Source of the DNA: a virus
Lineage: Duplodnaviria; Heunggongvirae; Uroviricota; Caudoviricetes
Length of the DNA stretch: 44,246 nucleotides
Virus record (IMG/VR): IMGVR_UViG_3300045988_013393
Span: 1 to 44,246 of that record
Reading direction: 5' to 3' (one strand)
Shown: in pieces, positions 1 through 44,246 of the stretch
Position numbering within the stretch: the first letter of the stretch is position 1
Layout of the letters: each line of letters starts with the position of its first letter
Position numbers and translations under genes: made by a program
Notes under the pieces: generated by a model
Databases searched by the model: none
What the model saw: the letters and a program-made list of their open reading frames with translations, nothing else
What the model was told of the DNA's origin: nothing

Positions 1-84
1 ACCTGTTACACCACCTGTTACACCACCTGTTACACCACCTGTTACACCACCTGTTACACCACCTGTTACACCACCTGTTACACC
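1..84. repeat. Tandem direct repeat, 12-bp unit ACCTGTTACACC, 7 copies; array continues at window end (44192-44246)
   Basis: Seven perfect head-to-tail copies at 1-84; same unit and phase family at the 3' end of the window, consistent with a circular/permuted assembly broken inside the array. Confidence 0.9.
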
Positions 85-216
85 AGCACGGTATTGCACA
101 CCAGCTTTCCACGCCCGCCACGCGAGACGCGTCTTAACGTTCAGGTACCCTTTCTTTGAACCTTTGTTAACCGGCAGACCCTCGACTACAGCCCACCGTT
201 CAAATGCTTCTCTCAT
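1..216 (-). CDS. N-terminal part of small (GVTG)n repeat protein (ORF runs off window start, resumes at window end)
   Basis: ATG at 216-214 preceded by GAGGA RBS; reads MREAFERWAVVEGLPVNKGSKKGYLNVKTRLAWRAWKAGVQYRA then in-frame GVTG repeats through the 12-bp array; no stop before position 1. Confidence 0.4.
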   Translation of the reverse strand, partial: MREAFERWAVVEGLPVNKGSKKGYLNVKTRLAWRAWKAGVQYRAGVTGGVTGGVTGGVTGGVTGGVTGGVTG

Positions 217-219
217 AAC

Positions 220-411
220 TTAGTCCTCATCATCTTCTAAGTCAGGGTACACTATGAAATCTCCAGGCCTTTGCAACTCAGCGCCAGCCATAAAATAACC
301 AAGTGCTTCGGCCCTTTCGGAATCTGTTTTAAACTCAGACAAAGGGTATCTTTCATAGAACTTGTTAATTAATAACGCCTGGTCAAACTTAGTCGCATCG
401 TAACCGCTCAT
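220..411 (-). CDS. Hypothetical small protein (63 aa), acidic C-terminus LEDDED
   Basis: ORF with ATG start; ATGA overlap with the upstream gene (translational coupling). Confidence 0.45.
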   Translation of the reverse strand: MSGYDATKFDQALLINKFYERYPLSEFKTDSERAEALGYFMAGAELQRPGDFIVYPDLEDDED

Positions 412-602
412 AACTCTACCCCATGGTGCTTAAGGAAACTGTTTAACTTGTACTCACGGTACTGTACGGACGCTTTAGCGCGAGCGACAAACCATGCCTT
501 TGAGGAAAAATATGGCGTACTCTCCCATGTATCGAGAGCTAATTTAGCGTTACTTAATCCGCGACGTAGACGCTCAAGGCGTAATTGGTTATACGGACTC
601 AT
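408..602 (-). CDS. Hypothetical small protein (64 aa)
   Basis: ATG start, ATGA-coupled to neighbours. Confidence 0.45.
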   Translation of the reverse strand: MSPYNQLRLERLRRGLSNAKLALDTWESTPYFSSKAWFVARAKASVQYREYKLNSFLKHHGVEL

Positions 603-871
603 ACCAACCCCATCTTCTCTTTAACGTGCACCCAAAACTCACCACAATACCAGCACCACATAAGATTAGGTGTCTCGCGCACCCAACCATAATCCTTTCG
701 GGCACGAATCGGAATAATGCCTTTAGTGAAATAATAACCCGTGCGCAGAAAATCAGGGTCGCGCGTCGCAGTGCGCCACATGTTATAAAACTGCTCCAGC
801 CCGGCACCCCGGCGCATGACCCGTATTTTATGGTTATATTCCGCTACTGTTTTCAGTTCAGTGTTATTCAT
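599..871 (-). CDS. Hypothetical protein (90 aa)
   Basis: ATG start, coupled to neighbours in the minus-strand small-gene array. Confidence 0.45.
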   Translation of the reverse strand: MNNTELKTVAEYNHKIRVMRRGAGLEQFYNMWRTATRDPDFLRTGYYFTKGIIPIRARKDYGWVRETPNLMWCWYCGEFWVHVKEKMGLV

Positions 872-1056
872 TTACGGCAACCTCCCTCAGAGTCGTCGGC
901 ACGAGCATCACGATTCGATGCCGTTCTCTCCCGCACTTCGACCATCCTTCCTACCTCTGCGGCGTAATACACATACAGCTTTATTGCGTAATCTTTATTA
1001 CTCGTGGTCTCTGTTATGGCTCCGTCTACGTATACGTCGTAAATTAATTCTTCCAT
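868..1056 (-). CDS. Hypothetical small protein (~62 aa)
   Basis: ORF track 868..1059; ATG at 1056-1054 overlaps the upstream stop. Confidence 0.4.
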   Translation of the reverse strand: MEELIYDVYVDGAITETTSNKDYAIKLYVYYAAEVGRMVEVRERTASNRDARADDSEGGCRK

Positions 1057-1238
1057 CACTTCGCCCCTTTGAATTTAAAATTGTTGCCGATGAGTTCCAT
1101 ATCCTGCGCGTATAAAACGGTGAGATACGACCCCGTTAAAGATTCAGCAAAATAGATATTATTTTCTTTGTGAAATGCGAATATGACCGCAAATTCTCCG
1201 GTCTCAGTAACCCGAACCAACTGACCCTTCTTAAACAT
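1056..1238 (-). CDS. Hypothetical small protein (~60 aa), first gene of minus-strand small-gene array
   Basis: ORF track 1056..1247 starts with GTG; ATG at 1238 has a GAGGAG RBS 8 nt upstream. Confidence 0.45.
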   Translation of the reverse strand: MFKKGQLVRVTETGEFAVIFAFHKENNIYFAESLTGSYLTVLYAQDMELIGNNFKFKGAK

Positions 1239-1272
1239 AACCCTCACTCCTCTGTCTCGTTTCGATAAGTGA

Positions 1273-1301
1273 ATAGTATCCTATTATGTTGGGGTGTGCA
1301 A
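1273..1301 (-). promoter_or_regulatory. Class B sigma70-like promoter (TTGCAC-N17-TACTAT) with embedded GAATAG-N4-CTATTA palindrome
   Basis: On minus strand TTGCAC (1301-1296), 17-bp spacer, TACTAT (1278-1273); ~60-bp element nearly identical to 22553-22581, 32481-32509 and 43865-43893. Confidence 0.5.
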
Positions 1302-1363
1302 GAGATTAGTTACGTTGCCGTTGTGATTCTTTAGGGAAGGTTGTGCCTTTATTCTTATTACTT

Positions 1364-1394
1364 GGTAACTAAAGGGCAGGCCTTAAGCCTGCCC
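1364..1394 (-). terminator. GC-rich stem-loop (GGGCAGGC-cttaa-GCCTGCCC), possible intrinsic terminator on minus strand
   Basis: 8-bp perfect stem; T-rich tract follows on minus strand (plus taactaaa 1366-1373). Confidence 0.3.
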
Positions 1395-1534
1395 AATAAT
1401 CGTTACATTTTTACGGTTGCGAATCTACGGCACATTAAGAAACAGTAGATATTTCAGCGGGTTACTTCTTTAAATGAGATTTAGATACACTTATCCTTAA
1501 ACCCCAAGGCAAGCATCTCAGTTGTCTGGGAGGG

Positions 1535-1566
1535 GTTGACGAATCCCTCGGGGAGGGTTCGTCAAC
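1535..1566. promoter_or_regulatory. Long imperfect palindrome GTTGACGAA(t)CCCT-cgggg-AGGGTTCGTCAAC in divergent non-coding region
   Basis: 13-bp arms with one bulge read directly from sequence; function unknown (operator, ori element or RNA structure). Confidence 0.3.
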
Positions 1567-1660
1567 TCCGTAATATATACAAGTCCCAAAACCATTATAC
1601 AAACATGTGTCAAGAACTTTCAATAACTTTTTTGTAAAGATTAAATATAGCAGGGATTGG

Positions 1661-1689
1661 TTGCTTTTACATCCCCGCTATCCTATACT
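1661..1689 (+). promoter_or_regulatory. Sigma70-like promoter (TTGCTT-N17-TATACT) for plus-strand early operon
   Basis: -35 at 1661-1666, -10 at 1684-1689, ~30 nt upstream of the first early gene RBS. Confidence 0.45.
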
Positions 1690-1720
1690 CAGCTCCACCA
1701 AACAAACAGGAGATATAAAA

Positions 1721-1903
1721 ATGCAACATTACATGACCCAGAATGAAGTAGCTGAGCGTATTGGGGTGACACGCCAGACAATTAATAACTGGTTGCGCAG
1801 TGGTAAATTCCCTGACTGCTGTATTAAAGTTATGGGTCGCCGTTTACCAGGAACATTTGACCGTAATAAAGTTGAAGCGTGGATTAAGGAGAATGTGAAA
1901 TGA
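1721..1903 (+). CDS. Small HTH DNA-binding protein (AlpA/excisionase-like fold suggested)
   Basis: ATG 1721 with AGGAGA RBS; sequence MQHYMTQNEVAERIGVTRQTINNWLRSGKFP is a classic helix-turn-helix; ORF track start at 1607 is likely too long. Confidence 0.55.
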   Translation: MQHYMTQNEVAERIGVTRQTINNWLRSGKFPDCCIKVMGRRLPGTFDRNKVEAWIKENVK

Positions 1904-2190
1904 AAGGTGTAATTTTCCACAATAAAGCAGAAAACGAAGTGTATATGGTTCACTCCGTGGTTGGAGAGTTCGCCCTATGCTTCAACATCTCTTGCCACCT
2001 TGATACCTACCGGCCTTTCTGCGTAGAAACAGAAATGAAGCTAATTAGCTTACGCCAGCTAAGCACCATGTCGGCGTCGCTTAACGTAAGAGATAATCTC
2101 GGGTATATCGACTTCTATTTCGGCGATGATTTGGTCGAGGAATATTTTGAAGAGTATAAAAATTTGCTGGAAGAGTTGGCTAAACGGTAA
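1900..2190 (+). CDS. Hypothetical protein (96 aa)
   Basis: ORF, ATGA-coupled to the upstream HTH gene. Confidence 0.45.
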   Translation: MKGVIFHNKAENEVYMVHSVVGEFALCFNISCHLDTYRPFCVETEMKLISLRQLSTMSASLNVRDNLGYIDFYFGDDLVEEYFEEYKNLLEELAKR

Positions 2191-2202
2191 AAAGAAACCC
2201 CA

Positions 2203-2388
2203 ATGCTAGAACGTCGGGGCCGAAGCACAAATCATCAAAGTAAGCACAAGGATTATACAATGACGAAGTTAATAGTTCCACAGTTGCGCCGCCAGAAACA
2301 CGGCGCTGATTTCTTCGCACCGGTAAAGATGAACCGCGCAATGCGTCGTATGCAGGAAGCCTTAGAACGCGCGGAGAAAAAGAAATGA
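2203..2388 (+). CDS. Hypothetical small basic protein (start uncertain, possibly 2260)
   Basis: ORF overlapping the primase start by ATGA; lysine/arginine-rich. Confidence 0.35.
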   Translation: MLERRGRSTNHQSKHKDYTMTKLIVPQLRRQKHGADFFAPVKMNRAMRRMQEALERAEKKK

Positions 2389-4592
2389 ATATTGTTTTTG
2401 CAACGCTGCGTAACACTTTCGATAAAAACCCGGTAGCCCGTGAAATGCCACTGGAGCAGTTTGTAGAGTATGTCTGCGATACATCGAAGCGCCTGTCCGT
2501 AGACCCGTCATGGACTAAGGAAGAGTACGACGCGGCCAAGATTAAGCAGAAAGCTATTGCGCCGGTTGGCGGTCGCCGTAAGAACGCGATTCTGGAAGAC
2601 AGTGTGGTTAAGTTCGATTTCGACCATCTAAACCGTACCCAGTACCGCGACCTCACCCGCAAATTCAAGAACGCGCCGTTCTTCAATATTCTGCACACAA
2701 CGGCGTCGCACCAGCACGCGTGTAAAAACGGTGACTACGCTTTCCGCGTTCTTGTACCGGCCCGCACGCCGTTTAACTCTAACGACGCGTGGATGGTGCA
2801 ACGTGCTATTTGTGCTGAGTTAGAAATAGACGAAGCATTGCGCGACCACTGCACAGAAGATGGCAACCGCCTTATCTACCTGCCGCATAAAGAGTCGAAG
2901 ATAACGGTTACAGAAGGGCGTGTTATCCGTGCCGAGCGGTACATCAAGAAAGCCGAAGAAATGGGGTTGCGTAAGCGTGAAGCTAAGACCCTTGCTGCCG
3001 ATGAGCATGGGCTTAACGCGGATATAGCGCATTTCTGCGAAGCGGAGCTTGGCCTTGACGCTTTATCTTCCGGTCGCGGGTACGAAGTGCCTTGCCCTAA
3101 CGAACACCTGCACACCGGCAAAGGCTCCACCAGCATCATGCTCGACGGTAAAGAAGTGCGCTTCGTGTGCCAGCACACAAACAACGGTGCTTGCACTGAG
3201 CTTAACCGCCGACAACATTTGGCCCTGCGTATGTGCGGCCTTCCGGACGAGCTTAACGTAGACAAGCAACCTATCAGTATTAACAGCATTCGTGCGGCTC
3301 TGCCTGATTTACCGGATGAAGAGATTGAAGAACTGCACCGCACAGAGAACGAGGAGCCTGTAACTTGTACACTGGAAGACCTTGAAGACGATGACGAGTT
3401 ACCTGAACCGGTAAAGGCTGATTTCGTCGTTGAAGGGTACATGCCGTCGGATTGCATCTGGGACATCGTCGGGGAATCCGGCACATATAAATCATTCTAT
3501 ACGCTGGGTATGATGTACCTGAGCGCCGCAGGGTACCGGTTTGCAGGCGCTGATACACAGCGTTGCCACCATTTCTATATTGACGGTGAGGGCGGTGCTG
3601 CCACACGCACCCGTATTGATGCACTCGCGGCTAAATACGGCGAGGAAGGTAAAGATTATGTACATGTCATCGATATGGGCGAAGTTGGCAAACTGAAAAG
3701 CCTGATTAAGCTAATGCGAGAAACTGCGGGTGGCGAACCCATCGGCATGGTCGCGTTCGATACTCTCAACCAGACACTGGCCCTGACGATTGATAAGTTC
3801 GACGAGAACAGTTCATCAACGGCAATCGGCATGGGTAAAGTTATCGCCATCCTTAAAGAAGTACGTGACGCAACTAAAGCCGCGGTGGGCGTCGTCCACC
3901 ATACACCGAAGGGCGGAAAGAAAGCCCGTGGCAGCGGGGCGCTGTATGCGGGTGTCGATGTGGAACTGACAATAGAACGTGCAACCGACCGTCAGATAAA
4001 CGTATACCACTCGAAATTTAAGCACGGGCCTCAACAGAAAACGGTTGGCATGGTGCTGGAGTCCGTACAGTTCCGTGAAGCGCCGCCGCCGAAAGAGTAC
4101 CGCGCGGTTGAGTTCCTGGGCAGCACAGAGGAATACGGCACAATCGTAAACCTCGACCTGCCGGAACCACACAAGGCGCTTGTTCTGATGCCGTGGGGCT
4201 TCGAGCCGTTCAAAACTGACGAGGAGAAAGAGCGGGAAGAAGGGTTAACTAACGAAGGTAAACAAAAAGTAAAGGAAGAAGTTAAACGCGGCAGGGATGA
4301 AGTAAGGAAGGAGTCGATACTTTCGGCACTGGAAGACCTGCAACAGTCAGATGACACAGGTCGCGGTTTTACTCAGCAGCAGATAGTGGCCCGTTCCGGT
4401 GACTTTTCTGTGACTAACACCCATCTTGATAAAATGCTGAAAGATGGTGAACTAATGCTAGGCTGTGATGCTAATGGCGAAGTAGTACCGAGAACGTATC
4501 GTATACCTGAAAGAATAGGGGATAGATTAAGGCCGAAGACAATATACGAACCGAATGAAATGCTAGTGGTTACTGAGGAAGATTTGGAATAG
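2385..4592 (+). CDS. Putative primase-polymerase / P-loop helicase replication protein (735 aa)
   Basis: N-terminal DxD (FDFDH) and H-rich (HTTASHQH) motifs suggest an AEP-like primase; Cys/His cluster CPNEHLH...CQH...C; Walker A GESGTYKS, Walker B MVAFD; acidic C-terminus ending EEDLE. Confidence 0.6.
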   Translation: MNIVFATLRNTFDKNPVAREMPLEQFVEYVCDTSKRLSVDPSWTKEEYDAAKIKQKAIAPVGGRRKNAILEDSVVKFDFDHLNRTQYRDLTRKFKNAPFFNILHTTASHQHACKNGDYAFRVLVPARTPFNSNDAWMVQRAICAELEIDEALRDHCTEDGNRLIYLPHKESKITVTEGRVIRAERYIKKAEEMGLRKREAKTLAADEHGLNADIAHFCEAELGLDALSSGRGYEVPCPNEHLHTGKGSTSIMLDGKEVRFVCQHTNNGACTELNRRQHLALRMCGLPDELNVDKQPISINSIRAALPDLPDEEIEELHRTENEEPVTCTLEDLEDDDELPEPVKADFVVEGYMPSDCIWDIVGESGTYKSFYTLGMMYLSAAGYRFAGADTQRCHHFYIDGEGGAATRTRIDALAAKYGEEGKDYVHVIDMGEVGKLKSLIKLMRETAGGEPIGMVAFDTLNQTLALTIDKFDENSSSTAIGMGKVIAILKEVRDATKAAVGVVHHTPKGGKKARGSGALYAGVDVELTIERATDRQINVYHSKFKHGPQQKTVGMVLESVQFREAPPPKEYRAVEFLGSTEEYGTIVNLDLPEPHKALVLMPWGFEPFKTDEEKEREEGLTNEGKQKVKEEVKRGRDEVRKESILSALEDLQQSDDTGRGFTQQQIVARSGDFSVTNTHLDKMLKDGELMLGCDANGEVVPRTYRIPERIGDRLRPKTIYEPNEMLVVTEEDLE

Positions 4593-4609
4593 GTAAAAAG
4601 AAAGGGGCG

Positions 4610-4825
4610 TTAAGCCCCTTCACCGAACGCCAGCCACTTGGCGTCTACTTCCAGCACTTCCGCCAGTTTAAACAGCGTCGCCGGGCGGACGTCCTGAGTC
4701 ACCCCAAGCGCAAGCTGGTTAATAGCGCCCTGGGAAACGCCCGCCAGAACAGCCAGACGGCGCTGGGAGATGCCGAGTTCTTTACGGCGTTGTTCTACAC
4801 GGATACCTAGTTCAGATGGTTGCAT
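4610..4825 (-). CDS. XRE-family HTH transcriptional regulator (Cro/CI-like, 71 aa)
   Basis: ISQRRLAVLAGVSQGAINQL helix-turn-helix; AAGGAG RBS; only minus-strand gene in the plus-strand early block, divergent from operator-containing promoters. Confidence 0.7.
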   Translation of the reverse strand: MQPSELGIRVEQRRKELGISQRRLAVLAGVSQGAINQLALGVTQDVRPATLFKLAEVLEVDAKWLAFGEGA

Positions 4826-4845
4826 GTCAATTACTCCTTAGTCAG

Positions 4846-4874
4846 TTGATATGTGAATAGTACCATATTAATTA
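4846..4874 (+). promoter_or_regulatory. Class A promoter, degenerate copy (TTGATA-N17-TAATTA) with GAATAG palindrome
   Basis: Upstream member of a tandem promoter pair between the XRE gene and ORF 4950. Confidence 0.4.
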
Positions 4875-4889
4875 TTTTAGAAAAGCCCA

Positions 4890-4918
4890 TTGACAAGTGA
4901 ATAGTTCGCTATTATAGT
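4890..4918 (+). promoter_or_regulatory. Class A sigma70 promoter (TTGACA-N17-TATAGT) with GAATAG-ttcg-CTATTA palindrome in spacer
   Basis: Consensus -35; same architecture at 7009 and 10777. Confidence 0.6.
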
Positions 4919-4949
4919 TAGCCTATACCAAACGAGAGGAGAGAAACAA

Positions 4950-5450
4950 ATGTTAGAACAGTTCTTAAAATTACTGGAGCGTTTCGTAGTTGCCCATGAA
5001 CTGATTGCGGCGAACAGTGCGAAACAAGTTGTTCATGCCGCCGCGCCGCTGGAAGTAGAGACGGTAGTGTATACCGAAGAATCAGCTTCCGAGTGCGAAG
5101 AAGAAACAACAAAAGAAATCACGGTTGAAGGTGAAGACGTCGTTGACACTAAACCTGCGGAGGAAGAGAAGCCGAAACGCAAGCCGCGTAAAGCTAAAGT
5201 AGAGGAACCAACGCCAGAGCCGGAAGAAGAGAAGGAAGAAGTCGATTACCAGTCTCTGCGTGACCAGATTCAGGCTATCGACGATGCAATTAACGAAGGC
5301 CCGAGCAATGCCGCGTGTGACGATTCGGATGAACTGCTAGAAGAGTTCACCGGCAAGAAGATGAAGATTGCCGCGATTAAAGACGAAGACCTGGCCGAGT
5401 ACCTGGAACGCCTGACGGCAATCAAGAACAAGTATTTCAAAGAAGAATAA
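4950..5450 (+). CDS. Highly acidic hypothetical protein (166 aa, Glu/Asp-rich)
   Basis: ORF with RBS; long acidic low-complexity segments (EEEKPKRKPRKAKVEEPTPEPEEEKEE). Confidence 0.5.
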   Translation: MLEQFLKLLERFVVAHELIAANSAKQVVHAAAPLEVETVVYTEESASECEEETTKEITVEGEDVVDTKPAEEEKPKRKPRKAKVEEPTPEPEEEKEEVDYQSLRDQIQAIDDAINEGPSNAACDDSDELLEEFTGKKMKIAAIKDEDLAEYLERLTAIKNKYFKEE

Positions 5451-5493
5451 CTATCTCGCGGCCTTCGGGCCGCTTTAACTGAGGGTCGGAATT

Positions 5494-5766
5494 ATGATTT
5501 ACCAACTCTACCGCGCCGTTGACAGGCGGGATAACATAGAGGCGTTATGGCTGTTGCGTGCGCCGTCCGGTGCACACCAGATGGAAGAGATGGCGTACTT
5601 AGGAAAAGTACCACGGCCTAAAGATATAGGCCGTCACGTGTCGCAGATTAAGCGCACGACTTTTGCCAAGCCTGACTTTTATGTCTTCGAGTCGATGTAT
5701 GGGTGGGCTATGCACTGCGACCATAAGACACGACATTTAATTGACCAGTGGGAGAGCAGGGTATGA
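5494..5766 (+). CDS. Hypothetical protein (90 aa)
   Basis: ORF, ATGA-coupled to the downstream nuclease gene. Confidence 0.45.
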   Translation: MIYQLYRAVDRRDNIEALWLLRAPSGAHQMEEMAYLGKVPRPKDIGRHVSQIKRTTFAKPDFYVFESMYGWAMHCDHKTRHLIDQWESRV

Positions 5767-7004
5767 TTCTAAAAGAACGCGGTGGCAATAACGACGTACA
5801 CGCATTACTGTCGCCATCCGGTGCTAAAAAGTGGCTTACCTGCGCCGCATCGCTGGCCTGTGAAAAAGACATTCCAAATACGTCAGGTAAAGCCGCCGTA
5901 TTGGGTACCGCCATGCACACCATAGCTGAGATGCACTTAAACCAGTACATCAAAGGCACTGCGCTGCCGTTAGAGCGTGAAGTCGGCGCTTACGTGCTGG
6001 ATGAAGGTAAAGGCCAGATTAAGGCGCTAATCAGCCCGATGAAAGGCGCGGTACTGATTACGGCGGATATGATTGAGCAAGTGCGCAAGTATACCGACTA
6101 CTGCAAAGCGATTATCGATGTAGCGACTTACGCCAAGCTGGAAATGCGGGTAAATCTTACCGAGGTATTGCATCCGGGCTACGAAGGCGTTGAGACATTC
6201 GGAACCGCTGACCTTGTTGCCGTTCAGGAACTGGCGAACACCGAAGAGCACATGCTCATTATTGGCGACCTGAAAACAGGACGGCATCGTGTCGAAGCGA
6301 AAGAAAACAAGCAGCTTATGCTTTACGCGCTGGGTGTTTATCGCCGACTAAAGCGACGTTATAGCATAACAACCGTTCGTCTGGTCATCTTCCAGCCTTA
6401 CGCTGGGGGCGCGTCAGAGTGGGACATCTCGGTTGAGGGCCTTGAACTGTTCGCTAAGTTTGCGCAGAAACGCGCGCTGTTGGCCCTTGATGCTTATTCC
6501 CGCGGCAAGAAGAACCTGAAAGCGTCGGACTTCAAGCCGTCTGTCGATGGTTGTCAGTGGTGTCGGTTCTCTGAACAATGCGCTGCGCGTACAAAAACCG
6601 TTAACTCGGTACTGGCGGAAGAACTGGAAGACGATTTTGCGCTGGAACTTACGCCGGAGCAACTCGTAGCTGAGTATGAGAAGTTGCCGTTGTTGCGCCA
6701 GCACATCGACAAGGTTGAGAAAGCTATGGCCGCCGCGTTGCATTCCGGTAAGAAAGTGCCAGGGTACAAACTGGTTGAAGGTCGTCCTGGTAATCGTGCG
6801 TGGAAAGATGCGGAGAAAGTAGCAGAACTCTACGGCGACAAGCTGACTAAAGAAGTGCTCATGTCACCTACCGAAGCTGTTAAAGTCATACCGGAAGAAG
6901 AACTGAAAGACTTCATTACCCGTAAGCCCGGCGCGCCATGCGTCACAACGGCGGATGACAAACGTCCTGAGTGGAATCAGGTTAGTGAAGAAGATTTGGA
7001 ATAA
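5763..7004 (+). CDS. PD-(D/E)XK exonuclease, Cas4/RecB-like with Fe-S cysteine cluster
   Basis: N-terminal Cys (WLTCAAS), D...DLK motif (ADLVAV...IGDLKTG), QxxxY (QLMLYALG), CQWCRFSEQC cluster; C-terminus ends SEEDLE. Confidence 0.65.
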   Translation: MILKERGGNNDVHALLSPSGAKKWLTCAASLACEKDIPNTSGKAAVLGTAMHTIAEMHLNQYIKGTALPLEREVGAYVLDEGKGQIKALISPMKGAVLITADMIEQVRKYTDYCKAIIDVATYAKLEMRVNLTEVLHPGYEGVETFGTADLVAVQELANTEEHMLIIGDLKTGRHRVEAKENKQLMLYALGVYRRLKRRYSITTVRLVIFQPYAGGASEWDISVEGLELFAKFAQKRALLALDAYSRGKKNLKASDFKPSVDGCQWCRFSEQCAARTKTVNSVLAEELEDDFALELTPEQLVAEYEKLPLLRQHIDKVEKAMAAALHSGKKVPGYKLVEGRPGNRAWKDAEKVAELYGDKLTKEVLMSPTEAVKVIPEEELKDFITRKPGAPCVTTADDKRPEWNQVSEEDLE

Positions 7005-7008
7005 AGTG

Positions 7009-7037
7009 TTGACACCTGAATAGTTAGCTATTATATT
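7009..7037 (+). promoter_or_regulatory. Class A sigma70 promoter (TTGACA-N17-TATATT) with GAATAG-ttag-CTATTA palindrome
   Basis: Consensus -35/-10 spacing, upstream of the SSB-like gene. Confidence 0.6.
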
Positions 7038-7093
7038 TCTAATCACTGGCCGGGCAGCTTCCCGGAGTAAACTGAAAACTGAGGAATCGAGAT

Positions 7094-7720
7094 ATGGGTA
7101 TTAAACTGAATCTGCGTAAAGTAAACACTGCATGGGTTAACGTATTTGAACGCGAAAAAGACCGTGAAAACGATGACGGCTCAATCACTAAAGGCCAGTA
7201 CAGCGCAACGATTATCATGCCGCCGGACCATGCTCAAATCGACGCGCTCTACGACACTGTTTACGCTGTAGTCGAAGAAGCATTGGGTGCCGCCGCTGCC
7301 GAAAAATGGATGAAGTCTAACTACGGCGAAGGTAAGCACATGGATAAATGTGCGATTAAAGATATTGCTGAGCGCGACAATCCGTTTGAAGACTTCCCGG
7401 AAGGCTTCTACTTCAAAGCGAAGGCTCAGAAACAGCCACTGATTGTAACCTCTAAAAAAGGTGAGACTCAGGTAGAACAGGACTTCAACGTAGACGGCGA
7501 ACAGATTGAAGGGGAACAGGTTTACAGCGGCTGCGTTGCTAACGTAAGCGTCGAAATCTGGTTCAGCCAGAAATACAAAGTCCTCGGCGTCAATCTGCTG
7601 GCGATTAAATACGTTGGTGAAGGTAAAGCGTTTGGTGGTTCTAAAGTTGCTGCGAGCGTCGATGACCTGGAAGACGACGAAGAAGACGAAGCACCGCGCC
7701 GCGAACGTCGCCGCCGCTAA
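7094..7720 (+). CDS. Putative ssDNA-binding protein (208 aa) with acidic-then-basic C-terminal tail
   Basis: Position between nuclease and DNA polymerase; C-terminus DDLEDDEEDEAPRRERRRR; assignment by context and composition only. Confidence 0.4.
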   Translation: MGIKLNLRKVNTAWVNVFEREKDRENDDGSITKGQYSATIIMPPDHAQIDALYDTVYAVVEEALGAAAAEKWMKSNYGEGKHMDKCAIKDIAERDNPFEDFPEGFYFKAKAQKQPLIVTSKKGETQVEQDFNVDGEQIEGEQVYSGCVANVSVEIWFSQKYKVLGVNLLAIKYVGEGKAFGGSKVAASVDDLEDDEEDEAPRRERRRR

Positions 7721-7740
7721 TATCTGAATCAATTTAACTA

Positions 7741-7762
7741 GGGCCCTTCATTGGGCCTTTTT
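7741..7762 (+). terminator. Intrinsic terminator (GGGCCC-ttcatt-GGGCC + TTTTT)
   Basis: GC stem followed by T5 immediately after the SSB-like gene stop. Confidence 0.6.
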
Positions 7763-7781
7763 ACTAAGGGTCGAAAATAAT

Positions 7782-9980
7782 ATGCCTAATCTATTGTATC
7801 TGGATACTGAGACATTCTCTGAAGCGGACTTAAAGAAAGTCGGATCGTATGCGTACGCGGAGCATCCGACAACCGAGATTATAATTTGTACATATGCCAT
7901 TGATGATGGGCCCGTAGAAGTATGGGATTGCACTTCCGAACCGGTAATGCCAATAAGCCTCCGCATTGCGCTGCGCAATGTTATGCGCGGACGTATGAGA
8001 ATTGTAGGTCATAACTTTTTAATGTTCGACAGGCTTGTTATGAAGCACTGCTGGGGCGTTGATATCAAGCCAAGAAACACCATTGACACGATGATTAGAG
8101 CGTTTCGTCACGCGTTGCCGGGTTCACTTGACGCATTGTGCGAAGTGCTGGGCGTATCTGCGGACAACGCGAAAGACAAACGCGGTAAAGCACTGATTCA
8201 GCGTTTTTCTAAACCGACGCCGAAGAACTACAAAATCCGCCGTTACACCGCCGAAACTCACCCAGATGAGTGGGCGCTGTTCATCAAGTACGCCGTGAGC
8301 GACATCACTGCGATGCGTGAAGTCTTCCATAAGCTGCCGCGTTGGGGTAACTCCGAGTTCGAAGACCGTGTACTGGAACTTGACCAGTTAATCAACGACC
8401 GCGGGTTTAAGGTTGATGTGGCGCTGGCGGAAGCTGCGATTGAGGCCGTAGAGAAACACAAGGCGCAGTTGCAGGAAGAAGCCCAACGCAAATACGGCGG
8501 CTCGCTAACTGGCAAAGACTTTCTACCTATTCTGCGGGAACTGGCCCCCGCGCACCGTATTCATAACGCGCAGAAGTCGACACTCAATGACCTGCTGGCG
8601 GATGATGATTTGCCAGATGACGCCCGCACGATTATCGAAATGCGCCTCGGGGCCGCGTCTACAGCATCGACGAAATATAACCCGCTGCTGCTGGGTCGCT
8701 CGTCGGACGACCGTCGTCGCGGTTGCTTGCAGTACGGCGGGGCAAAACGCACTTTGCGATGGGCGGGTAAAGGCTTCCAGCCGCAGAACCTGGCGCGCGG
8801 GTACTATCACGATGATGAACTGGATAAAGGCATTTCAGCGTTACTTAAGGGCCGTGCGCATCGCCGTTTTGATGTGGCCAAGCTAACGGCATCTACGGTT
8901 CGTAGCTGCATTATCCCGGAAGCCGGGCATAAGTTTGTCGTCGCCGATTACTCTAACGTTGAGGGTCGTGGGCTTGCGTGGCTGGCGGGCGAAGAAACCG
9001 CGCTCGATACGTTCCGCGCCGGACTGGATATTTACTGCGTAACCGCGGGCAAGATGTTTGGTATGGACCCTGATGACATTAAGAAAAACTTCAAGGAAAT
9101 CAGACAGATAGGCAAAGCATGCGAACTGGGTCTCGGCTACGAGGGCGGCGTCGGAGCGTTCGTTACGTTCGCCAAAAACTTAGGCCTCGACCTTATTGAG
9201 ATGGCAAAAACAATGGACGGGACTTTCCCCGACCACATCTGGGCTGCTACCGCACGTGGGTATGAGTGGGCGCGTATTCAGGAAGCCAAGCGACCACCGC
9301 ATCCCGGTGAAAAGGATGACCGACCATCATATATTCTGGACAAGAAAGTGTGGCGCACATGTGATGCAATCAAGCGTATGTGGCGCGAGTCACACCCGGA
9401 AACAGTAGCGTTCTGGCGCGACCTTAAAGATGGAATTTTAGCCGCTGTTCGTAATCCTGGTCGTGAATTTTGGGCCGGGGCACACTTGCGCCGGAATGGT
9501 GAAAGGGCTATCCGCATATGGCGTACCGTAGAATTTGATTCGTCGGGCAGGAAGGTTCCTGGCTGGTGGTTGTGTATGGAGTTGCCGTCAGGCCGTATCC
9601 TCTCGTATCCGGGAATCGGCGTTAGTGTGACAAAGGAAACAGACGAAGACGGACGGGTAAACACGAATGTGCGAATCAAGTATCAGGGTGAAAACCAGTT
9701 AACCCGCCAATGGACTACCCTGTACACCCACGGCGGCAAAGCCTGCGAAAACATTGTTCAGGCGCTGTGCCGTGATTTACTCGCATATGCGATGATTAAT
9801 GTTGAGGGTGGCGGGTATCCCATCGTGCTTTCGGTACACGATGAACTGGTGTGTGAAACTCCGGATACCCCAGAGTACACGGTGGCCGAACTGGAAAAAT
9901 TAATGTGTTCTCTGCCTGAGTGGGCAGAAGGCTTCCCTCTTGTCGCGGAAGGTGCGGAGATGAAGCGCTATGCTAAGTAA
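7782..9980 (+). CDS. DNA polymerase, family A, with 3'-5' exonuclease domain
   Basis: Exo I motif LYLDTETFS; polymerase motif A VVADYSNVEGR; motif C LSVHDELV. Confidence 0.85.
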   Translation: MPNLLYLDTETFSEADLKKVGSYAYAEHPTTEIIICTYAIDDGPVEVWDCTSEPVMPISLRIALRNVMRGRMRIVGHNFLMFDRLVMKHCWGVDIKPRNTIDTMIRAFRHALPGSLDALCEVLGVSADNAKDKRGKALIQRFSKPTPKNYKIRRYTAETHPDEWALFIKYAVSDITAMREVFHKLPRWGNSEFEDRVLELDQLINDRGFKVDVALAEAAIEAVEKHKAQLQEEAQRKYGGSLTGKDFLPILRELAPAHRIHNAQKSTLNDLLADDDLPDDARTIIEMRLGAASTASTKYNPLLLGRSSDDRRRGCLQYGGAKRTLRWAGKGFQPQNLARGYYHDDELDKGISALLKGRAHRRFDVAKLTASTVRSCIIPEAGHKFVVADYSNVEGRGLAWLAGEETALDTFRAGLDIYCVTAGKMFGMDPDDIKKNFKEIRQIGKACELGLGYEGGVGAFVTFAKNLGLDLIEMAKTMDGTFPDHIWAATARGYEWARIQEAKRPPHPGEKDDRPSYILDKKVWRTCDAIKRMWRESHPETVAFWRDLKDGILAAVRNPGREFWAGAHLRRNGERAIRIWRTVEFDSSGRKVPGWWLCMELPSGRILSYPGIGVSVTKETDEDGRVNTNVRIKYQGENQLTRQWTTLYTHGGKACENIVQALCRDLLAYAMINVEGGGYPIVLSVHDELVCETPDTPEYTVAELEKLMCSLPEWAEGFPLVAEGAEMKRYAK

Positions 9981-10101
9981 ACTGATTATCGCGGTACTGG
10001 CGGGATTTGCCGCCGGTGTCTACTGTCACGAGGGCCAATACGGCATGATTGTCGCCGTATTATGCATGTTTATCGCAATTTATCTGTGGGTGCTGGAATG
10101 A
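9970..10101 (+). CDS. Small hydrophobic membrane peptide (43 aa)
   Basis: ATG overlapping the polymerase stop; MLSKLIIAVLAGFAAGVY...IAIYLWVLE; below the ORF-track size cutoff. Confidence 0.3.
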   Translation: MLSKLIIAVLAGFAAGVYCHEGQYGMIVAVLCMFIAIYLWVLE

Positions 10102-10187
10102 AAATTTACTGGTTATACGAAGAAGACTGTCGAATCTGTCCGCGTTGCGGGATTGAGCATACGAAACGTGAGGGGTGTGTATTATGA
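10098..10187 (+). CDS. Tiny Cys-rich ORF (29 aa, CxxCxRC, zinc-ribbon-like)
   Basis: ATGA-coupled on both sides; MKIYWLYEEDCRICPRCGIEHTKREGCVL. Confidence 0.25.
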   Translation: MKIYWLYEEDCRICPRCGIEHTKREGCVL

Positions 10188-10378
10188 GTAACAAACCATT
10201 TAGTAAGAAACTAGCCGCGTTAGTGGATATGCCGGAATGGGAATTTATCATGGTAATGGGAGATGGGTTCTTTAGTGACGTTTGTGCCGGGTGTACGCAC
10301 AAAGGCGTTTACTATTCGGAACACGACATCTATCAAGCGTACTTCCTGCGTAACCCAGATGCGGAGCCGTTGTTATGA
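10184..10378 (+). CDS. Hypothetical protein (64 aa)
   Basis: ATG 10184 overlapping the upstream stop; ORF track 10175..10378. Confidence 0.4.
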   Translation: MSNKPFSKKLAALVDMPEWEFIMVMGDGFFSDVCAGCTHKGVYYSEHDIYQAYFLRNPDAEPLL

Positions 10379-10527
10379 CGATGTTTGTATTTTGGTCGAT
10401 AGTAACCATGCTCGCGCTGTTACTCAGTGCGGGAATAGCTTCGATGTTCTATTATGGCCTGTTCTTTAAGTTTGTTGGTGTTGCCGTTCTCGGCGGGGCT
10501 TTCATCACCTGGATTCTGCGCTCATGA
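10375..10527 (+). CDS. Small membrane protein (50 aa)
   Basis: ATGA-coupled; two hydrophobic segments. Confidence 0.3.
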   Translation: MTMFVFWSIVTMLALLLSAGIASMFYYGLFFKFVGVAVLGGAFITWILRS

Positions 10528-10808
10528 CCCCGGAGGGCAAGATTCAGAAATACGCAAAAGAGCGATTCGAGGCCCTGGGGGGCCTCGTACGCAAATTGTC
10601 GTACGAAAATAGAGTGGGCGCTCCTGACCTGCTGGTAATTCTCCCCGGCGGCATCGTATGGTTCGTCGAGGTTAAGAAAGACGAAAATACGAAGCCTGAC
10701 CTGCACCAGTTACGAGAGCACGAGCGGATGCGTAAACGTGGTGCAAATATTTTTGTCGTCGGGTCGTTCAAACAGGTTGACGACCTAATAGCGAACTATT
10801 ATAGTTAG
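10524..10808 (+). CDS. VRR-NUC domain nuclease (PD-(D/E)XK)
   Basis: GAPDLLVILPGGIVWFVEVKK matches the VRR-NUC signature; sits upstream of an SNF2 helicase, a common phage pairing. Confidence 0.65.
   Translation: MTPEGKIQKYAKERFEALGGLVRKLSYENRVGAPDLLVILPGGIVWFVEVKKDENTKPDLHQLREHERMRKRGANIFVVGSFKQVDDLIANYYS
10777..10805 (+). promoter_or_regulatory. Class A promoter (TTGACG-N17-TATAGT) with perfect TAATAG-cgaa-CTATTA palindrome
   Basis: Lies inside the 3' end of the VRR-NUC gene, upstream of gene 10839. Confidence 0.5.
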
Positions 10809-10838
10809 TCCTACACCAACAATATAAGGAATTTAGAA

Positions 10839-11033
10839 ATGAAACATGAATACGACCGCAAACCAGCACGTGACATCGTACCGGGCGACATGATTTTCAA
10901 CGTTAAGACCCGTCGTCCTGTTGCCGTTGATACAGTGTTCGTCGAGTCGAACGGTAAACTGGTCATCGAAGATGTAACCGGTAACGTTACGGCGTTTGGG
11001 CGGAAGGAATTGGTACTCTACGTTAAGGGTTGA
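10839..11033 (+). CDS. Hypothetical small protein (64 aa)
   Basis: ORF with RBS AAGGAA; DIVPGDMIF motif resembles small ORF 40137-40301 (DLVPGDVLF). Confidence 0.45.
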   Translation: MKHEYDRKPARDIVPGDMIFNVKTRRPVAVDTVFVESNGKLVIEDVTGNVTAFGRKELVLYVKG

Positions 11034-12460
11034 TTATGTCTAAATTTATCCGTCGAGAGTACCAGAAGCTCATGACTTCGTTCATGCTGCAACACCCGCG
11101 CTGTAATATTTGGGCCTCGATGGGCGCGGGCAAAAGTTCCGCAACGATGTGGGTTCTAAACCGCCTGTTCCGCAACGGGCAGCTTACGGAAGAGGACCGC
11201 GTGTTAATCCTCGCCCCGTTACGTGTTGCATCCGGTACGTGGCCCGCAGAACAAACTAAGTGGGGTTTCCCTTGTCTGAGTGTCGTCGATGCGACCGGTA
11301 GCGAGAGGCGCCGCATCGCGGCGCTGGAGTCGGACGCTAACGTGGTATGCACCAACTACGAAGTTATCGAGTGGCTGATTGACTACTACGGCAAAGACGA
11401 CTGGCCTTTTACGGTTATCGTTGCCGATGAGAGCACGAAACTGAAATCATTCCGCAGTCGTTCAGGCGGCAGCAAGCGGGCAAAGGCGCTTAGCAAGGTT
11501 GCGTTCGGTAAGGTCAAGCGTTTTATAAACCTGACGGGAACGCCATCACCTAACGGCCTCAAAGACTTGTGGGGCCAGAACTGGTTTATCGACGCTGGCG
11601 AGCGCCTCGGCTCATCGTACACGGCATTCACCGACCGCTGGTTCAACTCGGTACAGAAAGGCAAATCGGCTATGGCGCGCGAATACCACGCTCGCCCTGG
11701 TGCGGATAATGAAATTCACCAGAAGATGAAAGACATCAGCCTGACGATTGACGCCGCCGAGTGGTTTGGTTGCGAAGCGCCGATTATTGTACCGGTTGAA
11801 ATTGACCTGCCGAAGAAAGCACGTCAGGCGTACATCGATATGGAGGAAAAGTTATTCGCGGAACTGGAGAGCGGAGAAGTTGAAGCGGCTAACGCGGCTG
11901 CGAAGACATCTAAGTGTTTGCAGATTGCGTCCGGTGCCGTGTATGTATCAGGGCCAGATGGCGAAGCAACGAAAGACTGGGAGAAAGTGCATGACACGAA
12001 GCTGGACGCGCTGGAGTCCATTGTTGAAGAGTTGCAGGGTGCGCCGTTACTGGTGGCCTATCAGTTCAAGCATGAACTGGAGCGCATCCTTAAGAGATTC
12101 CCACAAGCCCAGGCGTTTGCCAAAGGGGCCAAGGGTAATAAGCAGATGGAAGCGTGGAACCGCGGTGAAATCGAGATTTTGTGCGTGCATCCCGCATCAG
12201 CCGGCCATGGTTTGAATTTACAGGACGGCGGCCATCATCTGGCGTTCATCTCGCAAGGCTGGAACCTTGAGCACTATTTGCAGGTCGTGGAGCGTATAGG
12301 TCCGGTCCGCCAGAAACAGGCAGGCCACGAACGACCGGTGTTCCTTTATCACATCGTTGCTAAAGACACGCTGGACGAGGTTGTTGCCGCGCGTACCGAC
12401 GAGAAGAAAACGGTGCAGGAAGAGTTGCTTAATTACATGAAGAGACGAGGTAAGAAATGA
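11030..12460 (+). CDS. SNF2/DEAD-like superfamily 2 helicase
   Basis: Walker A MGAGKSS, DExx box VADEST, C-terminal helicase domain. Confidence 0.7.
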   Translation: MIMSKFIRREYQKLMTSFMLQHPRCNIWASMGAGKSSATMWVLNRLFRNGQLTEEDRVLILAPLRVASGTWPAEQTKWGFPCLSVVDATGSERRRIAALESDANVVCTNYEVIEWLIDYYGKDDWPFTVIVADESTKLKSFRSRSGGSKRAKALSKVAFGKVKRFINLTGTPSPNGLKDLWGQNWFIDAGERLGSSYTAFTDRWFNSVQKGKSAMAREYHARPGADNEIHQKMKDISLTIDAAEWFGCEAPIIVPVEIDLPKKARQAYIDMEEKLFAELESGEVEAANAAAKTSKCLQIASGAVYVSGPDGEATKDWEKVHDTKLDALESIVEELQGAPLLVAYQFKHELERILKRFPQAQAFAKGAKGNKQMEAWNRGEIEILCVHPASAGHGLNLQDGGHHLAFISQGWNLEHYLQVVERIGPVRQKQAGHERPVFLYHIVAKDTLDEVVAARTDEKKTVQEELLNYMKRRGKK

Positions 12461-12642
12461 AGCTTAATGTTGGAGACGAAATATACAGCGTACATTCATT
12501 CAATACTTTCACAATCGAGTACATATCAAAAGACGGCAACAGCTTTGTTTTGGTAAGCTCAGACGGTAAGTACGAAAATTCACGATGCTACACACTGCCG
12601 GATATAAAGCGCAGTTTCAAGAAAAGCGAAGGTAAGAAATGA
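12457..12642 (+). CDS. Hypothetical small protein (61 aa)
   Basis: ORF, ATGA-coupled. Confidence 0.4.
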   Translation: MKLNVGDEIYSVHSFNTFTIEYISKDGNSFVLVSSDGKYENSRCYTLPDIKRSFKKSEGKK

Positions 12643-12776
12643 ACGTCATAGCCCCGATCCCCGCATTGCAAAAACGTATCAAGGAACTCGAAGAAGAGGT
12701 TCTACGACTACGACAGCAAAGAGACGCCGCTAATGCGCAACTGGCGTTTGTACTGGAGAAGTTATCCGAAGATTAG
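12639..12776 (+). CDS. Small coiled-coil protein (45 aa)
   Basis: ATG overlapping the upstream stop; IKELEEEVLRLRQQRDAANAQL heptad-like; below ORF-track cutoff. Confidence 0.3.
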   Translation: MNVIAPIPALQKRIKELEEEVLRLRQQRDAANAQLAFVLEKLSED

Positions 12777-12780
12777 AGAA

Positions 12781-12807
12781 AAGGCCCCGATTGGGGCCTT
12801 AGTTTTA
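12781..12807. terminator. Bidirectional intrinsic terminator (AAGGCCCC-gatt-GGGGCCTT)
   Basis: Between convergent early plus operon and minus-strand tailspike gene; same stem reused at 25211, 33063 and 35545. Confidence 0.65.
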
Positions 12808-14799
12808 TCCTAGTTTTGTATACGTCCAGTTAAATGTCGTCGTGCCCTGACTTGTTATCGCTACATCCCTTCCTGATGCAGAAAACGTTATGAATGCCCC
12901 CACTTTTAATGGCGTTAGAGTTAACGCACCATCATACATCGCTAGTTGGGTAGAAGAGTAGTTGGTTCCGCTATCCGAAGCCCATACACTAATGAGATAC
13001 ATCCCCTGCATATTTGGCAATGTAAACAATGTTGTTTGCGTACTGGCATTTACTAATTGCGTTCCTTTTGCGGTGTAGAAACCGGGGGTCTGTAGACCAG
13101 CGGATGATACTTGTTGGGTGTACCCACCAGATACAAGACCAGATATCGGGGTGCAGAACCAGTTAACATTACCCTGACTAACTACTGATATAACGGGGGT
13201 GCCACCTGCAGGCGCGCGCCAGCGTCCGCTGTACACGTCAATTCGGGATGTTGCGTCCTTAGCGTATAACGTAACAGGGTATCCAGTTCCGATGTAAGTG
13301 ATTGCGTTCTCCGACAAGTCATCCTCAGAAGAGTCGATTATAACCTGACTTGTTCCGGATGCCTTTATGAAAGAAACGACACCACTTGCCGCGGGGGCTA
13401 CAGTTTTCATCTGGTTTTGATGAGCTGTTAAGCCAGATATTTTGCCATTAGTGTTCTCAAAATGGATAAGAGAACAATCGGAGCCGCCGTCTGTAGAAAT
13501 GATATTTCCTTCAGCATCAAATCCCATGATGTTAACCGAGTGCGAGTTAACGAAATGCAAACCGGCACTCCCGTAAGACCCTCCGGATACGCCTATCGCT
13601 GATTGGTCCATAGCGCAGTTGAGCATAGTTACAGACATGACGGCACCAAATTGATAAGGCGAGACGCATCCGGATGCGTAGCAAGTCTCCATCAAAATTG
13701 TTGTTCCTAGTGTTTTAATAAAGCCATCATGACAATTTCGCGCCCATACGTTTTGTAACTTAGTAAGGTAAGTTCCGGTGGTGTCGGAGAAACAGCGCCA
13801 TGCACCATGTACTGTGCAGTTTTTAATCTCAGACATTTCAAGACCAGTAGTACCGGCTTCAGTGGAGTAGAAATTAAATGCTATCTTCCCACTATTTCCG
13901 GTCGTGACGGTTGGCGTATCCCCCGGATTGTAGAATATATACAGTCCGTCGATGAACAGTTGAATCATTTTCGTCCCACCGGAAGAGCTGCCCTGAGCGA
14001 GCGCGAAAAGGGATATATCTCCGTCAACGGATATAAACGACTGGGCACGGTTGATGCCGTCGGTGTTCTCGCCGACGATTCTGACGCTATTATTGAAATA
14101 GATGGTGGAGTTAACGAAGCCCGTTCCTTTTGGGATTAGCACTGTCTTTTTGGAGTTGCATGCGGCCTGTATGGCAGCGTAATCAGTCGACTGGGTAAGA
14201 CTCGTAACAAAGGGGTATACCATCTGGGCTGCTGTAAGAGTAGAGAATTTCTCGCTTAGTGGGTGGATGTCACCATCCCATGTAGCGCCGAAGTCATAAA
14301 TACTTACAGCATCACTTACCTTGCTATGTAGGGTTCTCCCAACGGCTCCGGCCAGTACAGATTTAACCCCGACCATGGCGTCGCCTAGTTGCACATCGTC
14401 CGTGTTTGCTAAATCATCGCGTAGATATGGGTCGGTCTGCGGCTTCCAGTTAGCGTTACCGACCGGGTTAAACGATGCAGGGACAACAACCGGAAGCGTA
14501 CCCGCGTATGAGTACCACGTTTTACTCACCGGGTCATAAACAATTTTGTCACGGTCATTAACAGTTAGCGTGCCGCCGGTAGAAAAGTCCCACGATACGG
14601 GAGAAAAACCAGCGTCACGCAGTACCGCCGGGAGGGTCTTCTGCGTCTGGCCTGTAACAGCATTGGTCGCGTAATCAATATCTGCACCACCAGCAACCCC
14701 GCCTGCTTTACCGGTGATAACCTCGATTTCGAAAATCTGGTGTTTACGTGCGATTTGCATCGACTCCAGACTTACAACATCACCACATCCGCTTGACAT
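12805..14799 (-). CDS. Tailspike / tail fibre receptor-binding protein (664 aa)
   Basis: Last gene of tail module; GAGGA RBS; Gly/Ser/Thr/Asn-rich central region typical of beta-helix tailspikes. Confidence 0.6.
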   Translation of the reverse strand: MSSGCGDVVSLESMQIARKHQIFEIEVITGKAGGVAGGADIDYATNAVTGQTQKTLPAVLRDAGFSPVSWDFSTGGTLTVNDRDKIVYDPVSKTWYSYAGTLPVVVPASFNPVGNANWKPQTDPYLRDDLANTDDVQLGDAMVGVKSVLAGAVGRTLHSKVSDAVSIYDFGATWDGDIHPLSEKFSTLTAAQMVYPFVTSLTQSTDYAAIQAACNSKKTVLIPKGTGFVNSTIYFNNSVRIVGENTDGINRAQSFISVDGDISLFALAQGSSSGGTKMIQLFIDGLYIFYNPGDTPTVTTGNSGKIAFNFYSTEAGTTGLEMSEIKNCTVHGAWRCFSDTTGTYLTKLQNVWARNCHDGFIKTLGTTILMETCYASGCVSPYQFGAVMSVTMLNCAMDQSAIGVSGGSYGSAGLHFVNSHSVNIMGFDAEGNIISTDGGSDCSLIHFENTNGKISGLTAHQNQMKTVAPAASGVVSFIKASGTSQVIIDSSEDDLSENAITYIGTGYPVTLYAKDATSRIDVYSGRWRAPAGGTPVISVVSQGNVNWFCTPISGLVSGGYTQQVSSAGLQTPGFYTAKGTQLVNASTQTTLFTLPNMQGMYLISVWASDSGTNYSSTQLAMYDGALTLTPLKVGAFITFSASGRDVAITSQGTTTFNWTYTKLG

Positions 14800-14811
14800 A
14801 TAGAGTCCTCT

Positions 14812-17367
14812 TTAACTAAAACCGTTGCTGAATCCGTCGGAGAAACCGCGACCGAAAGGCGCGACGCCGTCGTATTTATAGAAATCTGCTTCATAGTTAA
14901 TCCCGGTAATCTTAACCGTTCTGTCGTCTCCGGGGTCAACTGTAGAAACAAGAATCATCTGAGCATTATGCCTTGCTTCGTTACCGAATGAAAACTCAGT
15001 TTTTAGTGCGCTATTCCCTGTGTATATCGCCTCTTGAGGCGCAGAGAGCATAACCACTTCACGGTCGTGGCTTCCAGGCACAACAGCAACACTTTGAACT
15101 CCGCCGTCTCTCTTCTTAAGAATCAGTGAGTGGTCATCCCCCGGAGTAAACGTAACCGGCTGAGAAAGAGTAAGGGTAAGCCCATTAACGGCAACGACAT
15201 AACCATCTTGAGGTGCTACTCGCGAGCCTTTAACTACGCTTATTGCCCGTCCTGGAAGCACAAAAACCCCTTCTTCTGTCGCCGTGAATGATACCGTCAC
15301 CTTCTTCAACAGGTTCTTCTGGTACCGACGGTACGCCGCCCAGTACGCCTGACGATAATTACGTATACCTTTAGAGTCATACGTTTCTGTGTTAACACCG
15401 CCCTCGGCGGGAATGCTGATGGTCTCTTTTACGTTAGTATCTGGGTCGATGTAGGAGAACTTAAGACTATCGTATACCTGAGCGTCGTTGAATGTGCGCG
15501 TCCACTTTTCCGAAGCTGTTGTCTTACTTCGATGTGTGAATACCATTTCCGGCCCCATACGCGGGCGCTCGAAATCCAGTAATATGTCTTGCCCTTTACG
15601 ATATGGAGTGCAGAAAATAGCATCGGCTATTGTGCTGATGATATCCTGCATGGTCATTTTATAGTCGTCAAAAGTGTAGCAGAATTGACCCGCCTCCACG
15701 TTACCGAAATAATTCTCAATCTCGGTCTGAGTCGCTAACAACTTGTCCATATTGGATGTTGTTAGGTTGAGATTACCTACTACCGGGTCACGGGCGAGAC
15801 GTATTAATGATTGAATGGCCTGAGTATTCGGTGTCATTACGGTGTCGAATACACCATTACCGAGGTATTTGTACACCATCTCTGTGGCGACCATACGTAA
15901 CTGTGGTTGCTTAATCTCTGCGGCCCGCGGCGTCTGCTTACGTGCCGAGTGTACGGTAGTACGATTGCCGTAATGTGGCGTAGTGTCACGGACCTGACCG
16001 TAAAGGTTGATATAGGAAACCTCGTCTACCACGGTGCCCTCGAAATCAAGGTCCAGGTTGGTAACACGACGGGCACGTACCCTAACTTTCGACCTCATGG
16101 GCAAGTCGGCGTAAATAGTAACTCCGGTGTAGTCGGCGGACCGACCAGATATAACGGCCTGTTTTGAATAGATACTCCCGTATGGGGCACCGGTTTCATC
16201 GAGTAGTTGGTATTGGAGTTCAATAGTTACCGACGTACGCAATTTACTGCCGTTGTCTTTATACATACCGTTAGCGGCAGCGATGTTGACTACTACGCGT
16301 TCAACTTCCAGGCGGTTTAAGGTGGTCCAGTCGGTTAATGTTCTTTCATACGTATCCACGGGGCCTACCCACGTGTCACTTCTCTGGGAAAGTGAATAGG
16401 TGGTTGAGCCTAAAGCAGCCCAATTAGACGCGCCGCCGGTGTCGACCCGCAGCTCGAAGTTATCGACATAAAGAACACGAAAGTTGCCGTTGGTATTTGT
16501 TACGTCCGGAACGTCAAAGTTATTGAACGACGCGGTGTCACCAACAGATAATATTTCCGCGAAGCCAGAATCCCCCGTGTCGTCATACAGGTATCCAATT
16601 TTTGTAGCAGAGTCATATCTCACGCGGCCCGTGTCGCTTGGGTTGACCCGAATATCGTTCTGGGCTTTAAGAACGGCTCCATCTACTTCATTAGACGCGA
16701 TAGTTATATAAAGATTCTGATTGATAGGTTCCCCCACCAGAAGCTGCGGGGTATTTGTATTGTTGGGGGATGTAAACGGCGCGTACACCGCGACAGAGGT
16801 CCCCGTAATCTCCTGTACCTTAGTATCGCCGTCGGTAATATCTTCGGCCCTGATGTCCAGATACCCACGACCGGCATCGTAGTATCCGTATTCAATAATG
16901 CGACCAGATTCATCGAATATTTTATAGGTAGTCATGAGGTCATTAGGGATAGTCTGGACTCTGCCGCAAATATCATACGACCGTTCATATGGACGGGGTT
17001 TATTGTTTCGGTCCGTCAGGCTGTTGTTGGGGGACTCAGCCTGCTGGTTCGCTAAACTCGTTTTAGGCGTTTTCTGCGACGGAGAAATCAACTTGGTAAC
17101 AAATTTAAGCACACCCAAAGGGTCCAGGAGTTTACCCAGAAAACCGCCACCGCCACCAGCGCCTTCGATAATATGGAAAACATCGTCTTCTTTCAGCGCT
17201 TCGAAATCTTCAGTTACTTCCGTGTCCTCGCCGATCTCGCCACGGTAAATACGTACAGGCACCCCGTCGGGGATGTTAGCGACGACGTATTCCATCGGCG
17301 GTACGTTGTGCCGTTCGCGGTCGAAAGTACCGTCTTCGTTACGGGTGTAATGTAATGTCAGCGCCAA
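14812..17367 (-). CDS. Tail tip / central fibre protein (lambda gpJ-like; start uncertain, TTG at 17367 with GGAGA RBS)
   Basis: Large protein following gpK/gpL-like genes in lambda order; ORF track 14812..17442. Confidence 0.6.
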   Translation of the reverse strand: MALTLHYTRNEDGTFDRERHNVPPMEYVVANIPDGVPVRIYRGEIGEDTEVTEDFEALKEDDVFHIIEGAGGGGGFLGKLLDPLGVLKFVTKLISPSQKTPKTSLANQQAESPNNSLTDRNNKPRPYERSYDICGRVQTIPNDLMTTYKIFDESGRIIEYGYYDAGRGYLDIRAEDITDGDTKVQEITGTSVAVYAPFTSPNNTNTPQLLVGEPINQNLYITIASNEVDGAVLKAQNDIRVNPSDTGRVRYDSATKIGYLYDDTGDSGFAEILSVGDTASFNNFDVPDVTNTNGNFRVLYVDNFELRVDTGGASNWAALGSTTYSLSQRSDTWVGPVDTYERTLTDWTTLNRLEVERVVVNIAAANGMYKDNGSKLRTSVTIELQYQLLDETGAPYGSIYSKQAVISGRSADYTGVTIYADLPMRSKVRVRARRVTNLDLDFEGTVVDEVSYINLYGQVRDTTPHYGNRTTVHSARKQTPRAAEIKQPQLRMVATEMVYKYLGNGVFDTVMTPNTQAIQSLIRLARDPVVGNLNLTTSNMDKLLATQTEIENYFGNVEAGQFCYTFDDYKMTMQDIISTIADAIFCTPYRKGQDILLDFERPRMGPEMVFTHRSKTTASEKWTRTFNDAQVYDSLKFSYIDPDTNVKETISIPAEGGVNTETYDSKGIRNYRQAYWAAYRRYQKNLLKKVTVSFTATEEGVFVLPGRAISVVKGSRVAPQDGYVVAVNGLTLTLSQPVTFTPGDDHSLILKKRDGGVQSVAVVPGSHDREVVMLSAPQEAIYTGNSALKTEFSFGNEARHNAQMILVSTVDPGDDRTVKITGINYEADFYKYDGVAPFGRGFSDGFSNGFS

Positions 17368-17723
17368 AATTCTATCTCCGCATAAGTTTCGCGCAAGTCT
17401 TCCAGACGGTCTAACCGTACCTGGCGACTCGCCAGCTCGCAATGACTAACCATACCGTCATAGTATACTCCGGCGTGCCAGATTACACGGTTTCTGTGCC
17501 GTGTTGCCATCAGCACGGCATCGAAGTTTTGCGGAGTTTCTACGCGTACAAGGCCTTTAGTATCTTTATGGCCTTCTTCGAAGGCGTCGTTAATCTGTGT
17601 TGGCGAAGCGACGTTAAACTCAGGCGTAAAGAGGCCTACATCCGCACGAACGTTACGGACATGGTGCCAGCAATTACGACGGCGAAAGTCGTACGGCAAC
17701 CCTGTATAAGAATTAATATTCAT
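17358..17723 (-). CDS. Tail assembly protein, lambda gpK-like (NlpC/P60-type Cys/His)
   Basis: Conserved Cys (RRNCWHHV) and His (HAGVYYDGMVSHC); position between gpL-like and gpJ-like genes. Confidence 0.55.
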   Translation of the reverse strand: MNINSYTGLPYDFRRRNCWHHVRNVRADVGLFTPEFNVASPTQINDAFEEGHKDTKGLVRVETPQNFDAVLMATRHRNRVIWHAGVYYDGMVSHCELASRQVRLDRLEDLRETYAEIEFWR

Positions 17724-18235
17724 GTGGACAAAACGCCCCGTAACAATGGGATTACTGAAGGGGTCATTAGTTCACCAGTGGCCCTTTGGTTCAACATAGG
17801 AACGCCAACGTCGGCGGTAAATAGCCCCTTTTCCTGGTTTATCGACTGTAACTCGTACACAACAGGCCCATCAGCCGGGTAAGACAAATCAGTACCAACA
17901 AAACGGCGGAATATGAATTTAGGTAGCACGGTATTATCAGGCGGTATCCTGTCCATCTCATCATCTAACTGGTTACCAATATCAGGTAATGCGAACGACG
18001 CCCGCTGGTCCATGTCGTTATTGTTGGCGGCCCCTTTAGCCTCCATAGGGGTAGCCTCAAACGTTACGACTTCTCCGGTCTCTAACGTCGCCGTCAGGTC
18101 GGAAGTTCCGCGCACAAGCAAATACCGCTTTGAAAGAAGCGGGTGTACTATCTCCAGCGTCGTGTAGTCAATTTCGCCGTCGGGATTTGAGGCCAGCTTA
18201 CGGCGGTAGGCTGCTTCTACAGATTCCTGGCTCAT
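17720..18235 (-). CDS. Minor tail protein, lambda gpL-like
   Basis: Size and position in the TMP-M-L-K-J order. Confidence 0.45.
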   Translation of the reverse strand: MSQESVEAAYRRKLASNPDGEIDYTTLEIVHPLLSKRYLLVRGTSDLTATLETGEVVTFEATPMEAKGAANNNDMDQRASFALPDIGNQLDDEMDRIPPDNTVLPKFIFRRFVGTDLSYPADGPVVYELQSINQEKGLFTADVGVPMLNQRATGELMTPSVIPLLRGVLST

Positions 18236-18238
18236 AAA

Positions 18239-19330
18239 TTAACCGTCCACATTAAAATCAATACGAGTGATATATTTACTGCCCCACGCAGAATCCGCTT
18301 GGGGGATAGTCGCGTAACCGTCAACAGCCTGAACGTTTACCACAGAGCTGTCGGAGTATGTAATGTCGATGCTTGTTGCGCCGTTCATTGCTACTTTTGC
18401 CGATGCCGCTTGGCGGCCCACAGCAGACGAATCTGTGATTATTGGCGACGTGGCAAATGGTTTTTTTTCAACCTGAGCGGACGCAACTGAAAAAGAAGAT
18501 GCTCCATCCGATGCGTAAGACGTGAGTCTGGTAGACGTCATAGACGGTATGCTTGCTACCGCTATGGAGGATAGTGCAGAACCGTCCCCTGTCGCGATTG
18601 TGGTAGTTGAGCATAGAACCCGCCCAGTGCCTAACCCGCCTATCTGGTAGTTAATAGAACCGCCTTCTGGCGGAACACGCCCAACGGCAACACCATCAAT
18701 AAATGTTAGAGGCCATTCATTAGTGGCTGATTGCACAAGATTGCCGTTGCGGTTGATGTAATAAACCTGCGGCCCGTCGTACACAATGCGGCTATCCAGG
18801 GCGGACGCCAGAAGGTTAATCGGCGGGTATCCTGCGGGCCCTTCATCGCTCCAGATGCGCGGGAACGTAGTCTCATAGTTCGCGTATATTTTCAGGAAAC
18901 TACCCAGACAATCCCCGTAGCAACCATACAAATCTGGCAGATTCTTAGTAAGACATGTGTCTTCCTGAATTGCTGTGCGCTCTGCTGTAGCCGTAAACGT
19001 AATGACCCAGTTCTTGCCGTCGTCTGTGCTATCGCTAATATCAGACGTAATAAGAACCTGGTGGTCTTCGATACCTAAACCCGTATCGTGCGGCATGATA
19101 AATGAAGACGCACCGCCGTCTATGTTGTTCAGGAAGCTATAGAACGCCTGGCGACCGAGCGATGATACGACCAGGGTAACGCTAATCGGCACCGGTTCGA
19201 AGTATGTATCACGCCCCTGACGAGGCACACCGCCCTGAACTTCTGTACGCCAGATATTACTCCCTCGCGTTTGGGAGTACCCCTTCGACACTATTGGTCG
19301 AAGGGACATAGGGAATCTCAAATCACTCAT
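18239..19330 (-). CDS. Minor/distal tail protein (lambda gpM-like position)
   Basis: Immediately downstream of the tape measure gene. Confidence 0.45.
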   Translation of the reverse strand: MSDLRFPMSLRPIVSKGYSQTRGSNIWRTEVQGGVPRQGRDTYFEPVPISVTLVVSSLGRQAFYSFLNNIDGGASSFIMPHDTGLGIEDHQVLITSDISDSTDDGKNWVITFTATAERTAIQEDTCLTKNLPDLYGCYGDCLGSFLKIYANYETTFPRIWSDEGPAGYPPINLLASALDSRIVYDGPQVYYINRNGNLVQSATNEWPLTFIDGVAVGRVPPEGGSINYQIGGLGTGRVLCSTTTIATGDGSALSSIAVASIPSMTSTRLTSYASDGASSFSVASAQVEKKPFATSPIITDSSAVGRQAASAKVAMNGATSIDITYSDSSVVNVQAVDGYATIPQADSAWGSKYITRIDFNVDG

Positions 19331-19333
19331 TGG

Positions 19334-21670
19334 TTAATACCCCGGCTGGTTTCGTGTAGCCCGGCGGGACTTGGAGATTGCACTGTTGCTGTCTTGTAAC
19401 GCCGCCGATACTGTTTCACTGATGATAACACGTAACCGCCCTTCGTCGTCACGCTCTGTAACGGCGGAATCAACTCGTCCGGTGGTGTTGTTGACGATTG
19501 TCACGCTGTCACCGCCTGACTTGTTGCCGTTCTCGCCCATAATCTGGCGCATCTGTTCTGCGGTACGGACGCGTGACGCACCTGCCGGCATAATAACTTC
19601 GGGCTTGTTACGTTCTGCAATGGTGGATAGCTGCCCGGCAGCTAAGTTACCACCCTGTTCACGGGCCGAACGAATCTTGCTGATGTTAGCGAGACCTGCC
19701 GCTACCGCTGTAGCTGCTGCTATCGGCCCAAGTATCCAACCAACAAAAGGAATCGCGGACGCAGATTTATAAGCCTCGATGGCGGATGTGTATGTGGCGA
19801 TGGTGGCCTGGGCGATAGCAAACGCTTTATAAGCGGTAGACGCTTCGCCAAGCGACGATTTAATATTATCCGCCATCATTCCGAAAGCGTTACCGGTAGC
19901 GTTGGCACGTTTCAAAGCATACTGGTCGTTTATAGCATTAACCGCAGCCTGGTACTGCTCCTCGTTAATAAGGTTCTGTTCGCGATATCGGTCTGCAACG
20001 TCAAGTTTTTGTTGTTCCTGAATCTCCAAAAGCTCAAGCTCTGCGGCATTCTGACCCATAATCTGAGCCATGAAGTCTTCACCTTTCTGGTTCTTCTTCT
20101 GTCGTTCTTTCTTCCGCTTGGCGAGTTCTTCCTGGCGAGCGGTGTCCGCCTCCAACATAATCTGAGTTTTAGCGTTCTCGTATTGCTGGTCGCTAAGAAG
20201 CTGATTGCCGTAAAACTCCTGTAGCTTGGTTAGCTGCTGTTCCTGGTTGGCTTCTATTTTCTGGAATACGTCATCATTGAGATGAATCGACTGGTAGTAG
20301 AAATCCTCAGCGGCTTTCTTCTGGCGCTTGAACGCATCTGCGGCTTTCTTAGCGGCTTTTGCACCTGCGCTATCATCTTCGGATCCGCCACCAGTACCGG
20401 TTACCTTAAATTTACTAAGACCTTCTTCCTTAGCGGCTTCTTTGTCGATGTCATATGCCGCGCGTTTAAGCGCGACGATATTTTGCTGAGCCTCCACCTG
20501 TTCGCGGAAACTTTTACGGGTCAGGTCCGCAACATCGCGCTGAGTATCCAGTGCCATCCCTAGCTGGAAGTTAATGTTTTTTGCTACGTCTACAGATTCC
20601 CCTGGTGTGAAGGCAGCTTTCACCAACCGGCCAGCGTCCTGTGCCCCTTTAACCATATCTTCAAAGAAGCGCTCCATCGCGGTAAATTCTTCTGCGATGA
20701 AATCGAGCGCATCGGCAGCTGATTCCGCGATGGTTGTCGCCGTTTGTTCGCCGCTGTCGGTGATACTTTTACTGCTAAAATCCCAAAGTTCATTCAGCCC
20801 GTTTATTGCGTCGCCTACGAAACCAAATGCCGCGTCGAACGACATCTCTATCGCGCTGCCCACTTCTGACGCGATGTCACCCCACATACGCATCTCAGCG
20901 GTGAGTTCGCCGGATGCTACCTGTGCGTTAAGTTCCTGGATTAAATCATCGATGTACCGGATAGGTTCCGCAAGAGCACCAACATCAAGGCTGGTGGCCA
21001 GTGTCATTTTTAACTGCGACCATGAGTCGCTGGCACTGGCGATGGCCCCGTTAAGTGTGTTGGCCTGGTCCGCCATAGCCCCCGCGAAGTTTACGTTACC
21101 AATGTTGAGCAGGTATTGCTCGATGTCGGCAGCGCTCTTCTTAACTACCGTAGTGGTGCCCTGGAATGTAAATTCAACATCGTTTTTGTTCTGCTTGGCC
21201 TTGATACCAAATTCTTTAAGGCGCTCAAATTCAAATGTACTAGCGTCCGCAACGGCCTCAATCATCTGATTAAGGTCTTTACCCATAGCAGCGGCAGTGT
21301 TGCCATAGGAGCGCAACGCTTCTTCTGAGGGGGTAAGGCCGAGAGCCACCAGTTTACGGAATCCCTCTACCGCCTGTTCAAGGCCATACGGAGTGTCGCG
21401 CGCGAAGTCTTGCAGGATGCTTAACGCCTGTCTTGCCCCCTGCGTGCTTCCGGTTAGCGTTTTCAGGCTGGCGGACATCTTGTCCAGTTGCCGTTGGGAG
21501 TCTACCAGTTCCTGTGCGGCCTTGTACGCGGTCGCGGCGACAATTGAAGCGAGTCCAGCTACGGCTGCCCCCGCTACTTTTGCCGACTTGGAGAGATTAT
21601 CAAGACGGTCCGATGTAGCTTTCGCGCCTTGCTCTGATACCTTTACAACTAAACTAGCTACATCAGCCAT
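19334..21670 (-). CDS. Tail tape measure protein (778 aa)
   Basis: Long Ala/Gln/Glu-rich coiled-coil protein directly after G/T chaperones; C-terminal hydrophobic segment. Confidence 0.8.
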   Translation of the reverse strand: MADVASLVVKVSEQGAKATSDRLDNLSKSAKVAGAAVAGLASIVAATAYKAAQELVDSQRQLDKMSASLKTLTGSTQGARQALSILQDFARDTPYGLEQAVEGFRKLVALGLTPSEEALRSYGNTAAAMGKDLNQMIEAVADASTFEFERLKEFGIKAKQNKNDVEFTFQGTTTVVKKSAADIEQYLLNIGNVNFAGAMADQANTLNGAIASASDSWSQLKMTLATSLDVGALAEPIRYIDDLIQELNAQVASGELTAEMRMWGDIASEVGSAIEMSFDAAFGFVGDAINGLNELWDFSSKSITDSGEQTATTIAESAADALDFIAEEFTAMERFFEDMVKGAQDAGRLVKAAFTPGESVDVAKNINFQLGMALDTQRDVADLTRKSFREQVEAQQNIVALKRAAYDIDKEAAKEEGLSKFKVTGTGGGSEDDSAGAKAAKKAADAFKRQKKAAEDFYYQSIHLNDDVFQKIEANQEQQLTKLQEFYGNQLLSDQQYENAKTQIMLEADTARQEELAKRKKERQKKNQKGEDFMAQIMGQNAAELELLEIQEQQKLDVADRYREQNLINEEQYQAAVNAINDQYALKRANATGNAFGMMADNIKSSLGEASTAYKAFAIAQATIATYTSAIEAYKSASAIPFVGWILGPIAAATAVAAGLANISKIRSAREQGGNLAAGQLSTIAERNKPEVIMPAGASRVRTAEQMRQIMGENGNKSGGDSVTIVNNTTGRVDSAVTERDDEGRLRVIISETVSAALQDSNSAISKSRRATRNQPGY

Positions 21671-22055
21671 CGTTTCTACCCTCGAAAATAGCGTCTAAGC
21701 TCATGATGATGTCAGATTCGAACATGCCTATATTCTGGCCTGAAACGGTGCTGTATGCCACTAAATCCGACCATCTTAACTGTTCGCGCGGGTACATCTT
21801 GATGCCATCATCGTCCACTCGGCGGGTGAATTTGATTTCCCTGTACTTCTCGAAGGTGGTTAATAGCTCAGGGGGGCATTCCGGCCCTGTGTCCGGCGTT
21901 GCTTCCGGCGCGTCTTGCATAACCCCCATAGCAATTAGCGCGGCTTTATGCCCGTCGGCGATACTGTCAAACTCCCGCCGTTTGTGGCGGGTTATGAAGT
22001 TCCAACGGGCAAACTGGAGCAACGCGTCTACTTTTCCTGCAATTGGTGAAGCTGT
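21663..22055 (-). CDS. Tail assembly chaperone gpT-like, probably made as G-T fusion by -1 frameshift
   Basis: T frame stays open upstream of its start and overlaps the end of the G ORF; slippery GGAAAAG on minus strand (plus 22031-22037) sits at the last G codons. Confidence 0.55.
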   Translation of the reverse strand, partial: TASPIAGKVDALLQFARWNFITRHKRREFDSIADGHKAALIAMGVMQDAPEATPDTGPECPPELLTTFEKYREIKFTRRVDDDGIKMYPREQLRWSDLVAYSTVSGQNIGMFESDIIMSLDAIFEGRNDG

Positions 22056-22444
22056 TCATTGTGGAAAACAACAACGTGTTCAGCGAGTCGTTTATATTGT
22101 GAGAAAAGAGTATTCAGGTTCTCTTTATTAAATTCATCGTCGAGACTCCAACCGTTAACCAGTTCAAGCGCTAACTGGCGGTTAAGGTCCGTTGCGGCGT
22201 CTTCCATCTTGATGTTGTATTCCGAGAAATCTTTCAGTTCCTCGCATTTATCGCGAAGCGGTTTCAATTTACCTAATGCCGCGCGGTACGCAAGTGTAAA
22301 CGCCCTCATAGCTTTAACAGCAACGTCTGCCTCCGGTGAAACAACGTTCAGCCACTCCCCTGAATCGGTGCCGTCTTTCAGTGGTATCGGCATACGGGCG
22401 CCTTTTTCTGCCTCAGCTTCGTAATAAAAATCAGAAAGTTTCAT
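22028..22444 (-). CDS. Tail assembly chaperone gpG-like
   Basis: 138-aa ORF directly upstream of the TMP with slippery site at its 3' end. Confidence 0.6.
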   Translation of the reverse strand: MKLSDFYYEAEAEKGARMPIPLKDGTDSGEWLNVVSPEADVAVKAMRAFTLAYRAALGKLKPLRDKCEELKDFSEYNIKMEDAATDLNRQLALELVNGWSLDDEFNKENLNTLFSQYKRLAEHVVVFHNEQLHQLQEK

Positions 22445-22552
22445 TCTTTAATCCTTTGGTTAAGAGGTTACAGGTTAATGGTAAATGCGCCAGACGGGAA
22501 CCACCCGCTTTTCGTGTGCGACACTAGGCGCAAAATTATTCTATCACATTAC

Positions 22553-22581
22553 TTGCGCACCCCAACATAATAGGATACTAT
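22553..22581 (+). promoter_or_regulatory. Class B promoter (TTGCGC-N17-TACTAT) driving plus-strand accessory island
   Basis: Near-identical to the element at 1273-1301; conserved leader ttaactcaaacaggag before ATG 22623. Confidence 0.5.
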
Positions 22582-22622
22582 TCACTTACACCAACAATGT
22601 TAACTCAAACAGGAGCTACACC

Positions 22623-22814
22623 ATGACAGGTATTACTATGTTCTTCTTAATCATTATCGTTTTAGTTTATTTTATCCCGTTTTTAGTGGCCCATATGCGC
22701 GGACATAAAGCGAAACTGGCGATATTCATGGCTAATCTGTTTCTCGGCTGGGTTCTGCTGCCGTGGGTATTTATTTTAATCTGGGCTTGCAACTCGAATG
22801 TCAAAGAGAAGTGA
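22623..22814 (+). CDS. Small membrane protein, superinfection-immunity (Imm)-like
   Basis: 63 aa, two TM segments; YFIPFLVAHMRGHKAKLAIFMANLFLGWVLLPWV...IWAC resembles the Imm-family signature as recalled from memory; AGGAG RBS. Confidence 0.5.
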   Translation: MTGITMFFLIIIVLVYFIPFLVAHMRGHKAKLAIFMANLFLGWVLLPWVFILIWACNSNVKEK

Positions 22815-22852
22815 GCTAGTATAGGACAAATCCTAAACACGAGGAAGTAAGC

Positions 22853-23983
22853 ATGGCCCGGAAGAAAATAACCGACGAACAGTTACAGGAAGAATTGAAC
22901 GCCGGAACAAAGATTATCGACATATCCCGTAAATACGGCATCTCAGACCGAGTTATTCGTATCCGTAAAGCGAAGCTGGCGAAGAAAGGCGTAGGTCACG
23001 GTCGTGACGTTAGCCATCTTGTCCCGGACGGCTACAAAATTAAAGGAACGTCGTCACTGGTGGACGAGTTCGGCAACACTAAGTTGCAATGGGTTAAGAC
23101 AGACACCGACGCCGAACGTCAGGTCGAGTTAATGAAAGCCGTGATCGAAGGAATGAAGTCGGAGATTACGCCAGTTGCGCCGGTTAAAGCGACTCGAGCC
23201 AAACGCGACGATAAACTACTCAATCTGTACACGGTATCTGATTTCCATCTTGGTATGCTGGCCTGGGCTGACGAGAGCGGCGACGACTGGGATATGAAGA
23301 TTGCGGAAGACCTGTTCTCCCGATGGTTCGATGCGGCGTTTCAGAAAGCACCAGATGCAGGAACTGGGGTTATTAACCTGCTGGGTGACTTCGCGCACTT
23401 CGATAGTCTGGATGCGGTTACGCCAGCGAGTGGTCATGTTCTTGATGCGGACACTCGTTATCAGAAACTGGTCCGCTACATGATTCGTATGGTACGCCGT
23501 GTTGTTGACATGGCGCTGGTTAAGCATAAATCTGTTCGCTTGCTTATCGTGCAAGGGAACCACGACGAAAGCGGAATGATTTGGTTAGCTGAGATGTTTA
23601 GTACGCTGTACGACAATGAGCCGCGTGTGTTCGTCGATACGTCGCCGGATGTTTACAAGATGGTCCAACACGGCAAAACTACGCTGTTCTTTCACCACGG
23701 GCATAAGGCGCGATTCGACGCTATCGAACCGGTAATGATTGCCAAGTTCCGTAAAGCGTTCGGCGAGAGTGTTTACAGCTACGCCCACGTAGGCCATCTG
23801 CACCACCAGAAGATTGTAGAAAGCCGTAACATGATTGTTGAGCAACACCGCACCTTAGCGGCTAAAGACGCCTACGCCTCGCGCGGCGGATGGATGTCGG
23901 GCCGTAGTGCAAATGTAATTACTTATAGCGCCGAATATGGCGAGGTCGCACGTTTAACTATTTCACCGGAGATGCTGGGATGA
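22853..23983 (+). CDS. HTH domain fused to calcineurin-like metallophosphoesterase (SbcD/Mre11-like motifs)
   Basis: N-terminal HTH (ISRKYGISDRVIRIRKAKLAKKG); MPP motifs DFHLG, GDFAHFD, GNHDE, HHGH, GHLHH; DxHLG is typical of SbcD/Mre11 nucleases. Confidence 0.6.
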   Translation: MARKKITDEQLQEELNAGTKIIDISRKYGISDRVIRIRKAKLAKKGVGHGRDVSHLVPDGYKIKGTSSLVDEFGNTKLQWVKTDTDAERQVELMKAVIEGMKSEITPVAPVKATRAKRDDKLLNLYTVSDFHLGMLAWADESGDDWDMKIAEDLFSRWFDAAFQKAPDAGTGVINLLGDFAHFDSLDAVTPASGHVLDADTRYQKLVRYMIRMVRRVVDMALVKHKSVRLLIVQGNHDESGMIWLAEMFSTLYDNEPRVFVDTSPDVYKMVQHGKTTLFFHHGHKARFDAIEPVMIAKFRKAFGESVYSYAHVGHLHHQKIVESRNMIVEQHRTLAAKDAYASRGGWMSGRSANVITYSAEYGEVARLTISPEMLG

Positions 23984-24468
23984 AAGATATTGTGATTTTC
24001 GATTTAGACGGGACATTGGCGGATGGTACTCATCGTTTACACCTGCTGCCGAAAGATAACTACGGCGAAACCTGGGCGTGGAAGCCTTTTAACATGGCCT
24101 GCAAAGATGACGCGCCCATTAAAGATAACATCCACTTGTGCAACACGCTGTGGCATACCGGGATGACCATAATCATCCTTACCGGGCGAAGCGACGACGC
24201 CGAGGAAGAAACTCGTGAGTGGTTACGTAAAAACAATGTCAAGTTCGACGTTCTGTTAATGCGCAGCAAGCACGACAACAGAAAAGACATCGTAATTAAA
24301 GAAGAGGTGTTACGTGCTATCGGGCTGGAGAGAATATTGTGTGCGTTCGACGACTCTCCAGCGGTAATAAAGCATTTCCGCGGACTCGGTATAACCACTC
24401 ACGCGGTTACTGAATACGACTGTAACGGGAACTCTACACACTTAAAATCACACGGGAGCGATAAATAA
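23980..24468 (+). CDS. HAD-family phosphatase, polynucleotide-kinase 3'-phosphatase-like
   Basis: DxDGT motif (VIFDLDGTLADG) and downstream segments resemble the T4 Pnk phosphatase domain (from memory); ATGA-coupled to the MPP gene. Confidence 0.55.
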   Translation: MKDIVIFDLDGTLADGTHRLHLLPKDNYGETWAWKPFNMACKDDAPIKDNIHLCNTLWHTGMTIIILTGRSDDAEEETREWLRKNNVKFDVLLMRSKHDNRKDIVIKEEVLRAIGLERILCAFDDSPAVIKHFRGLGITTHAVTEYDCNGNSTHLKSHGSDK

Positions 24469-25037
24469 TGGCTAAGGTAATTATTCTTAATGGCCCTGCG
24501 GGCTGCGGGAAAGACACACTTGCTATGGCGCTGGTAGAAATGGGCTTTGCGAAAGGAACTACCAGTTTCAAGAATCCAATGTTCAATATTGCTCGGGCAG
24601 CGTTAGGCCCGGATGCTTACCACGAATTTCTCGACGGCTACGACGACCGGGCACGGAAAGAAAAGCCAGAATGTTTCCTTAATGGGTTGTCGCGACGTCA
24701 GTTCATGATTGCTATCTCGGAGCAATTCATTAAGCCTGTACTTGGCAATGATTATTTCGGTAAGTATCTCGCTGAAAACTTGCCTGACGGCGACGAAGTT
24801 TTTGTAGTGTCCGACGGTGGGTTTGCCAGTGAAGTTGCCCCTATCGTCGCCGCTGGGCATGACGTGCGAATCGTCCGCTTGCACCGAGACGGCTACACGT
24901 TTGACGGGGATAGCCGTGGCTACCTGTACGATATTGATGGGGTAGTATGCCATGACGTCGCCATCATTCCTGGTGAGATTACATTAACCGCGGCCACGGT
25001 TGCCAATAGAATCCTGGGGATTTACCCAAATGCGTGA
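24468..25037 (+). CDS. P-loop kinase (dNMP-kinase-like; possible polynucleotide/nucleotide kinase)
   Basis: Walker A GPAGCGKDT resembles the SGKDT P-loop of T4 gp1 dNMP kinase; start overlaps the phosphatase stop (TAATG). Confidence 0.5.
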   Translation: MAKVIILNGPAGCGKDTLAMALVEMGFAKGTTSFKNPMFNIARAALGPDAYHEFLDGYDDRARKEKPECFLNGLSRRQFMIAISEQFIKPVLGNDYFGKYLAENLPDGDEVFVVSDGGFASEVAPIVAAGHDVRIVRLHRDGYTFDGDSRGYLYDIDGVVCHDVAIIPGEITLTAATVANRILGIYPNA

Positions 25038-25206
25038 AGGCACAATGGGGACAATATACGTTATCCGCGTATATGACGAAGAATGGGATGAGTGGGTTGA
25101 TATTTACGCCGTAGGTAGCAAGGAAGAGGCGACAAAAGAGATGACAGAACGGAGTGACAGAGGTCAGTTAACTAACTTCTACGAAATGCCATTCAAAAGT
25201 GAGTGA
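25030..25206 (+). CDS. Hypothetical small protein (58 aa)
   Basis: ATG overlapping the kinase stop; last gene of island before terminator. Confidence 0.35.
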   Translation: MREGTMGTIYVIRVYDEEWDEWVDIYAVGSKEEATKEMTERSDRGQLTNFYEMPFKSE

Positions 25207-25210
25207 GAAA

Positions 25211-25237
25211 AAGGCCCCGAAAGGGGCCTTAGTTTTA
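25211..25237. terminator. Bidirectional intrinsic terminator (AAGGCCCC-gaaa-GGGGCCTT + TTTTA)
   Basis: Closes the plus-strand island; convergent with the major tail gene. Confidence 0.65.
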
Positions 25238-26407
25238 TGCGTAGGTGATACGCTGGATAACAATAGACGACTGGTACTGATTGCCGGTAGCCTGGCCTTC
25301 GATGGACTGAGTGATTGACTCTGGTCCGCCAATCTCAGGCGTAACCGCCGTAAGCTCTGCGCGTTTCAGGCTGAAAGACATAGCCCCGTTTACCCCCGCC
25401 AGAATAGAGTTAATCTCTACCTGCTGTTCGTTGATAAACTTCTGAATCATCGCCATGTCGTACAGCTTACCAGAGATGGAGAATGTGTTAGCTGCGCGGC
25501 CACGTTCCACGAACGCAACACTACTGTTGCCGAGTTCGAACTGCGCGGAAGCACCGTTGTCGTTGGTGATGGTCAGAGTATCGCAACGCAACGGCGTAGA
25601 ACCGTCGAACACAGACACATCTACGGATGAGAACGGCTCATCGGTAAACGTCACCCGGGAGAAATCAGAACCTGCTGGCGGTGCAGAAAGAATTTCCTGA
25701 CTCAGACCGATGAACGGGAAGCTGCCTGTCACCATCGCGTTTACGGCCTGTTCAATGGTGAAACCGGAGATTTCCACGCCTTTGGTCAGCATGTACGCGT
25801 CAAGGTTCCCGCACTGTCCTTTGAACCATGTCAGGATGGAGAACGTCTTACATTCGTTACCGGTTTCCAATTTATCGCCTGTTTTAGCGTCGGTGGTTAC
25901 AGTCTCTGCTGTCAGCGTGTGCTGGATACCCGCACCCGTAACTACAAGAGCAGAAACCGCGGTCACGATAAACGGTTTTGCGTTGTCGCCGGTTAAGTCG
26001 GTGAATGCAATCAGGTCGCCAACCTCTACACCGTCAGTAATGAAGCTACCGGCAGCGCGGGTGAATGTTTTACCTGCTGGAGCGACCGTAATTTCAGCAC
26101 CCGTAATCTCTACCCCGTCCTGCCACGTAGAAGTCATAGCACCCGCAAGGAAATCATCCTGGCTACGTGAGCTAAGTTCGATGGCGTACTCCCCGCTAAC
26201 CTGTTTGTTACCGGTGCGGATGGATGTGGTTTCTCTGCTGCCGTCGAGTTCGTTGGAAGTCAGCGCATCGCGGGTTACCGCAGGAACACCGCCAGTGTTA
26301 CGCAACGGCGACCAGACCGGGCTAGTCGGTGTTACGCCAGGGGTCACTTCCGCCACATAGAATTGCGCGGTATTCGCGCCCTTAAAAGGAGTTGTAGCCA
26401 TATTCAC
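25235..26407 (-). CDS. Major tail (tube) protein (390 aa)
   Basis: Position immediately upstream of G/T chaperones (interrupted by island); Thr/Ser-rich. Confidence 0.55.
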   Translation of the reverse strand: MNMATTPFKGANTAQFYVAEVTPGVTPTSPVWSPLRNTGGVPAVTRDALTSNELDGSRETTSIRTGNKQVSGEYAIELSSRSQDDFLAGAMTSTWQDGVEITGAEITVAPAGKTFTRAAGSFITDGVEVGDLIAFTDLTGDNAKPFIVTAVSALVVTGAGIQHTLTAETVTTDAKTGDKLETGNECKTFSILTWFKGQCGNLDAYMLTKGVEISGFTIEQAVNAMVTGSFPFIGLSQEILSAPPAGSDFSRVTFTDEPFSSVDVSVFDGSTPLRCDTLTITNDNGASAQFELGNSSVAFVERGRAANTFSISGKLYDMAMIQKFINEQQVEINSILAGVNGAMSFSLKRAELTAVTPEIGGPESITQSIEGQATGNQYQSSIVIQRITYA

Positions 26408-26820
26408 AGCCTCTTGGTGAATGCAATAAAGTTAATTGACAATGGTCGTTTGGCCCATCCGTTTTCTACAATCAGCGGCCCCAGGCTAACCGATTGAACC
26501 TCGGCGCAGATGTCGTTACGCGAAAATGACTTACCTGCTTTAAACGCCGTGTTAAGTAAGTCTGCCATTTTATTGATTGGCGCGCTACCTTTCACCGATG
26601 CGTAGTTAATGTCGACCTGATAAACACCTGAGCGTTGTTCTGTGAAGAACAAATCTGCCTGTTCTGTATCCGCAAGTAACATGTAACTTGCCAGATACGG
26701 CGTATCGGTTGGCGTCGGCGCGTCGATGTTTTCAAGCGAGACCTTGATGCCGTTGGTTGTTCCGAAGGCTACCAGCGGCACATCAAATGCTTTGGTTAAG
26801 TCCTCAAAGTAGCCCATCAT
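26404..26820 (-). CDS. Tail/neck structural protein (138 aa)
   Basis: Coupled ORF in head-to-tail joining region. Confidence 0.4.
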   Translation of the reverse strand: MMGYFEDLTKAFDVPLVAFGTTNGIKVSLENIDAPTPTDTPYLASYMLLADTEQADLFFTEQRSGVYQVDINYASVKGSAPINKMADLLNTAFKAGKSFSRNDICAEVQSVSLGPLIVENGWAKRPLSINFIAFTKRL

Positions 26821-27212
26821 TTCACCTTGTTGGCTTCTTCGTTAATGAGTTGCTGGAAGCGGGACACATTCACCCGGACAAATCCTTGTGGCGCTTGCTG
26901 CGACCAGCCATACTCCAGCCGTTGTGCATACGGCAGATTATTTGTCAGCGTGAACTCGTGCCAGTCTGCGGCTTTCAGTACGAAACTTGTAGCGTTTCCG
27001 GTTGCCGTGTTTCCTGATTTATCGGTGGCGTCCGTAATCCCGGAAGCGGGGGTACTGCCAGAGGCCATCCAGTTCATTCGGAACCGGCCTGTATCTACCG
27101 GACTCGCCTTTATAATAGCGGAAAACAGCTTGATAGACACCTGGCGCATCACCTTCTCGGGGTTCTTCTTCGCCTTTTCCACGAACTTAGAGACATCGAG
27201 CGCGAAACTCAT
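26817..27212 (-). CDS. Head-tail joining protein (131 aa)
   Basis: Coupled ORF, position. Confidence 0.4.
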   Translation of the reverse strand: MSFALDVSKFVEKAKKNPEKVMRQVSIKLFSAIIKASPVDTGRFRMNWMASGSTPASGITDATDKSGNTATGNATSFVLKAADWHEFTLTNNLPYAQRLEYGWSQQAPQGFVRVNVSRFQQLINEEANKVK

Positions 27213-27649
27213 TTTCTCACCTGAATAAAGTATGCCACAACGTCATCGTTAACCATCTTCTTCTCGATGGCTACTACCGACCACTGCTCACCGCCGAATT
27301 GCACCTTGTCTTCCATCTTCGGTACGACACTGCAATCCGCTTTAACAATCATGTCGCCCGCCTGAATCGTTGTACCGTTCACCAGTCCCGCGTTTACCGG
27401 AACCGGAACAGCTTTCAATGGCAACACTTCATCCGCAGACCAGACGTATTCACCGAGAACTTCATCCCACACTTTCGTACCAGCGCGAACCAGAGATACC
27501 GTGCTACCGAATTTGGTTAACAGGCGTGTACCCACGCCTTGCATACGTTTACTGAAAGCGGTGCTCATTTTAGCACCTCTTGCAGCGTCAAAAGAACACC
27601 GTAACTGTGCAAGGCTACCGCGGTAAGAAAACCAAAAACTACACCACAT
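27209..27649 (-). CDS. Head-tail joining protein (146 aa)
   Basis: Coupled ORF, position. Confidence 0.4.
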   Translation of the reverse strand: MWCSFWFSYRGSLAQLRCSFDAARGAKMSTAFSKRMQGVGTRLLTKFGSTVSLVRAGTKVWDEVLGEYVWSADEVLPLKAVPVPVNAGLVNGTTIQAGDMIVKADCSVVPKMEDKVQFGGEQWSVVAIEKKMVNDDVVAYFIQVRK

Positions 27650-27662
27650 GTGAACTTATTCA

Positions 27663-28277
27663 TCAGGCGGCCTCCAGTCTCGAAATAACCAATAGCGCGG
27701 ACGGCGCTGTACCCCATGCAGTTACGGTAGCGGCTTGTGGGTATACGCCGCCGAAGTTACTCCCGGCGCTATCCCGCATAATCTGAACGGCAAACGTCTG
27801 GCCTGCGGTCGGGTTAATAGCAACACGAGACTCAATAGGAATTGTAGTATCCGCGCTTACCAGTTTCGTAGCGGCTGGCGAGCCGTATTGTGCGCCATTA
27901 ACCAGAATGCGCGATAGCAAGATAGAGGTTCCGCTAGCACCAGTGCGGCCTGCCTGTAACTTGATGCGAACGGCGTAGTTACCCGCGGTGTTGAACGTAA
28001 CCGGCCCCGCAGCATTAATCATTACCGGGTCAGATGCACTACCCTGAGCAGAGCCGAACGATACCTGCAACGCCGTATCTACTGCGGTAGGCGCTTGTAT
28101 CACGATTGACGCGGCACGGAGAACTTCAACCTCTTTCACGCCTGACGCAGCGTAAAGCATGGAGTCCGCTAACTGTGTGTTTACCTCACGCAACAACTCA
28201 GGCGTTATAGCGCCAGTTGTATTATCTGCGAGATTTTTCCCGATAAGGGTGAACATCTCTGTTTTAGTCTTCGCCAT
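27663..28277 (-). CDS. Structural protein (204 aa)
   Basis: ORF in structural block. Confidence 0.4.
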   Translation of the reverse strand: MAKTKTEMFTLIGKNLADNTTGAITPELLREVNTQLADSMLYAASGVKEVEVLRAASIVIQAPTAVDTALQVSFGSAQGSASDPVMINAAGPVTFNTAGNYAVRIKLQAGRTGASGTSILLSRILVNGAQYGSPAATKLVSADTTIPIESRVAINPTAGQTFAVQIMRDSAGSNFGGVYPQAATVTAWGTAPSALLVISRLEAA

Positions 28278-28279
28278 TT

Positions 28280-28792
28280 TTAACCCCGGTACACGTTAAA
28301 CGAGAAGCCATTGTTAAGACCACCACACAGTAACGGGCGTAAAGCGTCATCGGCTGCGGTGATTGATGTAGTAGCGCCAGAGCTGCCGTTGTTGAAGTAG
28401 GTGACGGTTACTGCGCCCTCTACGCGCTCGGTCTGTACCGAACGTCCGTCAGAGTTAGCCCGCACCTCAGTACCTGCGCCATATGTAGCAGCGGCAATTA
28501 CCTGCGCAAGAATTACCTGTTTCGGAATGGCGTTGTTGGCCACCGGGAACCCGTTTAACGTAACGCCGGTGCGGGGGTATGCAAGAGACTGTTCGGCGGA
28601 TACTCGACGACCGCACATCTGCGGTTCTGCAAGCCCTACATAAGCAGCACCGTTGCGTAAGGCCACCTCTGCTGCGGTATCGTCTTCCGGCAGCTCAAGG
28701 CCATAATTAGCCGCTAACGCGCGGGCGTCAGCCAGACTAATGTAACTGTCGGCATTCGGGACGATCACCCCAGTTTCCACGATTAGCGGCAT
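28280..28792 (-). CDS. Head completion/connector-associated protein (170 aa)
   Basis: ORF in structural block. Confidence 0.4.
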   Translation of the reverse strand: MPLIVETGVIVPNADSYISLADARALAANYGLELPEDDTAAEVALRNGAAYVGLAEPQMCGRRVSAEQSLAYPRTGVTLNGFPVANNAIPKQVILAQVIAAATYGAGTEVRANSDGRSVQTERVEGAVTVTYFNNGSSGATTSITAADDALRPLLCGGLNNGFSFNVYRG

Positions 28793-28795
28793 AAA

Positions 28796-28975
28796 TTATT
28801 CCTCTGACTTACGGCGACGACGCTTAGTACCACCGCCGTTGTTGTGCGCTTCTTCGTTGTCCGGTTGAGTCGCAACCAGTTCATCCGCTTCTACAACACC
28901 GCGAACCGGCATTACCTGACCGTCAACAATATCAACGTGGGTGTACTTTTCGCGGATTACGTAATTATCTGCCAT
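28796..28975 (-). CDS. Small protein (59 aa) with basic C-terminus (KRRRRK)
   Basis: ATG 28975 with RBS AAGGAAAGG; below ORF-track cutoff. Confidence 0.3.
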   Translation of the reverse strand: MADNYVIREKYTHVDIVDGQVMPVRGVVEADELVATQPDNEEAHNNGGGTKRRRRKSEE

Positions 28976-29011
28976 GACCTTTCCTTATTACGGCCCCGAA
29001 GGGCCGTTGTA

Positions 29012-29362
29012 TTAAGACACAGTTGCTACGGTGCTGCGGGAGATAATATTACCATACACATCGTGAACAACCACTTTATACGTGCCTGAATCTGCGGTAG
29101 TAGTGGACGCCTTCGCATAGGTAGCTGCGGTGGCTCCGTCGATGGCGTTGTTATCTTTGTACCACTGGTAGGAATACGGCTCCAGACCGCCAGTTACCAC
29201 TACGGTAAGAGTCATAGTCTGCCCCGCCGTAACTGCGGTGGTAGCCGCAAGCGCGGTAGAAAAAGACGCTGGCGAGATATTCGCCATATCGATTTCAACC
29301 TGACCATCGGTAGGAGAATCATCAGAAACACCGGTAATACGACGTTTGATTACATCAACCAT
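29012..29362 (-). CDS. Ig-like domain protein (116 aa), probable capsid decoration
   Basis: YSYQWYKDNNAIDGATAATY...GTYKVVV is typical of an I-set/Big Ig-like domain. Confidence 0.5.
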   Translation of the reverse strand: MVDVIKRRITGVSDDSPTDGQVEIDMANISPASFSTALAATTAVTAGQTMTLTVVVTGGLEPYSYQWYKDNNAIDGATAATYAKASTTTADSGTYKVVVHDVYGNIISRSTVATVS

Positions 29363-29374
29363 TTTTAAGCTCCT

Positions 29375-29677
29375 TTAGCTTACGGTTCCTGCGTTTTTAA
29401 GCGCAGTCAACAGATCTGCTACGGTAGTGCGCAGCGCGGTAACATCAGTTCGGAGTTTGTTGTACTCAGCTACAAGGGCACCGAACTCGGTCTTAGTCGG
29501 GGCGTCAGCAGACTGCGCTCCTTCACCAGCGGTAACCGCCGCAGCAGGTGCGGCTACAGTAGCTGACTTTTTAACGCCACCAACTACGCTGGTAGTAGCA
29601 GGCGTGACTGGGATATCAAAGTCGCCGAAATCGACATTCTGAAGGCTGCGCGGCAAGCCTTTTCCGGTCTTGGCCAT
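29375..29677 (-). CDS. Hypothetical head-associated protein (100 aa)
   Basis: ORF between capsid gene and Ig-like gene. Confidence 0.4.
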   Translation of the reverse strand: MAKTGKGLPRSLQNVDFGDFDIPVTPATTSVVGGVKKSATVAAPAAAVTAGEGAQSADAPTKTEFGALVAEYNKLRTDVTALRTTVADLLTALKNAGTVS

Positions 29678-29736
29678 AATTTACCTCTTAGTAAATGAAA
29701 AGAGGGACCGAAGTCCCTCTCGATTATATCTTAACC

Positions 29737-30786
29737 TTAAGCACCGACGCCAGTTACCAGGAAGGCAATAGGTACATGCTTACGGTCAACAACACGGTTC
29801 CAGTTGGAGGCGTTCGCCAGGTCCTGCCAGGAAGCAGAGCGGGCGATAGTCTCGGTCCCGTTGCCAGTGATTACCGCGCTGGTGAAGCTGTAACCAAACG
29901 GATGCAGCAACCAGGTCTTACGGGTCCACAGGGTTTCAACGCCACCACCGTTACCACGAGACGCTTCGCGTTCGTATTCCAGCGGGTTAGACGGGTTGCC
30001 CTCGCCGTAACCGATAGCACCGTTACCGAAGATGATGGAGATGAACTTACGGCTCGGGCTGGGGCCGACTACGGTCATGCTGTCGTCAACAATCACGCGG
30101 TAGCCCTGGTAAGTAGCAAACATGGTGTTGTTATCGGCGTCGCGGATGAAGTCGATAAGCTGCTGTTTACGTGCCTGCGCATATACGAAGCTGTGCATCG
30201 CGATAGCGCCCAACACTTCACCGCCGTTGCCCATCAGCGCATCACCCATAGTCTGGGTAGCGTCGATGAACGCGCCTGCGTCGAAGCCCAGAGTAGCGGA
30301 CACGTCGATTACCATGTCATTCTGCTCGTGGTAAGCATCGGTGGCGGCTACGTTGTCGTTGTACAGACCGAGCGCGGTAGCAATCAGACGGCGTTGTGCC
30401 TGACGCTGCCAGAAGTTATCCAGACGGGACGCTACGGATTGCAGCGGGTTCTGGCTGGTCAGTTCAACAGTCAAATCCGCCTGGCCGAAACCTTCGTTCA
30501 GGTAAGCTACGCGAACGTCCATCTCACCGGTTTGCACGTTACGCGGGGTGGCGACGTCCTGATATACATCGTTCGAGTAGTTCGGCTCGATAGAGGTATC
30601 AATCGCTTTCCAGTACGGCAGAACAGCTTTGTTGGACGGGCCGTTTGCGATAGCGGCGGCGTACGGAGTCTGGGTCAGAATACCTGACTGGAAGAACGCG
30701 GTTTTCTCTACCGGGTCCTCTGTCATGTAAGACAGAATGACCGATTCTTTACCAGTTACGATATCGCCGATAGTAGTAATTGCCAT
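29737..30786 (-). CDS. Major capsid protein (349 aa)
   Basis: Directly after scaffold gene (TAATG overlap); size and position. Confidence 0.65.
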   Translation of the reverse strand: MAITTIGDIVTGKESVILSYMTEDPVEKTAFFQSGILTQTPYAAAIANGPSNKAVLPYWKAIDTSIEPNYSNDVYQDVATPRNVQTGEMDVRVAYLNEGFGQADLTVELTSQNPLQSVASRLDNFWQRQAQRRLIATALGLYNDNVAATDAYHEQNDMVIDVSATLGFDAGAFIDATQTMGDALMGNGGEVLGAIAMHSFVYAQARKQQLIDFIRDADNNTMFATYQGYRVIVDDSMTVVGPSPSRKFISIIFGNGAIGYGEGNPSNPLEYEREASRGNGGGVETLWTRKTWLLHPFGYSFTSAVITGNGTETIARSASWQDLANASNWNRVVDRKHVPIAFLVTGVGA

Positions 30787-31490
30787 TATTTTTTCCTCAG
30801 GGCTTTAAGTTGCCGTTCAAATTCGGCAGGGTTCGATTCGTACAGAGCGATACGCTCCGCTTCACTCATGTCTTTAAACGCTGGTGCGGCCCCGCCGCCT
30901 TTGCTACCGGAAGCCCCGCCGCCGGAAGCTGCATTTGCTTTAATCAAATGCGAAAACGCTTTGTGTTCGCGCAGGTACTTGCGGAACTGTTCCGGGTCAG
31001 TTGTGATTACGTTGCCGTCTGCACCAACAAACTTAGTAACCACGTCATCGCCTTCAAACTCAGTCTTAACGAACGGAGCAAGAATGTCTACTGCTTCCGG
31101 TGTGATGAAATCACCTGCGAAAGAGCCTAACACCGCTTTACGTTCGCTGCCGAGGATGCGCTCTGCCATTTTGGAGATGCGACCATCTTTCTCGGCTAAC
31201 ACCGGGTCATACTGGCTACGAATCGTCTTTTCGAACTCGTCCATCTTACCGGCGGCTTTTAGCGCCTCCTGGTGCGCGCGCTGACGTTCCTCTTCGGCCT
31301 CTCTTGCTTTACGAGCGGCTTCTTTCTTCTCGTTCAGCAATGCTTCCTGGTTAGCCTTAAGCCCGGCAACTTCTTTCTCAATCAGCGCCTGCACTTCTTC
31401 GGCTGTGTACATTTTAGGAGCGTCACCGCCACCTGATTTATCTTCTGCCCCAGCTTCTTCCTGGAGCGGATAACGTAAAAAACGATTCAT
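30786..31490 (-). CDS. Scaffolding protein (ATG 31490; ORF track extends to 31544 via TTG)
   Basis: Charged, Ala/Glu/Lys-rich helical protein directly upstream of capsid gene. Confidence 0.6.
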   Translation of the reverse strand: MNRFLRYPLQEEAGAEDKSGGGDAPKMYTAEEVQALIEKEVAGLKANQEALLNEKKEAARKAREAEEERQRAHQEALKAAGKMDEFEKTIRSQYDPVLAEKDGRISKMAERILGSERKAVLGSFAGDFITPEAVDILAPFVKTEFEGDDVVTKFVGADGNVITTDPEQFRKYLREHKAFSHLIKANAASGGGASGSKGGGAAPAFKDMSEAERIALYESNPAEFERQLKALRKK

Positions 31491-31544
31491 AGTCAGTATG
31501 TCCCCTGGACGTTGGAACCCGGGCCACCCGGATTTACATGTCAA

Positions 31545-31590
31545 GAATAAATTATTCCAACATGCAAGGCAACTATTCCAGAATATTCCT
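31545..31590. promoter_or_regulatory. Cluster of GAATA/TATTC palindromes (GAATAAaTTATTC, TATTCcaGAATA, GAATATTC) between Rz1 and scaffold gene
   Basis: Three overlapping inverted repeats sharing the half-site of the promoter operators; possible late promoter TTGCCT-N17-TATTCT on minus strand. Confidence 0.35.
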
Positions 31591-31818
31591 CACATAATCC
31601 TGCAACTCGTAAACCTGCTGCCGTAGTTTTCGCCCGCAGTCAATACTCATAACATCAGCAGACAGGTCTTCGTCAGCATCAGCTTTTGCGTCACTAAATT
31701 TACACGGTTCAACCATCAAAGACGCTTTCACGGGCGGCAATGTGTTCGGAGTGTATTCCGGTGCGCAGCCCGTTATCCCAATTATTACAGCCGACAGGAA
31801 TAATTTATTCATGGTCAT
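31573..31818 (-). CDS. Outer-membrane spanin lipoprotein (Rz1-like)
   Basis: Signal peptide with lipobox ITGC (MTMNKLFLSAVIIGITGC); overlaps the 3' end of the Rz-like gene. Confidence 0.65.
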   Translation of the reverse strand: MTMNKLFLSAVIIGITGCAPEYTPNTLPPVKASLMVEPCKFSDAKADADEDLSADVMSIDCGRKLRQQVYELQDYVRNILE

Positions 31819-32161
31819 ATCCTGAGATGTGATTGGCGTTATCGATGGCGGCCTGTTTCAGCTTAACGCGTGCTTCATCGAAAGTGCAGACATTGCGGCC
31901 AGGCGTCCTGACGTACTTAACGACTTCCTGCGTAATGGTTACGGTGCGGGCAGCACCCTGCTGTTCAGCGACGGCGGCACGGGTGTCGTTTTGTTGCTGC
32001 CGTTGTGTTTTCTTCGCTAGCTCCGCCTGTGCTTTCTGCTGTTGCTGCGAAACGAGATTCGCCCGGCCTTCGTTCCAGCCGCTGCGATACTGGTAGATTC
32101 CGTAGCCGTATGTCAGGAGGATGAAACATGCTCCAGCTACGACAGTTGCGTTAAGATTCAT
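31805..32161 (-). CDS. Inner-membrane spanin (Rz-like)
   Basis: N-terminal TM segment then Gln/Ala-rich coiled coil; paired with downstream lipoprotein. Confidence 0.65.
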   Translation of the reverse strand: MNLNATVVAGACFILLTYGYGIYQYRSGWNEGRANLVSQQQQKAQAELAKKTQRQQQNDTRAAVAEQQGAARTVTITQEVVKYVRTPGRNVCTFDEARVKLKQAAIDNANHISGYDHE

Positions 32162-32412
32162 GTTTCCCCTTTCTCGATAAGTAAAGCCCCGCCTTAAAGC
32201 GGGGCGCTAGTCCTTATCATTTAAACATAGAAACGGCGTAATCTCAGTAAACCAGTTACTTTTTACACAAGCAATAGAGTATGGCCCTTCCGAACGCGTC
32301 AGCGTAACTACACTCAGGACTTACGTCCCGCTCCGTTACCTGCCCGCGCCGCGGTCGCTTGCTCATACTTCACAAGCTCAGGTGGAGCTTATCATATTTT
32401 CAGTGAAAAGTC

Positions 32413-32458
32413 AACTATTCGAATAGTTTATTCCAACGTTTACAATTGAGTGGAATAA
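32413..32458. promoter_or_regulatory. Perfect 16-bp palindrome AACTATTCGAATAGTT plus inverted repeat TTATTCCA-N15-TGGAATAA
   Basis: Read directly; contains CTATTC/GAATAG half-sites; lies just upstream of a class B promoter. Confidence 0.4.
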
Positions 32459-32480
32459 CTGGAATACGTAAATAAATAGT

Positions 32481-32509
32481 TTGCGCGCACCAACATAATA
32501 GGGTACTAT
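32481..32509 (+). promoter_or_regulatory. Class B promoter (TTGCGC-N17-TACTAT) driving plus-strand moron 32537
   Basis: Same conserved element and leader (ttaacttaaacaggag) as at 22553. Confidence 0.5.
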
Positions 32510-32536
32510 TCAGTTAACTTAAACAGGAGATGATAA

Positions 32537-33058
32537 ATGGTTACTACAGTAATTACTTTCCCTGCGTATGTAGGGGCGAAAATATGCAGGGCTAAAAATG
32601 ATGTTCGCTACTATTTGAACGCTTTTTACATAGACCCTGAAGGATTGATAGTGTCTACGGACGGTCATAGATTGTTCGGCGACAATGTGAAGACCAACGT
32701 TGAGAAAGGGACTCTCATAGACATCAAAGGGAGAGAGCCTTCTAAATTTAACTACGCGGAGGTAAACCACGACAACGGCAGTGTATCTTTCTATGACGAT
32801 AATCGTGCGCTTATATGTACACTTCCGGTAGATGTTGTAGAAGGAAACTTTCCTGACTGGAGACGCGTGGCGCACATCACACCGGGTGTTGTCGATAGTA
32901 TAGGGTTCACTCTGCGCTATTTGGCAGACGCGTACAAGATTTCTAAGGCATACAAAAATGAAATTGCTCGTTTCGATTTCCAGGACCAAACCAGAGGATG
33001 CAAAATACAATTTTCAAACACGGCCTTTATGGTGTTAATGCCTGCGCGATTTAAATAA
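32537..33058 (+). CDS. Hypothetical protein (173 aa), plus-strand moron in head module
   Basis: Own promoter, AGGAG RBS and own terminator; opposite strand to all neighbours; no family recognised. Confidence 0.5.
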   Translation: MVTTVITFPAYVGAKICRAKNDVRYYLNAFYIDPEGLIVSTDGHRLFGDNVKTNVEKGTLIDIKGREPSKFNYAEVNHDNGSVSFYDDNRALICTLPVDVVEGNFPDWRRVAHITPGVVDSIGFTLRYLADAYKISKAYKNEIARFDFQDQTRGCKIQFSNTAFMVLMPARFK

Positions 33059-33062
33059 AACT

Positions 33063-33086
33063 AAGGCCCCTTACGGGGCCTTTTAT
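33063..33086. terminator. Intrinsic terminator (AAGGCCCC-ttac-GGGGCCTT + TTTTAT)
   Basis: Immediately after moron stop; same stem as the other terminators. Confidence 0.65.
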
Positions 33087-33544
33087 CATTCTGGCTTAGT
33101 GACCTTCGCCGCTTTACTGACAGCCTCTACACCATCGGCATCAGTAACTTTAACGAAGTATTCACCTGCTGCGTTAACCGTCAGAGACAAAGCCTCTTCC
33201 GGGACGTTTACCACTTCCTTCCCGTCTTTGTACCAGGTCAGCACATACGGCGCTTTGCCCGCCTTAACTTCGACGGTGATGGTGGCGCTACCGTCGACCA
33301 GCTCGGTGTCTTTCGGTTGCACAGAGAAATACACATCGCCAGCATCTGCCAGATACGGAATCTCATAAAGCATACCAGCAGCAGAGAGTGCGATACCGGT
33401 CTTGTCCGCATACGGCATCTCGTCTACAGGTGTACCTAGTACACTTTCATCTTCAACGTAGGTTACGTTCTCACCAGAACCGGATACACGGGCGTACTGG
33501 ACTACGCGACGCGACGGCACATCAGTTACTTTAAAAAAGCCCAT
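33086..33544 (-). CDS. Ig-like domain protein (152 aa), probable decoration protein
   Basis: C-terminal YVLTWYKDGKEV...GEYFVKV Ig-like signature. Confidence 0.5.
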   Translation of the reverse strand: MGFFKVTDVPSRRVVQYARVSGSGENVTYVEDESVLGTPVDEMPYADKTGIALSAAGMLYEIPYLADAGDVYFSVQPKDTELVDGSATITVEVKAGKAPYVLTWYKDGKEVVNVPEEALSLTVNAAGEYFVKVTDADGVEAVSKAAKVTKPE

Positions 33545-33547
33545 AAA

Positions 33548-34171
33548 CTAAACCTCTTTCATTGAGTTAATCTTACGTAAGACGCCTTCGAAAAGGCGTG
33601 GGTCTATGCTATCGCAAAGGCCTTTGTATTCATATGCTAATTCAATTTTTCTATGAAACCAGGCTACATGTGCCTCTTGAGCGGTTTCGTAAGCGCCTAT
33701 TTGTTCAGATACACAATCCACGGATACTTGGGCGATGAATCTTTTCTTTTGTTTATGAAAATGTACCCCAAGCGGGTGTTTGCCTCGAAGAGCGTCGTGG
33801 GCTGTGAGGAAAGTGTTAAGGGATTTGGGGATGAAAACACAGTTAGAAGCGTCATAAACCTTATTTCCTGGATTCAGTAAATCCTTATCTATCTGCCACC
33901 CAGGTACATAAAAATTATCAAACCAGACCTTGAAATTACTGAACACCAACCAATCGTCCGACACGCGGCAGCCTATATAGGTTCTGTTTCTTTGCTGCCA
34001 TTTCTTGTCGTAGCACCTCTTTAACATGTTCTTCCATCCGGCATAGGACGCTATATGCACCCCTCCGTGACTTATCGGTGAAACATCATTAATACCAACC
34101 CCAAAAACAATTCCCATATTAAATCCTATAAGAAAACCCCATGAAGATTGGTCGATGCCAGAGATAGGCAT
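33548..34171 (-). CDS. AP2-domain DNA-binding protein, degenerate HNH homing-endonuclease-like
   Basis: C-terminal AP2-like segment (GVHFHKQKKRFIAQV...IGAYETAQEAHVAW); central HNH-like stretch with Lys in place of His (QIDKDLLNPGNKVY); true start may be internal. Confidence 0.4.
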   Translation of the reverse strand: MPISGIDQSSWGFLIGFNMGIVFGVGINDVSPISHGGVHIASYAGWKNMLKRCYDKKWQQRNRTYIGCRVSDDWLVFSNFKVWFDNFYVPGWQIDKDLLNPGNKVYDASNCVFIPKSLNTFLTAHDALRGKHPLGVHFHKQKKRFIAQVSVDCVSEQIGAYETAQEAHVAWFHRKIELAYEYKGLCDSIDPRLFEGVLRKINSMKEV

Positions 34172-34241
34172 ACCTTCATGGGGTTATATTCTTTCTCTAT
34201 TTTTAGTAGTTCACCGACCAAAGCTAGCTACTAGGTATACT

Positions 34242-35285
34242 TTATACCGACCTAAGATACTCAGCAACCCTGTTGTCTAACTCCGCCATCTCCTTTAGGG
34301 TTAAAGGTCTACCAAAAGCGTCAACAGATATTACCCGGAATTCCTCTGGTGATACCCCACTATTCCTGAATATCGCACCGCGGGTCGGCCCGAGTGCTTC
34401 GTCCACGAACCACGCCGGTTGTTGTTTCAGGAACTCGTAGTAAGTGGTGTCTGCGCTTACCTGAGTACCTCCGTCCGCGCCCTTAGCCGCACGTTTTGCG
34501 CCTTTATCGAGGAAGTCGAACTCTGAACTGATTACCGGGGCCGTGCACGACCGACAATTCGGATGGGCTGGGGGCATCGGCCCTTTACCAATTTCCCATG
34601 TCATTCCGTCTCTGGCTCTGCAAATCGTACTGGTACGGCTATCCAGCGTTGATACCCATTCATATCTCTCAATGATGTCGTCGTTCTGTCGGTATGTCTC
34701 GTTACGGGCTTCGTTGGATACGTGGGACAGCGCAGTACGTATTACCGTAGCGGCGTTGCGTTCAGAGATGTCAGCCAGTCCACCTGCGCCTACGACATTC
34801 TTAACGATCTGCCGCGTGGTTTGGCCCTGAACAAAGCCCATCTTAACGCCTGTTACGAGACGTGCTACTTCCGTTTCACCCCAACCCGACATCAGCTTAG
34901 AGAAATCAACAGGCTTGTCGCTCAATGAGAGCGGTTGAAACTCGGCGGCGGCCCACACCTGTTCGGCGGTAGGCGTAACAAATTCAGCATTAACGTTGGT
35001 GGTAAGTGTCTTTACGTTCCACCCTGCTTCATATGCCGCCAGCTCCTTAAGGTCTTCTGTCAGCTTTGTCTGCCAGTCACCTGTAAGCCCGGTCAGTGCT
35101 TCCTCAAGGTCGCGTAACAATTTATTCAGTCGCGCGGTGCTGCGACCGTCGTCGCCGAATAGCAACACCTGCCGTTTGATTTCGCCCCGCATTTCCTGAA
35201 TGAACGGCGCGAGGTCTTTCACTTCACCGGATGCGGTGCGTTGCAGCCATATCTGGTGGCTGATTAGTGATGTAAGTAGTGGCAT
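34242..35285 (-). CDS. Head morphogenesis / minor head protein (SPP1 gp7-like position)
   Basis: 347-aa ORF directly downstream of portal. Confidence 0.5.
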   Translation of the reverse strand: MPLLTSLISHQIWLQRTASGEVKDLAPFIQEMRGEIKRQVLLFGDDGRSTARLNKLLRDLEEALTGLTGDWQTKLTEDLKELAAYEAGWNVKTLTTNVNAEFVTPTAEQVWAAAEFQPLSLSDKPVDFSKLMSGWGETEVARLVTGVKMGFVQGQTTRQIVKNVVGAGGLADISERNAATVIRTALSHVSNEARNETYRQNDDIIERYEWVSTLDSRTSTICRARDGMTWEIGKGPMPPAHPNCRSCTAPVISSEFDFLDKGAKRAAKGADGGTQVSADTTYYEFLKQQPAWFVDEALGPTRGAIFRNSGVSPEEFRVISVDAFGRPLTLKEMAELDNRVAEYLRSV

Positions 35286-35372
35286 ATTTTATCGTCCCGA
35301 TAAACAATTCGATTTAAAGGTGTCATGTATACGTACGATACTACATTCGTTGATTAAACAGGAGGCTTAAAC

Positions 35373-35540
35373 ATGAACCACCATAAACTGATTACCGCTT
35401 TCATCAATAACGGTTGGACTGAGAAAGACGCTTTTGATGCAGCATACGCGTATAGAAACTGTGACTTGACGCTTGAAGGGGATTCTCAAGAGGATTATGA
35501 CAAAGCAGTAAGAGAAGAAATGGGTTGCTGGGGGAGCTAA
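35373..35540 (+). CDS. Small plus-strand moron ORF (55 aa)
   Basis: CAGGAGG RBS; followed by terminator; between portal and head morphogenesis genes on opposite strand. Confidence 0.4.
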   Translation: MNHHKLITAFINNGWTEKDAFDAAYAYRNCDLTLEGDSQEDYDKAVREEMGCWGS

Positions 35541-35544
35541 AACT

Positions 35545-35569
35545 AAGGCCCCATAACGGGGCCTTTTTA
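35545..35569. terminator. Intrinsic terminator (AAGGCCCC-ataac-GGGGCCTT + TTTTTAT)
   Basis: Hairpin with T-run directly after the moron ORF. Confidence 0.65.
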
Positions 35570-35570
35570 T

Positions 35571-37040
35571 TTAATCCTGCTGCTGCGCCGCCTGCGGAAT
35601 CTCTCCGGCTACCTGAGCAACAGCACCTAACGGCAGCGGCGCGTCCCCGATAGCATTCTTAATGTCCTCGTCTGTCCAGTCGGTTACACCCGCCTTGCGC
35701 AACGCAGCATAATAAGCAGTAGCGGGCAGCAAACCTGCGTTAATATCAGCCATCCACTGAGCGCGGTCCTGGGCGGTCATCGGTTGCAGGAAGAACTCCA
35801 TATTCAATTTAAACTCAACCTCTGTACCTTCACGCAACCCTAACATCGCAGCTACCCAGCGCAACGCATCTGTATACGCCATGCTTACATTACGTGCGAT
35901 TGTCGCCATAACTGACGTATCCGCACCGCGTTGCAGTCTGGCCGATTCAGCGGTGATTTGCTGCGTCGGGGTGATAAGCTGCGCACCAATCTGGATGGCC
36001 TGATTCTCTTTATCCAGCATGTTCTGTTTGGCGAGGTTGTTCTCCCCCGCCTGAACCAGAAACGCATTGCCGCCGTGGCCGATGTTATGGCCCGAACGCG
36101 ACCCCATACGCACGCCGTGGGGGTTGGCTTCTTTCCACTGTTCCATGCTCATATTCTCACCAGGGGCGATGAACAGAGTAGGCTGGCCAACAACGAAGCT
36201 GGACTCCTCATTGTCCGCGCTGTTGCGGAAATGCCCGATATTAAGCTCGGCCAACGGCAGCAAAGGGGCGTCGTCGATGGTCGCGTCATTGTTGCTTGCC
36301 CCAATAAAAGTGAACGGGATTTTGCCGCGTAACTGTTCGCCGAGTTCCGGGAATATTTCGATTACTTCATCCTGAGCGCCACCTTCGGCATCGAAGCGGT
36401 AAATGCGCTGGCGGTAGCGACCATCAATCAGGTCGAGAACGCGGTATTGTTCGCCGAACTTTGTTTCGAACTCTGCGCCCGGTTCTGAGTATTCCCATAC
36501 CTCACGCAGCACGACCATTGTCACACGGTTAACTGAACCGACGCGGGTCAGTCGCCAGTTGATGATGTTCTCCGCGGTATAGAATGCGATGACCGGGTTT
36601 AGTAACCCTGCGTTCTGCTCGGCTGCCGTCGCTGCGGCTGTCTCCGGGGCGTCAACCAGCAACCCGCCACGTCCTACTGAGTCAATTTCCATCAGCGTGT
36701 CCTGGGCATGCTGCCACAGCCCGACACCAGAACCGTCGGCATTGCGTAACAGGTACTCCAGTTCACGAGGAATAATCTGCTCAGGGTCTTTTCTCATAAC
36801 TGAGCCGACCATACCCGACAGGGTGCGCTTGGTGAAGTTGTAGCAGATAGCGCCGTTCTCGTATTCCTCCTGGCGTTGGGCGGCGTAAGTCGGGTCAGGC
36901 TCGTTCTTCCCGACGTTACGCAGGTAACGGATAAGGTCGCCTTCCAGCGCATGGCGCACCTTCTGCCATTTATCAAAGTGATGCAGCCATTCCCGGTGTT
37001 TTGTCTTAACACCTTGATTCTGACCGTTCATAGTTAACAT
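35571..37040 (-). CDS. Portal protein (489 aa)
   Basis: Follows terminase large subunit; size typical. Confidence 0.65.
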   Translation of the reverse strand: MLTMNGQNQGVKTKHREWLHHFDKWQKVRHALEGDLIRYLRNVGKNEPDPTYAAQRQEEYENGAICYNFTKRTLSGMVGSVMRKDPEQIIPRELEYLLRNADGSGVGLWQHAQDTLMEIDSVGRGGLLVDAPETAAATAAEQNAGLLNPVIAFYTAENIINWRLTRVGSVNRVTMVVLREVWEYSEPGAEFETKFGEQYRVLDLIDGRYRQRIYRFDAEGGAQDEVIEIFPELGEQLRGKIPFTFIGASNNDATIDDAPLLPLAELNIGHFRNSADNEESSFVVGQPTLFIAPGENMSMEQWKEANPHGVRMGSRSGHNIGHGGNAFLVQAGENNLAKQNMLDKENQAIQIGAQLITPTQQITAESARLQRGADTSVMATIARNVSMAYTDALRWVAAMLGLREGTEVEFKLNMEFFLQPMTAQDRAQWMADINAGLLPATAYYAALRKAGVTDWTDEDIKNAIGDAPLPLGAVAQVAGEIPQAAQQQD

Positions 37041-37052
37041 TGAATAATCCTC

Positions 37053-38303
37053 TTAAAGTGCGAAAGTCACCGGGATGTTGATTACTGGTTTAACCACCGG
37101 CATCTCGTAAACTACAGGATAGCCCAGGGCATCTGCCATATGGTCGATGATGCCGTCTTTGGATGGCTCCCCGTTATCGTCATATGCCTGCTGCTCCAGC
37201 GTCTTCGCTATCTCAGGGCATAAGTGGTCGTTAACCCACAGCTTACCTTTTTCCAGTGCGGTATTCACCGCTAAAACACGGTCTTTAACCGGCGGGTTGG
37301 CGGATTTAGCGCGAACATCGAACCCCGCCTGCTGTAGTAAGGCAATATCGGAGATTGACGCCGAGTTGGTTTTGCGGTTCTTGCCACTGGCGTCGGGGTA
37401 AACGACGATGCGGTGGCCTTGCGACTTCCACTTCTCGGTAATTACGCGCACGGTATCCGGCGTATCGAACAGGCCTTTCAGTTCTGCTACTGCATGCCAG
37501 CCGTCTTTACGTTGCACATACACGGCGCTGGCGTTCTTCGTAACGTTGAAGTCCTGCCCGATGTACAGCGTGTCGCCAGGTTGAATTGTCTCTTTGCTGC
37601 GGTGCTTACGGCGGTCGTATGCGTAATACACGCTGCCGGAGGTCAGGTTAACGAACTCACCGTTCAGATACGCGTTAATCAGTTGCGCGGGGTAAGTCTC
37701 TGTCAGCGAGCTGATGTAATCCGGCGGCAGGAACCGCGCATTCTCGTGTGTGGAGGCCTGCACCATAGAGTAACTTGGCGTAGGATTCTCTTTGAACTTG
37801 GAGTAGACGAACTTGAACCCTTCCGGCGTTGTGGTGACGGAGATGTGGTTAATTACACCCGGGATAACCAGACGCATACGGGCTACGATTTTGTTCCACG
37901 CCAGTTCAGCTTTCTCGCGACTCAGTACGTCCAACTCATCCACGACCGCCGCAGCGATTTTGAAACCAACTATCGAGCCGGGGTTATCCATCGAACGGCA
38001 GATAACCGTACCGAGCACCGTCTTACCGCGGGTAACAACGACTTCTTTGTCGCCAGATTTAACCAGCACATCGAGGCCGAGAAGGTTAGCCGCTTCCTCG
38101 AATGTCGGGTAGAAGATGTCGCGGATGGCAGGATACGTCGGACCGAAGTAGCCAAGGCGCGTACCGGGGTGCTTGAGCATGAACGTAAGCAGGTCCAGAC
38201 AGCCTACGAATGTCTTGCCGCTGCCGAAGCCCCCGACGTAGGCTTTGTATTTGTTATCGCAATTCAGGAACAGTGCCTGGGGCGCGGATAGCTGGATACT
38301 CAT
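37053..38303 (-). CDS. Terminase large subunit
   Basis: Walker A GGFGSGKT, Walker B VVDELD, C-terminal nuclease region; ATGA-coupled to the small subunit. Confidence 0.8.
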   Translation of the reverse strand: MSIQLSAPQALFLNCDNKYKAYVGGFGSGKTFVGCLDLLTFMLKHPGTRLGYFGPTYPAIRDIFYPTFEEAANLLGLDVLVKSGDKEVVVTRGKTVLGTVICRSMDNPGSIVGFKIAAAVVDELDVLSREKAELAWNKIVARMRLVIPGVINHISVTTTPEGFKFVYSKFKENPTPSYSMVQASTHENARFLPPDYISSLTETYPAQLINAYLNGEFVNLTSGSVYYAYDRRKHRSKETIQPGDTLYIGQDFNVTKNASAVYVQRKDGWHAVAELKGLFDTPDTVRVITEKWKSQGHRIVVYPDASGKNRKTNSASISDIALLQQAGFDVRAKSANPPVKDRVLAVNTALEKGKLWVNDHLCPEIAKTLEQQAYDDNGEPSKDGIIDHMADALGYPVVYEMPVVKPVINIPVTFAL

Positions 38304-38845
38304 TCCTCTACCTCGCCCATATTCGTTGTCACGATTTTACCTACAGGCTCCGCGACACTGAAAATAATCTCAGTCGGTGCTGTTTCTTCGGTGGACTCAA
38401 CAGGTTTCTCTTTGCTTAAGCCCAGCTTAGCCGCAGCAAACGTAGCGGAGATACCGGCGGCGCCTGTCTCAGTGAAATACGCCTCTTCCAGCGCCTGAGC
38501 GGTTTCATAGGCTTCTGCAAACGCCGGAATCTCACGCAACCACAGCTTAATAATAGGGATAGTTACGCCGATGTGTAAGGCGAAGCGGGCCAGTGACGGG
38601 GGTTTATCCTGAATCAGCGGGCGTTCGTCACCCTTGGACGTAGGTACGAGTTCCCATGAGTTGCGGTCAAAGAACCGGATTAACTCGTCGCAATAGTCCG
38701 GGTCCCACAATGCCGCAGAATTACGGGATGACTGGTAAAGGCTCTGTTTACCCCGCGGTCGTTTACGGCGACGGTTGGCACTAACAGCCTCTTCATGTGC
38801 AGCTTGCACCACCTCAGGTGATGGTTGCTTAAGTGTAAGTTTCAT
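38300..38845 (-). CDS. Terminase small subunit (start at ATG 38845; ORF track extends to 38884)
   Basis: Directly upstream of and coupled to the large subunit; HTH-like segment; GGGGG RBS before MKLTLKQ. Confidence 0.55.
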   Translation of the reverse strand: MKLTLKQPSPEVVQAAHEEAVSANRRRKRPRGKQSLYQSSRNSAALWDPDYCDELIRFFDRNSWELVPTSKGDERPLIQDKPPSLARFALHIGVTIPIIKLWLREIPAFAEAYETAQALEEAYFTETGAAGISATFAAAKLGLSKEKPVESTEETAPTEIIFSVAEPVGKIVTTNMGEVEE

Positions 38846-38972
38846 ATAACCCCCTGACATATGCGTCTGACCATCAGAGCGCATCAGACGCGCCCTACGC
38901 GTCTAAAGGGATTATATAAGGGGATTGGGCTGGATGTACAGAAAAGCCCTCCGTAGAGGGCTTGATGGTTGG

Positions 38973-39128
38973 TTACCCGGTGATATCTCTGCCGTCTACC
39001 AGTGCTAACGGGATTCTCACTTCACCGTTGAATGTTTCGGCGTACCAGAACTTCTCACACTGCGTTACACTGAAAACATCGAGTTCTGACGTAGCGCCGG
39101 TTTTCCAGTAGACAGTTAACTTTTTCAC
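38973..39128 (-). CDS. Small ORF (51 aa, GTG start)
   Basis: GTGA-coupled to the upstream gene; below ORF-track cutoff. Confidence 0.25.
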   Translation of the reverse strand: MKKLTVYWKTGATSELDVFSVTQCEKFWYAETFNGEVRIPLALVDGRDITG

Positions 39129-39361
39129 TCCTCACTCTCCTCTTTAGCAATGCGTTGCTCAGTTTTAGTGATACCGCGGCGAGTGAATAACACCGGGCTT
39201 GTCTTAACATGCGTCATAAGACGGTTGTTATAAATTACGTGACGCTCGCAGTTAACGTCTTTGCTGTACTTCGCAATCGTCATTTCGTTGATGCCAGTTT
39301 GTCGGCATGTCTCAGCCATCGTGCCATATTCTTTAATCAGGTTCGGAATGCTGGTAATCAT
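39125..39361 (-). CDS. Small HTH-containing protein (78 aa)
   Basis: GTMAETCRQTGINEMTIAKYSKD helix-turn-helix; ATGA-coupled; ORF track 39125..39385. Confidence 0.4.
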   Translation of the reverse strand: MITSIPNLIKEYGTMAETCRQTGINEMTIAKYSKDVNCERHVIYNNRLMTHVKTSPVLFTRRGITKTEQRIAKEESEE

Positions 39362-39528
39362 CCTAAGAAATTCCTCGTTGTCCACATCGCATTCGGATAT
39401 TTATTATCGCGGTCCTGCACTACGGTAATCATGTTACCGCGTTGCACGAGGCAAAAGTGCCGCTGTTGCTCGCCGTTATAGCGCCGCCATATTGCTTCTT
39501 CGATTGCTGCGTTGATGTCACTGAACAT
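39358..39528 (-). CDS. Small ORF (56 aa)
   Basis: ATG start, ATGA-coupled; below ORF-track cutoff. Confidence 0.25.
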   Translation of the reverse strand: MFSDINAAIEEAIWRRYNGEQQRHFCLVQRGNMITVVQDRDNKYPNAMWTTRNFLG

Positions 39529-39615
39529 TAATATCTACCCCGCAGAAATCCAACCAATAACCCAATGAAGTAACTAAGACCGACCAGACCAATAACCACC
39601 TCAAGACTCATACTC

Positions 39616-39804
39616 TCACCCCACTATCTCATCACCAAGCCACGCCGTTTCTCGTATATCGTCGACCACACAGGCGGCGTGCTCCCGGCTTATTGCAAAA
39701 ATGTAGAAGCTGAACTTCTTCCCGTCGGCGTCGATGTGGTTAACCGAGTAGGGTTTCCATAGGACGCCATCAATAACTACCGGTTCAGGCGCTTTCATAC
39801 CCAT
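39616..39804 (-). CDS. Hypothetical small protein (~62 aa)
   Basis: ORF track 39616..39807 (GTG); ATG at 39804. Confidence 0.35.
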   Translation of the reverse strand: MGMKAPEPVVIDGVLWKPYSVNHIDADGKKFSFYIFAISREHAACVVDDIRETAWLGDEIVG

Positions 39805-39982
39805 CACCAGAGACTTTGTTCAGGTTGAATCGGTTAATCAGTTCACGGCGTGTCTCATAGAGCGACTCAACCATTTGCTCAGCTACCGCGATTTTAGTAT
39901 TAAGGACGTGCATCACGTGACCGATGTCTACGCCGCCGTTAACAGCCTCTACCATCATCTTTTCGTATTCGCGGTCAGTCAT
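39785..39982 (-). CDS. Hypothetical small protein (65 aa)
   Basis: ATG start, ATGA-coupled. Confidence 0.4.
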   Translation of the reverse strand: MTDREYEKMMVEAVNGGVDIGHVMHVLNTKIAVAEQMVESLYETRRELINRFNLNKVSGDGYESA

Positions 39983-40137
39983 ACTTTACGCTCTCCCCAC
40001 ATGCGATTGAGATACCTGTTCTTGTCCGGCCCCTGGAAACTGTTACGTTTCATCAGTTCCTCGCGTGTCGGGAACGGTGTGTGACTGACTTTACGGCCTA
40101 CTCGTAATAGTTGGCTTACTTGACCTTGTTCGCTCAT
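39979..40137 (-). CDS. Small ORF (52 aa)
   Basis: ATG start; coupled to both neighbours. Confidence 0.3.
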   Translation of the reverse strand: MSEQGQVSQLLRVGRKVSHTPFPTREELMKRNSFQGPDKNRYLNRMWGERKV

Positions 40138-40301
40138 CACTTAACCTCAACATAATCGGTAGTAAGGAATACAATTTCGCCGTTAACAATCAAAAGCGGC
40201 GTATCTTCTAGGACACTTTTAACCTCTACAAAATACCCGCCGTAACTGTTATCTATAAACAGAACGTCTCCAGGTACTAAATCTGCGGCTAACTTGCTCA
40301 T
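40137..40301 (-). CDS. Small ORF (54 aa), resembles ORF 10839
   Basis: ATG start; DLVPGDVLF...VEVK resembles DIVPGDMIF...LYVKG of 10839-11033. Confidence 0.3.
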   Translation of the reverse strand: MSKLAADLVPGDVLFIDNSYGGYFVEVKSVLEDTPLLIVNGEIVFLTTDYVEVK

Positions 40302-40546
40302 TTCTTCTCTCCTGCATAAGCTGCTTTCAGTGTCTGCATCGCGGCGAACCAGAACGCGTCCGCTGGAATGCTGTTGCTCAGGTTACTAACGGCGATACGT
40401 GCCATCAGTTGCGCGTCTTTGAATGCCTCGGTATCCGTGATTTTCATTGGAAATTTACGCATAGCAACCGGGTCGTTATCCATAGTCCATGCGATGCATT
40501 TAGCTTCAAGTTCCTCGGTTATTTCTACCGTTGATACGTTACTCAT
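40298..40546 (-). CDS. Hypothetical protein (82 aa)
   Basis: ATG start; first gene after the long non-coding region. Confidence 0.4.
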   Translation of the reverse strand: MSNVSTVEITEELEAKCIAWTMDNDPVAMRKFPMKITDTEAFKDAQLMARIAVSNLSNSIPADAFWFAAMQTLKAAYAGEKK

Positions 40547-40628
40547 TTCTCTCTACTCCGTTCTCGTTGTCGATGGAGTAAATATAATAGGGTCGAAGGT
40601 AATAGTCAACTAGTCATTGCGGAAAATA

Positions 40629-40662
40629 GATAAAAAAAATCCCGGCTGGGTCAGGGCCGGGA
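40629..40662 (-). terminator. Intrinsic terminator on minus strand (ATCCCGGC-loop-GCCGGGAT + T8)
   Basis: 8-bp stem followed by eight T on minus strand (plus A-run 40631-40638). Confidence 0.6.
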
Positions 40663-40702
40663 TAAAACTGGAGAGTAGAGGGATGAAGCAGGAGGTGATT
40701 TA

Positions 40703-40731
40703 AGTATCGTCGGATTAGTCTTAGGTGTCAA
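40703..40731 (-). promoter_or_regulatory. Candidate promoter (TTGACA-N17-GATACT) for a short minus-strand transcript
   Basis: Consensus -35 on minus strand; would give a ~65-nt pyrimidine-rich RNA ending at terminator 40629-40662. Confidence 0.25.
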
Positions 40732-40857
40732 CAGAGATTCTCCGGCACGCGTTACCGCACTTTGGCCCGACCTTGTTACGGGTCCGCGGGGGTGATGGTA
40801 CCCGGGATGCCCTCAATGTTGTTTAATCTTCTGTTGCCGTTAGTCTATCAAACTACG

Positions 40858-40890
40858 GACAAAATAAAACCCGGATTCGCGGTCCGGGTT
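40858..40890 (-). terminator. Intrinsic terminator on minus strand (AACCCGGA-ttcgcgg-TCCGGGTT + TTTTATTTT)
   Basis: Perfect 8-bp stem with T-rich tail, downstream of endolysin. Confidence 0.55.
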
Positions 40891-41067
40891 TCGGGTGGTG
40901 CAAGCACAAACAGCGTAGGGCTATTATTCCCCGTAACCCGCTTGCTCGTCAATATCGTCACGGGATTTAACCGGGTTGGTGAACTCTTGCAGTGCCATAA
41001 CGGCCTCCATTAGCAAATACGAAAAACTTGGCCTAACCAGAATACTACACGTCCCAGTTCTCTTCCA

Positions 41068-41571
41068 TCATTTAACAGCCCTCCCAATAGCCTCCGCCTC
41101 CTGCCACGGTTTACCGTCGAACAGCGCCAGACGACCAGCTACGCGACGGCGTAGGCCGAGCACAGGCTCGAGTTTACCGGTTTTCGGGTTGCGTTGGTTA
41201 ATGAACTGACTCATCTTATGCCGTAAGGTTGTGATGTCCCCCTGCCGTAGCGCCTTACCAGTTCCAGTAGTAGCCGCAATCACGCCAGTCCCTGCGTTGA
41301 ACACCAGGTCGACAACGGCATCAAACTGAGCCTGGGTCAGTGAGGGGTGCGCGACTTCATCGACTGCTTTCACCGCCCACTGCATATCACGGTTCAGTAA
41401 CAGCAACCCCTGGCCTTCGGTAATCTTCTGGCCTTCGTACACATCCGGTCCGGTATGGCCCCAGCCTATAGTCCAGTATTTCTCGTTCTTTGTTGCTTTG
41501 TATGCAGTTCCGCGAAACTTCTCCCACGCCTTTTTGAACTGCAGCCCATTATCTGAAATATTTCGAGACAC
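41068..41571 (-). CDS. Endolysin, lysozyme-like (GTG start at 41571; ORF track extends to 41622)
   Basis: Lysozyme-like catalytic region (AWEKFRG...YWTIGWGHTG); GGAGGA RBS before the GTG. Confidence 0.65.
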   Translation of the reverse strand: MSRNISDNGLQFKKAWEKFRGTAYKATKNEKYWTIGWGHTGPDVYEGQKITEGQGLLLLNRDMQWAVKAVDEVAHPSLTQAQFDAVVDLVFNAGTGVIAATTGTGKALRQGDITTLRHKMSQFINQRNPKTGKLEPVLGLRRRVAGRLALFDGKPWQEAEAIGRAVK

Positions 41572-41821
41572 GCTTATATCCTCCGTACGACAACCACGCC
41601 TGACGAATCTGACGCAGCGCAACTAATGTGATTAACGTCTCAGGCAACGTTGGTGACACGCTGCCCTGTAACAGGTGGATACATCCGGCGGCGCAGACAA
41701 TCACAGTCAGGATATAGAGCACACGCCCGAATAACCCGTCGTCCACGTGCCCATTATACACACTGAACAGGGACGAAGCGCCCATTGCCAGCATTACGAC
41801 AAACCAGAATAGCTCAGTCAT
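41549..41821 (-). CDS. Holin/antiholin-like membrane protein (90 aa, two TM segments)
   Basis: MTELFWFVVMLAMGASS and ILTVIVCAAGCIHLL hydrophobic segments; immediately upstream of endolysin. Confidence 0.5.
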   Translation of the reverse strand: MTELFWFVVMLAMGASSLFSVYNGHVDDGLFGRVLYILTVIVCAAGCIHLLQGSVSPTLPETLITLVALRQIRQAWLSYGGYKRVSKYFR

Positions 41822-42122
41822 GAGGTCCTCCCGGGCGGGAAATATCGCCACCCGATACGATGCCAGAAAGGCGGGAATAGATAGGCATCCAGAGAATGGC
41901 AATGATGAATCCGAGGCCAGCTATCTCGCGCTCACCGGTAATACCGAACCATTGAGCGGCAAGAGGTGCACCGAAAATGGCACACGCGAAGCCGGTGAGA
42001 AGAAATACCAGTCCGTCGACTGGACCGGATATAGACTTTTTATGTTGTCTTAGTCCGACCAATCCACCGACCAGTGCGGCGGTGAGAAGCCACCCCGTCA
42101 CTGTTTCAGTAAATTTATCCAA
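41814..42122 (-). CDS. Holin (102 aa, TTG start with GGAGGA RBS)
   Basis: Multiple TM segments, charged C-terminus; first gene of lysis cassette. Confidence 0.5.
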   Translation of the reverse strand: MDKFTETVTGWLLTAALVGGLVGLRQHKKSISGPVDGLVFLLTGFACAIFGAPLAAQWFGITGEREIAGLGFIIAILWMPIYSRLSGIVSGGDISRPGGPHD

Positions 42123-42197
42123 GATGAATCCTCCAGGTGCGTATTAAGTATGCAGTAACTGGAGGATAGCACGGTTAGGAATTATCTTAATAACGGT

Positions 42198-42491
42198 TTA
42201 TTTATGTCTCCAGATGTATGGCCGTCTCTGCGGTTTCGTCGGAATATCATCATATCCCAGCGATTTCCAGTAATTAAATAACCGATTAGCGATAGCCGCG
42301 CGTTCCTTTGTTTTAAACTCACCGAGATTCACGGCCTTCCCGTTCTGGAATCCACAGGCTCGGATAGCTTTACGTCTGGCCTGAATCTCTGGGTACGGCA
42401 CGTTACGGCGGCGCTTGTATATCTGAGTGTTTGCTCTCGGCGACAGCGGCGCAAGGCCGCTGCGTTTCAGGATGTCAGTTGCAAGGCTCAT
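42198..42491 (-). CDS. Hypothetical basic protein (97 aa)
   Basis: ATG 42491, ATGA-coupled; ORF track 42198..42536. Confidence 0.4.
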   Translation of the reverse strand: MSLATDILKRSGLAPLSPRANTQIYKRRRNVPYPEIQARRKAIRACGFQNGKAVNLGEFKTKERAAIANRLFNYWKSLGYDDIPTKPQRRPYIWRHK

Positions 42492-42682
42492 ATTCTGAGA
42501 ATCTCGCGGGCCATTTCTTCTGTAACTTTCGAACAAGGTTCGTACATTACCTGTTCAGCGAATTCACGTAACTTTGCTTCAAGTTTCAGATAAGCATCAT
42601 ACTCTACATAATCGCCGTATGCATACTCAGCCATCTCGGGCTCTGGCAGACCCCACGCTTTTACCTCATATCTCTGCGCCAT
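42488..42682 (-). CDS. Hypothetical small protein (64 aa), paralog of 42682-42864
   Basis: YDAYLKLEAKLREFAEQ parallels YEDYAKLEAELQKYKDQ in the adjacent gene. Confidence 0.4.
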   Translation of the reverse strand: MAQRYEVKAWGLPEPEMAEYAYGDYVEYDAYLKLEAKLREFAEQVMYEPCSKVTEEMAREILRI

Positions 42683-42864
42683 CAATCCACCCCTTCCACA
42701 CGTGTAACTGACCCGCAGTTCGCGCACTCGACGTAATCAGGGAACTGGTCTTTGTATTTCTGTAACTCGGCTTCGAGTTTCGCGTAGTCTTCATAACTTA
42801 CGTACTCCCCGTTTACTTTGCTATCGAAGTGGCCATCTTCATAAAAGCCTTTGCGAACAGCCAT
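42682..42864 (-). CDS. Hypothetical small protein (60 aa) with C-terminal CxxC
   Basis: ATG start; tandem paralog of the downstream gene. Confidence 0.4.
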   Translation of the reverse strand: MAVRKGFYEDGHFDSKVNGEYVSYEDYAKLEAELQKYKDQFPDYVECANCGSVTRVEGVD

Positions 42865-42866
42865 AA

Positions 42867-43070
42867 TTATCTCTCCTGTTTACCAAGTCGCTTAGGTGAG
42901 CAGATAGCGCGTACCTCTGAATCGTTGGGCTTGTCGCCCTGAAACAGAAAGTGCGCGTTCTCTGCGGCGCGTGCCGCTGACTGGCACGCCTCCATCGAGT
43001 AAAACGTTTCTGATGCCGCCAGTTGCATCTGGCCTGCGGTAAGTGTCCAGATAAATAAGATGCTGGTCAC
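42867..43070 (-). CDS. Hypothetical small protein (67 aa, GTG start)
   Basis: ORF coupled to the upstream gene; hydrophobic N-terminus. Confidence 0.35.
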   Translation of the reverse strand: MTSILFIWTLTAGQMQLAASETFYSMEACQSAARAAENAHFLFQGDKPNDSEVRAICSPKRLGKQER

Positions 43071-43546
43071 TACTTACGCGCCCCACAATTAAAGCAAACG
43101 AATCCACTTTTGCGTTTACTATATAACCAATTGTGCTCGCATTCCTGTGTGTCAATCTTGTATTCCACTATGTCTGCGTATGTTCCATCCCAAATCCACG
43201 ACCGCTTTTCTGCTGCTACACTGTGTTTCGGCTCCTCCCCGTTGCGATACCGGATAAATACCATAGTCCCATCCGGCACAGGTTGTCGTGCGCCATAATG
43301 CGGCCTCCAGGCGTTGTACTGAGTATCTTCCTTACGGCAACCAGATTGCTCTGCTGCTATATAAGCGCCTACGTCACCCGTAGCTGTAGCCAACGCCTTA
43401 TGCAACTCCTTAATATGTTCTGACGCATCACGTAACTGATTCTTAAGTGACTGCACCTCATGCGCCAGGCCTTCGCACTGGTTGTTATTTACCTGCTGCC
43501 GTAACTGGTCAATCAGGTACTCGAATACTTCGTTTTTATTGTTCAT
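43070..43546 (-). CDS. Hypothetical protein (158 aa), N-terminal coiled coil, C-terminal Cys cluster
   Basis: ATG start; C-terminal CEHNW...CFNCG zinc-ribbon-like. Confidence 0.45.
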   Translation of the reverse strand: MNNKNEVFEYLIDQLRQQVNNNQCEGLAHEVQSLKNQLRDASEHIKELHKALATATGDVGAYIAAEQSGCRKEDTQYNAWRPHYGARQPVPDGTMVFIRYRNGEEPKHSVAAEKRSWIWDGTYADIVEYKIDTQECEHNWLYSKRKSGFVCFNCGARK

Positions 43547-43703
43547 TTTTCTGTTGCTCCCGGTCTCTTTTTAACATTTCGTTGGCTTCCGCCGGTGCCT
43601 CTTTCCAGGTATCGAACTGGCGCCCGTTGCACACCCACGGAGCACCATTATAATTTCCTCTACGTCTTAAGTACCCGTACGATACTGCTTCTTTAAACGT
43701 CAT
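43536..43703 (-). CDS. Small ORF (55 aa)
   Basis: ATG start, overlaps downstream gene by 11 nt; below ORF-track cutoff. Confidence 0.3.
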   Translation of the reverse strand: MTFKEAVSYGYLRRRGNYNGAPWVCNGRQFDTWKEAPAEANEMLKRDREQQKNEQ

Positions 43704-43833
43704 ATTCTTCACCCCTTTTCTCGTCCACCCTGACTAGAAGCGATTTAGTGTCGCCGTCGCACACCGAAGTGCTGCCCATCATTTCGTAAGCATCTACCAG
43801 TTCGCCTAAAGTCCAGCTACCGTACCAACCCAT
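43693..43833 (-). CDS. Small ORF (46 aa), first gene after class B promoter
   Basis: ATG with GAGGAGA RBS. Confidence 0.35.
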   Translation of the reverse strand: MGWYGSWTLGELVDAYEMMGSTSVCDGDTKSLLVRVDEKRGEEYDV

Positions 43834-43864
43834 ATCCTGTCTCTCCTCTCGTTTGTGTAAATGA

Positions 43865-43893
43865 ATAGTAGCCTATTCTATCTTAGTGTGCAA
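43865..43893 (-). promoter_or_regulatory. Class B promoter (TTGCAC-N17-TACTAT) with perfect GAATAG-gcta-CTATTC palindrome
   Basis: Aligns with the element at 1273-1301 including the downstream leader; drives the minus-strand small-gene array towards the lysis cassette. Confidence 0.5.
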
Positions 43894-43900
43894 GTAAATT

Positions 43901-44071
43901 TTATTGGTGTTTTAAAGATAATCGTTCACTGCGAATCCAGTAGTACCTCGGGCGTCGTACCCACTGACGCCATCGCATAACACGGTACTTGTTGCCGTCT
44001 GACGCAACAATAAGCCCGAATCGCTTTTCTCCGTTTCTACCGGTCCAGGTTACGATGTCATTCAGTTTCAT
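43901..44071 (-). CDS. Small basic ORF (56 aa)
   Basis: ATG 44071 with CAGGAGA RBS; Arg/Trp-rich C-terminal half. Confidence 0.3.
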   Translation of the reverse strand: MKLNDIVTWTGRNGEKRFGLIVASDGNKYRVMRWRQWVRRPRYYWIRSERLSLKHQ

Positions 44072-44124
44072 TGTTGCATCTCCTGCAATAGTCGCTTCGA
44101 TTGTTGCGTTTGGTGAAATAGAAC

Positions 44125-44163
44125 AAAAATGAGAAAAATGATACGCTGCTGTGTAGCAGCGTA
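44125..44163 (-). terminator. Intrinsic terminator on minus strand (TACGCTGCT-acac-AGCAGCGTA + T-rich tail)
   Basis: Perfect 9-bp stem followed on minus strand by TCATTTTTCTCATTTTT; lies just after the stop of the repeat ORF. Confidence 0.55.
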
Positions 44164-44185
44164 AGTCACTCAGTAAAATCCCAAA

Positions 44186-44246
44186 CTATTGACCTGTTAC
44201 ACCACCTGTTACACCACCTGTTACACCACCTGTTACACCACCTGTT
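44186..44246 (-). CDS. C-terminal part of (GVTG)n repeat protein; stop at 44188-44186
   Basis: Minus-strand GVTG frame through the repeat ends with Gln then TAG just outside the array; joins ORF 1-216 only if the replicon is circular/permuted. Confidence 0.35.
   Translation of the reverse strand, partial: TGGVTGGVTGGVTGGVTGQ
44192..44246. repeat. Tandem direct repeat ACCTGTTACACC, 4 full copies plus 7 bp, continuous with array at 1-84
   Basis: Same unit as window start; window ends mid-unit. Confidence 0.9.

Follow-up and report, generated by a model that had tools for sequence, protein, structure and literature searches.

Two questions are raised by a viral DNA that begins and ends in the same short repeat: (i) is the repeat a physical feature of the genome or a by-product of its assembly and (ii) if it is physical, does it belong to a protein or to the DNA. 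The stretch analysed here, 44,246 nt in length and referred to below as the window, carries the 12-bp unit ACCTGTTACACC without a mismatch seven times at positions 1–84, and carries it again, equally perfect, in 4.6 copies at positions 44192–44246. TRF reports a period of 12 with 100% matches for the first block, all seven units being identical (7.1 copies over 1–85, score 170; base 85 prolongs the repeat match by chance). The exact unit is absent elsewhere in the window, and 11 of the 14 sites that match it with two or fewer mismatches (3.1 expected in the window) are the array itself. On the minus strand the unit reads GGTGTAACAGGT and encodes Gly-Val-Thr-Gly. The first-pass annotation had proposed that the repeats form the tail of a small protein whose gene wraps around the window junction, with pac or origin iterons and an assembly artefact as alternatives.

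The two blocks are not equivalent. The last 55 nt of the window are an exact copy of the first 55 nt; prefix and suffix coincide at 7, 19, 31, 43 and 55 nt, with 55 nt the longest. A k-mer length of 55 is standard for short-read SPAdes-type assemblies. The terminal 4.6 copies are not additional units but the overlap that a de Bruijn assembler working at k = 55 leaves on a circularised contig, an assignment that follows from the 55-nt identity and from a second contig of the strain (L053, described below) that reads through the join. Trimming the overlap leaves a circle of 44,191 bp in which the array has, at face value, 7 units and not 11.6. Both blocks counted in the first-pass annotation are perfect repeats, but the one at the window end is an overlap copy of the other.

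What is read across the junction depends on how the ends are joined. Joined untrimmed, the array falls out of register and the minus-strand ORF reads ...GVTG NRWC NRWC...; only the overlap-trimmed join yields GVTG-Gln-stop, within a 73-aa minus-strand ORF composed of a 44-aa domain, (GVTG)7, Gln and a stop. Here the ORF leaves the array through CAA (Gln, 44191–44189) and the stop codon TAG (44188–44186), and the same CAATAG follows the array in L053, phage Snoke, L043 and other loci. The Gln-stop exit that had been proposed for a circular genome is thus correct for the trimmed join and for L053, and is out of frame in the untrimmed one.

The window flanks are ~90–98% identical to Kagunavirus phages (Guernseyvirinae, Escherichia coli siphoviruses of 41–45 kb), and in Kagunavirus records, those of cultured relatives included, the two window ends are neighbours at an internal position. 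The window itself is a Kagunavirus genome that was assembled as a circle. Further assemblies of the same strain were found by exact-protein look-ups. The MEGAHIT contig L053, from a human gut run, differs from the window by 2 mismatches in 12.3 kb (99.98% identical) and continues uninterrupted from the conserved domain through 4 units, CAATAG and the hairpin into the next gene. An ENA assembly of 44,220 bp, scaffold_235 (L057/L061), is 100% identical over 5.2 kb taken from its two ends; both of its ends fall inside the array and overlap by 55 nt, from which a count of 5 units follows. A Logan contig, presumably assembled at k = 31, likewise ends inside the array. Because L053 matches the window through the junction, both the continuity of the genome across it and the in-frame Gln-stop exit are demonstrated, and the circular continuity that the first-pass annotation had supposed is now observed directly.

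Relatives of the window also differ at a second, distant site. An HNH_3 endonuclease gene (163 aa) is present in some close relatives (L052:10614–11105 and L055:5732–6223) between the PDDEXK exonuclease and ssDNA-binding protein genes, at a location equivalent to ~7000–7100 of the window. The gene is absent from the window, L053 and L054 and looks like a presence/absence polymorphism of a homing-endonuclease-type gene.

The same-strain assemblies disagree on the number of units, with 4 in L053, 5 in scaffold_235 and 7 in the window, so that the nominal 7 is not reliable. This disagreement could be wholly a consequence of assembler behaviour, each count lying at or near the shortest traversal permitted by the k-mer of its assembly. 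A lower bound can be placed on the window itself. A de Bruijn contig can hold only k-mers that are present in the reads, so that a 55-mer made of repeat alone can be there only if real molecules carry an array of 55 nt or more; the fixed phases at which the array is entered and left raise this to at least 61 nt, i.e. at least 5 units in the sample from which the window was assembled. From this we infer a copy number of at least 5, nominally 7.

It might be argued that the phage truly has about 2–4 units and that the assembler looped around a cycle in its graph. The contig ends are indeed artefactual, the three same-strain assemblies disagree and no record of a cultured phage has more than 2 units: the best matches among 50,697 phage records cover 83% of the junction query, equivalent to 2 units, and in an exact-sequence look-up of the ORF protein with 1–10 units the 2-unit form alone occurs in the protein collection. 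An identical domain allele also exists with 2 units. Set against this are the 61-nt bound, equivalent to 5 units, and the observation that two independent k = 55 assemblies break at exactly the same place. In addition, an unrelated Kagunavirus contig (L004/L046) has 6 units internally and L043 has 3; because these loci carry multiple units internally, expansion at the locus is real, and we consider a wholly artefactual expansion extremely improbable. The assembly-artefact alternative applies to the end block and to the contig break, but the conserved ORF and its in-frame tail are real.

The history of the expansion can be followed in part through codon 23 of the ORF (148–150, minus strand), which encodes Gly in the window, Glu in nearly all homologues and Ala in a few. 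The rare G23 allele is also found with 2 units (P0107, a 38.6-kb NCBI contig), with 4 (L053) and with 5 (scaffold_235). Sharing of this allele suggests that the expansion is recent and took place within one lineage.

The ORF that enters the array begins, as had been proposed, at a minus-strand ATG at 216 with a GAGGA Shine–Dalgarno sequence (224–228, minus strand) 7 nt upstream. Its 44-codon N-terminal domain, MREAFERWAVVEGLPVNKGSKKGYLNVKTRLAWRAWKAGVQYRA (85–216, minus strand), continues in frame into the GVTG units. The GAGGA falls within the 3′-terminal part of the upstream gene, which stops at 222–220, and the ATG is positioned 3 nt past that stop, an arrangement that suggests translational coupling with the upstream gene. 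The equivalent RBS is annotated in phage Snoke, together with a terminator, and the Snoke protein CPT_Snoke_060 (53 aa) ends ...RAGMTGGVTGQ*.

Support for this ORF as a gene comes from three sources. Over the N-terminal 39 codons the pooled pN/pS is 0.057 (39 distinct DNA sequences), with variable sites at codon positions 1/2/3 numbering 10/7/27. Residues 1–42, scored directly, match PHROG 15836 (no function annotated) with E = 2.1e-31. Pfam PF26207 (‘Phage_phiTE_015’, no function annotated) is precomputed on 57 of 59 homologues, and it is through these matches that the ORF is assigned to the family; a Pfam scan of the ORF and its neighbours with a library version without PF26207 gave no match. 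Given the low pN/pS, the PHROG match and the presence of PF26207 on homologues, the small minus-strand ORF is a real conserved gene. A profile search of 1.8 billion representatives places the module AFExWA...T..AW.AWQA at the N-terminus of many small phage proteins; the C-terminal parts behind it vary, and DUF551 is often among them. In an AlphaFold model of the ORF protein, two helices are predicted at residues 2–12 and 27–47 with modest confidence (pLDDT 60) and the repeat tail is of low confidence (pLDDT block means of about 42–53). The (GVTG)n tail is accordingly modelled as a disordered appendage beyond the conserved domain.

The module is found in several other arrangements. In most Kagunavirus loci the PF26207-type module and DUF551 are encoded by separate genes that are adjacent or slightly overlapping (L002:517–849; L004:3329–3674). 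In-frame fusions of the two, 110–119 aa in length, are present among metagenomic proteins (P0026, P0028, P0034, P0039, P0041 and P0044), and the module is tandemly duplicated in three variants (P0001–P0003). These fusions and duplications could represent real domain shuffling or indel and sequencing differences. The 90%-identity cluster of P0008, which contains 53-aa phage proteins, also lists a 432-aa tetratricopeptide-repeat protein from Gimesia fumaroli (P0111), probably as a database clustering artefact.

On the far side of the Gln-stop is the perfect hairpin that the first-pass annotation had called a terminator (44125–44163, minus strand). Its 9-bp stem, TACGCTGCT/AGCAGCGTA, contains 5 GC pairs and encloses a 4-nt loop (stem and loop 44163–44142), followed by the T-rich tail TCATTTTTCT. 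The element scores as an intrinsic terminator, its fold has z = −4.5 relative to shuffled sequence, and the hairpin is kept in nearly all Kagunavirus loci examined; we predict a Rho-independent terminator at this position.

The array is located on the minus strand at the end of a small-gene cluster that precedes the lysis and packaging genes. The upstream gene of the same minus-strand operon (220–411; 63 aa) belongs to PHROG 27229 and the next gene downstream of the terminator (43901–44071, minus strand; 56 aa), which is contiguous with the array in L053, belongs to PHROG 9384; neither family has an annotated function. The large terminase gene (37053–38303, minus strand) and a putative small terminase ORF just upstream of it (38300–38884) are both about 5.3 kb from the array. 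At 1250–1610 the window contains a divergent intergenic region between the minus-strand small-gene operon (to 1247) and plus-strand HTH/helicase-primase replication genes (from 1607), a probable site of early promoters. GC content is lower over the first 2 kb of the window than over the remainder (0.445 vs 0.50).

We compared the locus with entries in a protein database and with 38 IMG/VR loci, aligned from the conserved domain to the hairpin. Residues past about position 40 differ widely among the homologues, many of which end AVMNTR, LSVANPR or similar and have no unit. Tails that do contain units have one (49 aa), two (53 or 57 aa) or three (P0001; L043), and the units of relatives include the non-synonymous variants GMTG, GITG, GVAG, GVKG and GATG. 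The expectation that homologous loci would differ in unit number while preserving the frame is borne out (1, 2, 3, 4 and 7 units), which gives comparative support to the first-pass proposal that protein length varies through slippage, and the in-frame counts among relatives and assemblies together are 1, 2, 3, 4, 5 and 7.

In most Kagunavirus genomes the interval from the conserved domain to the hairpin includes a DUF551 gene, which ends in one of two ways: (i) ...CCG GAA GTG TGA TGTTCAATAG, in which the unit is a degenerate relic or (ii) ...CTG GTG TAA CAG GTC AAT AG, in which the TAA contained in an intact unit serves as the stop. The majority of Kagunavirus loci show no more than the degenerate relic (GAAGTGTGATGTTCAATAG) or one unit. 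Untranslated units follow the DUF551 stop in one copy in L010, L013, L023 and L041, in two copies in L020, L021, L025 and L032 and in six perfect copies in L004 (L046 is the same contig). In loci without DUF551, the window among them, the PF26207-type gene enters the unit in the GGT-GTA-ACA-GGT frame, and the array is in frame in every such locus. In both contexts, every locus with units has a perfect one immediately ahead of CAATAG, a regularity that could reflect a DNA- or RNA-level constraint. Expansion to at least 6 units is likewise seen in both, translated in the window (nominally 7) and untranslated in L004.

Matches from a pattern scan beyond L004 (L046) and L043 are unrelated coincidences with no bearing on the locus. 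A 36-nt pattern occurs by chance at L003/L045:9118–9360, where an ORF of an AT-rich giant-virus MAG contig encodes a long (PVTP)n linker, and in a Leeuwenhoekiella gene (L051:5390–5425); it is also present in freshwater metagenome ORFs with long GVTG/GTTG repeats (L044, L047, L048 and L050). A search for literature on Kagunavirus together with tandem repeats found none.

Does the repeat belong to the protein? A flexible (GVTG)n linker or tail of variable length might tune the PF26207-type early protein, with slippage producing functional diversity in the manner of a contingency locus. The in-frame position of the array in all DUF551-less loci is in keeping with such a role, as are the differences between near-identical genomes that share the rare G23 allele (2, 4, 5 and 7 units), and the strong purifying selection on the domain indicates that the protein is made. 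The common frame may, however, be inherited from one deletion event. The unit also reaches six copies where it is not translated as GVTG (L004), most members of the family are without a GVTG tail and the residues past about 40 are unrelated between variants. Nor is a 12-bp unit able to switch the gene on and off: a phase-variable contingency locus of that kind does not describe an array at the 3′ end of a gene in which the frame and the Gln-stop are kept at any copy number.

The seven identical units are what is expected of a recent expansion. Because the units are identical, because those of relatives vary non-synonymously and because an untranslated array expands equally, the evidence argues against selection on the peptide, and we regard a selected protein feature as improbable. 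The unit sits after the DUF551 stop in other genomes and is equally expandable there (six copies in L004), and for this reason we interpret the repeat as a DNA-level feature: the unit belongs to the DNA beside the terminator and not to the protein, and it is translated incidentally. The view of the repeat as a protein feature, with which the first-pass annotation began, is not upheld.

An array that belongs to the DNA may also act as DNA or RNA. It could, for example, consist of iterons of a replication origin or be a pac site, serve as a recombination signal similar to Chi, bind a protein that alters the activity of the adjacent terminator or be transcribed into a decoy RNA like the pseudo-ToxI of phage ΦTE. 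The unit is kept beside the terminator whatever the upstream gene or reading frame, it is expanded in both translated and untranslated contexts and the array, as predicted from the terminator, would be transcribed as the 3′ end of the operon. Repeat expansion can be adaptive, as the ΦTE precedent illustrates (PMC3475682), and two independent expansions to at least 6 units in different contexts could reflect selection for array length. Multiple copies are nevertheless not required, given how many Kagunavirus loci retain the relic or one unit.

The individual candidates also fit poorly. Origin iterons are difficult to reconcile with a unit number that ranges from 0 to 7 and with the absence of an intact unit, or the presence of just one, in most Kagunavirus loci, and the motif is not dispersed in the genome. 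A pac site or physical end is at odds with the distance to the terminase genes and with the internal position of the junction in all relatives; moreover, PhageTerm detected no termini in the relative fBC-Eco01 (PMC9825357), which fits a circularly permuted genome that would assemble as a circle. The pac and iteron readings listed as alternatives in the first pass are thus set aside. Similarity to Chi is at best 7/8 at the array entry (GCTGGTGT) and 6/8 at the unit junctions (ACAGGTGG); the array has no exact Chi octamer (GCTGGTGG), and GCTGGTGT is not enriched. For the RNA-based possibilities, an Rfam search of the array gave no match at E ≤ 1, shuffled sequences fold at least as stably as the array RNA (z = +1.2) and the ToxI pseudoknot unit, at 36 nt, is much longer than the 12-nt unit here, so that RNA repeats of the ToxI or pseudo-ToxI type do not describe it.

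Exact Chi itself occurs five times in the window, on both strands, at 3127–3134(−), 9562–9569(+), 14687–14694(−), 17153–17160(−) and 20990–20997(+). The expected number is 1.09, and 0 of 100 shuffles reach 5.

Taken with the evidence on both sides, a function of the array as DNA or RNA is in our estimation very improbable. The related proposal that the unit beside the terminator is a functional, expandable DNA or RNA element of Kagunavirus we likewise regard as unlikely. If it were true, the unit might, for example, control how often transcription passes the terminator into the small-gene, lysis and packaging genes beyond it, to a degree set by the number of units, or might act as a decoy that titrates a host factor or a defence protein, and the independent expansions to at least 6 units in the window and in L004 would reflect selection and not drift.

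The explanation that we consider highly probable is a slippage-prone minisatellite beside the terminator, placed where gene cassettes meet and incidentally translated in this genome, combined with an assembly cut within the array. Because the array is longer than the k-mer (55), the assembler opened the circle inside the minisatellite, and the 55-nt block at the window end is the leftover of this opening step. In DUF551-bearing genomes the unit supplies the TAA stop of DUF551 and otherwise goes untranslated. Where DUF551 is missing, probably through deletion, the 44-aa two-helix PF26207-type module runs into the unit and gains a (Gly-Val-Thr-Gly)n-Gln tail, which we take to be neutral. Once at least two perfect units lie side by side, slipped-strand mispairing in replication, the mechanism we favor, or unequal recombination could add or remove whole units. 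Such changes would be tolerated because 12 is a multiple of 3 and because the disordered tail lies outside the conserved domain. The copy number would then drift, to give the 0–3 units of most relatives, the 6 of the untranslated array in L004 and the 5 or more (nominally 7) of the window.

The locus has practical consequences for the interpretation of viral contigs. When a repeat is longer than the k-mer, the assembly acquires a spurious ‘direct terminal repeat’, the contig is cut within a gene and the copy number becomes unreliable, which matters both for completeness callers that use terminal repeats and for gene callers that lose wrap-around ORFs. Among E. coli phages, the locus provides a VNTR of small size in a genus that is common and under development for therapy and synthetic biology, and it could serve as a strain-typing marker. 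Finally, it presents one DNA unit that is protein-coding in some genomes and lies behind a stop in others, after gain or loss of DUF551.

Comparison with known systems places each component of the locus. The identity of window prefix and suffix over exactly 55 nt is that of the k-mer terminal overlap, or ‘direct terminal repeat’, of circular contigs, and scaffold_235, a second assembly of the strain, has a 55-nt overlap at the same place. The overlap of the window differs from the usual case in consisting entirely of tandem repeat, and the usual trimming gives here one of several copy numbers that are consistent with the graph.

A phage tandem repeat that expands has a parallel in the pseudo-ToxI escape locus of ΦTE, where a transcribed repeat grew from 1.5 to 4.5–5.5 units, attributed to strand slippage (Blower et al. 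2012, PMC3475682); the repeat unit described for ToxI of the ToxIN system is a 36-nt pseudoknot (PMC3475682). The window differs in its 12-nt unit, in having no predicted structure and no Rfam match and in showing no toxin–antitoxin link. The phiTE_015 of the Pfam name might suggest a connection with pseudo-ToxI of ΦTE, but it has nothing to do with that locus.

At the level of the protein, the N-terminal 42 residues match PHROG 15836 and close homologues carry PF26207, but the family is defined without a repeat tail, and only some genomes, all of them Kagunavirus, have the GVTG tail. The closest counterpart is CPT_Snoke_060 of phage Snoke (QEG07006.1, a hypothetical protein of 53 aa), which has the same gene, position and RBS arrangement as the window, the same ...RAG-(unit)-Q* ending and the same terminator hairpin, with junction DNA about 94% identical; further counterparts are found in Shashou, Sciku, LM02P1 and vB_VIPECOMC04. 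Snoke differs in having 2 units, the first of them degenerate (GMTG GVTG), compared with an array in the window of nominally 7 perfect units, of which the k-mer argument above requires at least 5.

Coding VNTRs arise by slipped-strand mispairing and occur, for example, in frame in bacterial surface proteins. The array of the window has the properties of a coding VNTR or minisatellite: its units are perfect, follow one another head to tail and have a period of 12, which is divisible by 3 and in frame with a gene under purifying selection, and their number varies between close relatives whose flanks are identical. It differs from the familiar examples in lying in a tiny early phage gene and not in a surface or receptor-binding protein, in having a unit that is translated in some Kagunavirus genomes and untranslated in others and in that its variation is seen between genomes. 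The locus adds one more case to a familiar class of features, the variable-number repeats, and involves no new mechanism.

Follow-up and report, generated by a model that had tools for sequence, protein, structure and literature searches.

Morons are autonomous promoter-gene-terminator units inside late operons, a concept that came from the comparative genomics of HK97 and lambda. In T4-type phages, promoter-early stem-loop (PeSL) elements have been described as mobile regulatory cassettes (Arbiol et al. 2010, PMC2839356; Comeau et al. 2014, PMC4122927). Kagunaviruses are common, little-studied phages of E. coli that are represented in the BASEL collection and serve as chassis for phage engineering (PMC11990801). 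For one of them, Escherichia phage fBC-Eco01 (OM272052.1), "phage promoters" PP1-PP7 were predicted with PHIRE (PMC9825357, Table S2), and seven PHIRE promoters were listed for vB_EcoS-Golestan (PMC7203180). The stretch of DNA analyzed here (the window; 44,246 nucleotides) is a Kagunavirus genome ∼94% identical to fBC-Eco01. It contains four copies of a promoter-like element, termed class B, that had been pointed out by a reading of the sequence alone. Reverse-complementing the class B core gives the fBC-Eco01 PHIRE motif, tgAATAGTa-ccTATTat-T, and the sequence-only reading had overlooked that this motif was already catalogued among seven "phage RNAP promoters" in the fBC-Eco01 paper and in GenBank. 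The PP sites are orthologous to sites described below, upstream of the superinfection-immunity (Imm) gene, the 173-aa gene, both small-gene arrays and the XRE gene, and at the helicase-operon promoter. The published listing gives only a 20-mer, without −35 and −10 boxes, a dyad or operator, promoter classes or a role in recombination.

Scanning the window for TTGCRC-N17-TACTAT confirmed the four elements as exact matches at 1273-1301 (−), 22553-22581 (+), 32481-32509 (+) and 43865-43893 (−). Chance would yield 0.46 matches, and none of 100 shuffles reached four. No further copies were found in the window, even when one mismatch was allowed. The near-identical block had been put at ∼60 bp, but comparison of the four copies reduces it to a core of ∼38 bp that extends from c/tTTGCRC to TTCAnTTA, with pairwise identities of 26-36 of 38 positions. 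Conservation begins at TTGC, and the flanks show background identity (3-5 of 11 positions upstream and 5-11 of 22 downstream), with only a short AAAC(A/G)(G)AG...GGAG leader in common outside the core. Cassette B1 occupies 1265-1302 on the minus strand (−35 TTGCAC, 1301-1296; −10 TACTAT, 1278-1273; 18-bp dyad, 1270-1287), and cassette B4 lies on the same strand at 43857-43894 (−35 TTGCAC, 43893-43888; −10 TACTAT, 43870-43865; dyad, 43862-43879). On the plus strand are B2 at 22552-22589 (−35 TTGCGC, 22553-22558; −10 TACTAT, 22576-22581; dyad, 22567-22584) and B3 at 32480-32517 (−35 TTGCGC, 32481-32486; −10 TACTAT, 32504-32509; dyad, 32495-32512). As had been noted, every cassette sits directly upstream of a same-strand open reading frame, in all four cases one with a Shine-Dalgarno sequence of the GGAG type. 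These frames have their start codons at 1238, 22623, 32537 and 43833, 28-42 nt past the −10 box.

The elements are credible as sigma-70-type promoters given the TTG in the −35 box, the 17-bp spacing, a −10 box of the form TAnnnT and a G at −14. TACTAT lies exactly 17 bp past the −35 box, the optimal spacing, in all four copies. The −35 boxes TTGCAC and TTGCGC match TTGACA at three of six positions, including the best-conserved TTG, and conservation of this suboptimal TTGC(R/Y) form extends across genera; a generic sigma-70 scanner did not call the class B sites, the scores of which were under its threshold. An alternative −10 hexamer within the core (CATAAT at sites 1-3, TAGAAT at site 4) was rejected because it lacks a suitably spaced, conserved −35 box. 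A reverse-strand promoter within the cassette was also discarded, with a −35-like hexamer (TCGATA) at site 1 only and matches of 1-2 of six positions at sites 2-4. Rfam and tRNA searches returned 0 matches each, so that the class B sites neither contain nor adjoin a known RNA element.

The key feature of these promoters is an 18-bp quasi-palindrome, TGAATAG-N4-CTATTAT, or more generally T(G/A)AATAG-N4-CTATT(C/A)(A/T), with arm centres 9 bp apart. A palindrome of the GAATAG/CTATTC type had been attributed to all four class B elements; the full arms are present at site 4, making B4 (GAATAG-N4-CTATTC) the best palindrome among the cassettes, but sites 1-3 read TAATAG/CTATTC, so that the common dyad is AATAG-N4-CTATT. 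With at most one mismatch, this sequence occurs at 10 sites in the window against 1.05 expected, a ∼10-fold enrichment over shuffles. All 10 coincide with promoter-like hexamer pairs, eight of them strong and two weaker, and the copies outside class B are found at 4856, 4900, 7019, 10787, 32406 and 40601. The dyad is centred at −12.5 in class B, at −18.5 in a second group of promoters (class A) and at −15.5 in the Imm promoter of Jerseyvirus Ent1, and it lies over the −35 box in two further promoters, D1 and D2. Its right arm overlaps the −10 hexamer in both class B and class A, and its left arm falls in the spacer, a region without base-specific sigma-70 contacts. In every promoter class the predicted start lies downstream of the dyad, which is therefore not expected to be transcribed from its own promoter. 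Likeness to the host Fur box was considered and dismissed, with only 9 of 19 positions matching the GATAATGATAATCATTATC consensus in a hand alignment.

One of the remaining dyads lies in the predicted promoter (4852-4869, −) of an XRE/Cro-type HTH_3 regulator of 71 aa, which is encoded monocistronically at 4610-4825 (−) with a terminator at 4601-4621. This promoter has a −10 box TACTAT at 4862-4857 preceded by TGG (an extended −10) and no −35 box. Its dyad, AATAT-GGTA-CTATT, has one mismatch and stands in the class B register; one and the same base weakens the putative operator arm and creates the TGn motif. The class A promoter A1 (4890-4918, +; TTGACA-N17-TATAGT), divergent from the XRE gene, carries the dyad TGAATAG-TTCG-CTATTAT in its spacer at 4898-4915, so that this lambda-like divergent region holds two dyads. 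A2 (7009-7037, +; TTGACA-N17-TATATT; dyad at 7017-7034) precedes a DUF2815/SSB-like gene and the DNA polymerase gene, and A3 (10777-10805, +; TTGACG-N17-TATAGT; dyad at 10785-10802) precedes the SNF2 helicase operon. These three promoters of replication genes are near-consensus (11 of 12 positions), and their dyad has the opposite orientation to that of class B and lies 6 bp further upstream. In D1 (40581-40614, −; TTGACT-N17-TATATT) and D2 (32386-32419, −; TTGACT-N17-TAAGCT), the latter adjoining B3 back-to-back, the −35 box lies inside a one-mismatch dyad (ACTAG-TTGA-CTATT and AATAG-TTGA-CTTTT, respectively). Given the mismatch in each, the D1 and D2 dyads are only possible operators and may simply mirror the context of the −35 box.

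Class B elements are kept at orthologous places in Kagunavirus, and one site is also present in Jerseyvirus. Across orthologous promoters from Jerseyvirus Ent1 and four Kagunavirus genomes, the AATAG/CTATT arms stay constant around a variable N4; at A3, for example, the centre of the dyad reads CGAA, CAAA, CAGA, CTAG or AACA across relatives. Invariant arms around a variable central 4 bp are, as we interpret them, the signature of an operator. Altogether, 125 class B instances from IMG/VR and GenBank represented 19 upstream contexts, 47 downstream contexts and at least 25 first-gene families. An IMG/VR match in a 63.9-kb contig was set aside, as it shows nothing else of the core and is probably fortuitous.

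The genes behind the four cassettes fall into two small-gene arrays and two separate units. B1 is followed by 1056-1238 (−; 60 aa, phrog_12538) and then by small genes at 868-1059, 599-871, 408-602 and 220-411, and B4 is followed by a second array that runs from the ATG at 43833 and is headed by a 46-aa gene (43693-43833, −). B2 precedes an accessory island of four plus-strand genes (22623-25037) encoding Imm_superinfect (22623-22814), a metallophosphoesterase or "DNA repair exonuclease" (22853-23983), a HAD_PNKP phosphatase (23980-24468) and a dNMP-kinase-like P-loop protein (24468-25037); the island ends at a terminator at 25211-25230. The B3 cargo is a 173-aa protein (32537-33058, +) that matches phrog_3007/phrog_947 (DNA metabolism, clamp-like) and gave no match in a Pfam search; the unit ends at a terminator at 33063-33082. 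The B2 and B3 units each have their own promoter and terminator, and both lie on the strand opposite to the neighbouring genes. Class B elements do, as first proposed, link two small-gene arrays with two promoter-gene-terminator units amid structural genes, but the cargo genes have nucleotide- and DNA-metabolism functions and are not host-takeover genes. Early expression of both units, together with host-takeover-like small genes, had also been deduced from the shared promoter. A shared promoter together with a common palindrome makes co-regulation plausible, but the co-regulated set would be wider than class B, because the palindrome is also present in the promoters of replication genes and of the regulator itself. 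In the only RNA-seq study of a Kagunavirus (K1B4, PMC12645636), which assigned gene-level classes from phage reads of at most 8.9% with sampling over several cycles, past one 30-min latent period, the superinfection-immunity gene fell outside the four "early" genes and in the last-peaking class, with DNA polymerase and methylases.

Comparison with relatives brought out a property of the cassette that the sequence-only reading had missed, namely that chimeric junctions fall within the class B core, a recombination joint for cargo exchange. The 173-aa protein is 99% identical to fBC-Eco01 gp04, and gene and promoter together share 97% identity with fBC-Eco01 3344-3965, a different slot in the genome. 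In K1G, a 596-bp unit corresponding to 32467-33062 is precisely absent. Three-way alignments placed one crossover inside the B3 core and the other inside the terminator at 33063-33082, a bidirectional element (AAGGCCCCTTACGGGGCCTT, −15 kcal/mol) that thus holds the second joint of the 173-aa module. Repeated GC-rich terminators of the AAGGCCCC type form a family of four copies, at 12781, 25211, 33063 and 35545. At B4, homology to relatives is limited to 43918-43831 and stops exactly at the ATG of the first gene. On these alignments, the class B cassette is a mosaic joint that marks swap points of accessory genes between genome positions. Crossovers placed in shared sequence could partly reflect possible alignment overlap, not preferred recombination sites.

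The reading that we favour, at slightly better than even confidence, is that these elements are sigma-70 promoters with an operator, co-regulated by a small phage HTH protein, and that the cassette is also a portable boundary. The ∼38-bp cassette would supply a host sigma-70 promoter with a start near the conserved TTA, and in class B the 18-bp putative operator ATAATAG-N4-CTATTCA would overlie −21 to −4. A small dimeric phage HTH protein seated on the dyads would occlude RNA polymerase, so that accessory genes, replication genes and the regulator would constitute one negatively controlled regulon, giving a virulent phage a Cro-like circuit for shut-off or feedback. Control of the dyad-bearing promoters in common would probably be by repression, a sign taken only from the position of the operator. 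Together, the cassette and the repeated GC-rich terminator would bracket the cargo as a portable module boundary, and short-homology recombination within these repeats would move or replace it. An extended form of this proposal, which we hold only tentatively and at well under even confidence, is that Kagunavirus and Jerseyvirus share a plug-and-play cassette, by which any newly captured gene would come under one small phage repressor that also governs the replication genes and itself, acting on ∼10 promoters in several registers, and short homology would move cargo between fixed slots.

Two proteins are candidates for the dyad binder, with the XRE protein favoured and a 60-aa HTH_17 protein ("excisionase and transcriptional regulator"; 1721-1903, +) as the alternative. 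The promoter of the HTH_17 gene (TTGCTT-N17-TATACT, 1661-1689) is without a dyad. The protein is 82% conserved between Kagunavirus and Jerseyvirus and is restricted to 443 such records. Neither candidate co-varies cleanly with the motif, since each has one lineage with a changed recognition helix and a kept dyad. The XRE helix reads SQGAINQL in Kagunavirus and SQSLITHL in Jerseyvirus (4 of 8 residues differ) with identical arms, and the HTH_17 helix is altered in K1G with unchanged dyads. Cornellvirus VSiA and PhiSTP2 gave 0 dyad matches; both have XRE orthologues that are 41-43% identical and lack HTH_17, a correlation drawn from very few independent lineages. Promoters at equivalent places in VSiA carry other sequences, such as ATTAGT..AGTAT and ACTAAT-N10-ATTAGT, and counts of gapped words in VSiA yielded no clear repeated dyad as a substitute operator.

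Several other explanations of the repeats were weighed against an operator-bearing promoter. The simplest is that they are plain sigma-70 promoters, alike through duplication of promoters with their morons, and that the palindrome is an AT-rich by-product. The cassettes have demonstrably been copied and moved, and contacts with RNA polymerase would explain part of the conservation where the right arm overlaps the −10 box. Such contacts do not account for a left arm that is invariant in the spacer across genera although the four central bases and the flanks drift, for a dyad found in both orientations and in three or more registers with respect to the −10 box, or for its ∼10-fold enrichment and its copy in the promoter of a Cro-like gene, and we regard this explanation as unlikely. 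The use of the dyad in both orientations relative to the genes is also incompatible with a directional promoter for a single-subunit phage-encoded RNA polymerase, the interpretation carried by the PHIRE annotations of fBC-Eco01 and Golestan. That interpretation draws on a motif found seven times in fBC-Eco01, but PHIRE merely lists repeated 20-mers. No RNA polymerase domain was found in the large open reading frames, in agreement with the fBC-Eco01 annotation, and those of at least 400 aa all encode helicase-primase, DNA polymerase A, SNF2 helicase, nuclease, portal, terminase or tail proteins. With no RNA polymerase encoded in the genome, the label "phage RNAP promoter" is wrong, and we give this alternative almost no credence. 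An inverted repeat of the PeSL type, which would attenuate read-through or recombine as a cruciform rather than serve as an operator, shares the geometry and mosaic behaviour seen here. However, as RNA the dyads form only weak hairpins of −1.4 to −6.2 kcal/mol, AT-rich, with stems of 5-6 bp and without a U-tract, unlike a stable terminator or attenuator stem-loop (real terminators here reach −15 kcal/mol), and the sequence of the arms is itself conserved, beyond complementarity. A stem-loop function is therefore considered very improbable.

A binder that acts as an activator or as a dual regulator like phi29 p4 would change the sign of control. Class B would then comprise delayed or middle promoters that need early HTH_17, and the morons would be switched on after the immediate-early genes, not alongside them. 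The class B −35 box, with matches at only three of six positions and its weak form conserved across genera, is what such promoters might show. HTH_17 tracks the dyad phyletically (present in Kagunavirus and Jerseyvirus; absent from VSiA and PhiSTP2), its own promoter is dyad-free, and an HTH gene is one of the four earliest K1B4 genes with Imm peaking alongside DNA polymerase, an assignment for which the mapping of gene numbers is inferred. By contrast, the near-consensus class A promoters carry the same dyad and need no activator, sites centred from −12 to −18 are typical of occlusion and not of recruitment, and the spacers measure 17 bp, against 19-20 bp in MerR-type activation. HTH_17/Xis-like proteins, moreover, usually bind direct and not inverted repeats, which counts against activation. 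We consider an activator doubtful, with only a small chance of being correct.

The class B cassettes represent a tidy but fairly ordinary case of phage regulation combined with mosaic evolution, and current understanding is not overturned. The practical value would lie in engineering: the promoter map and the probable single-regulator circuit indicate where payload genes can be inserted, with the 38-bp cassette a choice for native-like expression and the terminator-bounded slots tolerating cargo. The analysis also corrects the mistaken annotation of these sites as promoters of a phage RNA polymerase, which is spreading among GenBank records.

Among known systems, the T4 PeSLs offer a close parallel. 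Like them, class B is a repeated sigma-70-type promoter motif with an inverted repeat that ends at a Shine-Dalgarno sequence and start codon, heads small non-essential genes and lies at the edges of segments that have been inserted, deleted or replaced between close relatives. The differences are that the class B inverted repeat is a sequence-conserved, AT-rich, weak dyad and not a G/C-rich terminator hairpin, that the terminator is a separate repeat across the cargo, and that the phage is a 44-kb siphovirus. The idea of regulatory repeats as engines of modular shuffling would thus extend from T4-type myoviruses to small siphoviruses, and a plug-and-play cassette, if true, would be the siphovirus counterpart of the PeSLs, with the inverted repeat turned protein operator. 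As regards the putative operators, those of lambdoid Cro and CI (lambda OR/OL, 434 and P22) are similarly 14-18-bp dyads with half-site centres ∼9-10 bp apart, occur as several copies, graded in quality, that overlie sigma-70 promoters at the −10 box or the spacer, and include a copy in a divergent region at the promoter of the regulator itself, there as here an HTH_3 protein of ∼70 aa. By contrast, the putative operators described here are scattered over at least eight promoters of a virulent phage instead of being gathered in one immunity region, and neither an integrase nor a CI-type lysogeny module is present. The 173-aa unit and the Imm island resemble morons in having their own promoter and a flanking terminator, in running opposite to the surrounding structural genes, and in a sharply bounded presence/absence pattern across relatives. 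Expression from the prophage is typical of classical morons, whereas here several morons share one promoter-operator cassette with the putatively early arrays, which would tie the morons to the phage's own regulatory circuit.

Four exact matches to TTGCRC-N17-TACTAT were found in the window, at 1273-1301 (minus), 22553-22581 (plus), 32481-32509 (plus) and 43865-43893 (minus), compared with 0.46 expected; no shuffle gave four, and allowing one mismatch added no others. The positions of these class B promoters (B1 to B4, respectively) given by the sequence-only reading were thus borne out, as was its observation that each precedes a gene: a GGAG-type ribosome-binding site and start codon follow on the same strand, 28-42 nt past the -10 box. 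By contrast, the near-identical element of ~60 bp described there was overstated. The conserved block covers about 38 bp, starting with the base that precedes TTGC and running through TTCAnTTA, with 26-36 of 38 positions identical in pairwise comparisons and flanks at background level. The palindrome noted in all copies is real, but its common form is AATAG-N4-CTATT; GAATAG/CTATTC is present in B4 only.

With up to one mismatch, AATAG-N4-CTATT occurs at 10 sites in the window, compared with 1.05 expected, and is shared by several types of promoter. It is contained in the near-consensus replication-gene promoters A1 (4890, TTGACA-N17-TATAGT), A2 (7009, TTGACA-N17-TATATT) and A3 (10777, TTGACG-N17-TATAGT). 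A one-mismatch dyad lies ahead of the gene at 4610-4825 (minus strand), and in each of the promoters at 40609 (D1) and 32414 (D2) a further one-mismatch copy surrounds the -35 box TTGACT. Read in the transcribed direction, the dyad of class A promoters is TGAATAG-N4-CTATTAT, with its centre near -18.5; class B promoters have the reverse complement of this, ATAATAG-N4-CTATTCA, with the centre near -12.5. A third register is seen in the promoter of the superinfection-immunity gene (Imm) of Jerseyvirus Ent1 (TTGCAT-N7-AATAG-TGTC-CTATT, -10 box TATTAT). D2 and B3 are back to back, and a perfect 16-bp palindrome between them, AACTATTCGAATAGTT (32413-32428), presents the same half-sites facing outward (CTATT-CG-AATAG), which places three half-sites in a row.

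At orthologous promoters in four Kagunavirus genomes and Ent1, the dyad arms are invariant, the central 4 bases vary freely (CGAA, CAAA, CAGA, CTAG or AACA at A3) and the surrounding intergenic DNA has diverged too. Given that the left arm lies in the promoter spacer, which holds no bases read by sigma-70, RNA polymerase contacts cannot explain its conservation. As RNA, the dyad would form a feeble hairpin of -1.4 to -6.2 kcal/mol, compared with -15 kcal/mol for the real terminators of the phage, and in all promoter classes it is located upstream of the predicted start. The combination of fixed arms around a free centre, a position in the spacer and a weak hairpin ahead of the start is characteristic of a DNA site bound by a dimeric, sequence-specific protein.

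The class B motif had previously been catalogued, though mislabelled. Seven PHIRE matches with the consensus tgAATAGTa-ccTATTat-T were reported for phage fBC-Eco01, named promoters for a phage RNA polymerase and entered as regulatory features in the GenBank record (PMC9825357); seven PHIRE promoters were also reported for phage Golestan (PMC7203180). This consensus is the class B core in reverse complement. The fBC-Eco01 sites, which precede Imm, the 173-aa gene, both small-gene arrays, the HTH gene and the helicase operon (PMC9825357), are orthologues of those in the window. No RNA polymerase gene was found among the large ORFs of the phage, all of which encode a helicase-primase, DNA polymerase A, SNF2 helicase, nuclease, portal, terminase or tail protein, and the label is therefore wrong.

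Instead, host sigma-70 RNA polymerase would recognise TTGCRC, G-14 and TACTAT, and the six best-conserved consensus positions together with optimal spacing suggest that class B promoters are probably of moderate strength. A small phage HTH dimer bound to the dyad would cover -21 to -4 in class B and -27 to -10 in class A and so exclude the polymerase. Given that class A promoters are near-consensus and cannot need an activator, repression is the economical reading. Less probable is an activator or dual-function model, in which, for example, an HTH_17 protein made first would switch on the class B promoters with their weak -35 boxes. Under repression, accessory genes, replication genes and the regulator itself would form one regulon, which would give this virulent phage a Cro-like circuit for shut-off or feedback. 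The earlier interpretation is partly supported: that of the elements as promoters holds, co-regulation is plausible, 'early' timing is a hypothesis and the regulon would be wider than class B.

Two candidate regulators were considered. The gene at 4610-4825 encodes a 71-aa HTH_3/XRE protein, annotated in relatives as Cro or repressor, and is a monocistronic unit with its own terminator. It is divergent from A1, and the control region that the two share, lambda-like in its divergent layout, therefore holds two dyads. Cro-type dimers share the geometry seen here (18-bp dyad, arm centres 9 bp apart). Its promoter, AATAT-GG-TACTAT, has no -35 box; the T that spoils the operator arm is the same T that creates a TGn extended -10, a trade-off that would yield a weaker, autoregulatory site. 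The alternative is a 60-aa HTH_17 protein (1721-1903, plus), 82% identical between Kagunavirus and Jerseyvirus and confined to 443 phage records of these types. It was not found in Cornellvirus VSiA or PhiSTP2, the two relatives without any dyad; the promoter of its own gene (TTGCTT-N17-TATACT, 1661-1689) lacks the dyad. The XRE recognition helix differs between Kagunavirus and Jerseyvirus, both of which keep the dyad, and the HTH_17 helix is changed in K1G, where the dyad is still present; clean co-variation with the motif is thus seen for neither protein. Because of symmetry and location, we favour the XRE protein as the putative dyad binder.

The sole Kagunavirus transcriptome, that of vB_Eco_K1B4, was sampled at 5-120 min, the latent period being 30 min, and at most 8.9% of all reads came from the phage (PMC12645636), so its 'late' class mixes infection cycles. 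An HTH gene was among the four earliest genes, and the superinfection-immunity gene was in the last-peaking class with DNA polymerase and methylases (PMC12645636). In this genome, a class B cassette precedes Imm; the polymerase and methylases would lie behind class A promoters if gene order is as in K1G. With phage gene numbers unmapped, these classes fit, loosely, a shared dyad-promoter regulon rather than 'immediate early' expression. The B2 island encodes Imm, a metallophosphoesterase-type exonuclease, a PNKP-type phosphatase and a dNMP-kinase-like protein, and the B3 cargo is a clamp-like 173-aa protein; co-expression of such nucleotide- and DNA-metabolism functions with replication genes makes sense. 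The genes adjoining Imm (22853-25037, plus), for the exonuclease, phosphatase and P-loop kinase-like protein, are reminiscent of nucleic-acid end-healing or repair; in fBC-Eco01, three small ORFs replace the last two.

A promoter at 40731-40703 (minus; TTGACA-N17-GATACT) would yield a transcript of about 65 nt ending in a hairpin and T8 terminator (40630-40731). Its unstructured C/U-rich 5' part starts AAUCACCUCCU, identical to the 16S rRNA anti-Shine-Dalgarno end. Three other Kagunaviruses have it conserved, and Rfam gave no match; as a candidate small RNA, it could pair with GGAG-rich leaders. The promoter TTGACT-N17-TAAGCT (32186-32414, minus) precedes ~200 nt without an ORF and a strong terminator (32205-32186), after which comes the Rz-like gene at 32161. 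Two readings suit this region, which also lacks an Rfam match: a long leader/attenuator and a non-coding RNA. A second promoter-noncoding-terminator unit (1374-1623, minus) lies directly upstream of B1: TTGAAA-N18-TATAAT at 1623-1594, ~200 nt without a convincing ORF and a terminator at 1394-1374. Downstream of the promoters, leader block TACACCAACAAT is common to B2 (22585-22602) and A3 (10806-10822), and CAAACGAGAGGAGAG to B4 (43840-43856) and A1 (4926-4942), which suggests that, in addition to the promoter, a 5'-UTR/translation-initiation module is conserved.

The window, of 44,246 bases, represents a complete genome of Kagunavirus (Guernseyvirinae), with 90-95% identity over most of its length to such Escherichia phages as fBC-Eco01, the LF7074 phages and Bas74. 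Its first 55 bases equal its last 55, within a perfect 12-bp tandem array, ACCTGTTACACC (1-85 and 44192-44246; 7.1 copies at the start, 4.6 at the end). This is probably a circular assembly cut with an assembler k-mer overlap, making the minus-strand small-gene arrays at the two ends contiguous; true length would be about 44,191 bp, with array copy number uncertain. On the minus strand, an ORF starting near 216 contains the array in frame, as a C-terminal (GVTG)n repeat. Copy number in relatives is 1, 2 or 6, so this small gene, part of the B1 array, carries a repeat of variable number.

The cassettes also mark module boundaries. The block 33084-32466 (terminator, 173-aa gene and class B promoter) is 97% identical to fBC-Eco01 3344-3965, where it lies between the portal and head-morphogenesis genes; in the window it lies between a 152-aa gene and promoter D2. 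At the window's position, fBC-Eco01 has two other small genes behind their own class B copy (PP2), and K1G precisely lacks the 596-bp unit (32467-33062). In a three-way alignment, the window matches the PP2 flank upstream of B3 and the cargo of a second fBC-Eco01 copy, PP1, downstream of the core, with the switch inside the shared core. The other switch is inside the terminator AAGGCCCC-loop-GGGGCCTT, one of four near-identical, mostly bidirectional terminators with 4-5-nt loops (12781-12800, 25211-25230, 33063-33082 and 35545-35565). These stand at every convergent-module junction, one containing the recombination joint. The slot from the head-morphogenesis gene to the portal terminator (35286-35544, plus) is occupied by the 173-aa cassette in fBC-Eco01; in the window, its occupant is a different gene, of 55 aa (35373-35540), upstream of which only GATACTA is left of the class B core. 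Around B4, two other Kagunaviruses are homologous to the window over 43918-43831 only, a stretch that opens slightly upstream of the -35 box and closes at the ATG.

The pattern occurs at 85 loci on 40 IMG/VR contigs (1-4 copies per contig, mode 3). Among 125 instances with enough flanking sequence from IMG/VR, the window and GenBank genomes, 19 upstream-flank and 47 downstream-flank clusters were obtained; the first genes belong to at least 25 unrelated families, with 4-9 cargos per upstream context. The class B element would belong to known kinds, namely operator-bearing sigma-70 promoters, moron promoters and shuffling cassettes like the promoter-early stem-loop (PeSL) cassettes found in T4-type phages. 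Annotation and phage engineering can make use of it; for phage evolution it is of mild interest, and a specialist would not be surprised by it. The shuffling of upstream contexts and cargos matches the behaviour described for PeSL cassettes (PMC2839356, PMC4122927); unlike in those, the dyad repeated here is conserved in sequence and folds weakly, and the terminator forms a repeat of its own.

Follow-up and report, generated by a model that had tools for sequence, protein, structure and literature searches.

The region between positions 1302 and 1660 of the window (the whole stretch of DNA that was analysed, 44,246 nucleotides) is real and under constraint: a structured locus, of a kind already known, for regulation and non-coding RNA. 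It combines distinct sequence features, conservation of position in diverged and mosaic relatives, compensatory evolution of its hairpins and a lack of coding capacity. As read from the sequence, the region most likely specifies a leftward non-coding RNA or leader of about 220 nt, a proposal that we hold with middling confidence.

Genomic setting and coding capacity

The window is the complete, circularly permuted genome of a Kagunavirus (Guernseyvirinae), a coliphage genus, and is ~99% identical to Escherichia phage fBC-Eco01, with 99% identity over the control region itself. The record is regarded as permuted because the ends of the window cut inside a coding tandem repeat. PhageTerm detected no termini in fBC-Eco01 (PMC9825357), and neither a physical end nor a terminase-proximal site, as expected of a cos or pac genome terminus, was found in the region. 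To its right lies a gene assigned to HTH_17 via Pfam (1721-1903), and about 700 bp downstream of the region is the helicase-primase gene (AAA_25, phrog_3228), for which a PDB sequence search gave no informative match. The HTH gene is among just four early genes in the RNA-seq of the 96%-identical phage K1B4, according to gene-level counts (PMC12645636), which upholds the divergent non-coding control region proposed in the earlier note. A DNA polymerase I is encoded by fBC-Eco01, as stated in its paper (PMC9825357). No RNA polymerase gene was found in the phage, and a search for tRNA and tmRNA genes retrieved none. Mapping of transcript ends or of an origin was not found in the literature on Kagunavirus, Jerseyvirus and Guernseyvirinae. 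With evenly balanced confidence, we regard the region as controlling early transcription in a virulent Kagunavirus and as more than empty space between divergent promoters.

The region had been described as lacking any ORF longer than about 10 codons. Taken literally this does not hold, as there are TTG-started mechanical ORFs of 31-53 codons, together with one ATG ORF of 25 codons (1595..1518, minus strand). Nevertheless, the conclusion that the region is non-coding does hold, because none of these ORFs is preceded by a Shine-Dalgarno sequence and 1-nt indels in the loop of hairpin 1 break plus-strand ORF 1341-1448 among near-identical relatives. In short, neither a translation signal nor a frame conserved among relatives was found in the region. 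Searching Rfam at gathering thresholds with the window and five related loci gave no match, and in a permissive E-value search of positions 1000-2000 the best hit was Hrs12, at 22.6 bits against a threshold of 70. The E. coli genomes contain no copy of 1333-1660, so that neither a host REP element nor a host small RNA is its source.

The features of the region and its flanks are as follows, from left to right, with the predicted transcription unit given last:

1301..1273, minus strand: leftward class B sigma-70-type promoter, TTGCAC (1301..1296), 17-nt spacer, TACTAT (1278..1273)
1309..1332: island 1, GTTACGTTGCCGTTGTGATTCTT, kept in essentially every relative and abutting the class B -35 element
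1365..1406, minus strand: hairpin 1 domain, with an inner GC stem (1374-1381/1387-1394) and an outer GTAAC/GTTAC stem (1365-1369/1401-1405)
1426..1432: island 2, TACGGCA, conserved in all sequence types
1452-1464, plus strand: IHF-consensus-like island, TTTCAGCGGGTTA, matching 12 of the 13 positions of WATCARNNNNTTR
1532-1569: hairpin 2, the long palindrome (GGGGTTGACGAATCCCTCGGGGAGGGTTCGTCAACTCC); the predicted leftward start site precedes it by about 18 nt
1623..1594, minus strand: P_L2, leftward sigma-70-like promoter, TTGAAA (1623..1618), 18-nt spacer, TATAAT (1599..1594)
1661-1689, plus strand: rightward early promoter, TTGCTT (1661-1666), 17-nt spacer, TATACT (1684-1689)
1587..1366, minus strand: predicted leftward non-coding unit (~220 nt) between the P_L2 start and the terminator-like hairpin 1

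Most of this layout had been noted before. The GC-rich hairpin at 1374-1394 is present where it was claimed, and the palindrome given as 1535-1566 is real, although its arms extend it to 1532-1569. The AT-rich stretch at 1570-1660 is also present, with 28.6% GC against 50.3% for the genome, placing it within the lowest 0.06% of the genome's 91-nt windows. The other AT-rich minima of the genome are also located at promoters. The picture of 360 bp bounded by two promoters was right as to both flanks (1273-1301 leftward and 1661-1689 rightward), each of which can be read in the sequence, but incomplete, since a third promoter-like site (1623..1594) lies inside.

Promoters, a terminator-like hairpin and the predicted leftward RNA

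The class B promoter precedes a leftward operon of small ORFs whose first ATG is at 1238. Its core motif, GAATAGTATCCTATTATGT, is found in four copies in the window against 0.01 expected, all of them directly upstream of a gene, and the fBC-Eco01 record labels the site a PHIRE "phage promoter" (PMC9825357). The rightward promoter precedes the HTH_17 gene and the next ORF, and the homologous rightward promoter is annotated in PVP-SE2. The internal site, P_L2, has sigma-70 hexamers with 11 of 12 consensus matches and a spacer in the 16-18-nt range; it is one of only three 11/12 sites in the first 20 kb, all intergenic and AT-rich, and its predicted start site is near 1587. In OM272052, this site is annotated as a "host promoter". 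All other sequence types keep, at the corresponding place, a leftward -35 element TTGAC, seen on the plus strand as the GTCAATA island. The -10 varies: TAAAAT in type M3 (11/12), TAAGGT in M1 (9/12) and, in M2, TAAGCT with an upstream TG (8/12 as read by eye, below the threshold of the scan).

Hairpin 1 has 8-bp arms (GGGCAGGC/GCCTGCCC) with a 5-nt loop or, alternatively, nine pairs closed by a 3-nt loop. Read leftward, the inner stem has TTTAGTTAC behind it and thus resembles a Rho-independent terminator of the minus strand: the nine pairs, seven of them G-C, precede TTTAGTTACC, with five T in 8 nt. It is the top match of the terminator scan in positions 1-20000, and its tail (GTAACTAAA on the plus strand) is unchanged in 19 type-a variants. 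The homologous hairpin passes the same scan in types a and c but fails in the common type b. The site homologous to hairpin 1 is annotated as a terminator in OM272052, whose annotation, made independently, has both elements, promoter and terminator, in these positions. The numbers of promoter-like and terminator-like sites are no greater genome-wide than in shuffles and, therefore, the argument from P_L2 and hairpin 1 rests on their rank and position.

A leftward unit of ~220 nt is predicted because P_L2 and the terminator-like hairpin are on the same strand without a credible ORF between them. Folding of the minus-strand RNA 1590..1366 yields -72.2 kcal/mol, with a z of -4.9 relative to dinucleotide shuffles; for the plus-strand RNA 1302-1720, z is -3.3. 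We infer that P_L2 is active, that it is as RNA and not as DNA that the hairpins work, and that the RNA has a role of one of the kinds considered below. In such a scheme, the right end of the region would hold a back-to-back pair, with the promoter at 1661-1689 serving the HTH gene and the replication operon and that at 1623..1594 directed leftward. P_L2 would transcribe ~220 nt of highly structured non-coding RNA, opening with the palindrome as a 5' stem-loop (1569..1532), continuing through a less structured middle that carries the short islands conserved in all relatives, and ending, or being attenuated, at the GC hairpin and its U-rich tail (1394..1374). The product could be a discrete small RNA or the terminated or attenuated leader of the leftward operon. 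The class B promoter (1301..1273) lies ~70 bp beyond hairpin 1 in the leftward direction, and termination at the hairpin would therefore also shield it from transcription arriving from upstream. Among the three roles offered in the earlier note, a structured leader is the best supported, with a promoter-like site and a terminator-like hairpin bracketing the structured part and compensatory substitutions in both hairpins.

A regulatory action of the leftward RNA on the HTH mRNA was also considered, from a complementarity of 14 of 16 positions between 1437-1452 and the ribosome-binding region 1701-1716. The duplex at the HTH initiation region has an energy of -15.2 kcal/mol compared with a shuffled mean of -16.6 and ranks 135 of 137, as expected by chance, and this candidate was rejected.

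The short islands have features of their own. Island 1 contains one minus-strand copy of the octamer ACGGCAAC, which is over-represented genome-wide, and is absent upstream of the other three class B copies; it is possibly an upstream activator or UP-type site. Island 2 is the inverted partner of the TGCCGT of island 1, so that the pair flanks hairpin 1. The exact IHF consensus, WATCARNNNNTTR, is absent from the region in the window and is found at the homologous position in nearly all relatives outside the window's type. The island at 1452-1464 and its homologues are thus candidate sites for IHF binding, judging from their match to the consensus.

Mosaicism and compensatory change in the hairpins

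Conservation had been proposed as a check, and the comparison with ~350 relatives shows that the region is a mosaic of swapped modules whose length and layout persist. The intergenic length is ~392-429 bp in most Kagunavirus-type loci, or some 400-430 bp in Kagunavirus, and Jerseyviruses have 590-1020 nt without annotated CDS here. Measured from the left anchor, every type has a hairpin 1 at ~42-105 nt and a hairpin 2 at ~175-290 nt. Hairpin 2 always follows the predicted leftward start site by ~20-50 nt. In the window, hairpin 2 has 15-nt arms (1532-1546 and 1555-1569) that are 87% complementary and is the longest inverted repeat of stem-loop type, with arms at most 30 nt apart, in the 44-kb sequence. 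Its version of the module (1458-1656) is present in only 21 phage records, all 97-100% identical, and all other types have a different stable hairpin at this place. In a set of 15 phages that share the window's type, the hairpin modules have a nucleotide diversity of 0.007-0.008 (0.007 in hairpin 2), compared with 0.058 for the neighbouring HTH gene. This low diversity could result from recent horizontal spread of the modules.

A global cross-type RNA alignment for a consensus fold was abandoned, because it leaves the swapped hairpins out of register; therefore, each hairpin was tested inside alignable families. RNAalifold on the hairpin 2 set including Jerseyvirus gave nothing useful. Within families, the evidence for compensation comes from few independent events in related sequences, with the structures derived from the same sequences: for hairpin 1, three of the eight pairs have compensatory changes, 99% of cells are paired (31-55% in slid controls) and the covariation score is 0.268 (at most 0.074 in slid controls); for hairpin 2 of the M1 family, the corresponding values are 5 of 13 pairs, 93.5% (31-45%) and 0.310 (at most 0.111). 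Neither score was reached in any of 500 shuffles. The loop of hairpin 1 tolerates indels, and its single-step intermediates are G.T on either strand.

No consistent strand asymmetry was found across types: judged by energies and G.U pairs, the M2 types point to the minus strand, and the window's palindrome and Jerseyvirus to the plus strand. An assignment of strand from G.U/A.C asymmetry and fold energies was dropped because the types disagree, and this inconsistency means that the hairpins may have a role at the DNA level.

Finally, a metagenome scan was run with the conserved 16-mer GTTGCCGTTGTGATTC, a query too short to discriminate. The listed contigs were mostly from soil, marine and other environmental sources; only L078, L086, L156 and L158 were relevant, and the remainder were taken as chance matches.

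Alternative readings and comparison with known systems

A possible though unlikely reading is that the region is a replication origin, in which the AT-rich DNA would be the unwinding element, the promoters would provide activation or an RNA primer, and the hairpins would be single-strand signals for the helicase-primase. No 60-mer of the genome is richer in A and T than 1590-1649, an observation that the three promoters explain equally well. The position upstream of the helicase-primase gene, the IHF-consensus island conserved in relatives, the long stretch without annotated CDS that Jerseyviruses keep, and the covariation of hairpins without a consistent strand preference, which fits a structure at the DNA level, all agree with an origin. 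The cumulative GC-skew minimum falls at ~1-2 kb once the permuted ends are joined; nevertheless, this turn is uninformative because gene orientation switches at the same place. An AT-rich element exists, but the region showed no clear iterons, only weak two-copy direct repeats, and reading the sequence by eye revealed no DnaA box. Moreover, the hairpins differ completely beside helicase-primase N-terminal parts that are 98-100% identical, so that recognition by the helicase-primase would need structure or the short islands. Separately, a repeated GTAACTAA(GATAC) or AGATAC motif was considered as an operator or iteron and set aside, its enrichment being modest and its placement inconsistent.

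We consider it decidedly unlikely that the locus represents an undescribed family of phage non-coding RNAs with a dedicated role, common to Kagunavirus and Jerseyvirus (>350 phages). Such a family would have short invariant single-stranded islands and flanking hairpins exchanged as cassettes between lineages, and its RNA might, for example, prime or activate replication at the adjacent AT-rich DNA or act as a decoy against host defence. A dedicated role of this kind would explain the fast turnover of cassettes at a fixed position.

That the region acts purely at the DNA level, with the palindrome and dyads as operators of the divergent promoters and no functional RNA, appears very unlikely as a whole. 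Two HTH regulators are encoded nearby, the half-sites of the palindrome (TTGACGAA/TTCGTCAA) are about two helical turns apart, and islands (GTTGCCGT/TACGGCA and WATCAR-N4-TTR) are conserved across all types. In contrast, operators keep their sequence, and here stems compensate and whole hairpins are replaced beside a 100% identical HTH protein. Loci with this same HTH have M2-type hairpins without TTGACGAA half-sites, so that 1532-1569 does not behave as an HTH_17 operator, and the half-site is not above chance elsewhere in the genome. Since completely different hairpin sequences accompany a 100% identical HTH and a 98-100% identical helicase-primase N-terminal part, the palindrome is not a sequence-specific site for either protein. 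Hairpin type does not co-vary with the alleles of the HTH, the helicase-primase or the leftward genes. The regulator binding site suggested previously is thus disfavoured for the palindrome itself; an operator reading is plausible for the short conserved islands and not for the two hairpins.

A small RNA in the opposite direction, starting between the hairpins near the conserved -10-like island AATAGA and ending at hairpin 2, is highly improbable. The window's palindrome pairs better as plus-strand RNA (17 pairs, including two G.U that are A.C mismatches on the minus strand), several other types have a short plus-strand T run after hairpin 2, and in Jerseyvirus the plus-strand hairpin is the more stable one by 3-9 kcal/mol. 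However, no plus-strand promoter with at least 9 of 12 matches is present in the window's region, the plus-strand sequence behind the palindrome is GTAATATATAC, which is no U tract, and in the M2 types it is the minus-strand hairpin that is more stable, by 5-9 kcal/mol. Lastly, it is scarcely credible that small proteins are encoded here as entered in several GenBank records (e.g. Bas72_0056 and Bas72_0055, plus strand), since the plus-strand ORFs of 30-59 codons placed by some depositors' gene callers differ in extent between near-identical phages and are missing in other records, unrelated modules replace the sequence between the same flanking genes, and the ATG ORFs lack a Shine-Dalgarno sequence just as ORF 1341-1448 lacks a stable frame.

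The leftward RNA or leader is the reading retained. The locus bears on phages in practical use: the BASEL collection preprint describes the Guernseyvirinae (Kagunavirus and Jerseyvirus) as frequent choices for therapy and biocontrol that are also being used as synthetic-biology chassis. The locus is the largest gene-free stretch beside the early genes and, among phages of the window's type, varies less than the coding DNA next to it. Its three promoter-like sites, putative terminator and constrained hairpins show engineers which DNA to leave intact. The annotation is also corrected, as the small ORFs of several GenBank records are probably spurious and "phage-RNA-polymerase promoters" are annotated in a phage with no RNA polymerase gene found. 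If the locus were merely a terminator-insulated promoter cluster, it would be ordinary.

The closest parallels to a short leftward RNA are the OOP RNA of lambda and the Sar RNA of P22, phage small RNAs of ~70 nt made from a host-type promoter, ended by a Rho-independent terminator and located by the early control region. As in these systems, a sigma-70-type promoter and a terminator-like hairpin lie on one strand without an ORF, beside early promoters and in strongly structured sequence. In contrast, the predicted unit here is ~220 nt long and antisense to no gene, and its 5' hairpin is swapped between lineages. In virulent phages, terminator-promoter boundaries also separate temporal classes of transcription. 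The strong hairpin ~70 bp upstream of a repeated and probably regulated class B promoter (four copies) resembles such a boundary, although the upstream unit carries no gene and the type-b hairpin lacks a canonical U tract.

Replication systems offer further likenesses. The primary origin of T7 consists of promoters 1.1A/1.1B and an AT-rich segment, and oriF and oriG of T4 of a middle promoter and an unwinding element. Similarly, promoters are found here beside the most AT-rich DNA of a genome with its own helicase-primase and DNA polymerase I, but this DNA lies between and upstream of two promoters instead of downstream of one. In oriV of RSF1010, the single-strand initiation hairpins ssiA and ssiB serve with the RepA helicase, which is of the AAA_25 type. 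The two conserved hairpins ~140-190 bp apart, the adjoining AT-rich segment and the AAA_25 helicase recall this arrangement; in contrast to it, there are no iterons and no RepC-like initiator, and the hairpins vary freely while the helicase-primase N-terminal part stays the same. The nut sites of lambda and the put sites of HK022 are antitermination RNA sites, and a stem-loop RNA element shortly past an early promoter and before a terminator resembles them, in resemblance only, since neither a boxA/boxB arrangement nor a recognisable N-like protein accompanies the one described here.

Genomic setting of the probable early control region

A search with the 801 bases around the control region (1302-1660) hit 276 phage records, belonging to Kagunavirus or Jerseyvirus (Guernseyvirinae) in almost every case, the closest being Escherichia phage fBC-Eco01 (GenBank OM272052; 99.1% over the 801 bases, 100% over 1302-1660). 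The window begins and ends within one 12-mer array, and is therefore a circularly permuted whole genome; fixed termini were not found by PhageTerm in fBC-Eco01 (PMC9825357). Read on its minus strand, the array codes for (GVTG)n, a repeat at the C-terminus of a small protein.

Features in and around the region
1-85 and 44190-44246: perfect tandem array of ACCTGTTACACC (7.1 and ~4.5 copies), divided by the window ends
First ATG 1238, minus: leftward small-ORF operon, left of the region
1301..1273, minus: class B promoter, TTGCAC-17-TACTAT
1374-1394: GC-rich hairpin 1
1532-1546 and 1555-1569: arms of the palindrome (hairpin 2)
1623..1594, minus: sigma-70-like site, TTGAAA-18-TATAAT
1661-1689, plus: early promoter, TTGCTT-17-TATACT
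1721-1903, plus: HTH_17 gene (60 aa), right of the region
3' of the HTH_17 gene, plus: 96-aa ORF, small ORF, 735-aa helicase-primase (AAA_25, phrog_3228)

The features described in the earlier note are present, including hairpin 1, both flanking promoters and an AT-rich stretch (28.6% GC) holding the most AT-rich 60-mer of the genome (1590-1649). The palindrome, placed there at 1535-1566 with 13-bp arms, is present with longer arms of 15 nt and is the longest inverted repeat of stem-loop type in the 44 kb. Folding of the region exceeds that of shuffles on both strands (z = -4.9 for minus-strand RNA, -3.3 for the plus strand).

RNA-seq of a close relative comes from one study only, on the 96%-identical phage K1B4 (PMC12645636). 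It sorts genes into temporal classes and is silent on the non-coding interval; the HTH gene belongs to the early class, which has four members, and the helicase to the "middle" class. An early HTH gene agrees with a rightward promoter that is itself early. In OM272052 the GC hairpin at 2190-2230, downstream of the 96-aa ORF, is annotated as a bidirectional terminator; it divides the HTH gene from the helicase-primase gene, in line with the two K1B4 classes.

The class B core (TTGCRC, a conserved 17-nt spacer ACCCCAACATAATAGGA, TACTAT) has four copies in the window where 0.01 would be expected, at 1271-1289 (+), 22565-22583 (-), 32493-32511 (-) and 43863-43881 (+), each immediately 5' of a gene and each with different upstream sequence. 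These copies were named phage-RNA-polymerase promoters in the fBC-Eco01 paper (PMC9825357), and likewise in its record. An RNA polymerase gene was not found in this phage, and by their sequence the copies read as ordinary sigma-70 -35/-10 promoters, the conserved spacer suggesting a common regulator. Separately, the octamer ACGGCAAC has 20 copies over both strands (2-3 expected under order 1-3 Markov models; e.g. 1314-1321 (-), 6216, 6683, 10480, 10920, 16483, 19523, 21487, 30809, 40833) and AACGGCAAC has 12 (~0.6-0.9 expected). The octamer copies lie in mixed reading frames and in either orientation relative to ORFs, so the excess is not a simple codon effect; one lies inside the universally conserved island beside the class B promoter.

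A mosaic with a constant layout

The HTH protein and DNA patterns served to gather some 40 different forms of this region in IMG/VR and 20 more in GenBank phages. This comparison across relatives, suggested in the earlier note, showed that length and layout are kept despite swapped sequence modules. The rightward promoter goes along with its HTH allele. The intergenic length is ~392-429 bp in most Kagunavirus-type loci, and all types carry stable hairpins ~42-105 nt and ~175-290 nt from the left anchor and, at ~60-100 bp from the rightward promoter, a TTGAC -35 island that points left. In Jerseyviruses, 590-1020 nt lie without annotated CDS at this locus (PVP-SE2, L248, 237-1132; MA12, L252, 76-1100; also L250 and L251); between their class-B-like promoter and the first island there are also AGAATC-N3-4-CGGCA-like motifs in repeated copies and one additional hairpin, GGGTAAGCGCTTGCCGCAAGGCAAGTGCGTTAATCCC. 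By the cross-type alignment, the versions are very diverged homologues with short invariant islands.

Modules and islands
1215-1332: module common to nearly all relatives
1333-1457: module with hairpin 1, ~347 records, both genera
1458-1656: module with the palindrome, 21 Kagunavirus records only, 97-100% identity
Within 1309-1332: invariant island GTTGCCGT
1426-1432: invariant island TACGGCA
1452-1464: IHF-consensus-like island, 12/13 match to WATCARNNNNTTR, which is exact at the homologous place in nearly all types but the window's (L014-L047 ~2700-2732 (+); L248 834-846)

A predicted leftward transcription unit

The AT-rich stretch contains a leftward promoter-like site absent from the earlier note, at 1623..1594, matching 11 of 12 consensus positions. 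Only three such sites occur in the first 20 kb, all in AT-rich intergenic regions, and the other two, 4890-4918 (+, region 4826-4949) and 7009-7037 (+, region 7004-7094), point toward plus-strand genes downstream of them. The former diverges from a Cro/CI-type HTH gene on the minus strand (4610-4825) that has its own terminator-like hairpin (4621..4601). Among terminator-like sites of the first 20 kb, hairpin 1 on the minus strand ranks top, with the runners-up at gene-cluster ends. The totals of promoter-like and terminator-like matches show no excess over shuffles, so what counts here is rank and position. Independently, the depositors' record of fBC-Eco01 already has a promoter at the first of these sites and a terminator at the second.

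A promoter and a terminator on one strand, ~220 nt apart and geneless between, have, as predicted here, the anatomy of a non-coding transcription unit. No match to curated RNA families was found. The palindrome starts ~18 nt past the predicted start site and would form a 5' stem-loop of the leftward RNA; hairpin 1, whose terminator-like site is ~70 bp upstream of the class B promoter, would also insulate that promoter. In the terminator scan of the minus strand, hairpin 1 passes in its types a and c but not in type b, a common one. Relatives with hairpin 2 versions M1 and M2 share, between the two hairpins, a conserved third one on the minus strand, small and with (G)TCTATT after it (L018 2772..2758 (-); L038 2763..2751 (-)); in the window's type its sole counterpart, CCTTGGGGTTTAAGG (~1496-1510), is weak. 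This third hairpin is possibly an internal pause or terminator of the predicted RNA.

As far as these data allow, both hairpins are selected as structures. Nine variants of the stem or loop of hairpin 1 occur in its own type, including A-T to G-C with both single-step intermediates present (G.T seen on either strand) and C-G to T-A; two further double changes separate the type-b and type-a stems. In its aligned set, 3 of 8 pairs are altered on both sides and 99% of cells are paired, against 31-55% with slid partners (0/500 shuffles attain the score); in the M1 family, where the flanks permit alignment of hairpin 2, compensatory change affects 5 of 13 pairs, and pairing holds in 93.5% of cells (31-45% in slid controls), all these figures coming from few events in related sequences, with structures taken from those same sequences. 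Across a set of 15 phages of the window's type, the hairpin modules have a nucleotide diversity of 0.007-0.008, compared with 0.058 for the HTH gene and 0.045-0.05 for the flanking promoters; the low values could reflect recent spread of the modules.

Competing explanations and significance

We give roughly even chances to an early control region with a leftward promoter-to-terminator non-coding unit whose terminator also insulates the class B promoter, and rank it first. A replication origin, next in rank, is unlikely: the AT-rich DNA, adjoining helicase-primase gene, IHF-like island, strand-neutral hairpins and GC-skew minimum would suit one, but each has a simpler explanation, and iterons and DnaA boxes were not seen.

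Operators acting as DNA only are less probable still, being plausible for the short conserved islands and implausible for the hairpins. Regulator binding sites, an option in the earlier note, are disfavoured for the palindrome: loci with an HTH 100% identical and a helicase-primase N-terminal part 98-100% identical to the window's carry hairpin 1 of type b or c, with hairpin 2 of the unrelated M2 kind, and several M1 hairpin versions are found together with the helicase C-terminal allele of the window (89-98% identity). The same proteins thus accompany different hairpins, ruling out the palindrome as their sequence-specific operator or iteron. Its half-site is not above chance elsewhere in the genome, and, as E. 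coli genomes contain no copy of 1333-1660, a host-derived element was also ruled out.

A rightward small RNA terminating at hairpin 2 stands slightly lower in our estimate. The strand preferred by folding energies and G.U pairs differs between types: it is minus in M2 types, by 5-9 kcal/mol, but plus in Jerseyviruses and in the palindrome of the window, which has two G.U pairs.

Small proteins are very improbable. The earlier note saw no ORF above about 10 codons; there are TTG-start mechanical ORFs of 31-53 codons and one 25-codon ATG ORF, yet its non-coding reading stands, as these are not credible: ribosome-binding sites were not found for ORFs in the region, annotated extents are inconsistent among near-identical phages, 1-nt indels in the hairpin loop throw the plus-strand ORF 1341-1448 out of frame, and the whole interval is swapped out in phages with the same flanking genes. 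Given the inconsistent extents and the frameshift, the small plus-strand "hypothetical protein" CDSs annotated here in several GenBank records (L236-L247, e.g. Bas72_0055/0056, Bas70_0055/0056) are probably gene-caller artefacts.

Unlikely, and a little more so than the origin, is a broader idea, that of a non-coding RNA family, so far undescribed and spanning the Guernseyvirinae, whose hairpins are exchanged as cassettes and which has a dedicated replication or counter-defence role. Predicted promoters and a terminator at these sites were already known from one GenBank record; what is new is the unit they would form, the persistence of its architecture although cassettes are swapped mosaic-fashion between relatives, and the compensatory changes. 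The kind of element is itself a known one, be it a small RNA or a cluster of promoters with a terminator.

Follow-up and report, generated by a model that had tools for sequence, protein, structure and literature searches.

A short acidic peptide, …(S/T)-E/D-E/D-D-L…, is shared by three replication proteins of a Kagunavirus (Guernseyvirinae): the helicase-primase, a Cas4-like exonuclease and a T7-type single-stranded DNA-binding protein (SSB). The stretch analysed, hereafter the window, is the genome of this phage (44,246 nt). Four copies of the peptide were located: at the helicase-primase C-terminus, in the interdomain linker of the same protein, at the exonuclease C-terminus and in the SSB just past its OB fold. 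The consensus reads [C/A/V]-[S/T]-[D/E]-[D/E]-D-L with acidic residues after it. The string EEDLE occurs twice in all six frames, each time directly before a stop codon, that of the helicase-primase or that of the exonuclease. A rough proteome of 73 ORFs (13,790 aa) gave four matches to [DE]DL[DE], every one within these three proteins, and this restriction is beyond chance. By analogy with T7, we consider it fairly probable that all four copies, the two EEDLE ends among them, represent a short linear motif by which these proteins dock to a common receptor encoded by the phage. The motif extends further than a sequence-only reading of this DNA had suggested, which missed the SSB copy and the second, internal helicase-primase copy.

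Acidic stretches arise readily on compositional grounds, which counts against a docking role, and the peptides might be nothing more specific than low-complexity acidic ends of early proteins, or else nucleotide signals. The small ORF at 220–411 (− strand) also has an acidic C-terminus, PDLEDDED; this tail is not kept in the only homologue found. The other ~12,400 aa of window ORFs lack [DE]DL[DE], and the invariance described below covers D-L, not acidity alone. As to a nucleotide signal, GAGGAGGA codons could supply a downstream, overlapping gene with its Shine-Dalgarno sequence. In both 22664BS2 and Jersey S102 a small gene downstream begins within the exonuclease end (…GAGGAGGATTTATAATG), as one does within the helicase-primase end of 22664BS2 (…GAATGA), and the acidic codons in the overlaps of these two phages lie at Shine-Dalgarno distance. 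In the window, however, neither tail has a gene at that distance, and the internal and SSB copies are without overlapping-gene context. We regard these non-specific origins as very improbable.

The replicative helicase-primase gene (2385–4592, +; PHROG 3228 'replicative helicase-primase', E=0 over the full length; Pfam AAA_25, 6e-18) encodes 735 aa comprising an N-terminal primase region, a linker, an AAA_25/RepA-like helicase domain (aa 328–511) and a C-terminal region ending in the tail. The ORF translation closes with ...MLVVTEEDLE*, bearing out the VVTEEDLE end reported earlier; the tail V-T-E-E-D-L-E and stop occupy 4569–4592 (+). It is conserved in 119/120 close homologues and recurs as [AST]x[DE]xDLx(x) in Jerseyvirus, SE1-like, Dhillonvirus, eiAU and metagenomic lineages. 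The linker copy, C328-TLEDLEDDDE-338 (3366–3398, +), belongs to a C-x-x-x-D-L block that is aligned and conserved in 15/15 helicase-primases (VCTDEDLEDE, VCQDEDLMDE, CDEEDLDDE and others).

The exonuclease is a DUF2800/RecB-Cas4-type PD-(D/E)XK enzyme (5763–7004, +; Pfam DUF2800 2.5e-68, PDDEXK_1 3e-10; PHROG 69 'exonuclease'). Translation probably begins at the ATG at 5763, which yields the 413 aa typical of homologues, rather than at the GTG at 5748 of the mechanical ORF. Residues C32, C269, C272, C278, D155, D174, K176, Q189 and Y193 are invariant, and the AF2 model (pLDDT 85.6) gave Foldseek matches to AdnA, AddB, Dna2, MGME1, Exo5, Cas4 and RecE. The ORF closes with ...WNQVSEEDLE*, again as previously read (QVSEEDLE), with V-S-E-E-D-L-E and stop at 6981–7004 (+). 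Alignment of homologues, which the sequence-only reading had proposed as a check, showed this tail to be retained across 120 close homologues, as the helicase-primase tail is in a set of equal size, and in distant genera. D416 and L417 show no variation among 17 sequences with identity down to 34%. Of the 20 best 50%-cluster representatives, 19 have a ..DL(x)(x) end, the exception (P0256) being a 113-aa N-terminal fragment.

The SSB gene (7094–7720, +) encodes a T7-type (gp2.5/Enc34 ORF6/DUF2815) ssDNA-binding and annealing protein (Pfam Enc34_ssDNA-bd 1e-15; PHROG 112; PDB 4JG2, E=4e-4). Directly after the OB fold (…AFGG), the motif copy and acidic run S188-VDDLEDDEEDE-199 (7655–7690, +) form part of the stretch SVDDLEDDEEDE, which is followed by PRRERRRR. 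F180, G181, G182, D191, L192 and D194 do not vary among 10 SSBs with identity down to 38%, and variants in other lineages read ATDDDLGDDDD, CSDEDLGDDDE and ANDDDLDDDDE. The protein ends SVDDLEDDEEDEAPRRERRRR, in line with the earlier description of an acidic stretch followed by RRERRRR; in sequence and alignments the basic end P-R-R-E-R-R-R-R maps to 7694–7717 (+). PR[RK][RK]RR blocks are conserved across the whole D-L clade in one to three acidic/basic alternations. The adjacent family A DNA polymerase (7782–9980, +; Pfam DNA_pol_A; PHROG 17) has a conserved, non-acidic C-terminus, ...AEGAEMKRYAK, and lacks the tail motif in every lineage examined.

Conservation extends well beyond the close relatives. 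All four copies, with D-L invariant, are kept in ~8 lineages at 30–50% identity with differing codons, and both C-terminal copies are kept at 30–57% identity in Jerseyvirus, SE1-like phages, Dhillonvirus HK578, eiAU and four metagenomic lineages. At these two C-termini D-L stays invariant in lineages whose identity falls to ~30–45%. Since the codons differ between copies in other genera, the constraint acts on the peptide. Other phages with the duf2800-gp2.5-polA module, described in PMC8093625, bear shared tails of their own. Chi-like phages carry a WDDEDEV tail on primase, exonuclease, SSB and SNF2 (forms FDDEDEV, WDDEDDDEV, WEDEV and VWDDEE), and the Saba tail is VWDD. A DDFxDL tail is found on exonuclease and SSB in BPP-1 (DDFADV..DLV and DEFDDI..DLV) and in Staphylococcus phages (EDDFDKL and EDDFDEL in SMSAP5); Xfas53 has DFQDLS and DFEDLS, and Paenibacillus LEQEFAN and LEDEFAD. 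Across 10 deep lineages the exonuclease tail scored 22.3 against the SSB tail of its own lineage, compared with 17.7±1.3 for shuffled pairs (p=2.4e-4), and exonuclease and primase tails co-varied across six (p=0.015); the number of lineages in these permutation tests was small and their 6-mer score ad hoc. Two results speak against the docking reading: by the same score, primase and SSB tails showed no excess similarity (p=0.5–0.8), and within the D-L clade helicase and exonuclease tails showed no co-variation past their common consensus (seven lineages, p=0.23).

The last 24 nt of the helicase-primase and exonuclease genes (4569–4592 and 6981–7004) are indeed nearly identical, as first noticed, with 21/24 nt shared and three differences; no further copy exists in the window at ≤3 mismatches (0 expected). 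The sequence-only reading took this as gene ends exchanged together with downstream promoters, so that the likeness would be a recombination footprint and not a functional peptide. Closer comparison did not support that proposal. Identity ends exactly at the 24 peptide-coding nt, with unrelated flanks on both sides. Given the same peptide and the phage's own codon usage, at least 5/6 identical synonymous codons are expected with P≈0.055, and HK578, SE1 and eiAU use different codons for their two tails. The 24-nt identity is thus accounted for by the shared peptide.

The promoter arrangement also fits poorly with an exchanged unit. Past the exonuclease stop, the −35 TTGACA begins 4 nt on, at 7009, and this promoter (7009–7037, +), which belongs to the multi-copy family described below and drives the SSB-polymerase operon, is conserved with its leader even in a distant SE1-like phage. 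A class A promoter had been placed after each gene, which holds for the exonuclease but not for the helicase-primase. There the stop is followed by a terminator-like hairpin (4600–4621) and an opposite-strand XRE-type HTH regulator gene (4610–4825, −; Pfam HTH_3, 2e-12), which separates the gene end from the promoter and does not belong to the motif system; 22664BS2 has other genes in its place. The next promoter, a strong sigma-70-type TTGACA-17-TATAGT (4890–4918, +; family TTGAYA-N2-TGAATAGT-N4-CTATTATA), begins 298 nt downstream of the stop. With at least six copies in the window (1262, 4846, 4890, 7009 and 10777 on the + strand and 32494 on the − strand), the family is not tied to EEDLE gene ends.

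Some observations would nonetheless suit copying or conversion of DNA between genes, besides the 21/24 match itself. Almost all Kaguna/Jersey genomes use the codon pair GAT-TTR in both tails, and motif DNA lies at between-phage mosaic junctions: at the linker motif, nucleotide similarity to K1ind2 begins at gene nt 1002 and that to 22664BS2 stops at nt 1007, and the helicase-primase gene closes with a 58–60-nt island of 88–90% similarity beside DNA without detectable similarity. Occasional copying could also yield cross-lineage tail matching. Retention of D-L over 30–50% identity requires selection on the peptide, whatever its origin. A recent exchange event is largely refuted, and we give the recombination account as a whole only a slight chance.

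The reading of the tails as T7-like docking peptides, also put forward earlier, finds support in outline, on the grounds of D-L invariance, the SSB and linker copies and lineage co-variation. From T7 gp4/gp2.5 and gp5 we infer that the motif mediates binding, and to what. T7 gp2.5 ends ..EDGDF and gp4 ends ..NDTDF, and the gp4 tails attach to basic patches on gp5, tethering the polymerase and raising processivity (PMC12593628). Both systems pair a gp2.5-fold SSB with a hexameric helicase-primase bearing matching acidic tails with one key hydrophobic residue, and both encode a tail-less family A polymerase beside them. The differences are several. The T7 Phe is strictly C-terminal, as in E. coli SSB tails, whereas the Leu here lies at a variable distance (−1 to −6 among motif tails), a point against the docking reading. 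The exonuclease is tailed, unlike T7 gp6, and the linker of the helicase-primase provides that protein with a second copy. In the SSB the motif lies internally, ahead of acidic/basic blocks that run to RRERRRR, and the helicase is of the AEP-primase/RepA-like type rather than a Toprim-DnaB fusion. Tail binding in this phage is predicted by analogy from sequence.

An acidic D-L peptide might instead mimic a host signal, such as an SSB-tail-like ligand, and bring in a host replication or repair factor. The acidic tip of E. coli SSB is a hub ligand, and all D-L-clade phages have Enterobacterales hosts. That tip ends ..DIPF and the clamp-binding consensus is QL[SD]LF; the motif fits neither. Tail type tracks phage lineage, not host: among Salmonella phages, Jerseyvirus has D-L and Chivirus W-D-D-E-D-E-V, and among E. 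coli phages, Kagunavirus has D-L and T7 D-F. Recruitment of a host factor therefore appears improbable.

If the motif serves docking, all copies would bind one phage-encoded basic/hydrophobic site, much as the ..DF tails of T7 gp4 and gp2.5 engage basic patches on T7 DNA polymerase. One candidate receptor is the concave ssDNA-binding sheet of the SSB; a tail would then hold an SSB until nascent ssDNA displaces the tail, in a hand-off. The family A polymerase is the other candidate. In crystal structures of Enc34 ORF6, two further DUF2815 proteins and gp2.5, the acidic tail occupies the concave sheet of an adjacent molecule (PMC5686142). The window SSB belongs to the same Pfam family as these proteins (PDB 4JG2, 4KLK and the Enc34 ORF6 structures) and likewise carries an acidic tail after an OB fold that closes with …FGG/…FGE. 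Alignment sets its ASVDDLEDD against AADDFTTIEDD in the tail of 4JG2, DDL standing opposite DDF. Enc34/Chi-type tails (the Enc34 sequence being primer-derived) differ in being W/F-rich, ending ..EDEV and having no basic block. The suggestion that the basic RRERRRR tail is the partner of the acidic tails is weakened, as PR[RK][RK]RR blocks were not found in the examined SSBs of tail-sharing Chi-like, BPP-1 and Staphylococcus phages, nor in those of Streptococcus and Enterococcus phages. Because the Kagunavirus SSB itself carries a DDLE motif, it looks as much like one more client as like the receptor.

The tails could also fold onto their own proteins, either as an element of the structure itself or as a DNA mimic with auto-inhibitory effect, the likeness then reflecting a common way to cover a DNA-binding surface. 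DNA binding is common to all three proteins, and removal of its acidic tail alters the DNA specificity of Enc34 ORF6 (PMC5686142). AF2 models the last 18 residues of the exonuclease with intermediate to good confidence, at pLDDT 72–87 (87 for 401–410, 72 for 411–418), with a short helix at 414–417, so this tail may pack on its own protein. Against this, the C-terminal region of a related DUF2800 protein is predicted to be disordered (bioRxiv 10.64898/2026.07.14.737667), and the DUF2815 crystals show the tail bound in trans. Three unrelated folds and a linker have all kept one six-residue motif, and independent cis contacts would not need the between-protein co-variation over lineages. We consider an intramolecular role unlikely.

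Acidic tail tips have been described in general terms as interaction hubs (PMC5686142), and published work on Enc34 ORF6/DUF2815 makes no mention of the same end peptide on the exonuclease, primase and SNF2 helicase of these phages. The exonuclease-SSB gene pair resembles lambda Exo-Red beta and RecE-RecT, with a PD-(D/E)XK 5'-3' resection nuclease gene beside that of an ssDNA annealing protein, and RecE and lambda exonuclease are among the distant Foldseek matches. In lambda the C-terminal domain of the annealing protein binds the nuclease, as indicated by PDB entry 6M9K, and by analogy a specific exonuclease-annealing protein contact would be expected here. The candidate contact differs in being a terminal peptide of the nuclease common also to the replicative helicase, and the nuclease has a RecB/Cas4-type monomer fold with four Cys, unlike the lambda-Exo toroid. 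The E. coli SSB tip and the T4 gp32 acidic domain are likewise short acidic peptides with hydrophobic residue(s), on disordered tails that make many replisome and repair contacts. In those systems one SSB tail serves many client proteins. The Kagunavirus arrangement is inverted: the tail recurs on several clients as well as on the SSB, which implies one receptor site with competing ligands. Such a shared site would couple unwinding and priming, end resection and ssDNA coating.

The sequence-only reading that EEDLE terminates both the helicase-primase (2385-4592, plus strand; PHROG 3228, AAA_25) and the DUF2800/PD-(D/E)XK exonuclease (5748/5763-7004, plus strand) was borne out and is essentially correct. 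EEDLE occurs twice in the whole six-frame translation. The two coding 24-mers (4569-4592 and 6981-7004) are three mismatches apart and are found at no other position. The wider pattern [DE]DL[DE], sought in 73 roughly called ORFs totalling 13,790 aa, was found four times, always in one of three replication proteins: the helicase-primase at aa 331 (CTLEDLEDDDE, in the linker between its primase and helicase domains) and aa 732, the exonuclease at aa 415, and the Enc34-ORF6/gp2.5-type SSB (7094-7720, plus strand) at aa 190, right after the OB fold. There the acidic C-terminal tail SVDDLEDDEEDE directly follows …AFGG of the fold, and the C-terminus of the protein reads SVDDLEDDEEDEAPRRERRRR. Two resemblances were discarded. 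A small minus-strand ORF (220-411) ending …YPDLEDDED, like the SSB acidic block, was dropped as a fifth copy because its sole homologue among the fetched loci ends …YWEEDEEY, the D-L not being conserved. The ..QVDDLIANYYS end of the VRR-NUC-like nuclease (10524-10808, plus strand) was set aside because its DDL does not persist in orthologues and this stretch of DNA is itself one of the promoter copies.

Megablast of 2385-9980 matched 466 phage records, the best being Escherichia Kagunavirus (Guernseyvirinae) at 88-93% identity, with Salmonella Jerseyvirus the second-ranked group. The helicase-primase matches the PHROG 3228 profile over its full length (1076 bits, aa 1-735) and contains a P-loop helicase domain (AAA_25, aa 328-511); its primase role is predicted from sequence. 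The SSB scores 58.3 bits with PF10991 over aa 5-198 (E=1e-15; curated cut-off 26) and also matches PHROG 112 (E=9e-43) and PDB 4JG2 (E=4e-4). Preferential ssDNA binding and strand annealing are known biochemically only for Enc34 ORF6 and T7 gp2.5 (PMC5686142). A family A polymerase (7782-9980) and an SNF2 helicase (11030-12460) follow on the plus strand.

The exonuclease matches PF10926 (DUF2800) over its full length (231 bits, E=2.5e-68) and PF12705 (E=3e-10). Its catalytic D…(D/E)xK and QxxxY motifs (D155, D174-L-K176, Q189 and Y193) do not vary among 17 sequences, nor do C32, C269, C272 and C278, one N-terminal cysteine and a CX2CX5C C-terminal to the nuclease core that are candidate Fe-S cluster ligands. 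Foldseek with an AF2 model (pLDDT 85.6) retrieved AdnA (1e-5), Cas4 (6e-4), Dna2, MGME1, Exo5, AddB and RecE, at TM-scores that are low (0.2-0.4) because the core alone aligns. "Cas4-like" is thus a fair label for the modelled fold. CRISPR Cas4 proper was rejected, the gene lying in a phage replication module between orf90 (5494-5766, plus strand) and the SSB and having no cas1/cas2 association. The mechanical ORF opens at GTG 5748, and homologues are 412-414 aa long, nearly all 413, among the 120 matches listed; the real start is probably ATG 5763. This ATG overlaps the orf90 stop as ATGA, which suggests that orf90 and the exonuclease are translationally coupled.

Conservation of the tails was examined by alignment of homologues. 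Both tails are kept in the best 120 homologues listed for each protein, all from Kagunavirus (exonuclease 96-98% identity, helicase-primase 87-100%). Deeper sampling drew on a 50%-representative search, viral-contig loci and annotated phage records. In six annotated phages from outside the genus and in 80 viral contigs, at 30-57% overall identity, helicase-primase and exonuclease both end x-[S/T/A]-[D/E]-x-D-L-x(-x). The respective tails are SATDDDLKD and EATDEDLKN in HK578, SEEEDLEN and ATDNDLAN in SE1, ATNSDLED and VKDDDLVD in eiAU, and ASDEDLNS and ASDEDLS in one viral contig (L060). All 17 exonucleases compared have D416 and L417, and 19 of the 20 best 50%-cluster exonuclease representatives end ..DL(x)(x), the remaining one being an N-terminal fragment. 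Contigs of distant DUF2800 representatives were 2.5-2.9 kb fragments without a helicase. The internal copies are conserved too: SSBs of all these lineages read …GEAFGG-x3-5-[A/S][T/S]D[D/E]DL[G/D]DDD…, with D191 and L192 invariant, and the linker copy is present in 15/15 aligned helicase-primases (VCTDEDLEDE, VCQDEDLMDE and CDEEDLDDE, for example).

The duf2800-gp2.5-polA module is widespread (PMC8093625), and DUF2800 occurs in 1,620 phage records. Tails were read in nine further lineages, seven of which are given here. Chi-like phage 118970_sal1 has ..AWDDEDDDEV on the exonuclease, ..AWDEDEDWEDEV on the SSB, ..PFDDEDEV on the primase and ..VWDDEE on the SNF2 helicase. Staphylococcus phage SMSAP5 has ..EDDFDKL on the exonuclease, ..EDDFDELDTDDEDFL on the SSB and ..ESLEDLI on the primase-helicase. 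For exonuclease and SSB, respectively, the ends are ..VWDDD and ..VWDDEDEW.. in Proteus Saba, ..DDFADVSGETVEDLV and ..DEFDDITEGAAAADLV in BPP-1, ..TDFQDLS.. and ..EDFEDLS.. in Xfas53, ..LEQEFAN.. and ..LEDEFAD.. in the Paenibacillus lineage, and ..DDFKNIE and ..SDFGDID.. in the Bacteroides lineage. The flavour of the tail is particular to each lineage and common to its replication proteins. In none of the lineages examined does the family A polymerase bear a tail of this kind.

Matching was assessed by permutation, using the best ungapped 6-mer BLOSUM62 score between exonuclease and SSB tails in ten deep lineages with one representative each. An exonuclease tail scored 22.3 against its own SSB and 17.7±1.3 in shuffled pairs (p=2.4e-4), and exonuclease and primase tails also matched (p=0.015, six lineages), on few lineages and an ad hoc score. 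Similarity between primase and SSB tails was not significant. The signal is confined to comparisons between deep lineages; within the clade bearing the D-L motif, helicase and exonuclease tails showed nothing beyond their shared consensus (p=0.23).

Near-identity of the two gene ends had also been read as suggesting that gene ends are exchanged as cassettes together with the promoter that was placed after each tail. The promoter holds for the exonuclease, where a near-consensus sigma-70 sequence (7009-7037) begins 4 nt past the stop, and fails for the helicase-primase, whose stop is followed by a hairpin and then the opposite-strand XRE-type regulator gene (4610-4825, minus strand); the promoter at 4890-4918 comes 298 nt later. 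Further, HK578, SE1 and eiAU use different codons for their two tails (GAT GAT GAC CTG versus GAC GAG GAT TTA, for example), the probability of at least 5/6 identical synonymous codons in the window, given the same peptide and phage codon usage, is P≈0.055, and the flanks of the two 24-mers are unrelated on both sides. Cassette exchange between the two genes is therefore not supported.

Modularity of another kind is seen between phages. DNA similarity of the helicase-primase gene is restricted to gene nt 1002-1887 (90%) and the last 60 nt against K1ind2, and to nt 1-1007 (94%) and the last 58 nt against 22664BS2. Those last 58-60 nt form an 88-90% island adjoining DNA without detectable similarity, and many Kagunavirus and Jerseyvirus phages match residues 343-735 only. 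The breakpoints fall near 3386-3391 and 4533, at the linker motif and the tail-coding end, thus placing motif-coding DNA at mosaic junctions between phages.

The promoter belongs to a family of near-identical sequences, TTGAYA-N2-TGAATAGT-N4-CTATTATA, with at least six copies in the window (sigma-70-type; plus strand at 1262, 4846, 4890, 7009 and 10777, minus strand at 32494 and about 22553). Its inner inverted repeat, AATAG…CTATT, may be an operator. A tandem pair occupies the divergent region beside the XRE regulator gene, and another copy lies within the 3' end of the VRR-NUC gene. The SSB leader (7036-7093; …atcactggccgggcagcttcccggagtaaactga…) is near-identical in a distant SE1-like Salmonella phage (L004) whose proteins are only ~50% identical; folding of its small CCGGG/CCCGG hairpin was no better than that of shuffled sequences (z=+1.3). 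At the window ends, a 12-nt tandem repeat, ACCTGTTACACC, spans 1-91 and 44190-44246 and runs off both ends, and so the window appears to be a complete genome that was joined into a circle and cut within the repeat array. The array could be a terminus, pac site or iteron.

A translational role for the tail DNA is suggested by two relatives. In 22664BS2 and Jersey S102, whose exonucleases end ..EEDL without the final E, a small gene begins on the exonuclease stop codon (TAATG), and in 22664BS2 another begins on the helicase-primase stop codon (GAATGA). These starts lie at 6275-6283 and 9497-9507 in 22664BS2 and at 10475-10485 in Jersey S102. The acidic codons GAGGAGGA stand at Shine-Dalgarno distance from the overlapping downstream start, and the tail DNA is therefore in dual use in these phages. 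This role is secondary: it cannot account for the internal copies or for the window itself.

Docking of the tails, proposed earlier by analogy with T7, is the best-supported reading, and it is from that analogy that we infer binding. T7 is the closest precedent, with matching acidic tails bearing a conserved hydrophobic residue on helicase-primase (gp4, ..NDTDF) and SSB (gp2.5, ..EDGDF). Whereas the T7 residue is aromatic and strictly C-terminal, here it is Leu, which lies -1 to -6 relative to the end, or at an internal position in the SSB and linker copies. Also unlike T7, where exonuclease gp6 ends otherwise, the recombination nuclease carries the tail, the helicase-primase has two motif copies, and the peptide varies by lineage, with the different proteins changing in step. 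In T7, two basic patches on the polymerase receive the gp4 tails, and once these are deleted processivity drops from 17 kb to roughly 5 kb (PMC12593628). Crystals of Enc34 ORF6, gp2.5 and two further DUF2815 proteins show the acidic tail in trans, on a neighbour's concave ssDNA-binding sheet, and Enc34 ORF6 discriminates DNA differently when its tail is removed (PMC5686142). The PDB 4JG2 tail GGRTNAADDFTTIEDD aligns residue for residue with GGSKVAASVDDLEDD of the window SSB. Given these precedents, the four D-L copies may be read as ligands of one phage-encoded site, either the SSB groove or the polymerase. Were the groove the site, a hand-off could follow, in which helicase or nuclease retains an SSB and gives it up once the ssDNA made by that enzyme takes the tail's place. 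A phage-encoded receptor is favoured over a host receptor, since tails differ among phages that share a host. Contact of the exonuclease tail in cis with its own protein is possible, since AF2 gives it pLDDT 72-87 and a short helix; the C-terminal region of a related DUF2800 protein is predicted to be disordered (bioRxiv 10.64898/2026.07.14.737667).

The basic RRERRRR end of the SSB is unlikely to be a general receptor of acidic tails because it is absent where other lineages share tails. PRRERRRR is atypical for PF10991 and is conserved in the D-L clade only, as 1-3 acidic/basic alternations. Its role may be DNA contact, self-association or charge balancing. The SSB tail is a polyampholyte (window 7655-7720; SSB genes of comparison loci L003, L005, L056, L060 and L068). 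Its acidic/basic blocks number one in Kagunavirus and Jerseyvirus and as many as three or four in HK578, eiAU and L056, which suggests that it expands and contracts as a repeat-like tail.

The duf2800-gp2.5-polA module may include a fifth conserved protein that has gone unrecognised, the acidic 166-aa PHROG 3127 protein (4950-5450, plus strand; annotated "13.88 kDa late protein"). Its counterparts stand upstream of DUF2800 in Chi-like, Saba, Staphylococcus, Enterococcus, Paenibacillus and Corynebacterium phages, with a common C-terminal helix, …K(L/I)(S/A)xIK(E/D)E(H/D)(Y/F/L)…. The Chi-like and Saba counterparts also finish in an acidic tail.

Acidic-tail docking is the textbook way in which the T7 replisome stays assembled and, to our knowledge, has been studied in very few systems. 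The principle is known; what is new is that the motif is Leu-based and present four times on three proteins, one of which is a recombination nuclease, with one copy in a linker, that the SSB copy is internal with a basic end after it, and that tails match in a lineage-specific way over a module that is very widespread. In open-access papers on DUF2800, DUF2815, Enc34 or Kagunavirus, the shared motif was not found described. The same docking logic appears in a large, therapeutically used phage group (Kagunavirus, Jerseyvirus, Dhillonvirus and Chi-like phages) and in many temperate phages infecting Gram-positive bacteria. The tails offer a cheap, direct handle on replication-recombination coupling in these phages and bear on the limits to replication-gene exchange between them. 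Both DUF2800 nucleases and gp2.5-type SSBs trigger retron and other defence systems (bioRxiv 10.64898/2026.07.14.737667; PMC8093625), and there is therefore practical value in knowing their interaction surfaces.

More speculatively, and with the balance of our judgement against it, the tails might constitute a family-wide "tail code". Clients in each lineage (exonuclease, primase/helicase, SSB itself and sometimes the SNF2 helicase and small acidic protein) would carry one lineage-specific acidic-hydrophobic peptide and compete for one groove, on the ssDNA-binding face of the SSB or on the polymerase. In the D-L clade the SSB would further have evolved its polyampholyte tail, with acidic/basic blocks ending RRERRRR, which could promote self-association or gather the replisome into condensate-like clusters. 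Matching tails would define mutually compatible replication modules and act as a barrier to, or junction for, mosaic recombination, as the breakpoints at motif-coding DNA suggest.

Follow-up and report, generated by a model that had tools for sequence, protein, structure and literature searches.

A predicted 434-Cro-like repressor and its candidate 14-bp operator at promoters of a Kagunavirus genome

The window analysed here, a stretch of 44,246 bp of viral DNA, contains a 14-bp palindrome, in its fuller form (G/T)AATAG-N4-CTATT(C/A), which overlaps the spacer or the -10 hexamer at eight promoters, and a gene for a small Cro-like protein that we refer to as XRE. As a candidate mechanism, to which we give a probability of roughly 0.6, we propose that this 434-Cro-like repressor would occlude at least eight promoters and weakly repress its own synthesis. 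A sequence-only reading of the same DNA had likened the arrangement to a repressor/operator switch. A temporal or autoregulated repressor indeed fits all the sequence evidence, and lysogeny does not, but the predicted regulon is about twice the size then listed and includes a second promoter class.

Genomic setting and the XRE gene

Positions 4300-5500 find matches in 430 phage records, and the best of them are Escherichia phages of the genus Kagunavirus (Guernseyvirinae) at 92-94% identity. Examples of these best records are fBC-Eco01, which is in this identity range over the XRE locus, HSE2 and the BASEL isolates Bas70-76. The length of the window agrees with the 41-45 kb genomes of Kagunavirus relatives, and we take it to be a complete Kagunavirus genome, because a leftward early operon apparently crosses its ends. 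The replication genes are on the plus strand (about 1700-12460) and nearly all else is on the minus strand, where two small plus-strand islands, at about 22600-25040 and 32537-33058, break the minus-strand region. The large open reading frames encode a primase-helicase, PolA, an SNF2 helicase and structural proteins. Neither in the annotated genome of fBC-Eco01 nor in the large window ORFs that were scanned did we find an integrase, an excision module or a second, CI-type repressor, in line with the earlier statement that the phage has no integrase. A phage RNA polymerase gene was likewise absent from fBC-Eco01, from the gene and Pfam tables of the contig and from the large window ORFs. Rfam and tRNA scans gave no matches.

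The XRE locus comprises the following features:

4610..4825, minus strand: XRE (434-Cro-like) gene, 71 aa, single HTH_3 domain
4601..4621: hairpin terminator where the primase-helicase and XRE genes converge; an 8-pair stem, then a run of T on the minus strand

The sequence-only reading had described a Cro/CI-like HTH protein as the sole minus-strand gene of the early plus-strand block, and both parts of that description stand. The protein matches Pfam HTH_3 with 47.2 bits (gathering cut-off 23, E=2.3e-12, residues 11-65), and by synteny with the fBC-Eco01 annotation, which also places a terminator at the position equivalent to 4601..4621, no CDS of the replication block other than XRE runs on the opposite strand. 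Of the three HTH proteins compared with Pfam, XRE alone is a full-length HTH_3; the HTH_17 protein gives a partial HTH_3 match of 25 residues. The best relative of solved structure is 434 Cro, also of 71 aa (E=5e-7, XRE residues 6-68). The AF2 model of XRE has five helices (pLDDT 80), and with this model Foldseek returned the 434 repressor, 434 Cro, SinR-N and P22 c2 with probability 1.00 and TM scores of 0.72-0.80, 434 Cro being among the top fold matches, at 38-41% identity, and the identity to the 434 proteins taken together being 36-41%. Restriction-modification (R-M) controller proteins are also close fold matches. The divergent neighbour, at 4950-5450, belongs to phrog_3127, a family of unknown function.

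A palindrome built into promoters

Exact copies of AATAG-N4-CTATT number seven in the whole genome, against about 0.035 expected under a first-order Markov model, and ten copies (1.05 expected) are found when up to one mismatch is allowed; at spacings from 0 to 8, this is the commonest 5-mer dyad in the genome. The genome-wide motif count proposed with the sequence-only reading was carried out with a position weight matrix (PWM) trained only on other genomes, and it returned seven strong sites at 22-26 bits and three weak ones at 11-16 bits. No further site in the window exceeds 5.5 bits, and dinucleotide shuffles average 4.75 such sites; the difference (0 observed, 4.75 expected) hints that stray operator-like sites are avoided in the rest of the genome. 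All the sites, both the exact ones and the three near-copies, are located at promoters, and all seven exact ones lie 25-45 nt 5' of a ribosome binding site and ATG, in register with -35 and -10 hexamers. The 14-bp dyad thus has invariant arms of 5 bp, a variable 4-bp centre and an overlap with promoters, as do operators of the 434 type. The earlier list of sites was right about 4890, 7009 and 10777, but it had missed four exact sites (1272, 22569, 32497 and 43864) and the near-site at 40601.

The promoters and sites concerned are:

4890..4918, plus strand: type A promoter P4890, TTGACA-17-TATAGT, 11/12, with operator GAATAGTTCGCTATTA at 4899-4914
7009..7037, plus strand: type A promoter P7009, operator at 7018-7033; Enc34-type SSB gene and DNA polymerase (PolA)
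10777..10805, plus strand: type A promoter P10777, operator at 10786-10801; small gene and SNF2 helicase
1271..1301, minus strand: type B promoter, TTGCAC-17-TACTAT; operator TAATAGGATACTATTC covers the -10
43863..43893, minus strand: type B promoter with the fully symmetric operator GAATAGGCTACTATTC; small-gene and lysis operon
22553..22583, plus strand: type B promoter, TTGCGC-17-TACTAT, operator present; feeds a plus-strand island
32481..32511, plus strand: type B promoter, operator present; 173-aa gene at 32537-33058
4856..4869, no strand assigned: O_xre, a weakened operator, AATAGTACCATATT, with one mismatch; PWM 14.6 bits against 22-26 for full sites
32406..32419, no strand assigned: AAAAGTCAACTATT, a site with one mismatch, overlapping the -35 of the spanin promoter (minus strand, 32414-32386); 16.0 bits
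40601..40614, no strand assigned: one-mismatch site overlapping the -35 of the minus-strand promoter 40609-40581; 11.3 bits

In type A promoters, the dyad fills the spacer between the -35 and -10 hexamers up to position -12, and its right half overlaps -12/-11. The three promoters of this type contain (G/T)AATAG-N4-CTATTA, ending at -11, have a 17-bp spacer and match the sigma-70 consensus at 10-11 of 12 positions; they are three of the top four sigma-70-like matches in bases 1-20000. P4890, with the operator GAATAG-TTCG-CTATTA, transcribes the genes at 4950-7004 (unknown genes and a DUF2800 / PD-(D/E)XK nuclease), and P7009 and P10777 are near-copies of it. The class A promoter with a palindrome in its 17-bp spacer at 4890-4918, and the recurrence of this architecture at 7009-7037 and 10777-10805, had been recognized from the sequence alone.

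Type B promoters have the form TTGC(G/A)C-17-TACTAT, and here the dyad covers the -10. Compared with sigma-70 hexamers, TTGCRC matches at 3/6 and TACTAT at 4/6 positions, 17 bp apart, which is below the threshold of the promoter scan; the elements are conserved and correctly placed before genes, and we regard them as candidate sigma-70 promoters. Two of the four type B sites fire leftward into small early genes, and two rightward into the plus-strand islands. The one at 1271..1301 serves the leftward operon of small early genes from 1247 down to 220 and coincides with the PHIRE 'phage promoter6' annotated in fBC-Eco01. The island behind 22553..22583 holds an imm-like gene at 22623, a metallophosphatase (phosphoesterase) and a PNKP-like phosphatase. 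Between types A and B, the dyad shifts its register by 6 bp and reverses its orientation with respect to the -10, and therefore it looks like a module separate from recognition by RNA polymerase.

Beside the XRE gene, tandem plus-strand promoters had been claimed, at 4846-4874 and 4890-4918. This claim was not borne out for the first of the two. Its plus-strand reading is weak: the -10, TAATTA, matches at 2/6 positions, the best reading in the scan reaches 9/12, the -35, TTGATA, is not conserved in Jerseyvirus, and the dyad has one mismatch. The stretch is better read as the leftward promoter of XRE with a weakened operator. O_xre overlaps this minus-strand promoter, whose extended -10, TGgTACTAT at 4865-4857, lies 31 nt 5' of the XRE start codon, and it is the single mismatch in O_xre that supplies the TG of this element. 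At the homologous place, Jerseyvirus reads TTGCGT-17-TACTAT. From the minus-strand reading and the Jerseyvirus parallel, P_xre and P4890 would therefore be divergent promoters; the dyads of O_xre and P4890 are 44 bp apart. Of the other two near-copies, the site at 32406..32419 is possibly a weak operator. The one at 40601..40614 is conserved in loci L080-L083, and its promoter, 40609-40581, retains just the CTATTATATT half.

Further palindromes with the same half-sites had been reported in clusters at 31545-31590 and 32413-32458, next to the spanin and scaffold genes. The clusters exist, but they consist of a different motif, namely GGAATA hexamers and GAATA-N3-TATTC dyads. Genome-wide, GGAATA occurs 34 times where 20 are expected, with 8 of these copies inside 31553-32466. 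Only two elements in the clusters resemble the operator: the 14-bp site at 32406, with its one mismatch, and a single everted CTATTC|GAATAG pair. In GAATA-N3-TATTC the arms are 3 bp closer, which we judged incompatible with the same dimer geometry, and the clusters were therefore rejected as XRE operators. The copy of this dyad at 31798 coincides with the start codon of the MNKLF... reading frame, which we read as the start of the o-spanin gene with its signal peptide.

Conservation and the identity of the binding protein

We examined the gap between XRE and P4890 in 32 distinct Kagunavirus sequences, aligned without conditioning. In P4890, the -35 and both half-sites are invariant and the -10 has a single variant at one base, whereas the centre of the palindrome is variable and the 3-4 nt that separate the -35 from the dyad are hypervariable, differing in more than 9 of the 32 sequences and varying in length. 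O_xre is essentially invariant, with one variant each at two positions. Across 59 type A sites from 33 Kagunavirus loci, there are at least 12 variants of the upstream spacer and 10 of the centre. This pattern is evidence that the dyad is a selected site, a candidate for protein binding.

Which protein would bind it was addressed by comparison. Where XRE is 79-100% identical to the one in the window and its recognition helix is unchanged, the phages carry matching sites, and the choice of G or T at the sixth position follows the same pattern. In Jerseyvirus Ent1, where XRE is 51% identical, the core is kept and the site is always TAATAG...CTATTA; the recognition helix reads SQSLITH there and SQGAINQ here, a difference of three residues. 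The two genera differ by G or T at position 6, which counts as one phylogenetic event. In SE1-like Guernseyvirinae, XRE is 40% identical, its gene heads the primase operon, the HTH_17 gene is absent, and the equivalent promoter positions carry a diverged ATTAG-N4-GTATT that is not a true dyad. Among distant IMG/VR homologues of XRE (loci L053-L079) none has the dyad, which shows only that the dyad and this type of XRE co-occur in the same phage lineages. Taken together, the comparative data weakly favour XRE as the predicted binder of the dyad.

The structure of the 434 complexes gives a rationalisation of the predicted contact. Operators of 434 are 14 bp long, with 5-bp arms of the ACAAG type around a 4-bp centre (ACAAG-N4-CTTGT-like); Gln28 contacts A1, and Gln29 reads positions 2-3. 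In XRE, the equivalents of Gln28 (Gln32) and of Gln17 (Gln21) are invariant in three lineages, so that the glutamine reading A1 is conserved, and the equivalent of Gln29 is Gly (Ser in Jerseyvirus). The match of glutamines and arms would make structural sense of an XRE-dyad complex by analogy.

Alternative explanations

The dyad could be the true operator of some other protein, such as the immediate-early HTH_17 protein (1721-1903), the NinH-like protein (minus strand, about 39.1 kb) or a host factor common to E. coli and Salmonella, and XRE would then have a different target or just its own promoter. XRE diverges strongly between Kagunavirus and Jerseyvirus and the core does not, while HTH_17 keeps about 82% identity from one genus to the other, in parallel with the conserved core; since XRE is only 51% identical over an unchanged core, conservation alone does not single it out. 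The promoter of HTH_17 (1661-1689) has no dyad, as expected of a regulator expressed first, and by gene order HTH_17 is apparently the 'early' HTH gene 008 of phage K1B4 (PMC12645636). Against this, SE1-like phages have motif-bearing promoters yet no HTH_17 homologue, and the conservation of NinH is higher in SE1 (73%) than in Ent1 (62%), although the motif has diverged further in SE1. The HTH_17 protein is moreover of the excisionase type, a kind that as a rule binds direct repeats in the form of monomers or filaments rather than 14-bp dyads. We know of no global regulator of E. coli with an AATAG-N4-CTATT consensus. Of the three HTH proteins for which Pfam was consulted, XRE alone is of the Cro/CI type, the fBC-Eco01 annotation holds no further HTH gene, and the XRE gene directly adjoins two dyad sites. 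The HTH_17 and NinH-like proteins are thus less likely binders than XRE, and a binder other than XRE seems to us rather unlikely. A different explanation dispenses with a repressor: the 20-bp element would be a phage-specific promoter for a possibly phage-modified RNA polymerase, or would have been copied along with duplicated promoters. It is in this sense that the element was published, as seven PHIRE 'phage promoters' each in fBC-Eco01 (PMC9825357) and Golestan (PMC7203180). That the right half of the dyad reaches over -12/-11 in type A promoters and makes up the -10 in those of type B agrees with a plain promoter element, and so does the lone half at promoter 40609. However, the annotated relative and the large ORFs lack a gene for a phage RNA polymerase, near-consensus promoters free of the dyad occur in the same genome, and dyad symmetry itself has no role in recognition by RNA polymerase. 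The left half-site is situated in the part of the spacer that sigma-70 is not expected to read, yet it is invariant amid varying neighbours, and the shift of 6 bp and change of orientation between the two promoter classes likewise speak against this explanation, which we hold to be improbable.

The names given to the gene suggest a third explanation, in which XRE would serve immunity, as a lysogeny repressor, in a phage that is temperate or has been so until recently. Records often name the gene 'transcriptional repressor', 'Cro' or 'CI-like', and among its homologues are Cro and CI proteins from temperate phages, with identities of 35-41%. But the 71-aa protein is a single domain, without a C-terminal oligomerisation domain or an S24 peptidase domain, the integrase, excision module and second repressor are absent from fBC-Eco01 and the large ORFs, and Kagunavirus is described as lytic (PMC9825357; also the BASEL paper). 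We conclude that XRE is not an immunity or lysogeny repressor, and we attach next to no weight to this explanation.

Predicted regulatory scheme

In the scheme that we favour, the 434-Cro-like XRE would bind as a dimer to the 14-bp (G/T)AATAG-N4-CTATT(C/A) dyad, which appears to be built into two kinds of promoters for host RNA polymerase. Given that the dyad is in the spacer of type A promoters and over the -10 of type B, a bound dimer would block RNA polymerase at the eight promoters. The operator-bearing units would include two leftward operons of small early genes, three plus-strand units of replication and recombination (from P4890, P7009 and P10777), two plus-strand islands inside the structural region, and XRE itself via its weakened site. 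As XRE accumulates, it would turn early and middle transcription down while the operator-free late units go on, and it would limit its own synthesis at high concentration only. What the analysis shows directly is the gene, its fold family, the sites, their placement in promoters and their selective conservation; binding of XRE to the sites and the direction and timing of regulation are inferred. We also considered that XRE might activate, and think it unlikely, since all the sites intrude on the spacer or the -10.

Promoters without the dyad are near-consensus and coexist in the genome with those that bear it:

1661-1689, plus strand: dyad-free promoter ahead of HTH_17 and primase
1623, minus strand: dyad-free strong promoter, which with a terminator at 1394-1374 brackets a structured non-coding transcript of about 220 nt
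40952, 40731 and 40609, minus strand: dyad-free promoters ahead of the NinH-terminase-portal block
32414, minus strand: dyad-free promoter ahead of the spanin, scaffold and capsid genes

The promoters at 40952, 40731, 40609 and 32414 together precede the genes for packaging, head and tail. The split between dyad-bearing and dyad-free promoters fits a Cro-like turn-down of early and middle units with the late units left on. A broader picture may be drawn from it, tentatively: a strictly virulent siphophage whose temporal programme would be run by one Cro-like repressor with no CI, which would shut off all early, replication and accessory units (eight promoters or more) through one 14-bp operator in two promoter architectures, with the HTH_17-primase and late units operator-free and stray sites purged. 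It is conceivable, though we would not yet count on it, that this set of one repressor and many promoters is minimal, portable and conserved across Kagunavirus and Jerseyvirus.

One published RNA-seq time course is available, for phage K1B4, in which imm and DNA polymerase are placed in the 'late' class and gene 004, which we take by gene order to be XRE, in the 'middle' class (PMC12645636). These classes count against the scheme, imm and DNA polymerase being predicted here to be operator-controlled, and they derive from sampling to 120 min against a latent period of 30 min (PMC12645636), which runs far past the latent period and is therefore too coarse to assign temporal classes. Phage PTXU04, known from a CRISPRi-ART fitness screen, was considered as a Kagunavirus and rejected, as its 92 CDS and its 2198-aa polyvalent protein do not fit; the screen was accordingly left out of account.

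Kagunavirus and Jerseyvirus phages are among the most often isolated candidates for therapy and biocontrol of E. coli and Salmonella, and a gene labelled 'transcriptional repressor' may look like a flag for lysogeny in the safety screening of phages. Reading the product as a Cro-like temporal regulator, with neither CI nor integrase, would remove that concern. Published annotations credit the repeat to a phage RNA polymerase that the phages do not encode, a record that the present reading would correct. The map of operator-bearing and operator-free promoters tells which units are likely to be co-regulated and should be useful for annotation and engineering, and since these small genomes are attractive for synthetic biology, a compact repressor-promoter set may be on offer.

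Comparison with known systems

The repeat itself is already published, and a small HTH repressor occluding promoters is a textbook mechanism. In fBC-Eco01, the seven PHIRE 'phage promoters', with the consensus tgAATAGTa-ccTATTat-T, were assigned to a phage RNA polymerase (PMC9825357), and seven were likewise reported in VB_EcoS-Golestan (PMC7203180). This 20-bp element is the one found here, and it occupies the same places in the genome; the PHIRE features in the GenBank record of fBC-Eco01 coincide with our sites. Those papers treat the element as a promoter for a phage RNA polymerase and do not note the dyad, the two classes or the link to XRE. In a literature search of incomplete coverage, we found no mention of dyad symmetry, two promoter classes, a split between operator-bearing and operator-free promoters or a link to XRE, and no published experiments on the XRE regulator; the papers that it returned on Jerseyvirinae, Jerseyvirus and Kagunavirus were descriptive genome papers.

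Many copies of one short site recognized by one repressor are known from phage P1 (C1), mycobacteriophage L5 (the 'stoperators' of gp71) and phiC31 (the CIR sites of the c repressor). As in our window, the scattered sites are at or near promoters. However, those proteins are immunity repressors of temperate phages and the L5 and P1 sites are asymmetric, whereas our phage is virulent and has dyads, placed within its promoters. The lambdoid immunity switch has a CI-type repressor with a C-terminal domain, divergent from cro, and an integrase, an arrangement that differs from the one found here. The controller proteins of R-M systems (C.AhdI, C.BclI) are, like XRE, small single-domain HTH_3 proteins, and they act as dimers on promoter dyads. 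Genes for C proteins neighbour R-M genes, and the proteins activate from a position adjoining the -35; there are no R-M genes by XRE in fBC-Eco01, and the sites described here overlap the spacer or the -10, where repression is expected.

In function, our proposal has a parallel in lambda Cro, a small early repressor with operators over early promoters and a weaker site at its own promoter, under which early transcription declines. Lambda Cro has a different fold from XRE, and the regulon predicted here also covers replication, recombination and moron-like units, with neither an antitermination cascade nor a competing CI evident. In structure, the parallel is 434 Cro, which like XRE has 71 aa and a single HTH_3 domain and is its best sequence match among solved structures and one of its top fold matches. 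The 434 operator shares with the dyad its length of 14 bp, the 5-bp arms with A, A and G at positions 1, 4 and 5, and the variable 4-bp centre; it differs at arm positions 2-3, which are CA there and AT here, the positions at which XRE has Gly or Ser as the equivalent of Gln29. There is here no CI partner, tripartite OR or lysogeny, and while the 434 sites are confined to two control regions, the sites of the proposed XRE regulon are spread over at least eight promoters throughout the genome.

Operator-like sequences and the first gene under P4890

When the whole window was scanned with the operator position weight matrix, which was trained on other genomes, nothing scored above 5.5 bits beyond the ten promoter-associated sites. 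Because dinucleotide shuffles contained on average 4.75 operator-like sites above 5.5 bits, where the window has no extra ones, the base sequence suggests selection against stray operators. The operator-bearing promoter P4890 (4890-4918, plus strand) drives as its first gene:

4950-5450, plus strand, gene for a 166-aa product

This protein is very acidic, and is matched over its full length by phrog_3127.

Leader hairpins and GGAATA repeats

Hairpins were found in two leaders:

7050-7065, hairpin CCGGGCAGCTTCCCGG in the 5' leader from P7009 (7009-7037, plus strand) to the gene of the Enc34-type ssDNA-binding protein
31487-31544, minus strand, TTGACA followed by hairpin CCGGGTGGCCCGG in the scaffold gene leader

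The former is conserved, being also present in the Jerseyvirus Ent1 and in Salmonella phage SE1, and may serve translational autoregulation or be an RNA-processing site. Conservation of the scaffold-leader element likewise reaches SE1; its TTGACA and hairpin are accompanied by neither a recognisable -10 nor a T run, and it might serve as a site of processing or as an atypical promoter.

The hexamer GGAATA is clustered at 31553-31589 and 32429-32466; of its 34 copies in the genome, 8 fall within 31553-32466. Three direct repeats on the minus strand, spaced by 10 and 21 bp, lie directly upstream of the scaffold gene, and three further copies flank the spanin promoter. The element is kept in part in Ent1 and in SE1. 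The array resembles a set of binding sites for another regulator, possibly one acting on late genes.

An ORF-poor transcript

A 430-bp non-coding gap, with the early operon on one side and the HTH_17-primase operon on the other, contains:

1623-1594, minus strand, promoter with near-consensus TTGAAA-18-TATAAT
1394-1374, minus strand, strong terminator

Within 1366-1623 on the minus strand, these two bracket an ORF-poor transcript of about 220 nt. The fold predicted for this region has an energy of -72 kcal/mol (z=-4.8), and an Rfam scan gave no match for the transcript. It may represent a small RNA of the phage or else belong to the replication origin.

Comparison with SE1-like Guernseyvirinae

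In SE1-like Guernseyvirinae the HTH_17 gene is absent and an XRE-like gene heads the primase operon. At the promoter positions of the Kagunavirus dyad (AATAG-N4-CTATT), these phages carry the non-palindromic ATTAG-N4-GTATT:

Salmonella phage SE1 (L004), about 3081, 3782, 7098, 32106 and 33576, SE1-like arrangement with ATTAG-N4-GTATT

Follow-up and report, generated by a model that had tools for sequence, protein, structure and literature searches.

What five plus-strand genes are doing within the minus-strand tail module of a Kagunavirus is the question raised by this locus. The window (the whole stretch of 44,246 nucleotides that was analysed) represents a coliphage of that genus (Guernseyvirinae) with approximately 87-90% identity to phages K1G and ST20, and it is collinear with K1G. 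The five genes encode, in order, an Imm protein, an HTH-metallophosphoesterase (HTH-MPP, or MPP), a HAD phosphatase, a P-loop kinase and a small ORF. They are flanked by minus-strand genes for tail assembly chaperones (22028-22444 and 21663-22022) and by the minus-strand major tail gene (25235-26407; stop codon at 25235-25237), and the operon is thus oriented opposite to the surrounding tail genes and in the same direction as the helicase-primase and polymerase genes. An earlier, sequence-only reading had described a plus-strand island within the minus-strand tail module, and its five genes and their flanks were located as described. That reading could match the combination to no described system, but such genes have been annotated in K1G-like phages since 2010 and the combination is also annotated in Drexlerviridae. 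The most probable reading is an ordinary kit for DNA breakdown and nucleotide recycling, already present in annotations, and not a new counter-defence system based on RNA repair. The literature on Guernseyvirinae, Kagunavirus, Drexlerviridae and T1 was found to hold genome reports and no functional study of these genes; in one Kagunavirus transcriptome paper imm is grouped with the genes for the methylase and polymerase, and the three enzyme genes are left unclassified in its text.

Gene junctions and transcription signals

The MPP and HAD genes overlap by ATGA (23980-23983), the HAD and kinase genes by TAATG (24466-24470), and the kinase gene and small ORF by ATGCGTGA (25030-25037) when the first ATG of the latter is taken as its start. 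The imm and MPP genes are uncoupled, being separated by a 38-nt gap that carries a GAGGAAG ribosome-binding site. Of the translational coupling proposed from the sequence (ATGA, ATGA, TAATG), the MPP/HAD and HAD/kinase overlaps stood, with a slightly different list of junctions.

The "class B promoter" assigned to the island in the same reading was not recovered as such; what lies there is a weak candidate site of the sigma-70 type at 22543-22571 on the plus strand (ATCACA-17-CATAAT, 9/12 matches), which may, from its position, serve as the operon promoter. A weak divergent candidate on the minus strand (22575-22603; TTAACA-17-TAGTAT), recognized by its match to the consensus, lies upstream of the start (22444) of the chaperone gene and could serve the chaperone and tape-measure genes. 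The number of sigma-70-like sites in the region was not above the shuffled expectation (six found, 3.8 expected). The proposed bidirectional terminator was borne out by a hairpin at 25211-25230 (AAGGCCCC-GAAA-GGGGCCTT), comprising an 8-bp stem with six G-C pairs and a GAAA loop. Read on the plus strand it is followed by a T-run and preceded by an A-run, and because of these it can act in both directions, as an intrinsic terminator common to the plus-strand operon and the minus-strand major tail gene.

Families and folds of the encoded proteins

Four of the five operon genes match protein families (E 1e-14 to 1e-165), and homologues of the MPP, HAD and kinase are each present in more than 1500 phage records. 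The motifs quoted in the sequence-only reading (DFHLG, GDFAHFD, GNHDE, GHLHH and GPAGCGKDT) were all found, and its domain assignments, namely Imm, an HTH with an Mre11/SbcD-like MPP, a HAD of the T4 Pnkp type and a P-loop kinase, were upheld by family and fold searches. The first gene (22623-22814, plus strand) encodes a small hydrophobic protein of 63 residues that belongs to the Imm-type superinfection-immunity membrane proteins (PF14373 Imm_superinfect, E 8.7e-14, 51.6 bits against a curated cut-off of 27.9; phrog_1039, E 1.4e-23); opening the operon, it would presumably block superinfecting phages. The last gene, a small acidic plus-strand ORF of 58 residues (ATG at 25030) or 53 residues (ATG at 25045) ending at 25206, has no match in Pfam, PHROG, NCBIfam or PADLOC, and its ST20 counterpart carries the label hypothetical protein. 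Its DNA was found in only 22 phage records, some of them from relatives that lack the HAD and kinase.

The MPP (22853-23983, plus strand; 376 residues) is composed of a three-helix HTH (residues ~8-44), a linker of hairpin and helix (61-104) and a calcineurin-fold core (119-376). Its scores for the Pfam families Metallophos and Metallophos_2 lie under the gathering/curated cut-offs; all five metal-binding motifs of the calcineurin superfamily (DxH, GDxxD/H, GNH[D/E], H and GHxH) are present, and across 43 homologues there is little or no variation at D130/H132, G178/D179 (with H182), N236/H237, H282 and H315/H317. All proteins recovered in a first large search for MPP homologues were at least 97% identical, and the diversity came from a search of 50% clusters. 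Single-sequence and profile searches of the PDB with the MPP and the kinase gave only P-loop or borderline matches, and hence structure prediction was needed for both. On structure comparison, the nearest folds to the MPP were three nucleases, PolD-DP1, SbcD and Mre11; its core is closest in type to the Mre11/SbcD nucleases, and its motif II (GDFxH) resembles that of Mre11 and the MPE nuclease. A fold search of BFVD returned many phage MPPs, none of them named and characterised. These similarities predict a DNA-binding nuclease of the Mre11/SbcD/DP1 type. Unlike Mre11/SbcD and the DP1 exonuclease of archaeal PolD, the protein has no capping domain and carries an N-terminal HTH instead, and no Rad50/SbcC ATPase partner was found in the annotated genome of the collinear K1G.

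The third gene (23980-24468, plus strand) encodes a stand-alone HAD phosphatase of 162 residues that, from its sequence, is by family a true Pnkp-type phosphatase, corresponding to the C-terminal domain of T4 PseT (PF25109 HAD_PNKP, E 8.5e-21). PDB sequences matched were those of Pnkp1 (4xrp, E 3.6e-7) and T4 PNK (1ltq), and alignment to the T4 Pnkp phosphatase domain extends over the whole length of the protein; with PseT of RB14, hhalign gave 97% probability across 129 columns. The DxDGT, Arg at +11, TGR, D-x-RKD-x-V-KEE and DD motifs of T4 Pnkp and bacterial Pnkp1 are all kept. The protein also belongs to phrog_415, the family of T5 Dmp (annotated as a deoxynucleoside-5'-monophosphatase), but its similarity to the T4 Pnkp phosphatase far exceeds that to Dmp.

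The kinase (24468-25037, plus strand; 189 residues; phrog_139, E 4.8e-46) is predicted to be a dNMP kinase of the T4 gp1/T5 Dnk type. Its AF2 model (pLDDT 92.9) had the T4 dNMP kinase 1DEK as its best Foldseek match in the PDB (E 4.7e-6, TM 0.68), and T4 PNK was absent among the top 50 matches. The hhalign probability was 94.7% against T5 Dnk and 51% against T4 gp1, the latter over 74 columns that include LNGKSP, whereas only 25 columns of the P-loop could be aligned with PseT. The protein thus combines a GKDT P-loop with similarity to the phage dNMP kinases in the NMP-binding region, and its likeness to a 5'-kinase of the Pnk type is confined to the P-loop. Shared with T4 gp1 are LNGKSP, the GKDT P-loop and a motif that follows strand 2, but identity is only ~19% and the protein is shorter (189 residues against 241); 1DEK was not retrieved from the PDB by sequence with a narrow kinase-family profile. 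A homologue in Vequintavirus V18 adjoins the genes for ThyX and ribonucleotide reductase.

Database labels for these proteins are misleading: members of phrog_415 appear as "polynucleotide kinase", and the kinase as "replication factor C" or "ATPase". Such labels invite a reading in terms of RNA repair that the evidence does not support.

DNA degradation and dNMP recycling weighed against end healing

From what was observed here, namely the family assignments, the conservation of catalytic motifs, and the order and distribution of the genes, we infer the activities of the three enzymes, their substrates and their tie to host DNA breakdown. The favoured proposal, to which we assign a probability of about one-half, is that of a DNA-metabolism operon whose three enzymes act in sequence on DNA, probably that of the host. 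The HTH-MPP would bind DNA and degrade it to 5'-dNMPs in the manner of the Mre11/SbcD/DP1-like nucleases. The Pnkp-type HAD would strip 3'-phosphates that would otherwise block an exonuclease or polymerase or might instead, like the related T5 Dmp, trim the phosphates of nucleotides. Conversion of dNMPs to dNDPs by the gp1/Dnk-like kinase would then supply phage DNA synthesis. If correct, functions known from T4, T5 and T7, namely degradation of host DNA and recycling of nucleotides, would be present in compact form in a siphophage of 44 kb.

Analogy with A1, Dmp and Dnk of T5, and with gp46/47 and gp1 of T4, favours this proposal. So do the orientation of the operon, shared with the replication genes, the position of the V18 kinase homologue beside the ThyX and ribonucleotide reductase genes, and a gene order in which an MPP, of this family or an unrelated one, precedes the HAD and kinase at a number of loci. 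Degradation of host DNA by T5 requires the predicted metallophosphatase A1, which is also sufficient for it (bioRxiv 10.64898/2026.04.02.716235), and T5 encodes Dmp and Dnk as well; in T5 these genes lie apart and differ in temporal class, whereas those of the window are contiguous and translationally coupled. Indirect support comes from the reported sensitivity of Guernseyvirinae to Ec2ApeA. Deoxydinucleotides are the trigger of this defence, and the authors ascribed them to host DNA degradation (bioRxiv 10.64898/2026.01.26.701840); no study showing such degradation by Guernseyvirinae was found in the literature. Against the proposal, the similarity of the MPP to A1 lies at the level of the superfamily. 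An hhalign comparison of its profile with that of the A1 family (phrog_1745) gave 27% probability (E 7e-4), and local, relaxed and global alignments were all at or below 27%. The relaxed alignment was collinear, with NHD-x3-S-x-WL, HGH, GHxH and ITY in common; in a PHROG scan T5 A1 itself matched phrog_1745 only and not phrog_704. By these sequence comparisons, homology past the superfamily level is not established. Moreover, it is not obvious which step of a pathway through 5'-dNMPs would call for a 3'-phosphatase, and a 5'-dNMPase coupled to a dNMP kinase would constitute a futile cycle unless their specificities differ.

The tight pairing of phosphatase and kinase is equally the logic of end healing by Pnkp, and the sequence-only reading had favoured a split end-healing toolkit that would repair RNA or tRNA. 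According to this alternative, the HAD would remove 3'-phosphates, the kinase would phosphorylate 5'-OH ends and the MPP would open 2',3'-cyclic phosphates or trim ends, such that DNA or RNA broken by the nucleases of host defences would be repaired, with a host ligase sealing the break. The HAD is indeed of the Pnkp phosphatase type, and its coupled position ahead of the kinase, seen at 73 of 80 loci, mirrors the phosphatase-kinase pairing of Pnkp; in addition, the ATP-dependent DNA ligase of Aeromonas phage Aer_P220 is encoded directly after its trio of MPP, HAD and kinase genes. In bacterial Pnkp/Hen1 systems, a metallophosphoesterase does perform 3' end healing. The MPP of the window is nearest to DNA nucleases, possesses a DNA-binding HTH and bears no resemblance to healing domains of the lambda-phosphatase type. 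The operon further differs from T4 Pnkp (PseT) and bacterial Pnkp1-Rnl-Hen1 in that its phosphatase stands alone, its kinase belongs to a type other than Pnk, and both ligase and Hen1 are lacking. No RNA or DNA ligase is annotated in K1G, and in the segments of the window without a K1G counterpart every long ORF has an assignment; the earlier remark that no ligase lies nearby can therefore be extended to the whole genome. Likewise, the operon proteins had no match to a PADLOC or anti-defence family. With a kinase that resembles dNMP kinases in fold and motifs beyond the P-loop, and with no ligase, end healing is weakened to the point of being improbable, and DNA degradation with dNMP recycling is favoured. 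The placement of the kinase with the dNMP kinases is part of what the sequence-only reading had itself named as counting against end healing, and nucleotide salvage, offered there as an alternative, fits better.

Distribution, possible mobility and neighbouring cargo

The term accessory island, used in that reading, applies to part of the operon. Imm and the MPP are present at the locus in every Guernseyvirinae relative examined, with Imm seen there in Jerseyvirus genomes among others, whereas the HAD and kinase are kept in some relatives and missing from other Kagunavirus and Jerseyvirus genomes; the HAD and kinase are thus a swappable pair. Other cargo occupies the locus in different relatives, being a 76-aa gene, an HNH endonuclease or an Ant/Rha regulator. 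On comparison, the 76-aa gene of Jerseyvirus was rejected as a remnant of either the kinase or the small ORF.

Conservation of the HAD-kinase pair extends beyond the Guernseyvirinae to Drexlerviridae and an Aeromonas podophage. Among 80 kinase loci of IMG/VR, the HAD gene was upstream on the same strand at 73, and a gene of the MPP family was just upstream of the HAD at 25. These observations bear on whether the genes belong together at all. The MPP might have phage DNA as its substrate, serving end processing or recombination-dependent replication, or might be a shut-off factor like T5 A1, with the HAD and kinase an independent, mobile nucleotide-metabolism pair in a cargo hotspot. The variable cargo would agree with this explanation, as would the MPP of T1, which has its own terminator and is encoded ~35 kb away from the HAD and kinase, and the occurrence of the MPP by itself in Dhillonvirus and Vibrio phages. 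Being separable in this way, and with the pair absent from some close relatives, the three genes need not form one pathway, which counts against the degradation and recycling proposal. On the other hand, the contiguous trio recurs in Kagunavirus and several Drexlerviridae lineages, the MPP and HAD genes of the window are translationally coupled, and in the Aeromonas podophage a non-homologous MPP (phrog_221), ruled out as a homologue of the present family at both sequence and profile level, fills the position upstream of the HAD and kinase. We consider an unrelated neighbourhood unlikely, though deserving of some weight.

A broader idea is that the coupled HAD-kinase pair, often behind an MPP nuclease, may constitute a mobile cassette shared among unrelated virulent lineages (Guernseyvirinae, Drexlerviridae and Aeromonas Autographiviridae) for processing the breakdown products of host DNA, either as a DNA-to-dNDP assembly line or for removal of the nucleotides (m6dAMP, deoxydinucleotides) that Metis and ApeA take as danger signals; this we regard as quite a long shot. 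Comparably doubtful, and speculative, is counter-defence as such, in which the enzymes would destroy or convert small-nucleotide signals (m6dAMP for Metis/PUA-Cal-HAD, pdNpdG for ApeA, or cyclic nucleotide messengers). The HAD phosphatase MisB of Metis dephosphorylates m6dAMP and thereby keeps that system silent (bioRxiv 10.1101/2025.11.05.686725), and a phage phosphatase or dNMP kinase could conceivably act on m6dAMP likewise; the patchy occurrence of the HAD and kinase among close relatives would be typical of counter-defence cargo. Yet T5 has Dmp and is still blocked by Metis (bioRxiv 10.1101/2025.11.05.686725), and Guernseyvirinae are reportedly sensitive to Ec2ApeA as noted above. A search with PADLOC 2.0, which predates Metis, gave no match to the operon proteins, and one of NCBIfam gave no useful match.

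Metis resembles the operon in that a metallophosphatase gene (MisA) adjoins a HAD gene (MisB) and in acting on products of DNA degradation, but it is a host defence rather than a phage operon, and its MisA, which includes a PUA sensor domain, cleaves NAD+ or dNTPs. A relationship between the two was rejected on domain content: the N-terminus of the MPP is an HTH, with no PUA or other sensor domain, and the HAD belongs to PF25109 and not to PF13419 (HAD_2), the family of MisB, for which its score of 16.7 is below the cut-off of 23.8.

Among the close relatives, ST20 and K1G carry the HAD and kinase and SZH-1 is without them, and such phages offer a natural comparison for the contribution of the pair.

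Genomic setting and layout of the operon

The window is the genome of a Kagunavirus-type siphophage (Guernseyvirinae). Escherichia phages ST20, EM1 and K1G share ~88-91% DNA identity with its region 22400-25400, which matches 330 phage records in all, and K1G is collinear with the entire window. Five plus-strand genes, read in the direction of the replication genes and against that of the structural ones, are flanked by minus-strand genes for the tail assembly chaperones (22028-22444 and 21663-22022) and the major tail gene (25235-26407). These encode Imm (22623-22814), an HTH-metallophosphoesterase (MPP; 22853-23983), a HAD phosphatase (23980-24468), a P-loop kinase (24468-25037) and a small ORF (25030 or 25045 to 25206). 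Between Imm and MPP lie 38 nt; the following junctions are ATGA (MPP/HAD), TAATG (HAD/kinase) and ATGCGTGA (kinase/small ORF), so that of the ATGA, ATGA, TAATG coupling proposed in the sequence-only reading, one ATGA was seen and the TAATG was retained. The bidirectional terminator it described was recognized as a G+C-rich hairpin (25211-25230) with an A-run and a T-run at its sides, able to stop transcription either way; the candidate promoter was assigned by a weak consensus match only.

The two chaperone ORFs (21663-22444, minus strand) have a G/T arrangement, and in K1G the homologous gene is entered as a joined CDS, the product of a programmed frameshift. Elsewhere, ~0.87 kb of K1G (7931-8797) is missing from the window at 28735-28797; at that point K1G has a mobE-like homing endonuclease gene (gp13, 7987-8736) between head genes. 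Window regions 12809-14604 and 16027-22278, which take in the tail fibre or spike region together with portions of the tape-measure gene and the distal tail genes, show 66-75% identity to K1G or no match, compared with 85-91% over the rest of the genome, a pattern consistent with exchange of host-range modules.

Properties of the encoded proteins

Imm exceeds the curated threshold of Pfam Imm_superinfect. MPP (376 aa) scores under the Pfam Metallophos cut-offs and belongs over its full length to phrog_704 (E 1.7e-165), a very large family that forms 4648 clusters at 50% identity and has homologous genes in 2054 phage records. Its canonical metal-binding residues are all invariant in an alignment of 43 sequences, and its motif II, GDFxH, is that of Mre11 and the MPE nuclease. 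The AlphaFold model (pLDDT 90.7) places an N-terminal three-helix HTH, corroborated by many family members that match HTH models of Pfam, before a linker and a calcineurin-fold core, bearing out the predicted fusion of HTH and Mre11-like phosphoesterase.

The HAD protein (162 aa) matches Pfam HAD_PNKP (E 8.5e-21), its PDB sequence matches include Pnkp1 and T4 PNK, and it aligns with the whole phosphatase domain of PseT, the T4-type polynucleotide kinase-phosphatase (hhalign 97%, 129 columns); its earlier description as a PNK-like 3'-phosphatase thus holds. The kinase (189 aa) belongs to phrog_139. Its model (pLDDT 92.9) is nearest to the T4 dNMP kinase 1DEK (TM 0.68), further structural matches scoring <=0.55, and T4 PNK is not among the top 50. 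In profile comparisons, 74 columns, including the LNGKSP motif, align with T4 gp1 and, at 94.7% probability, 49 with T5 Dnk, a characterised enzyme, whereas alignment with PseT is limited to the 25-column P-loop. The end-healing toolkit envisaged earlier for nucleic acids is therefore upheld for its phosphatase and unsupported for a polynucleotide kinase; the ligase, reported as lacking nearby, is indeed absent. The pairing of phosphatase with kinase also fits such a kit and keeps the proposal alive, but it is an unlikely account of the operon.

K1G lacks a counterpart of the stretch 24945-25202, which comprises the final ~30 kinase codons plus the small acidic ORF; its own kinase is 184 aa long and ends adjoining the major tail gene. 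This ORF was found in only 22 phage records, some from relatives without HAD and kinase.

Distribution among phages

Imm and MPP occupy this locus in all Guernseyvirinae relatives examined, at odds with the accessory island first suggested; the term better suits HAD and kinase, for which other genes are substituted. The latter pair is present in K1G- and ST20-like Kagunaviruses and in 15/15 Kagunavirus-like IMG/VR loci, these having been retrieved by the kinase profile. In their place, Kagunavirus SZH-1 and Jerseyvirus SETP7 have a 76-aa gene, and in one Jerseyvirus jersey isolate the space is filled by genes for an HNH endonuclease and an Ant/Rha regulator along with the 76-aa gene. Given this varying content, the right half of the island is a cargo slot. 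The 76-aa gene, which comes after MPP where HAD and kinase are missing (L005 5682-5912, L014 3628-3858, L097 3257-3487 in relatives' loci), matches the C-terminal part only of the longer families phrog_2452 and phrog_17613, one labelled ATPase, and may be a gene fragment or encode a small domain protein.

Outside the subfamily, the contiguous MPP-HAD-kinase trio also occurs in Webervirus and other Drexlerviridae. Among 80 IMG/VR kinase loci, which represent mostly two lineages and hence are not independent counts, HAD lies upstream of the kinase on the same strand in 73, abuts it or is <=108 nt away in 37, and is directly preceded by the window-type MPP family in 25. In T1, HAD, an HNH endonuclease and kinase lie in the left early region, with MPP ~35 kb off, beside the lysis genes. 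The T7-like Aeromonas podophage Aer_P220 (1511-4493) encodes in a row an MPP (phrog_221, non-homologous to that of the window), a HAD 59% identical to the window's, a kinase homologue (~35% identity, tblastn) and an ATP-dependent DNA ligase. This row lends independent support to the gene order and implies that phage families unrelated to one another have exchanged the HAD-kinase pair horizontally. In Vequintavirus V18, a kinase homologue precedes a distant HAD-like protein, with ThyX and ribonucleotide reductase genes adjoining.

Many T1-like phages carry a 0.45-2 kb insert between HAD and kinase (T1 4948-6534; IMG/VR loci L032-L074), the HNH endonuclease gene in T1, as if a homing endonuclease had invaded a conserved pair of genes.

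Proposed function and precedents

The family placements, the conservation of the active sites, and the order and coupling of the genes are direct observations. On the favoured reading, given a probability of roughly one half, the operon would act as one module that breaks down DNA and recycles deoxynucleotides; we infer its substrates, the order of its steps and its link to host DNA. The closest functional precedent is T5, in which A1, a predicted metallophosphatase, is both necessary and sufficient to degrade the host chromosome, and dNMPs are dephosphorylated by Dmp and phosphorylated by Dnk (bioRxiv 10.64898/2026.04.02.716235). A1 and the window MPP belong to one superfamily and might be homologous beyond that level. 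Many A1 homologues have the HTH-then-MPP layout of the window protein: numerous ~530-aa proteins (P0463-P0505, 45-49% identity to A1), some on 44-52 kb contigs, carry N-terminal HTH_23, HTH_38 or HTH_7 Pfam domains. Dmp and HAD share one PHROG, yet the T4 phosphatase is far nearer to HAD than is Dmp. Further weak points of the recycling proposal are that a 3'-phosphatase is hard to place in a route via 5'-dNMPs and that the three genes are separable. More speculatively, the enzymes might clear danger-signal nucleotides sensed by the bacterial defences Metis or ApeA, but T5 has Dmp and is nevertheless sensitive to Metis.

The operon belongs among the known phage auxiliary genes of DNA and nucleotide metabolism, with the useful extra that HAD and kinase are naturally present or absent among close relatives. 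No functional study of these genes was found in the literature on Guernseyvirinae, Kagunavirus, Drexlerviridae and T1. The combination, initially matched to no described system, is already annotated, genes and order alike, in many public genomes; in K1G, the entries for ORF18-21 remark on their similarity to T1 and Era103.
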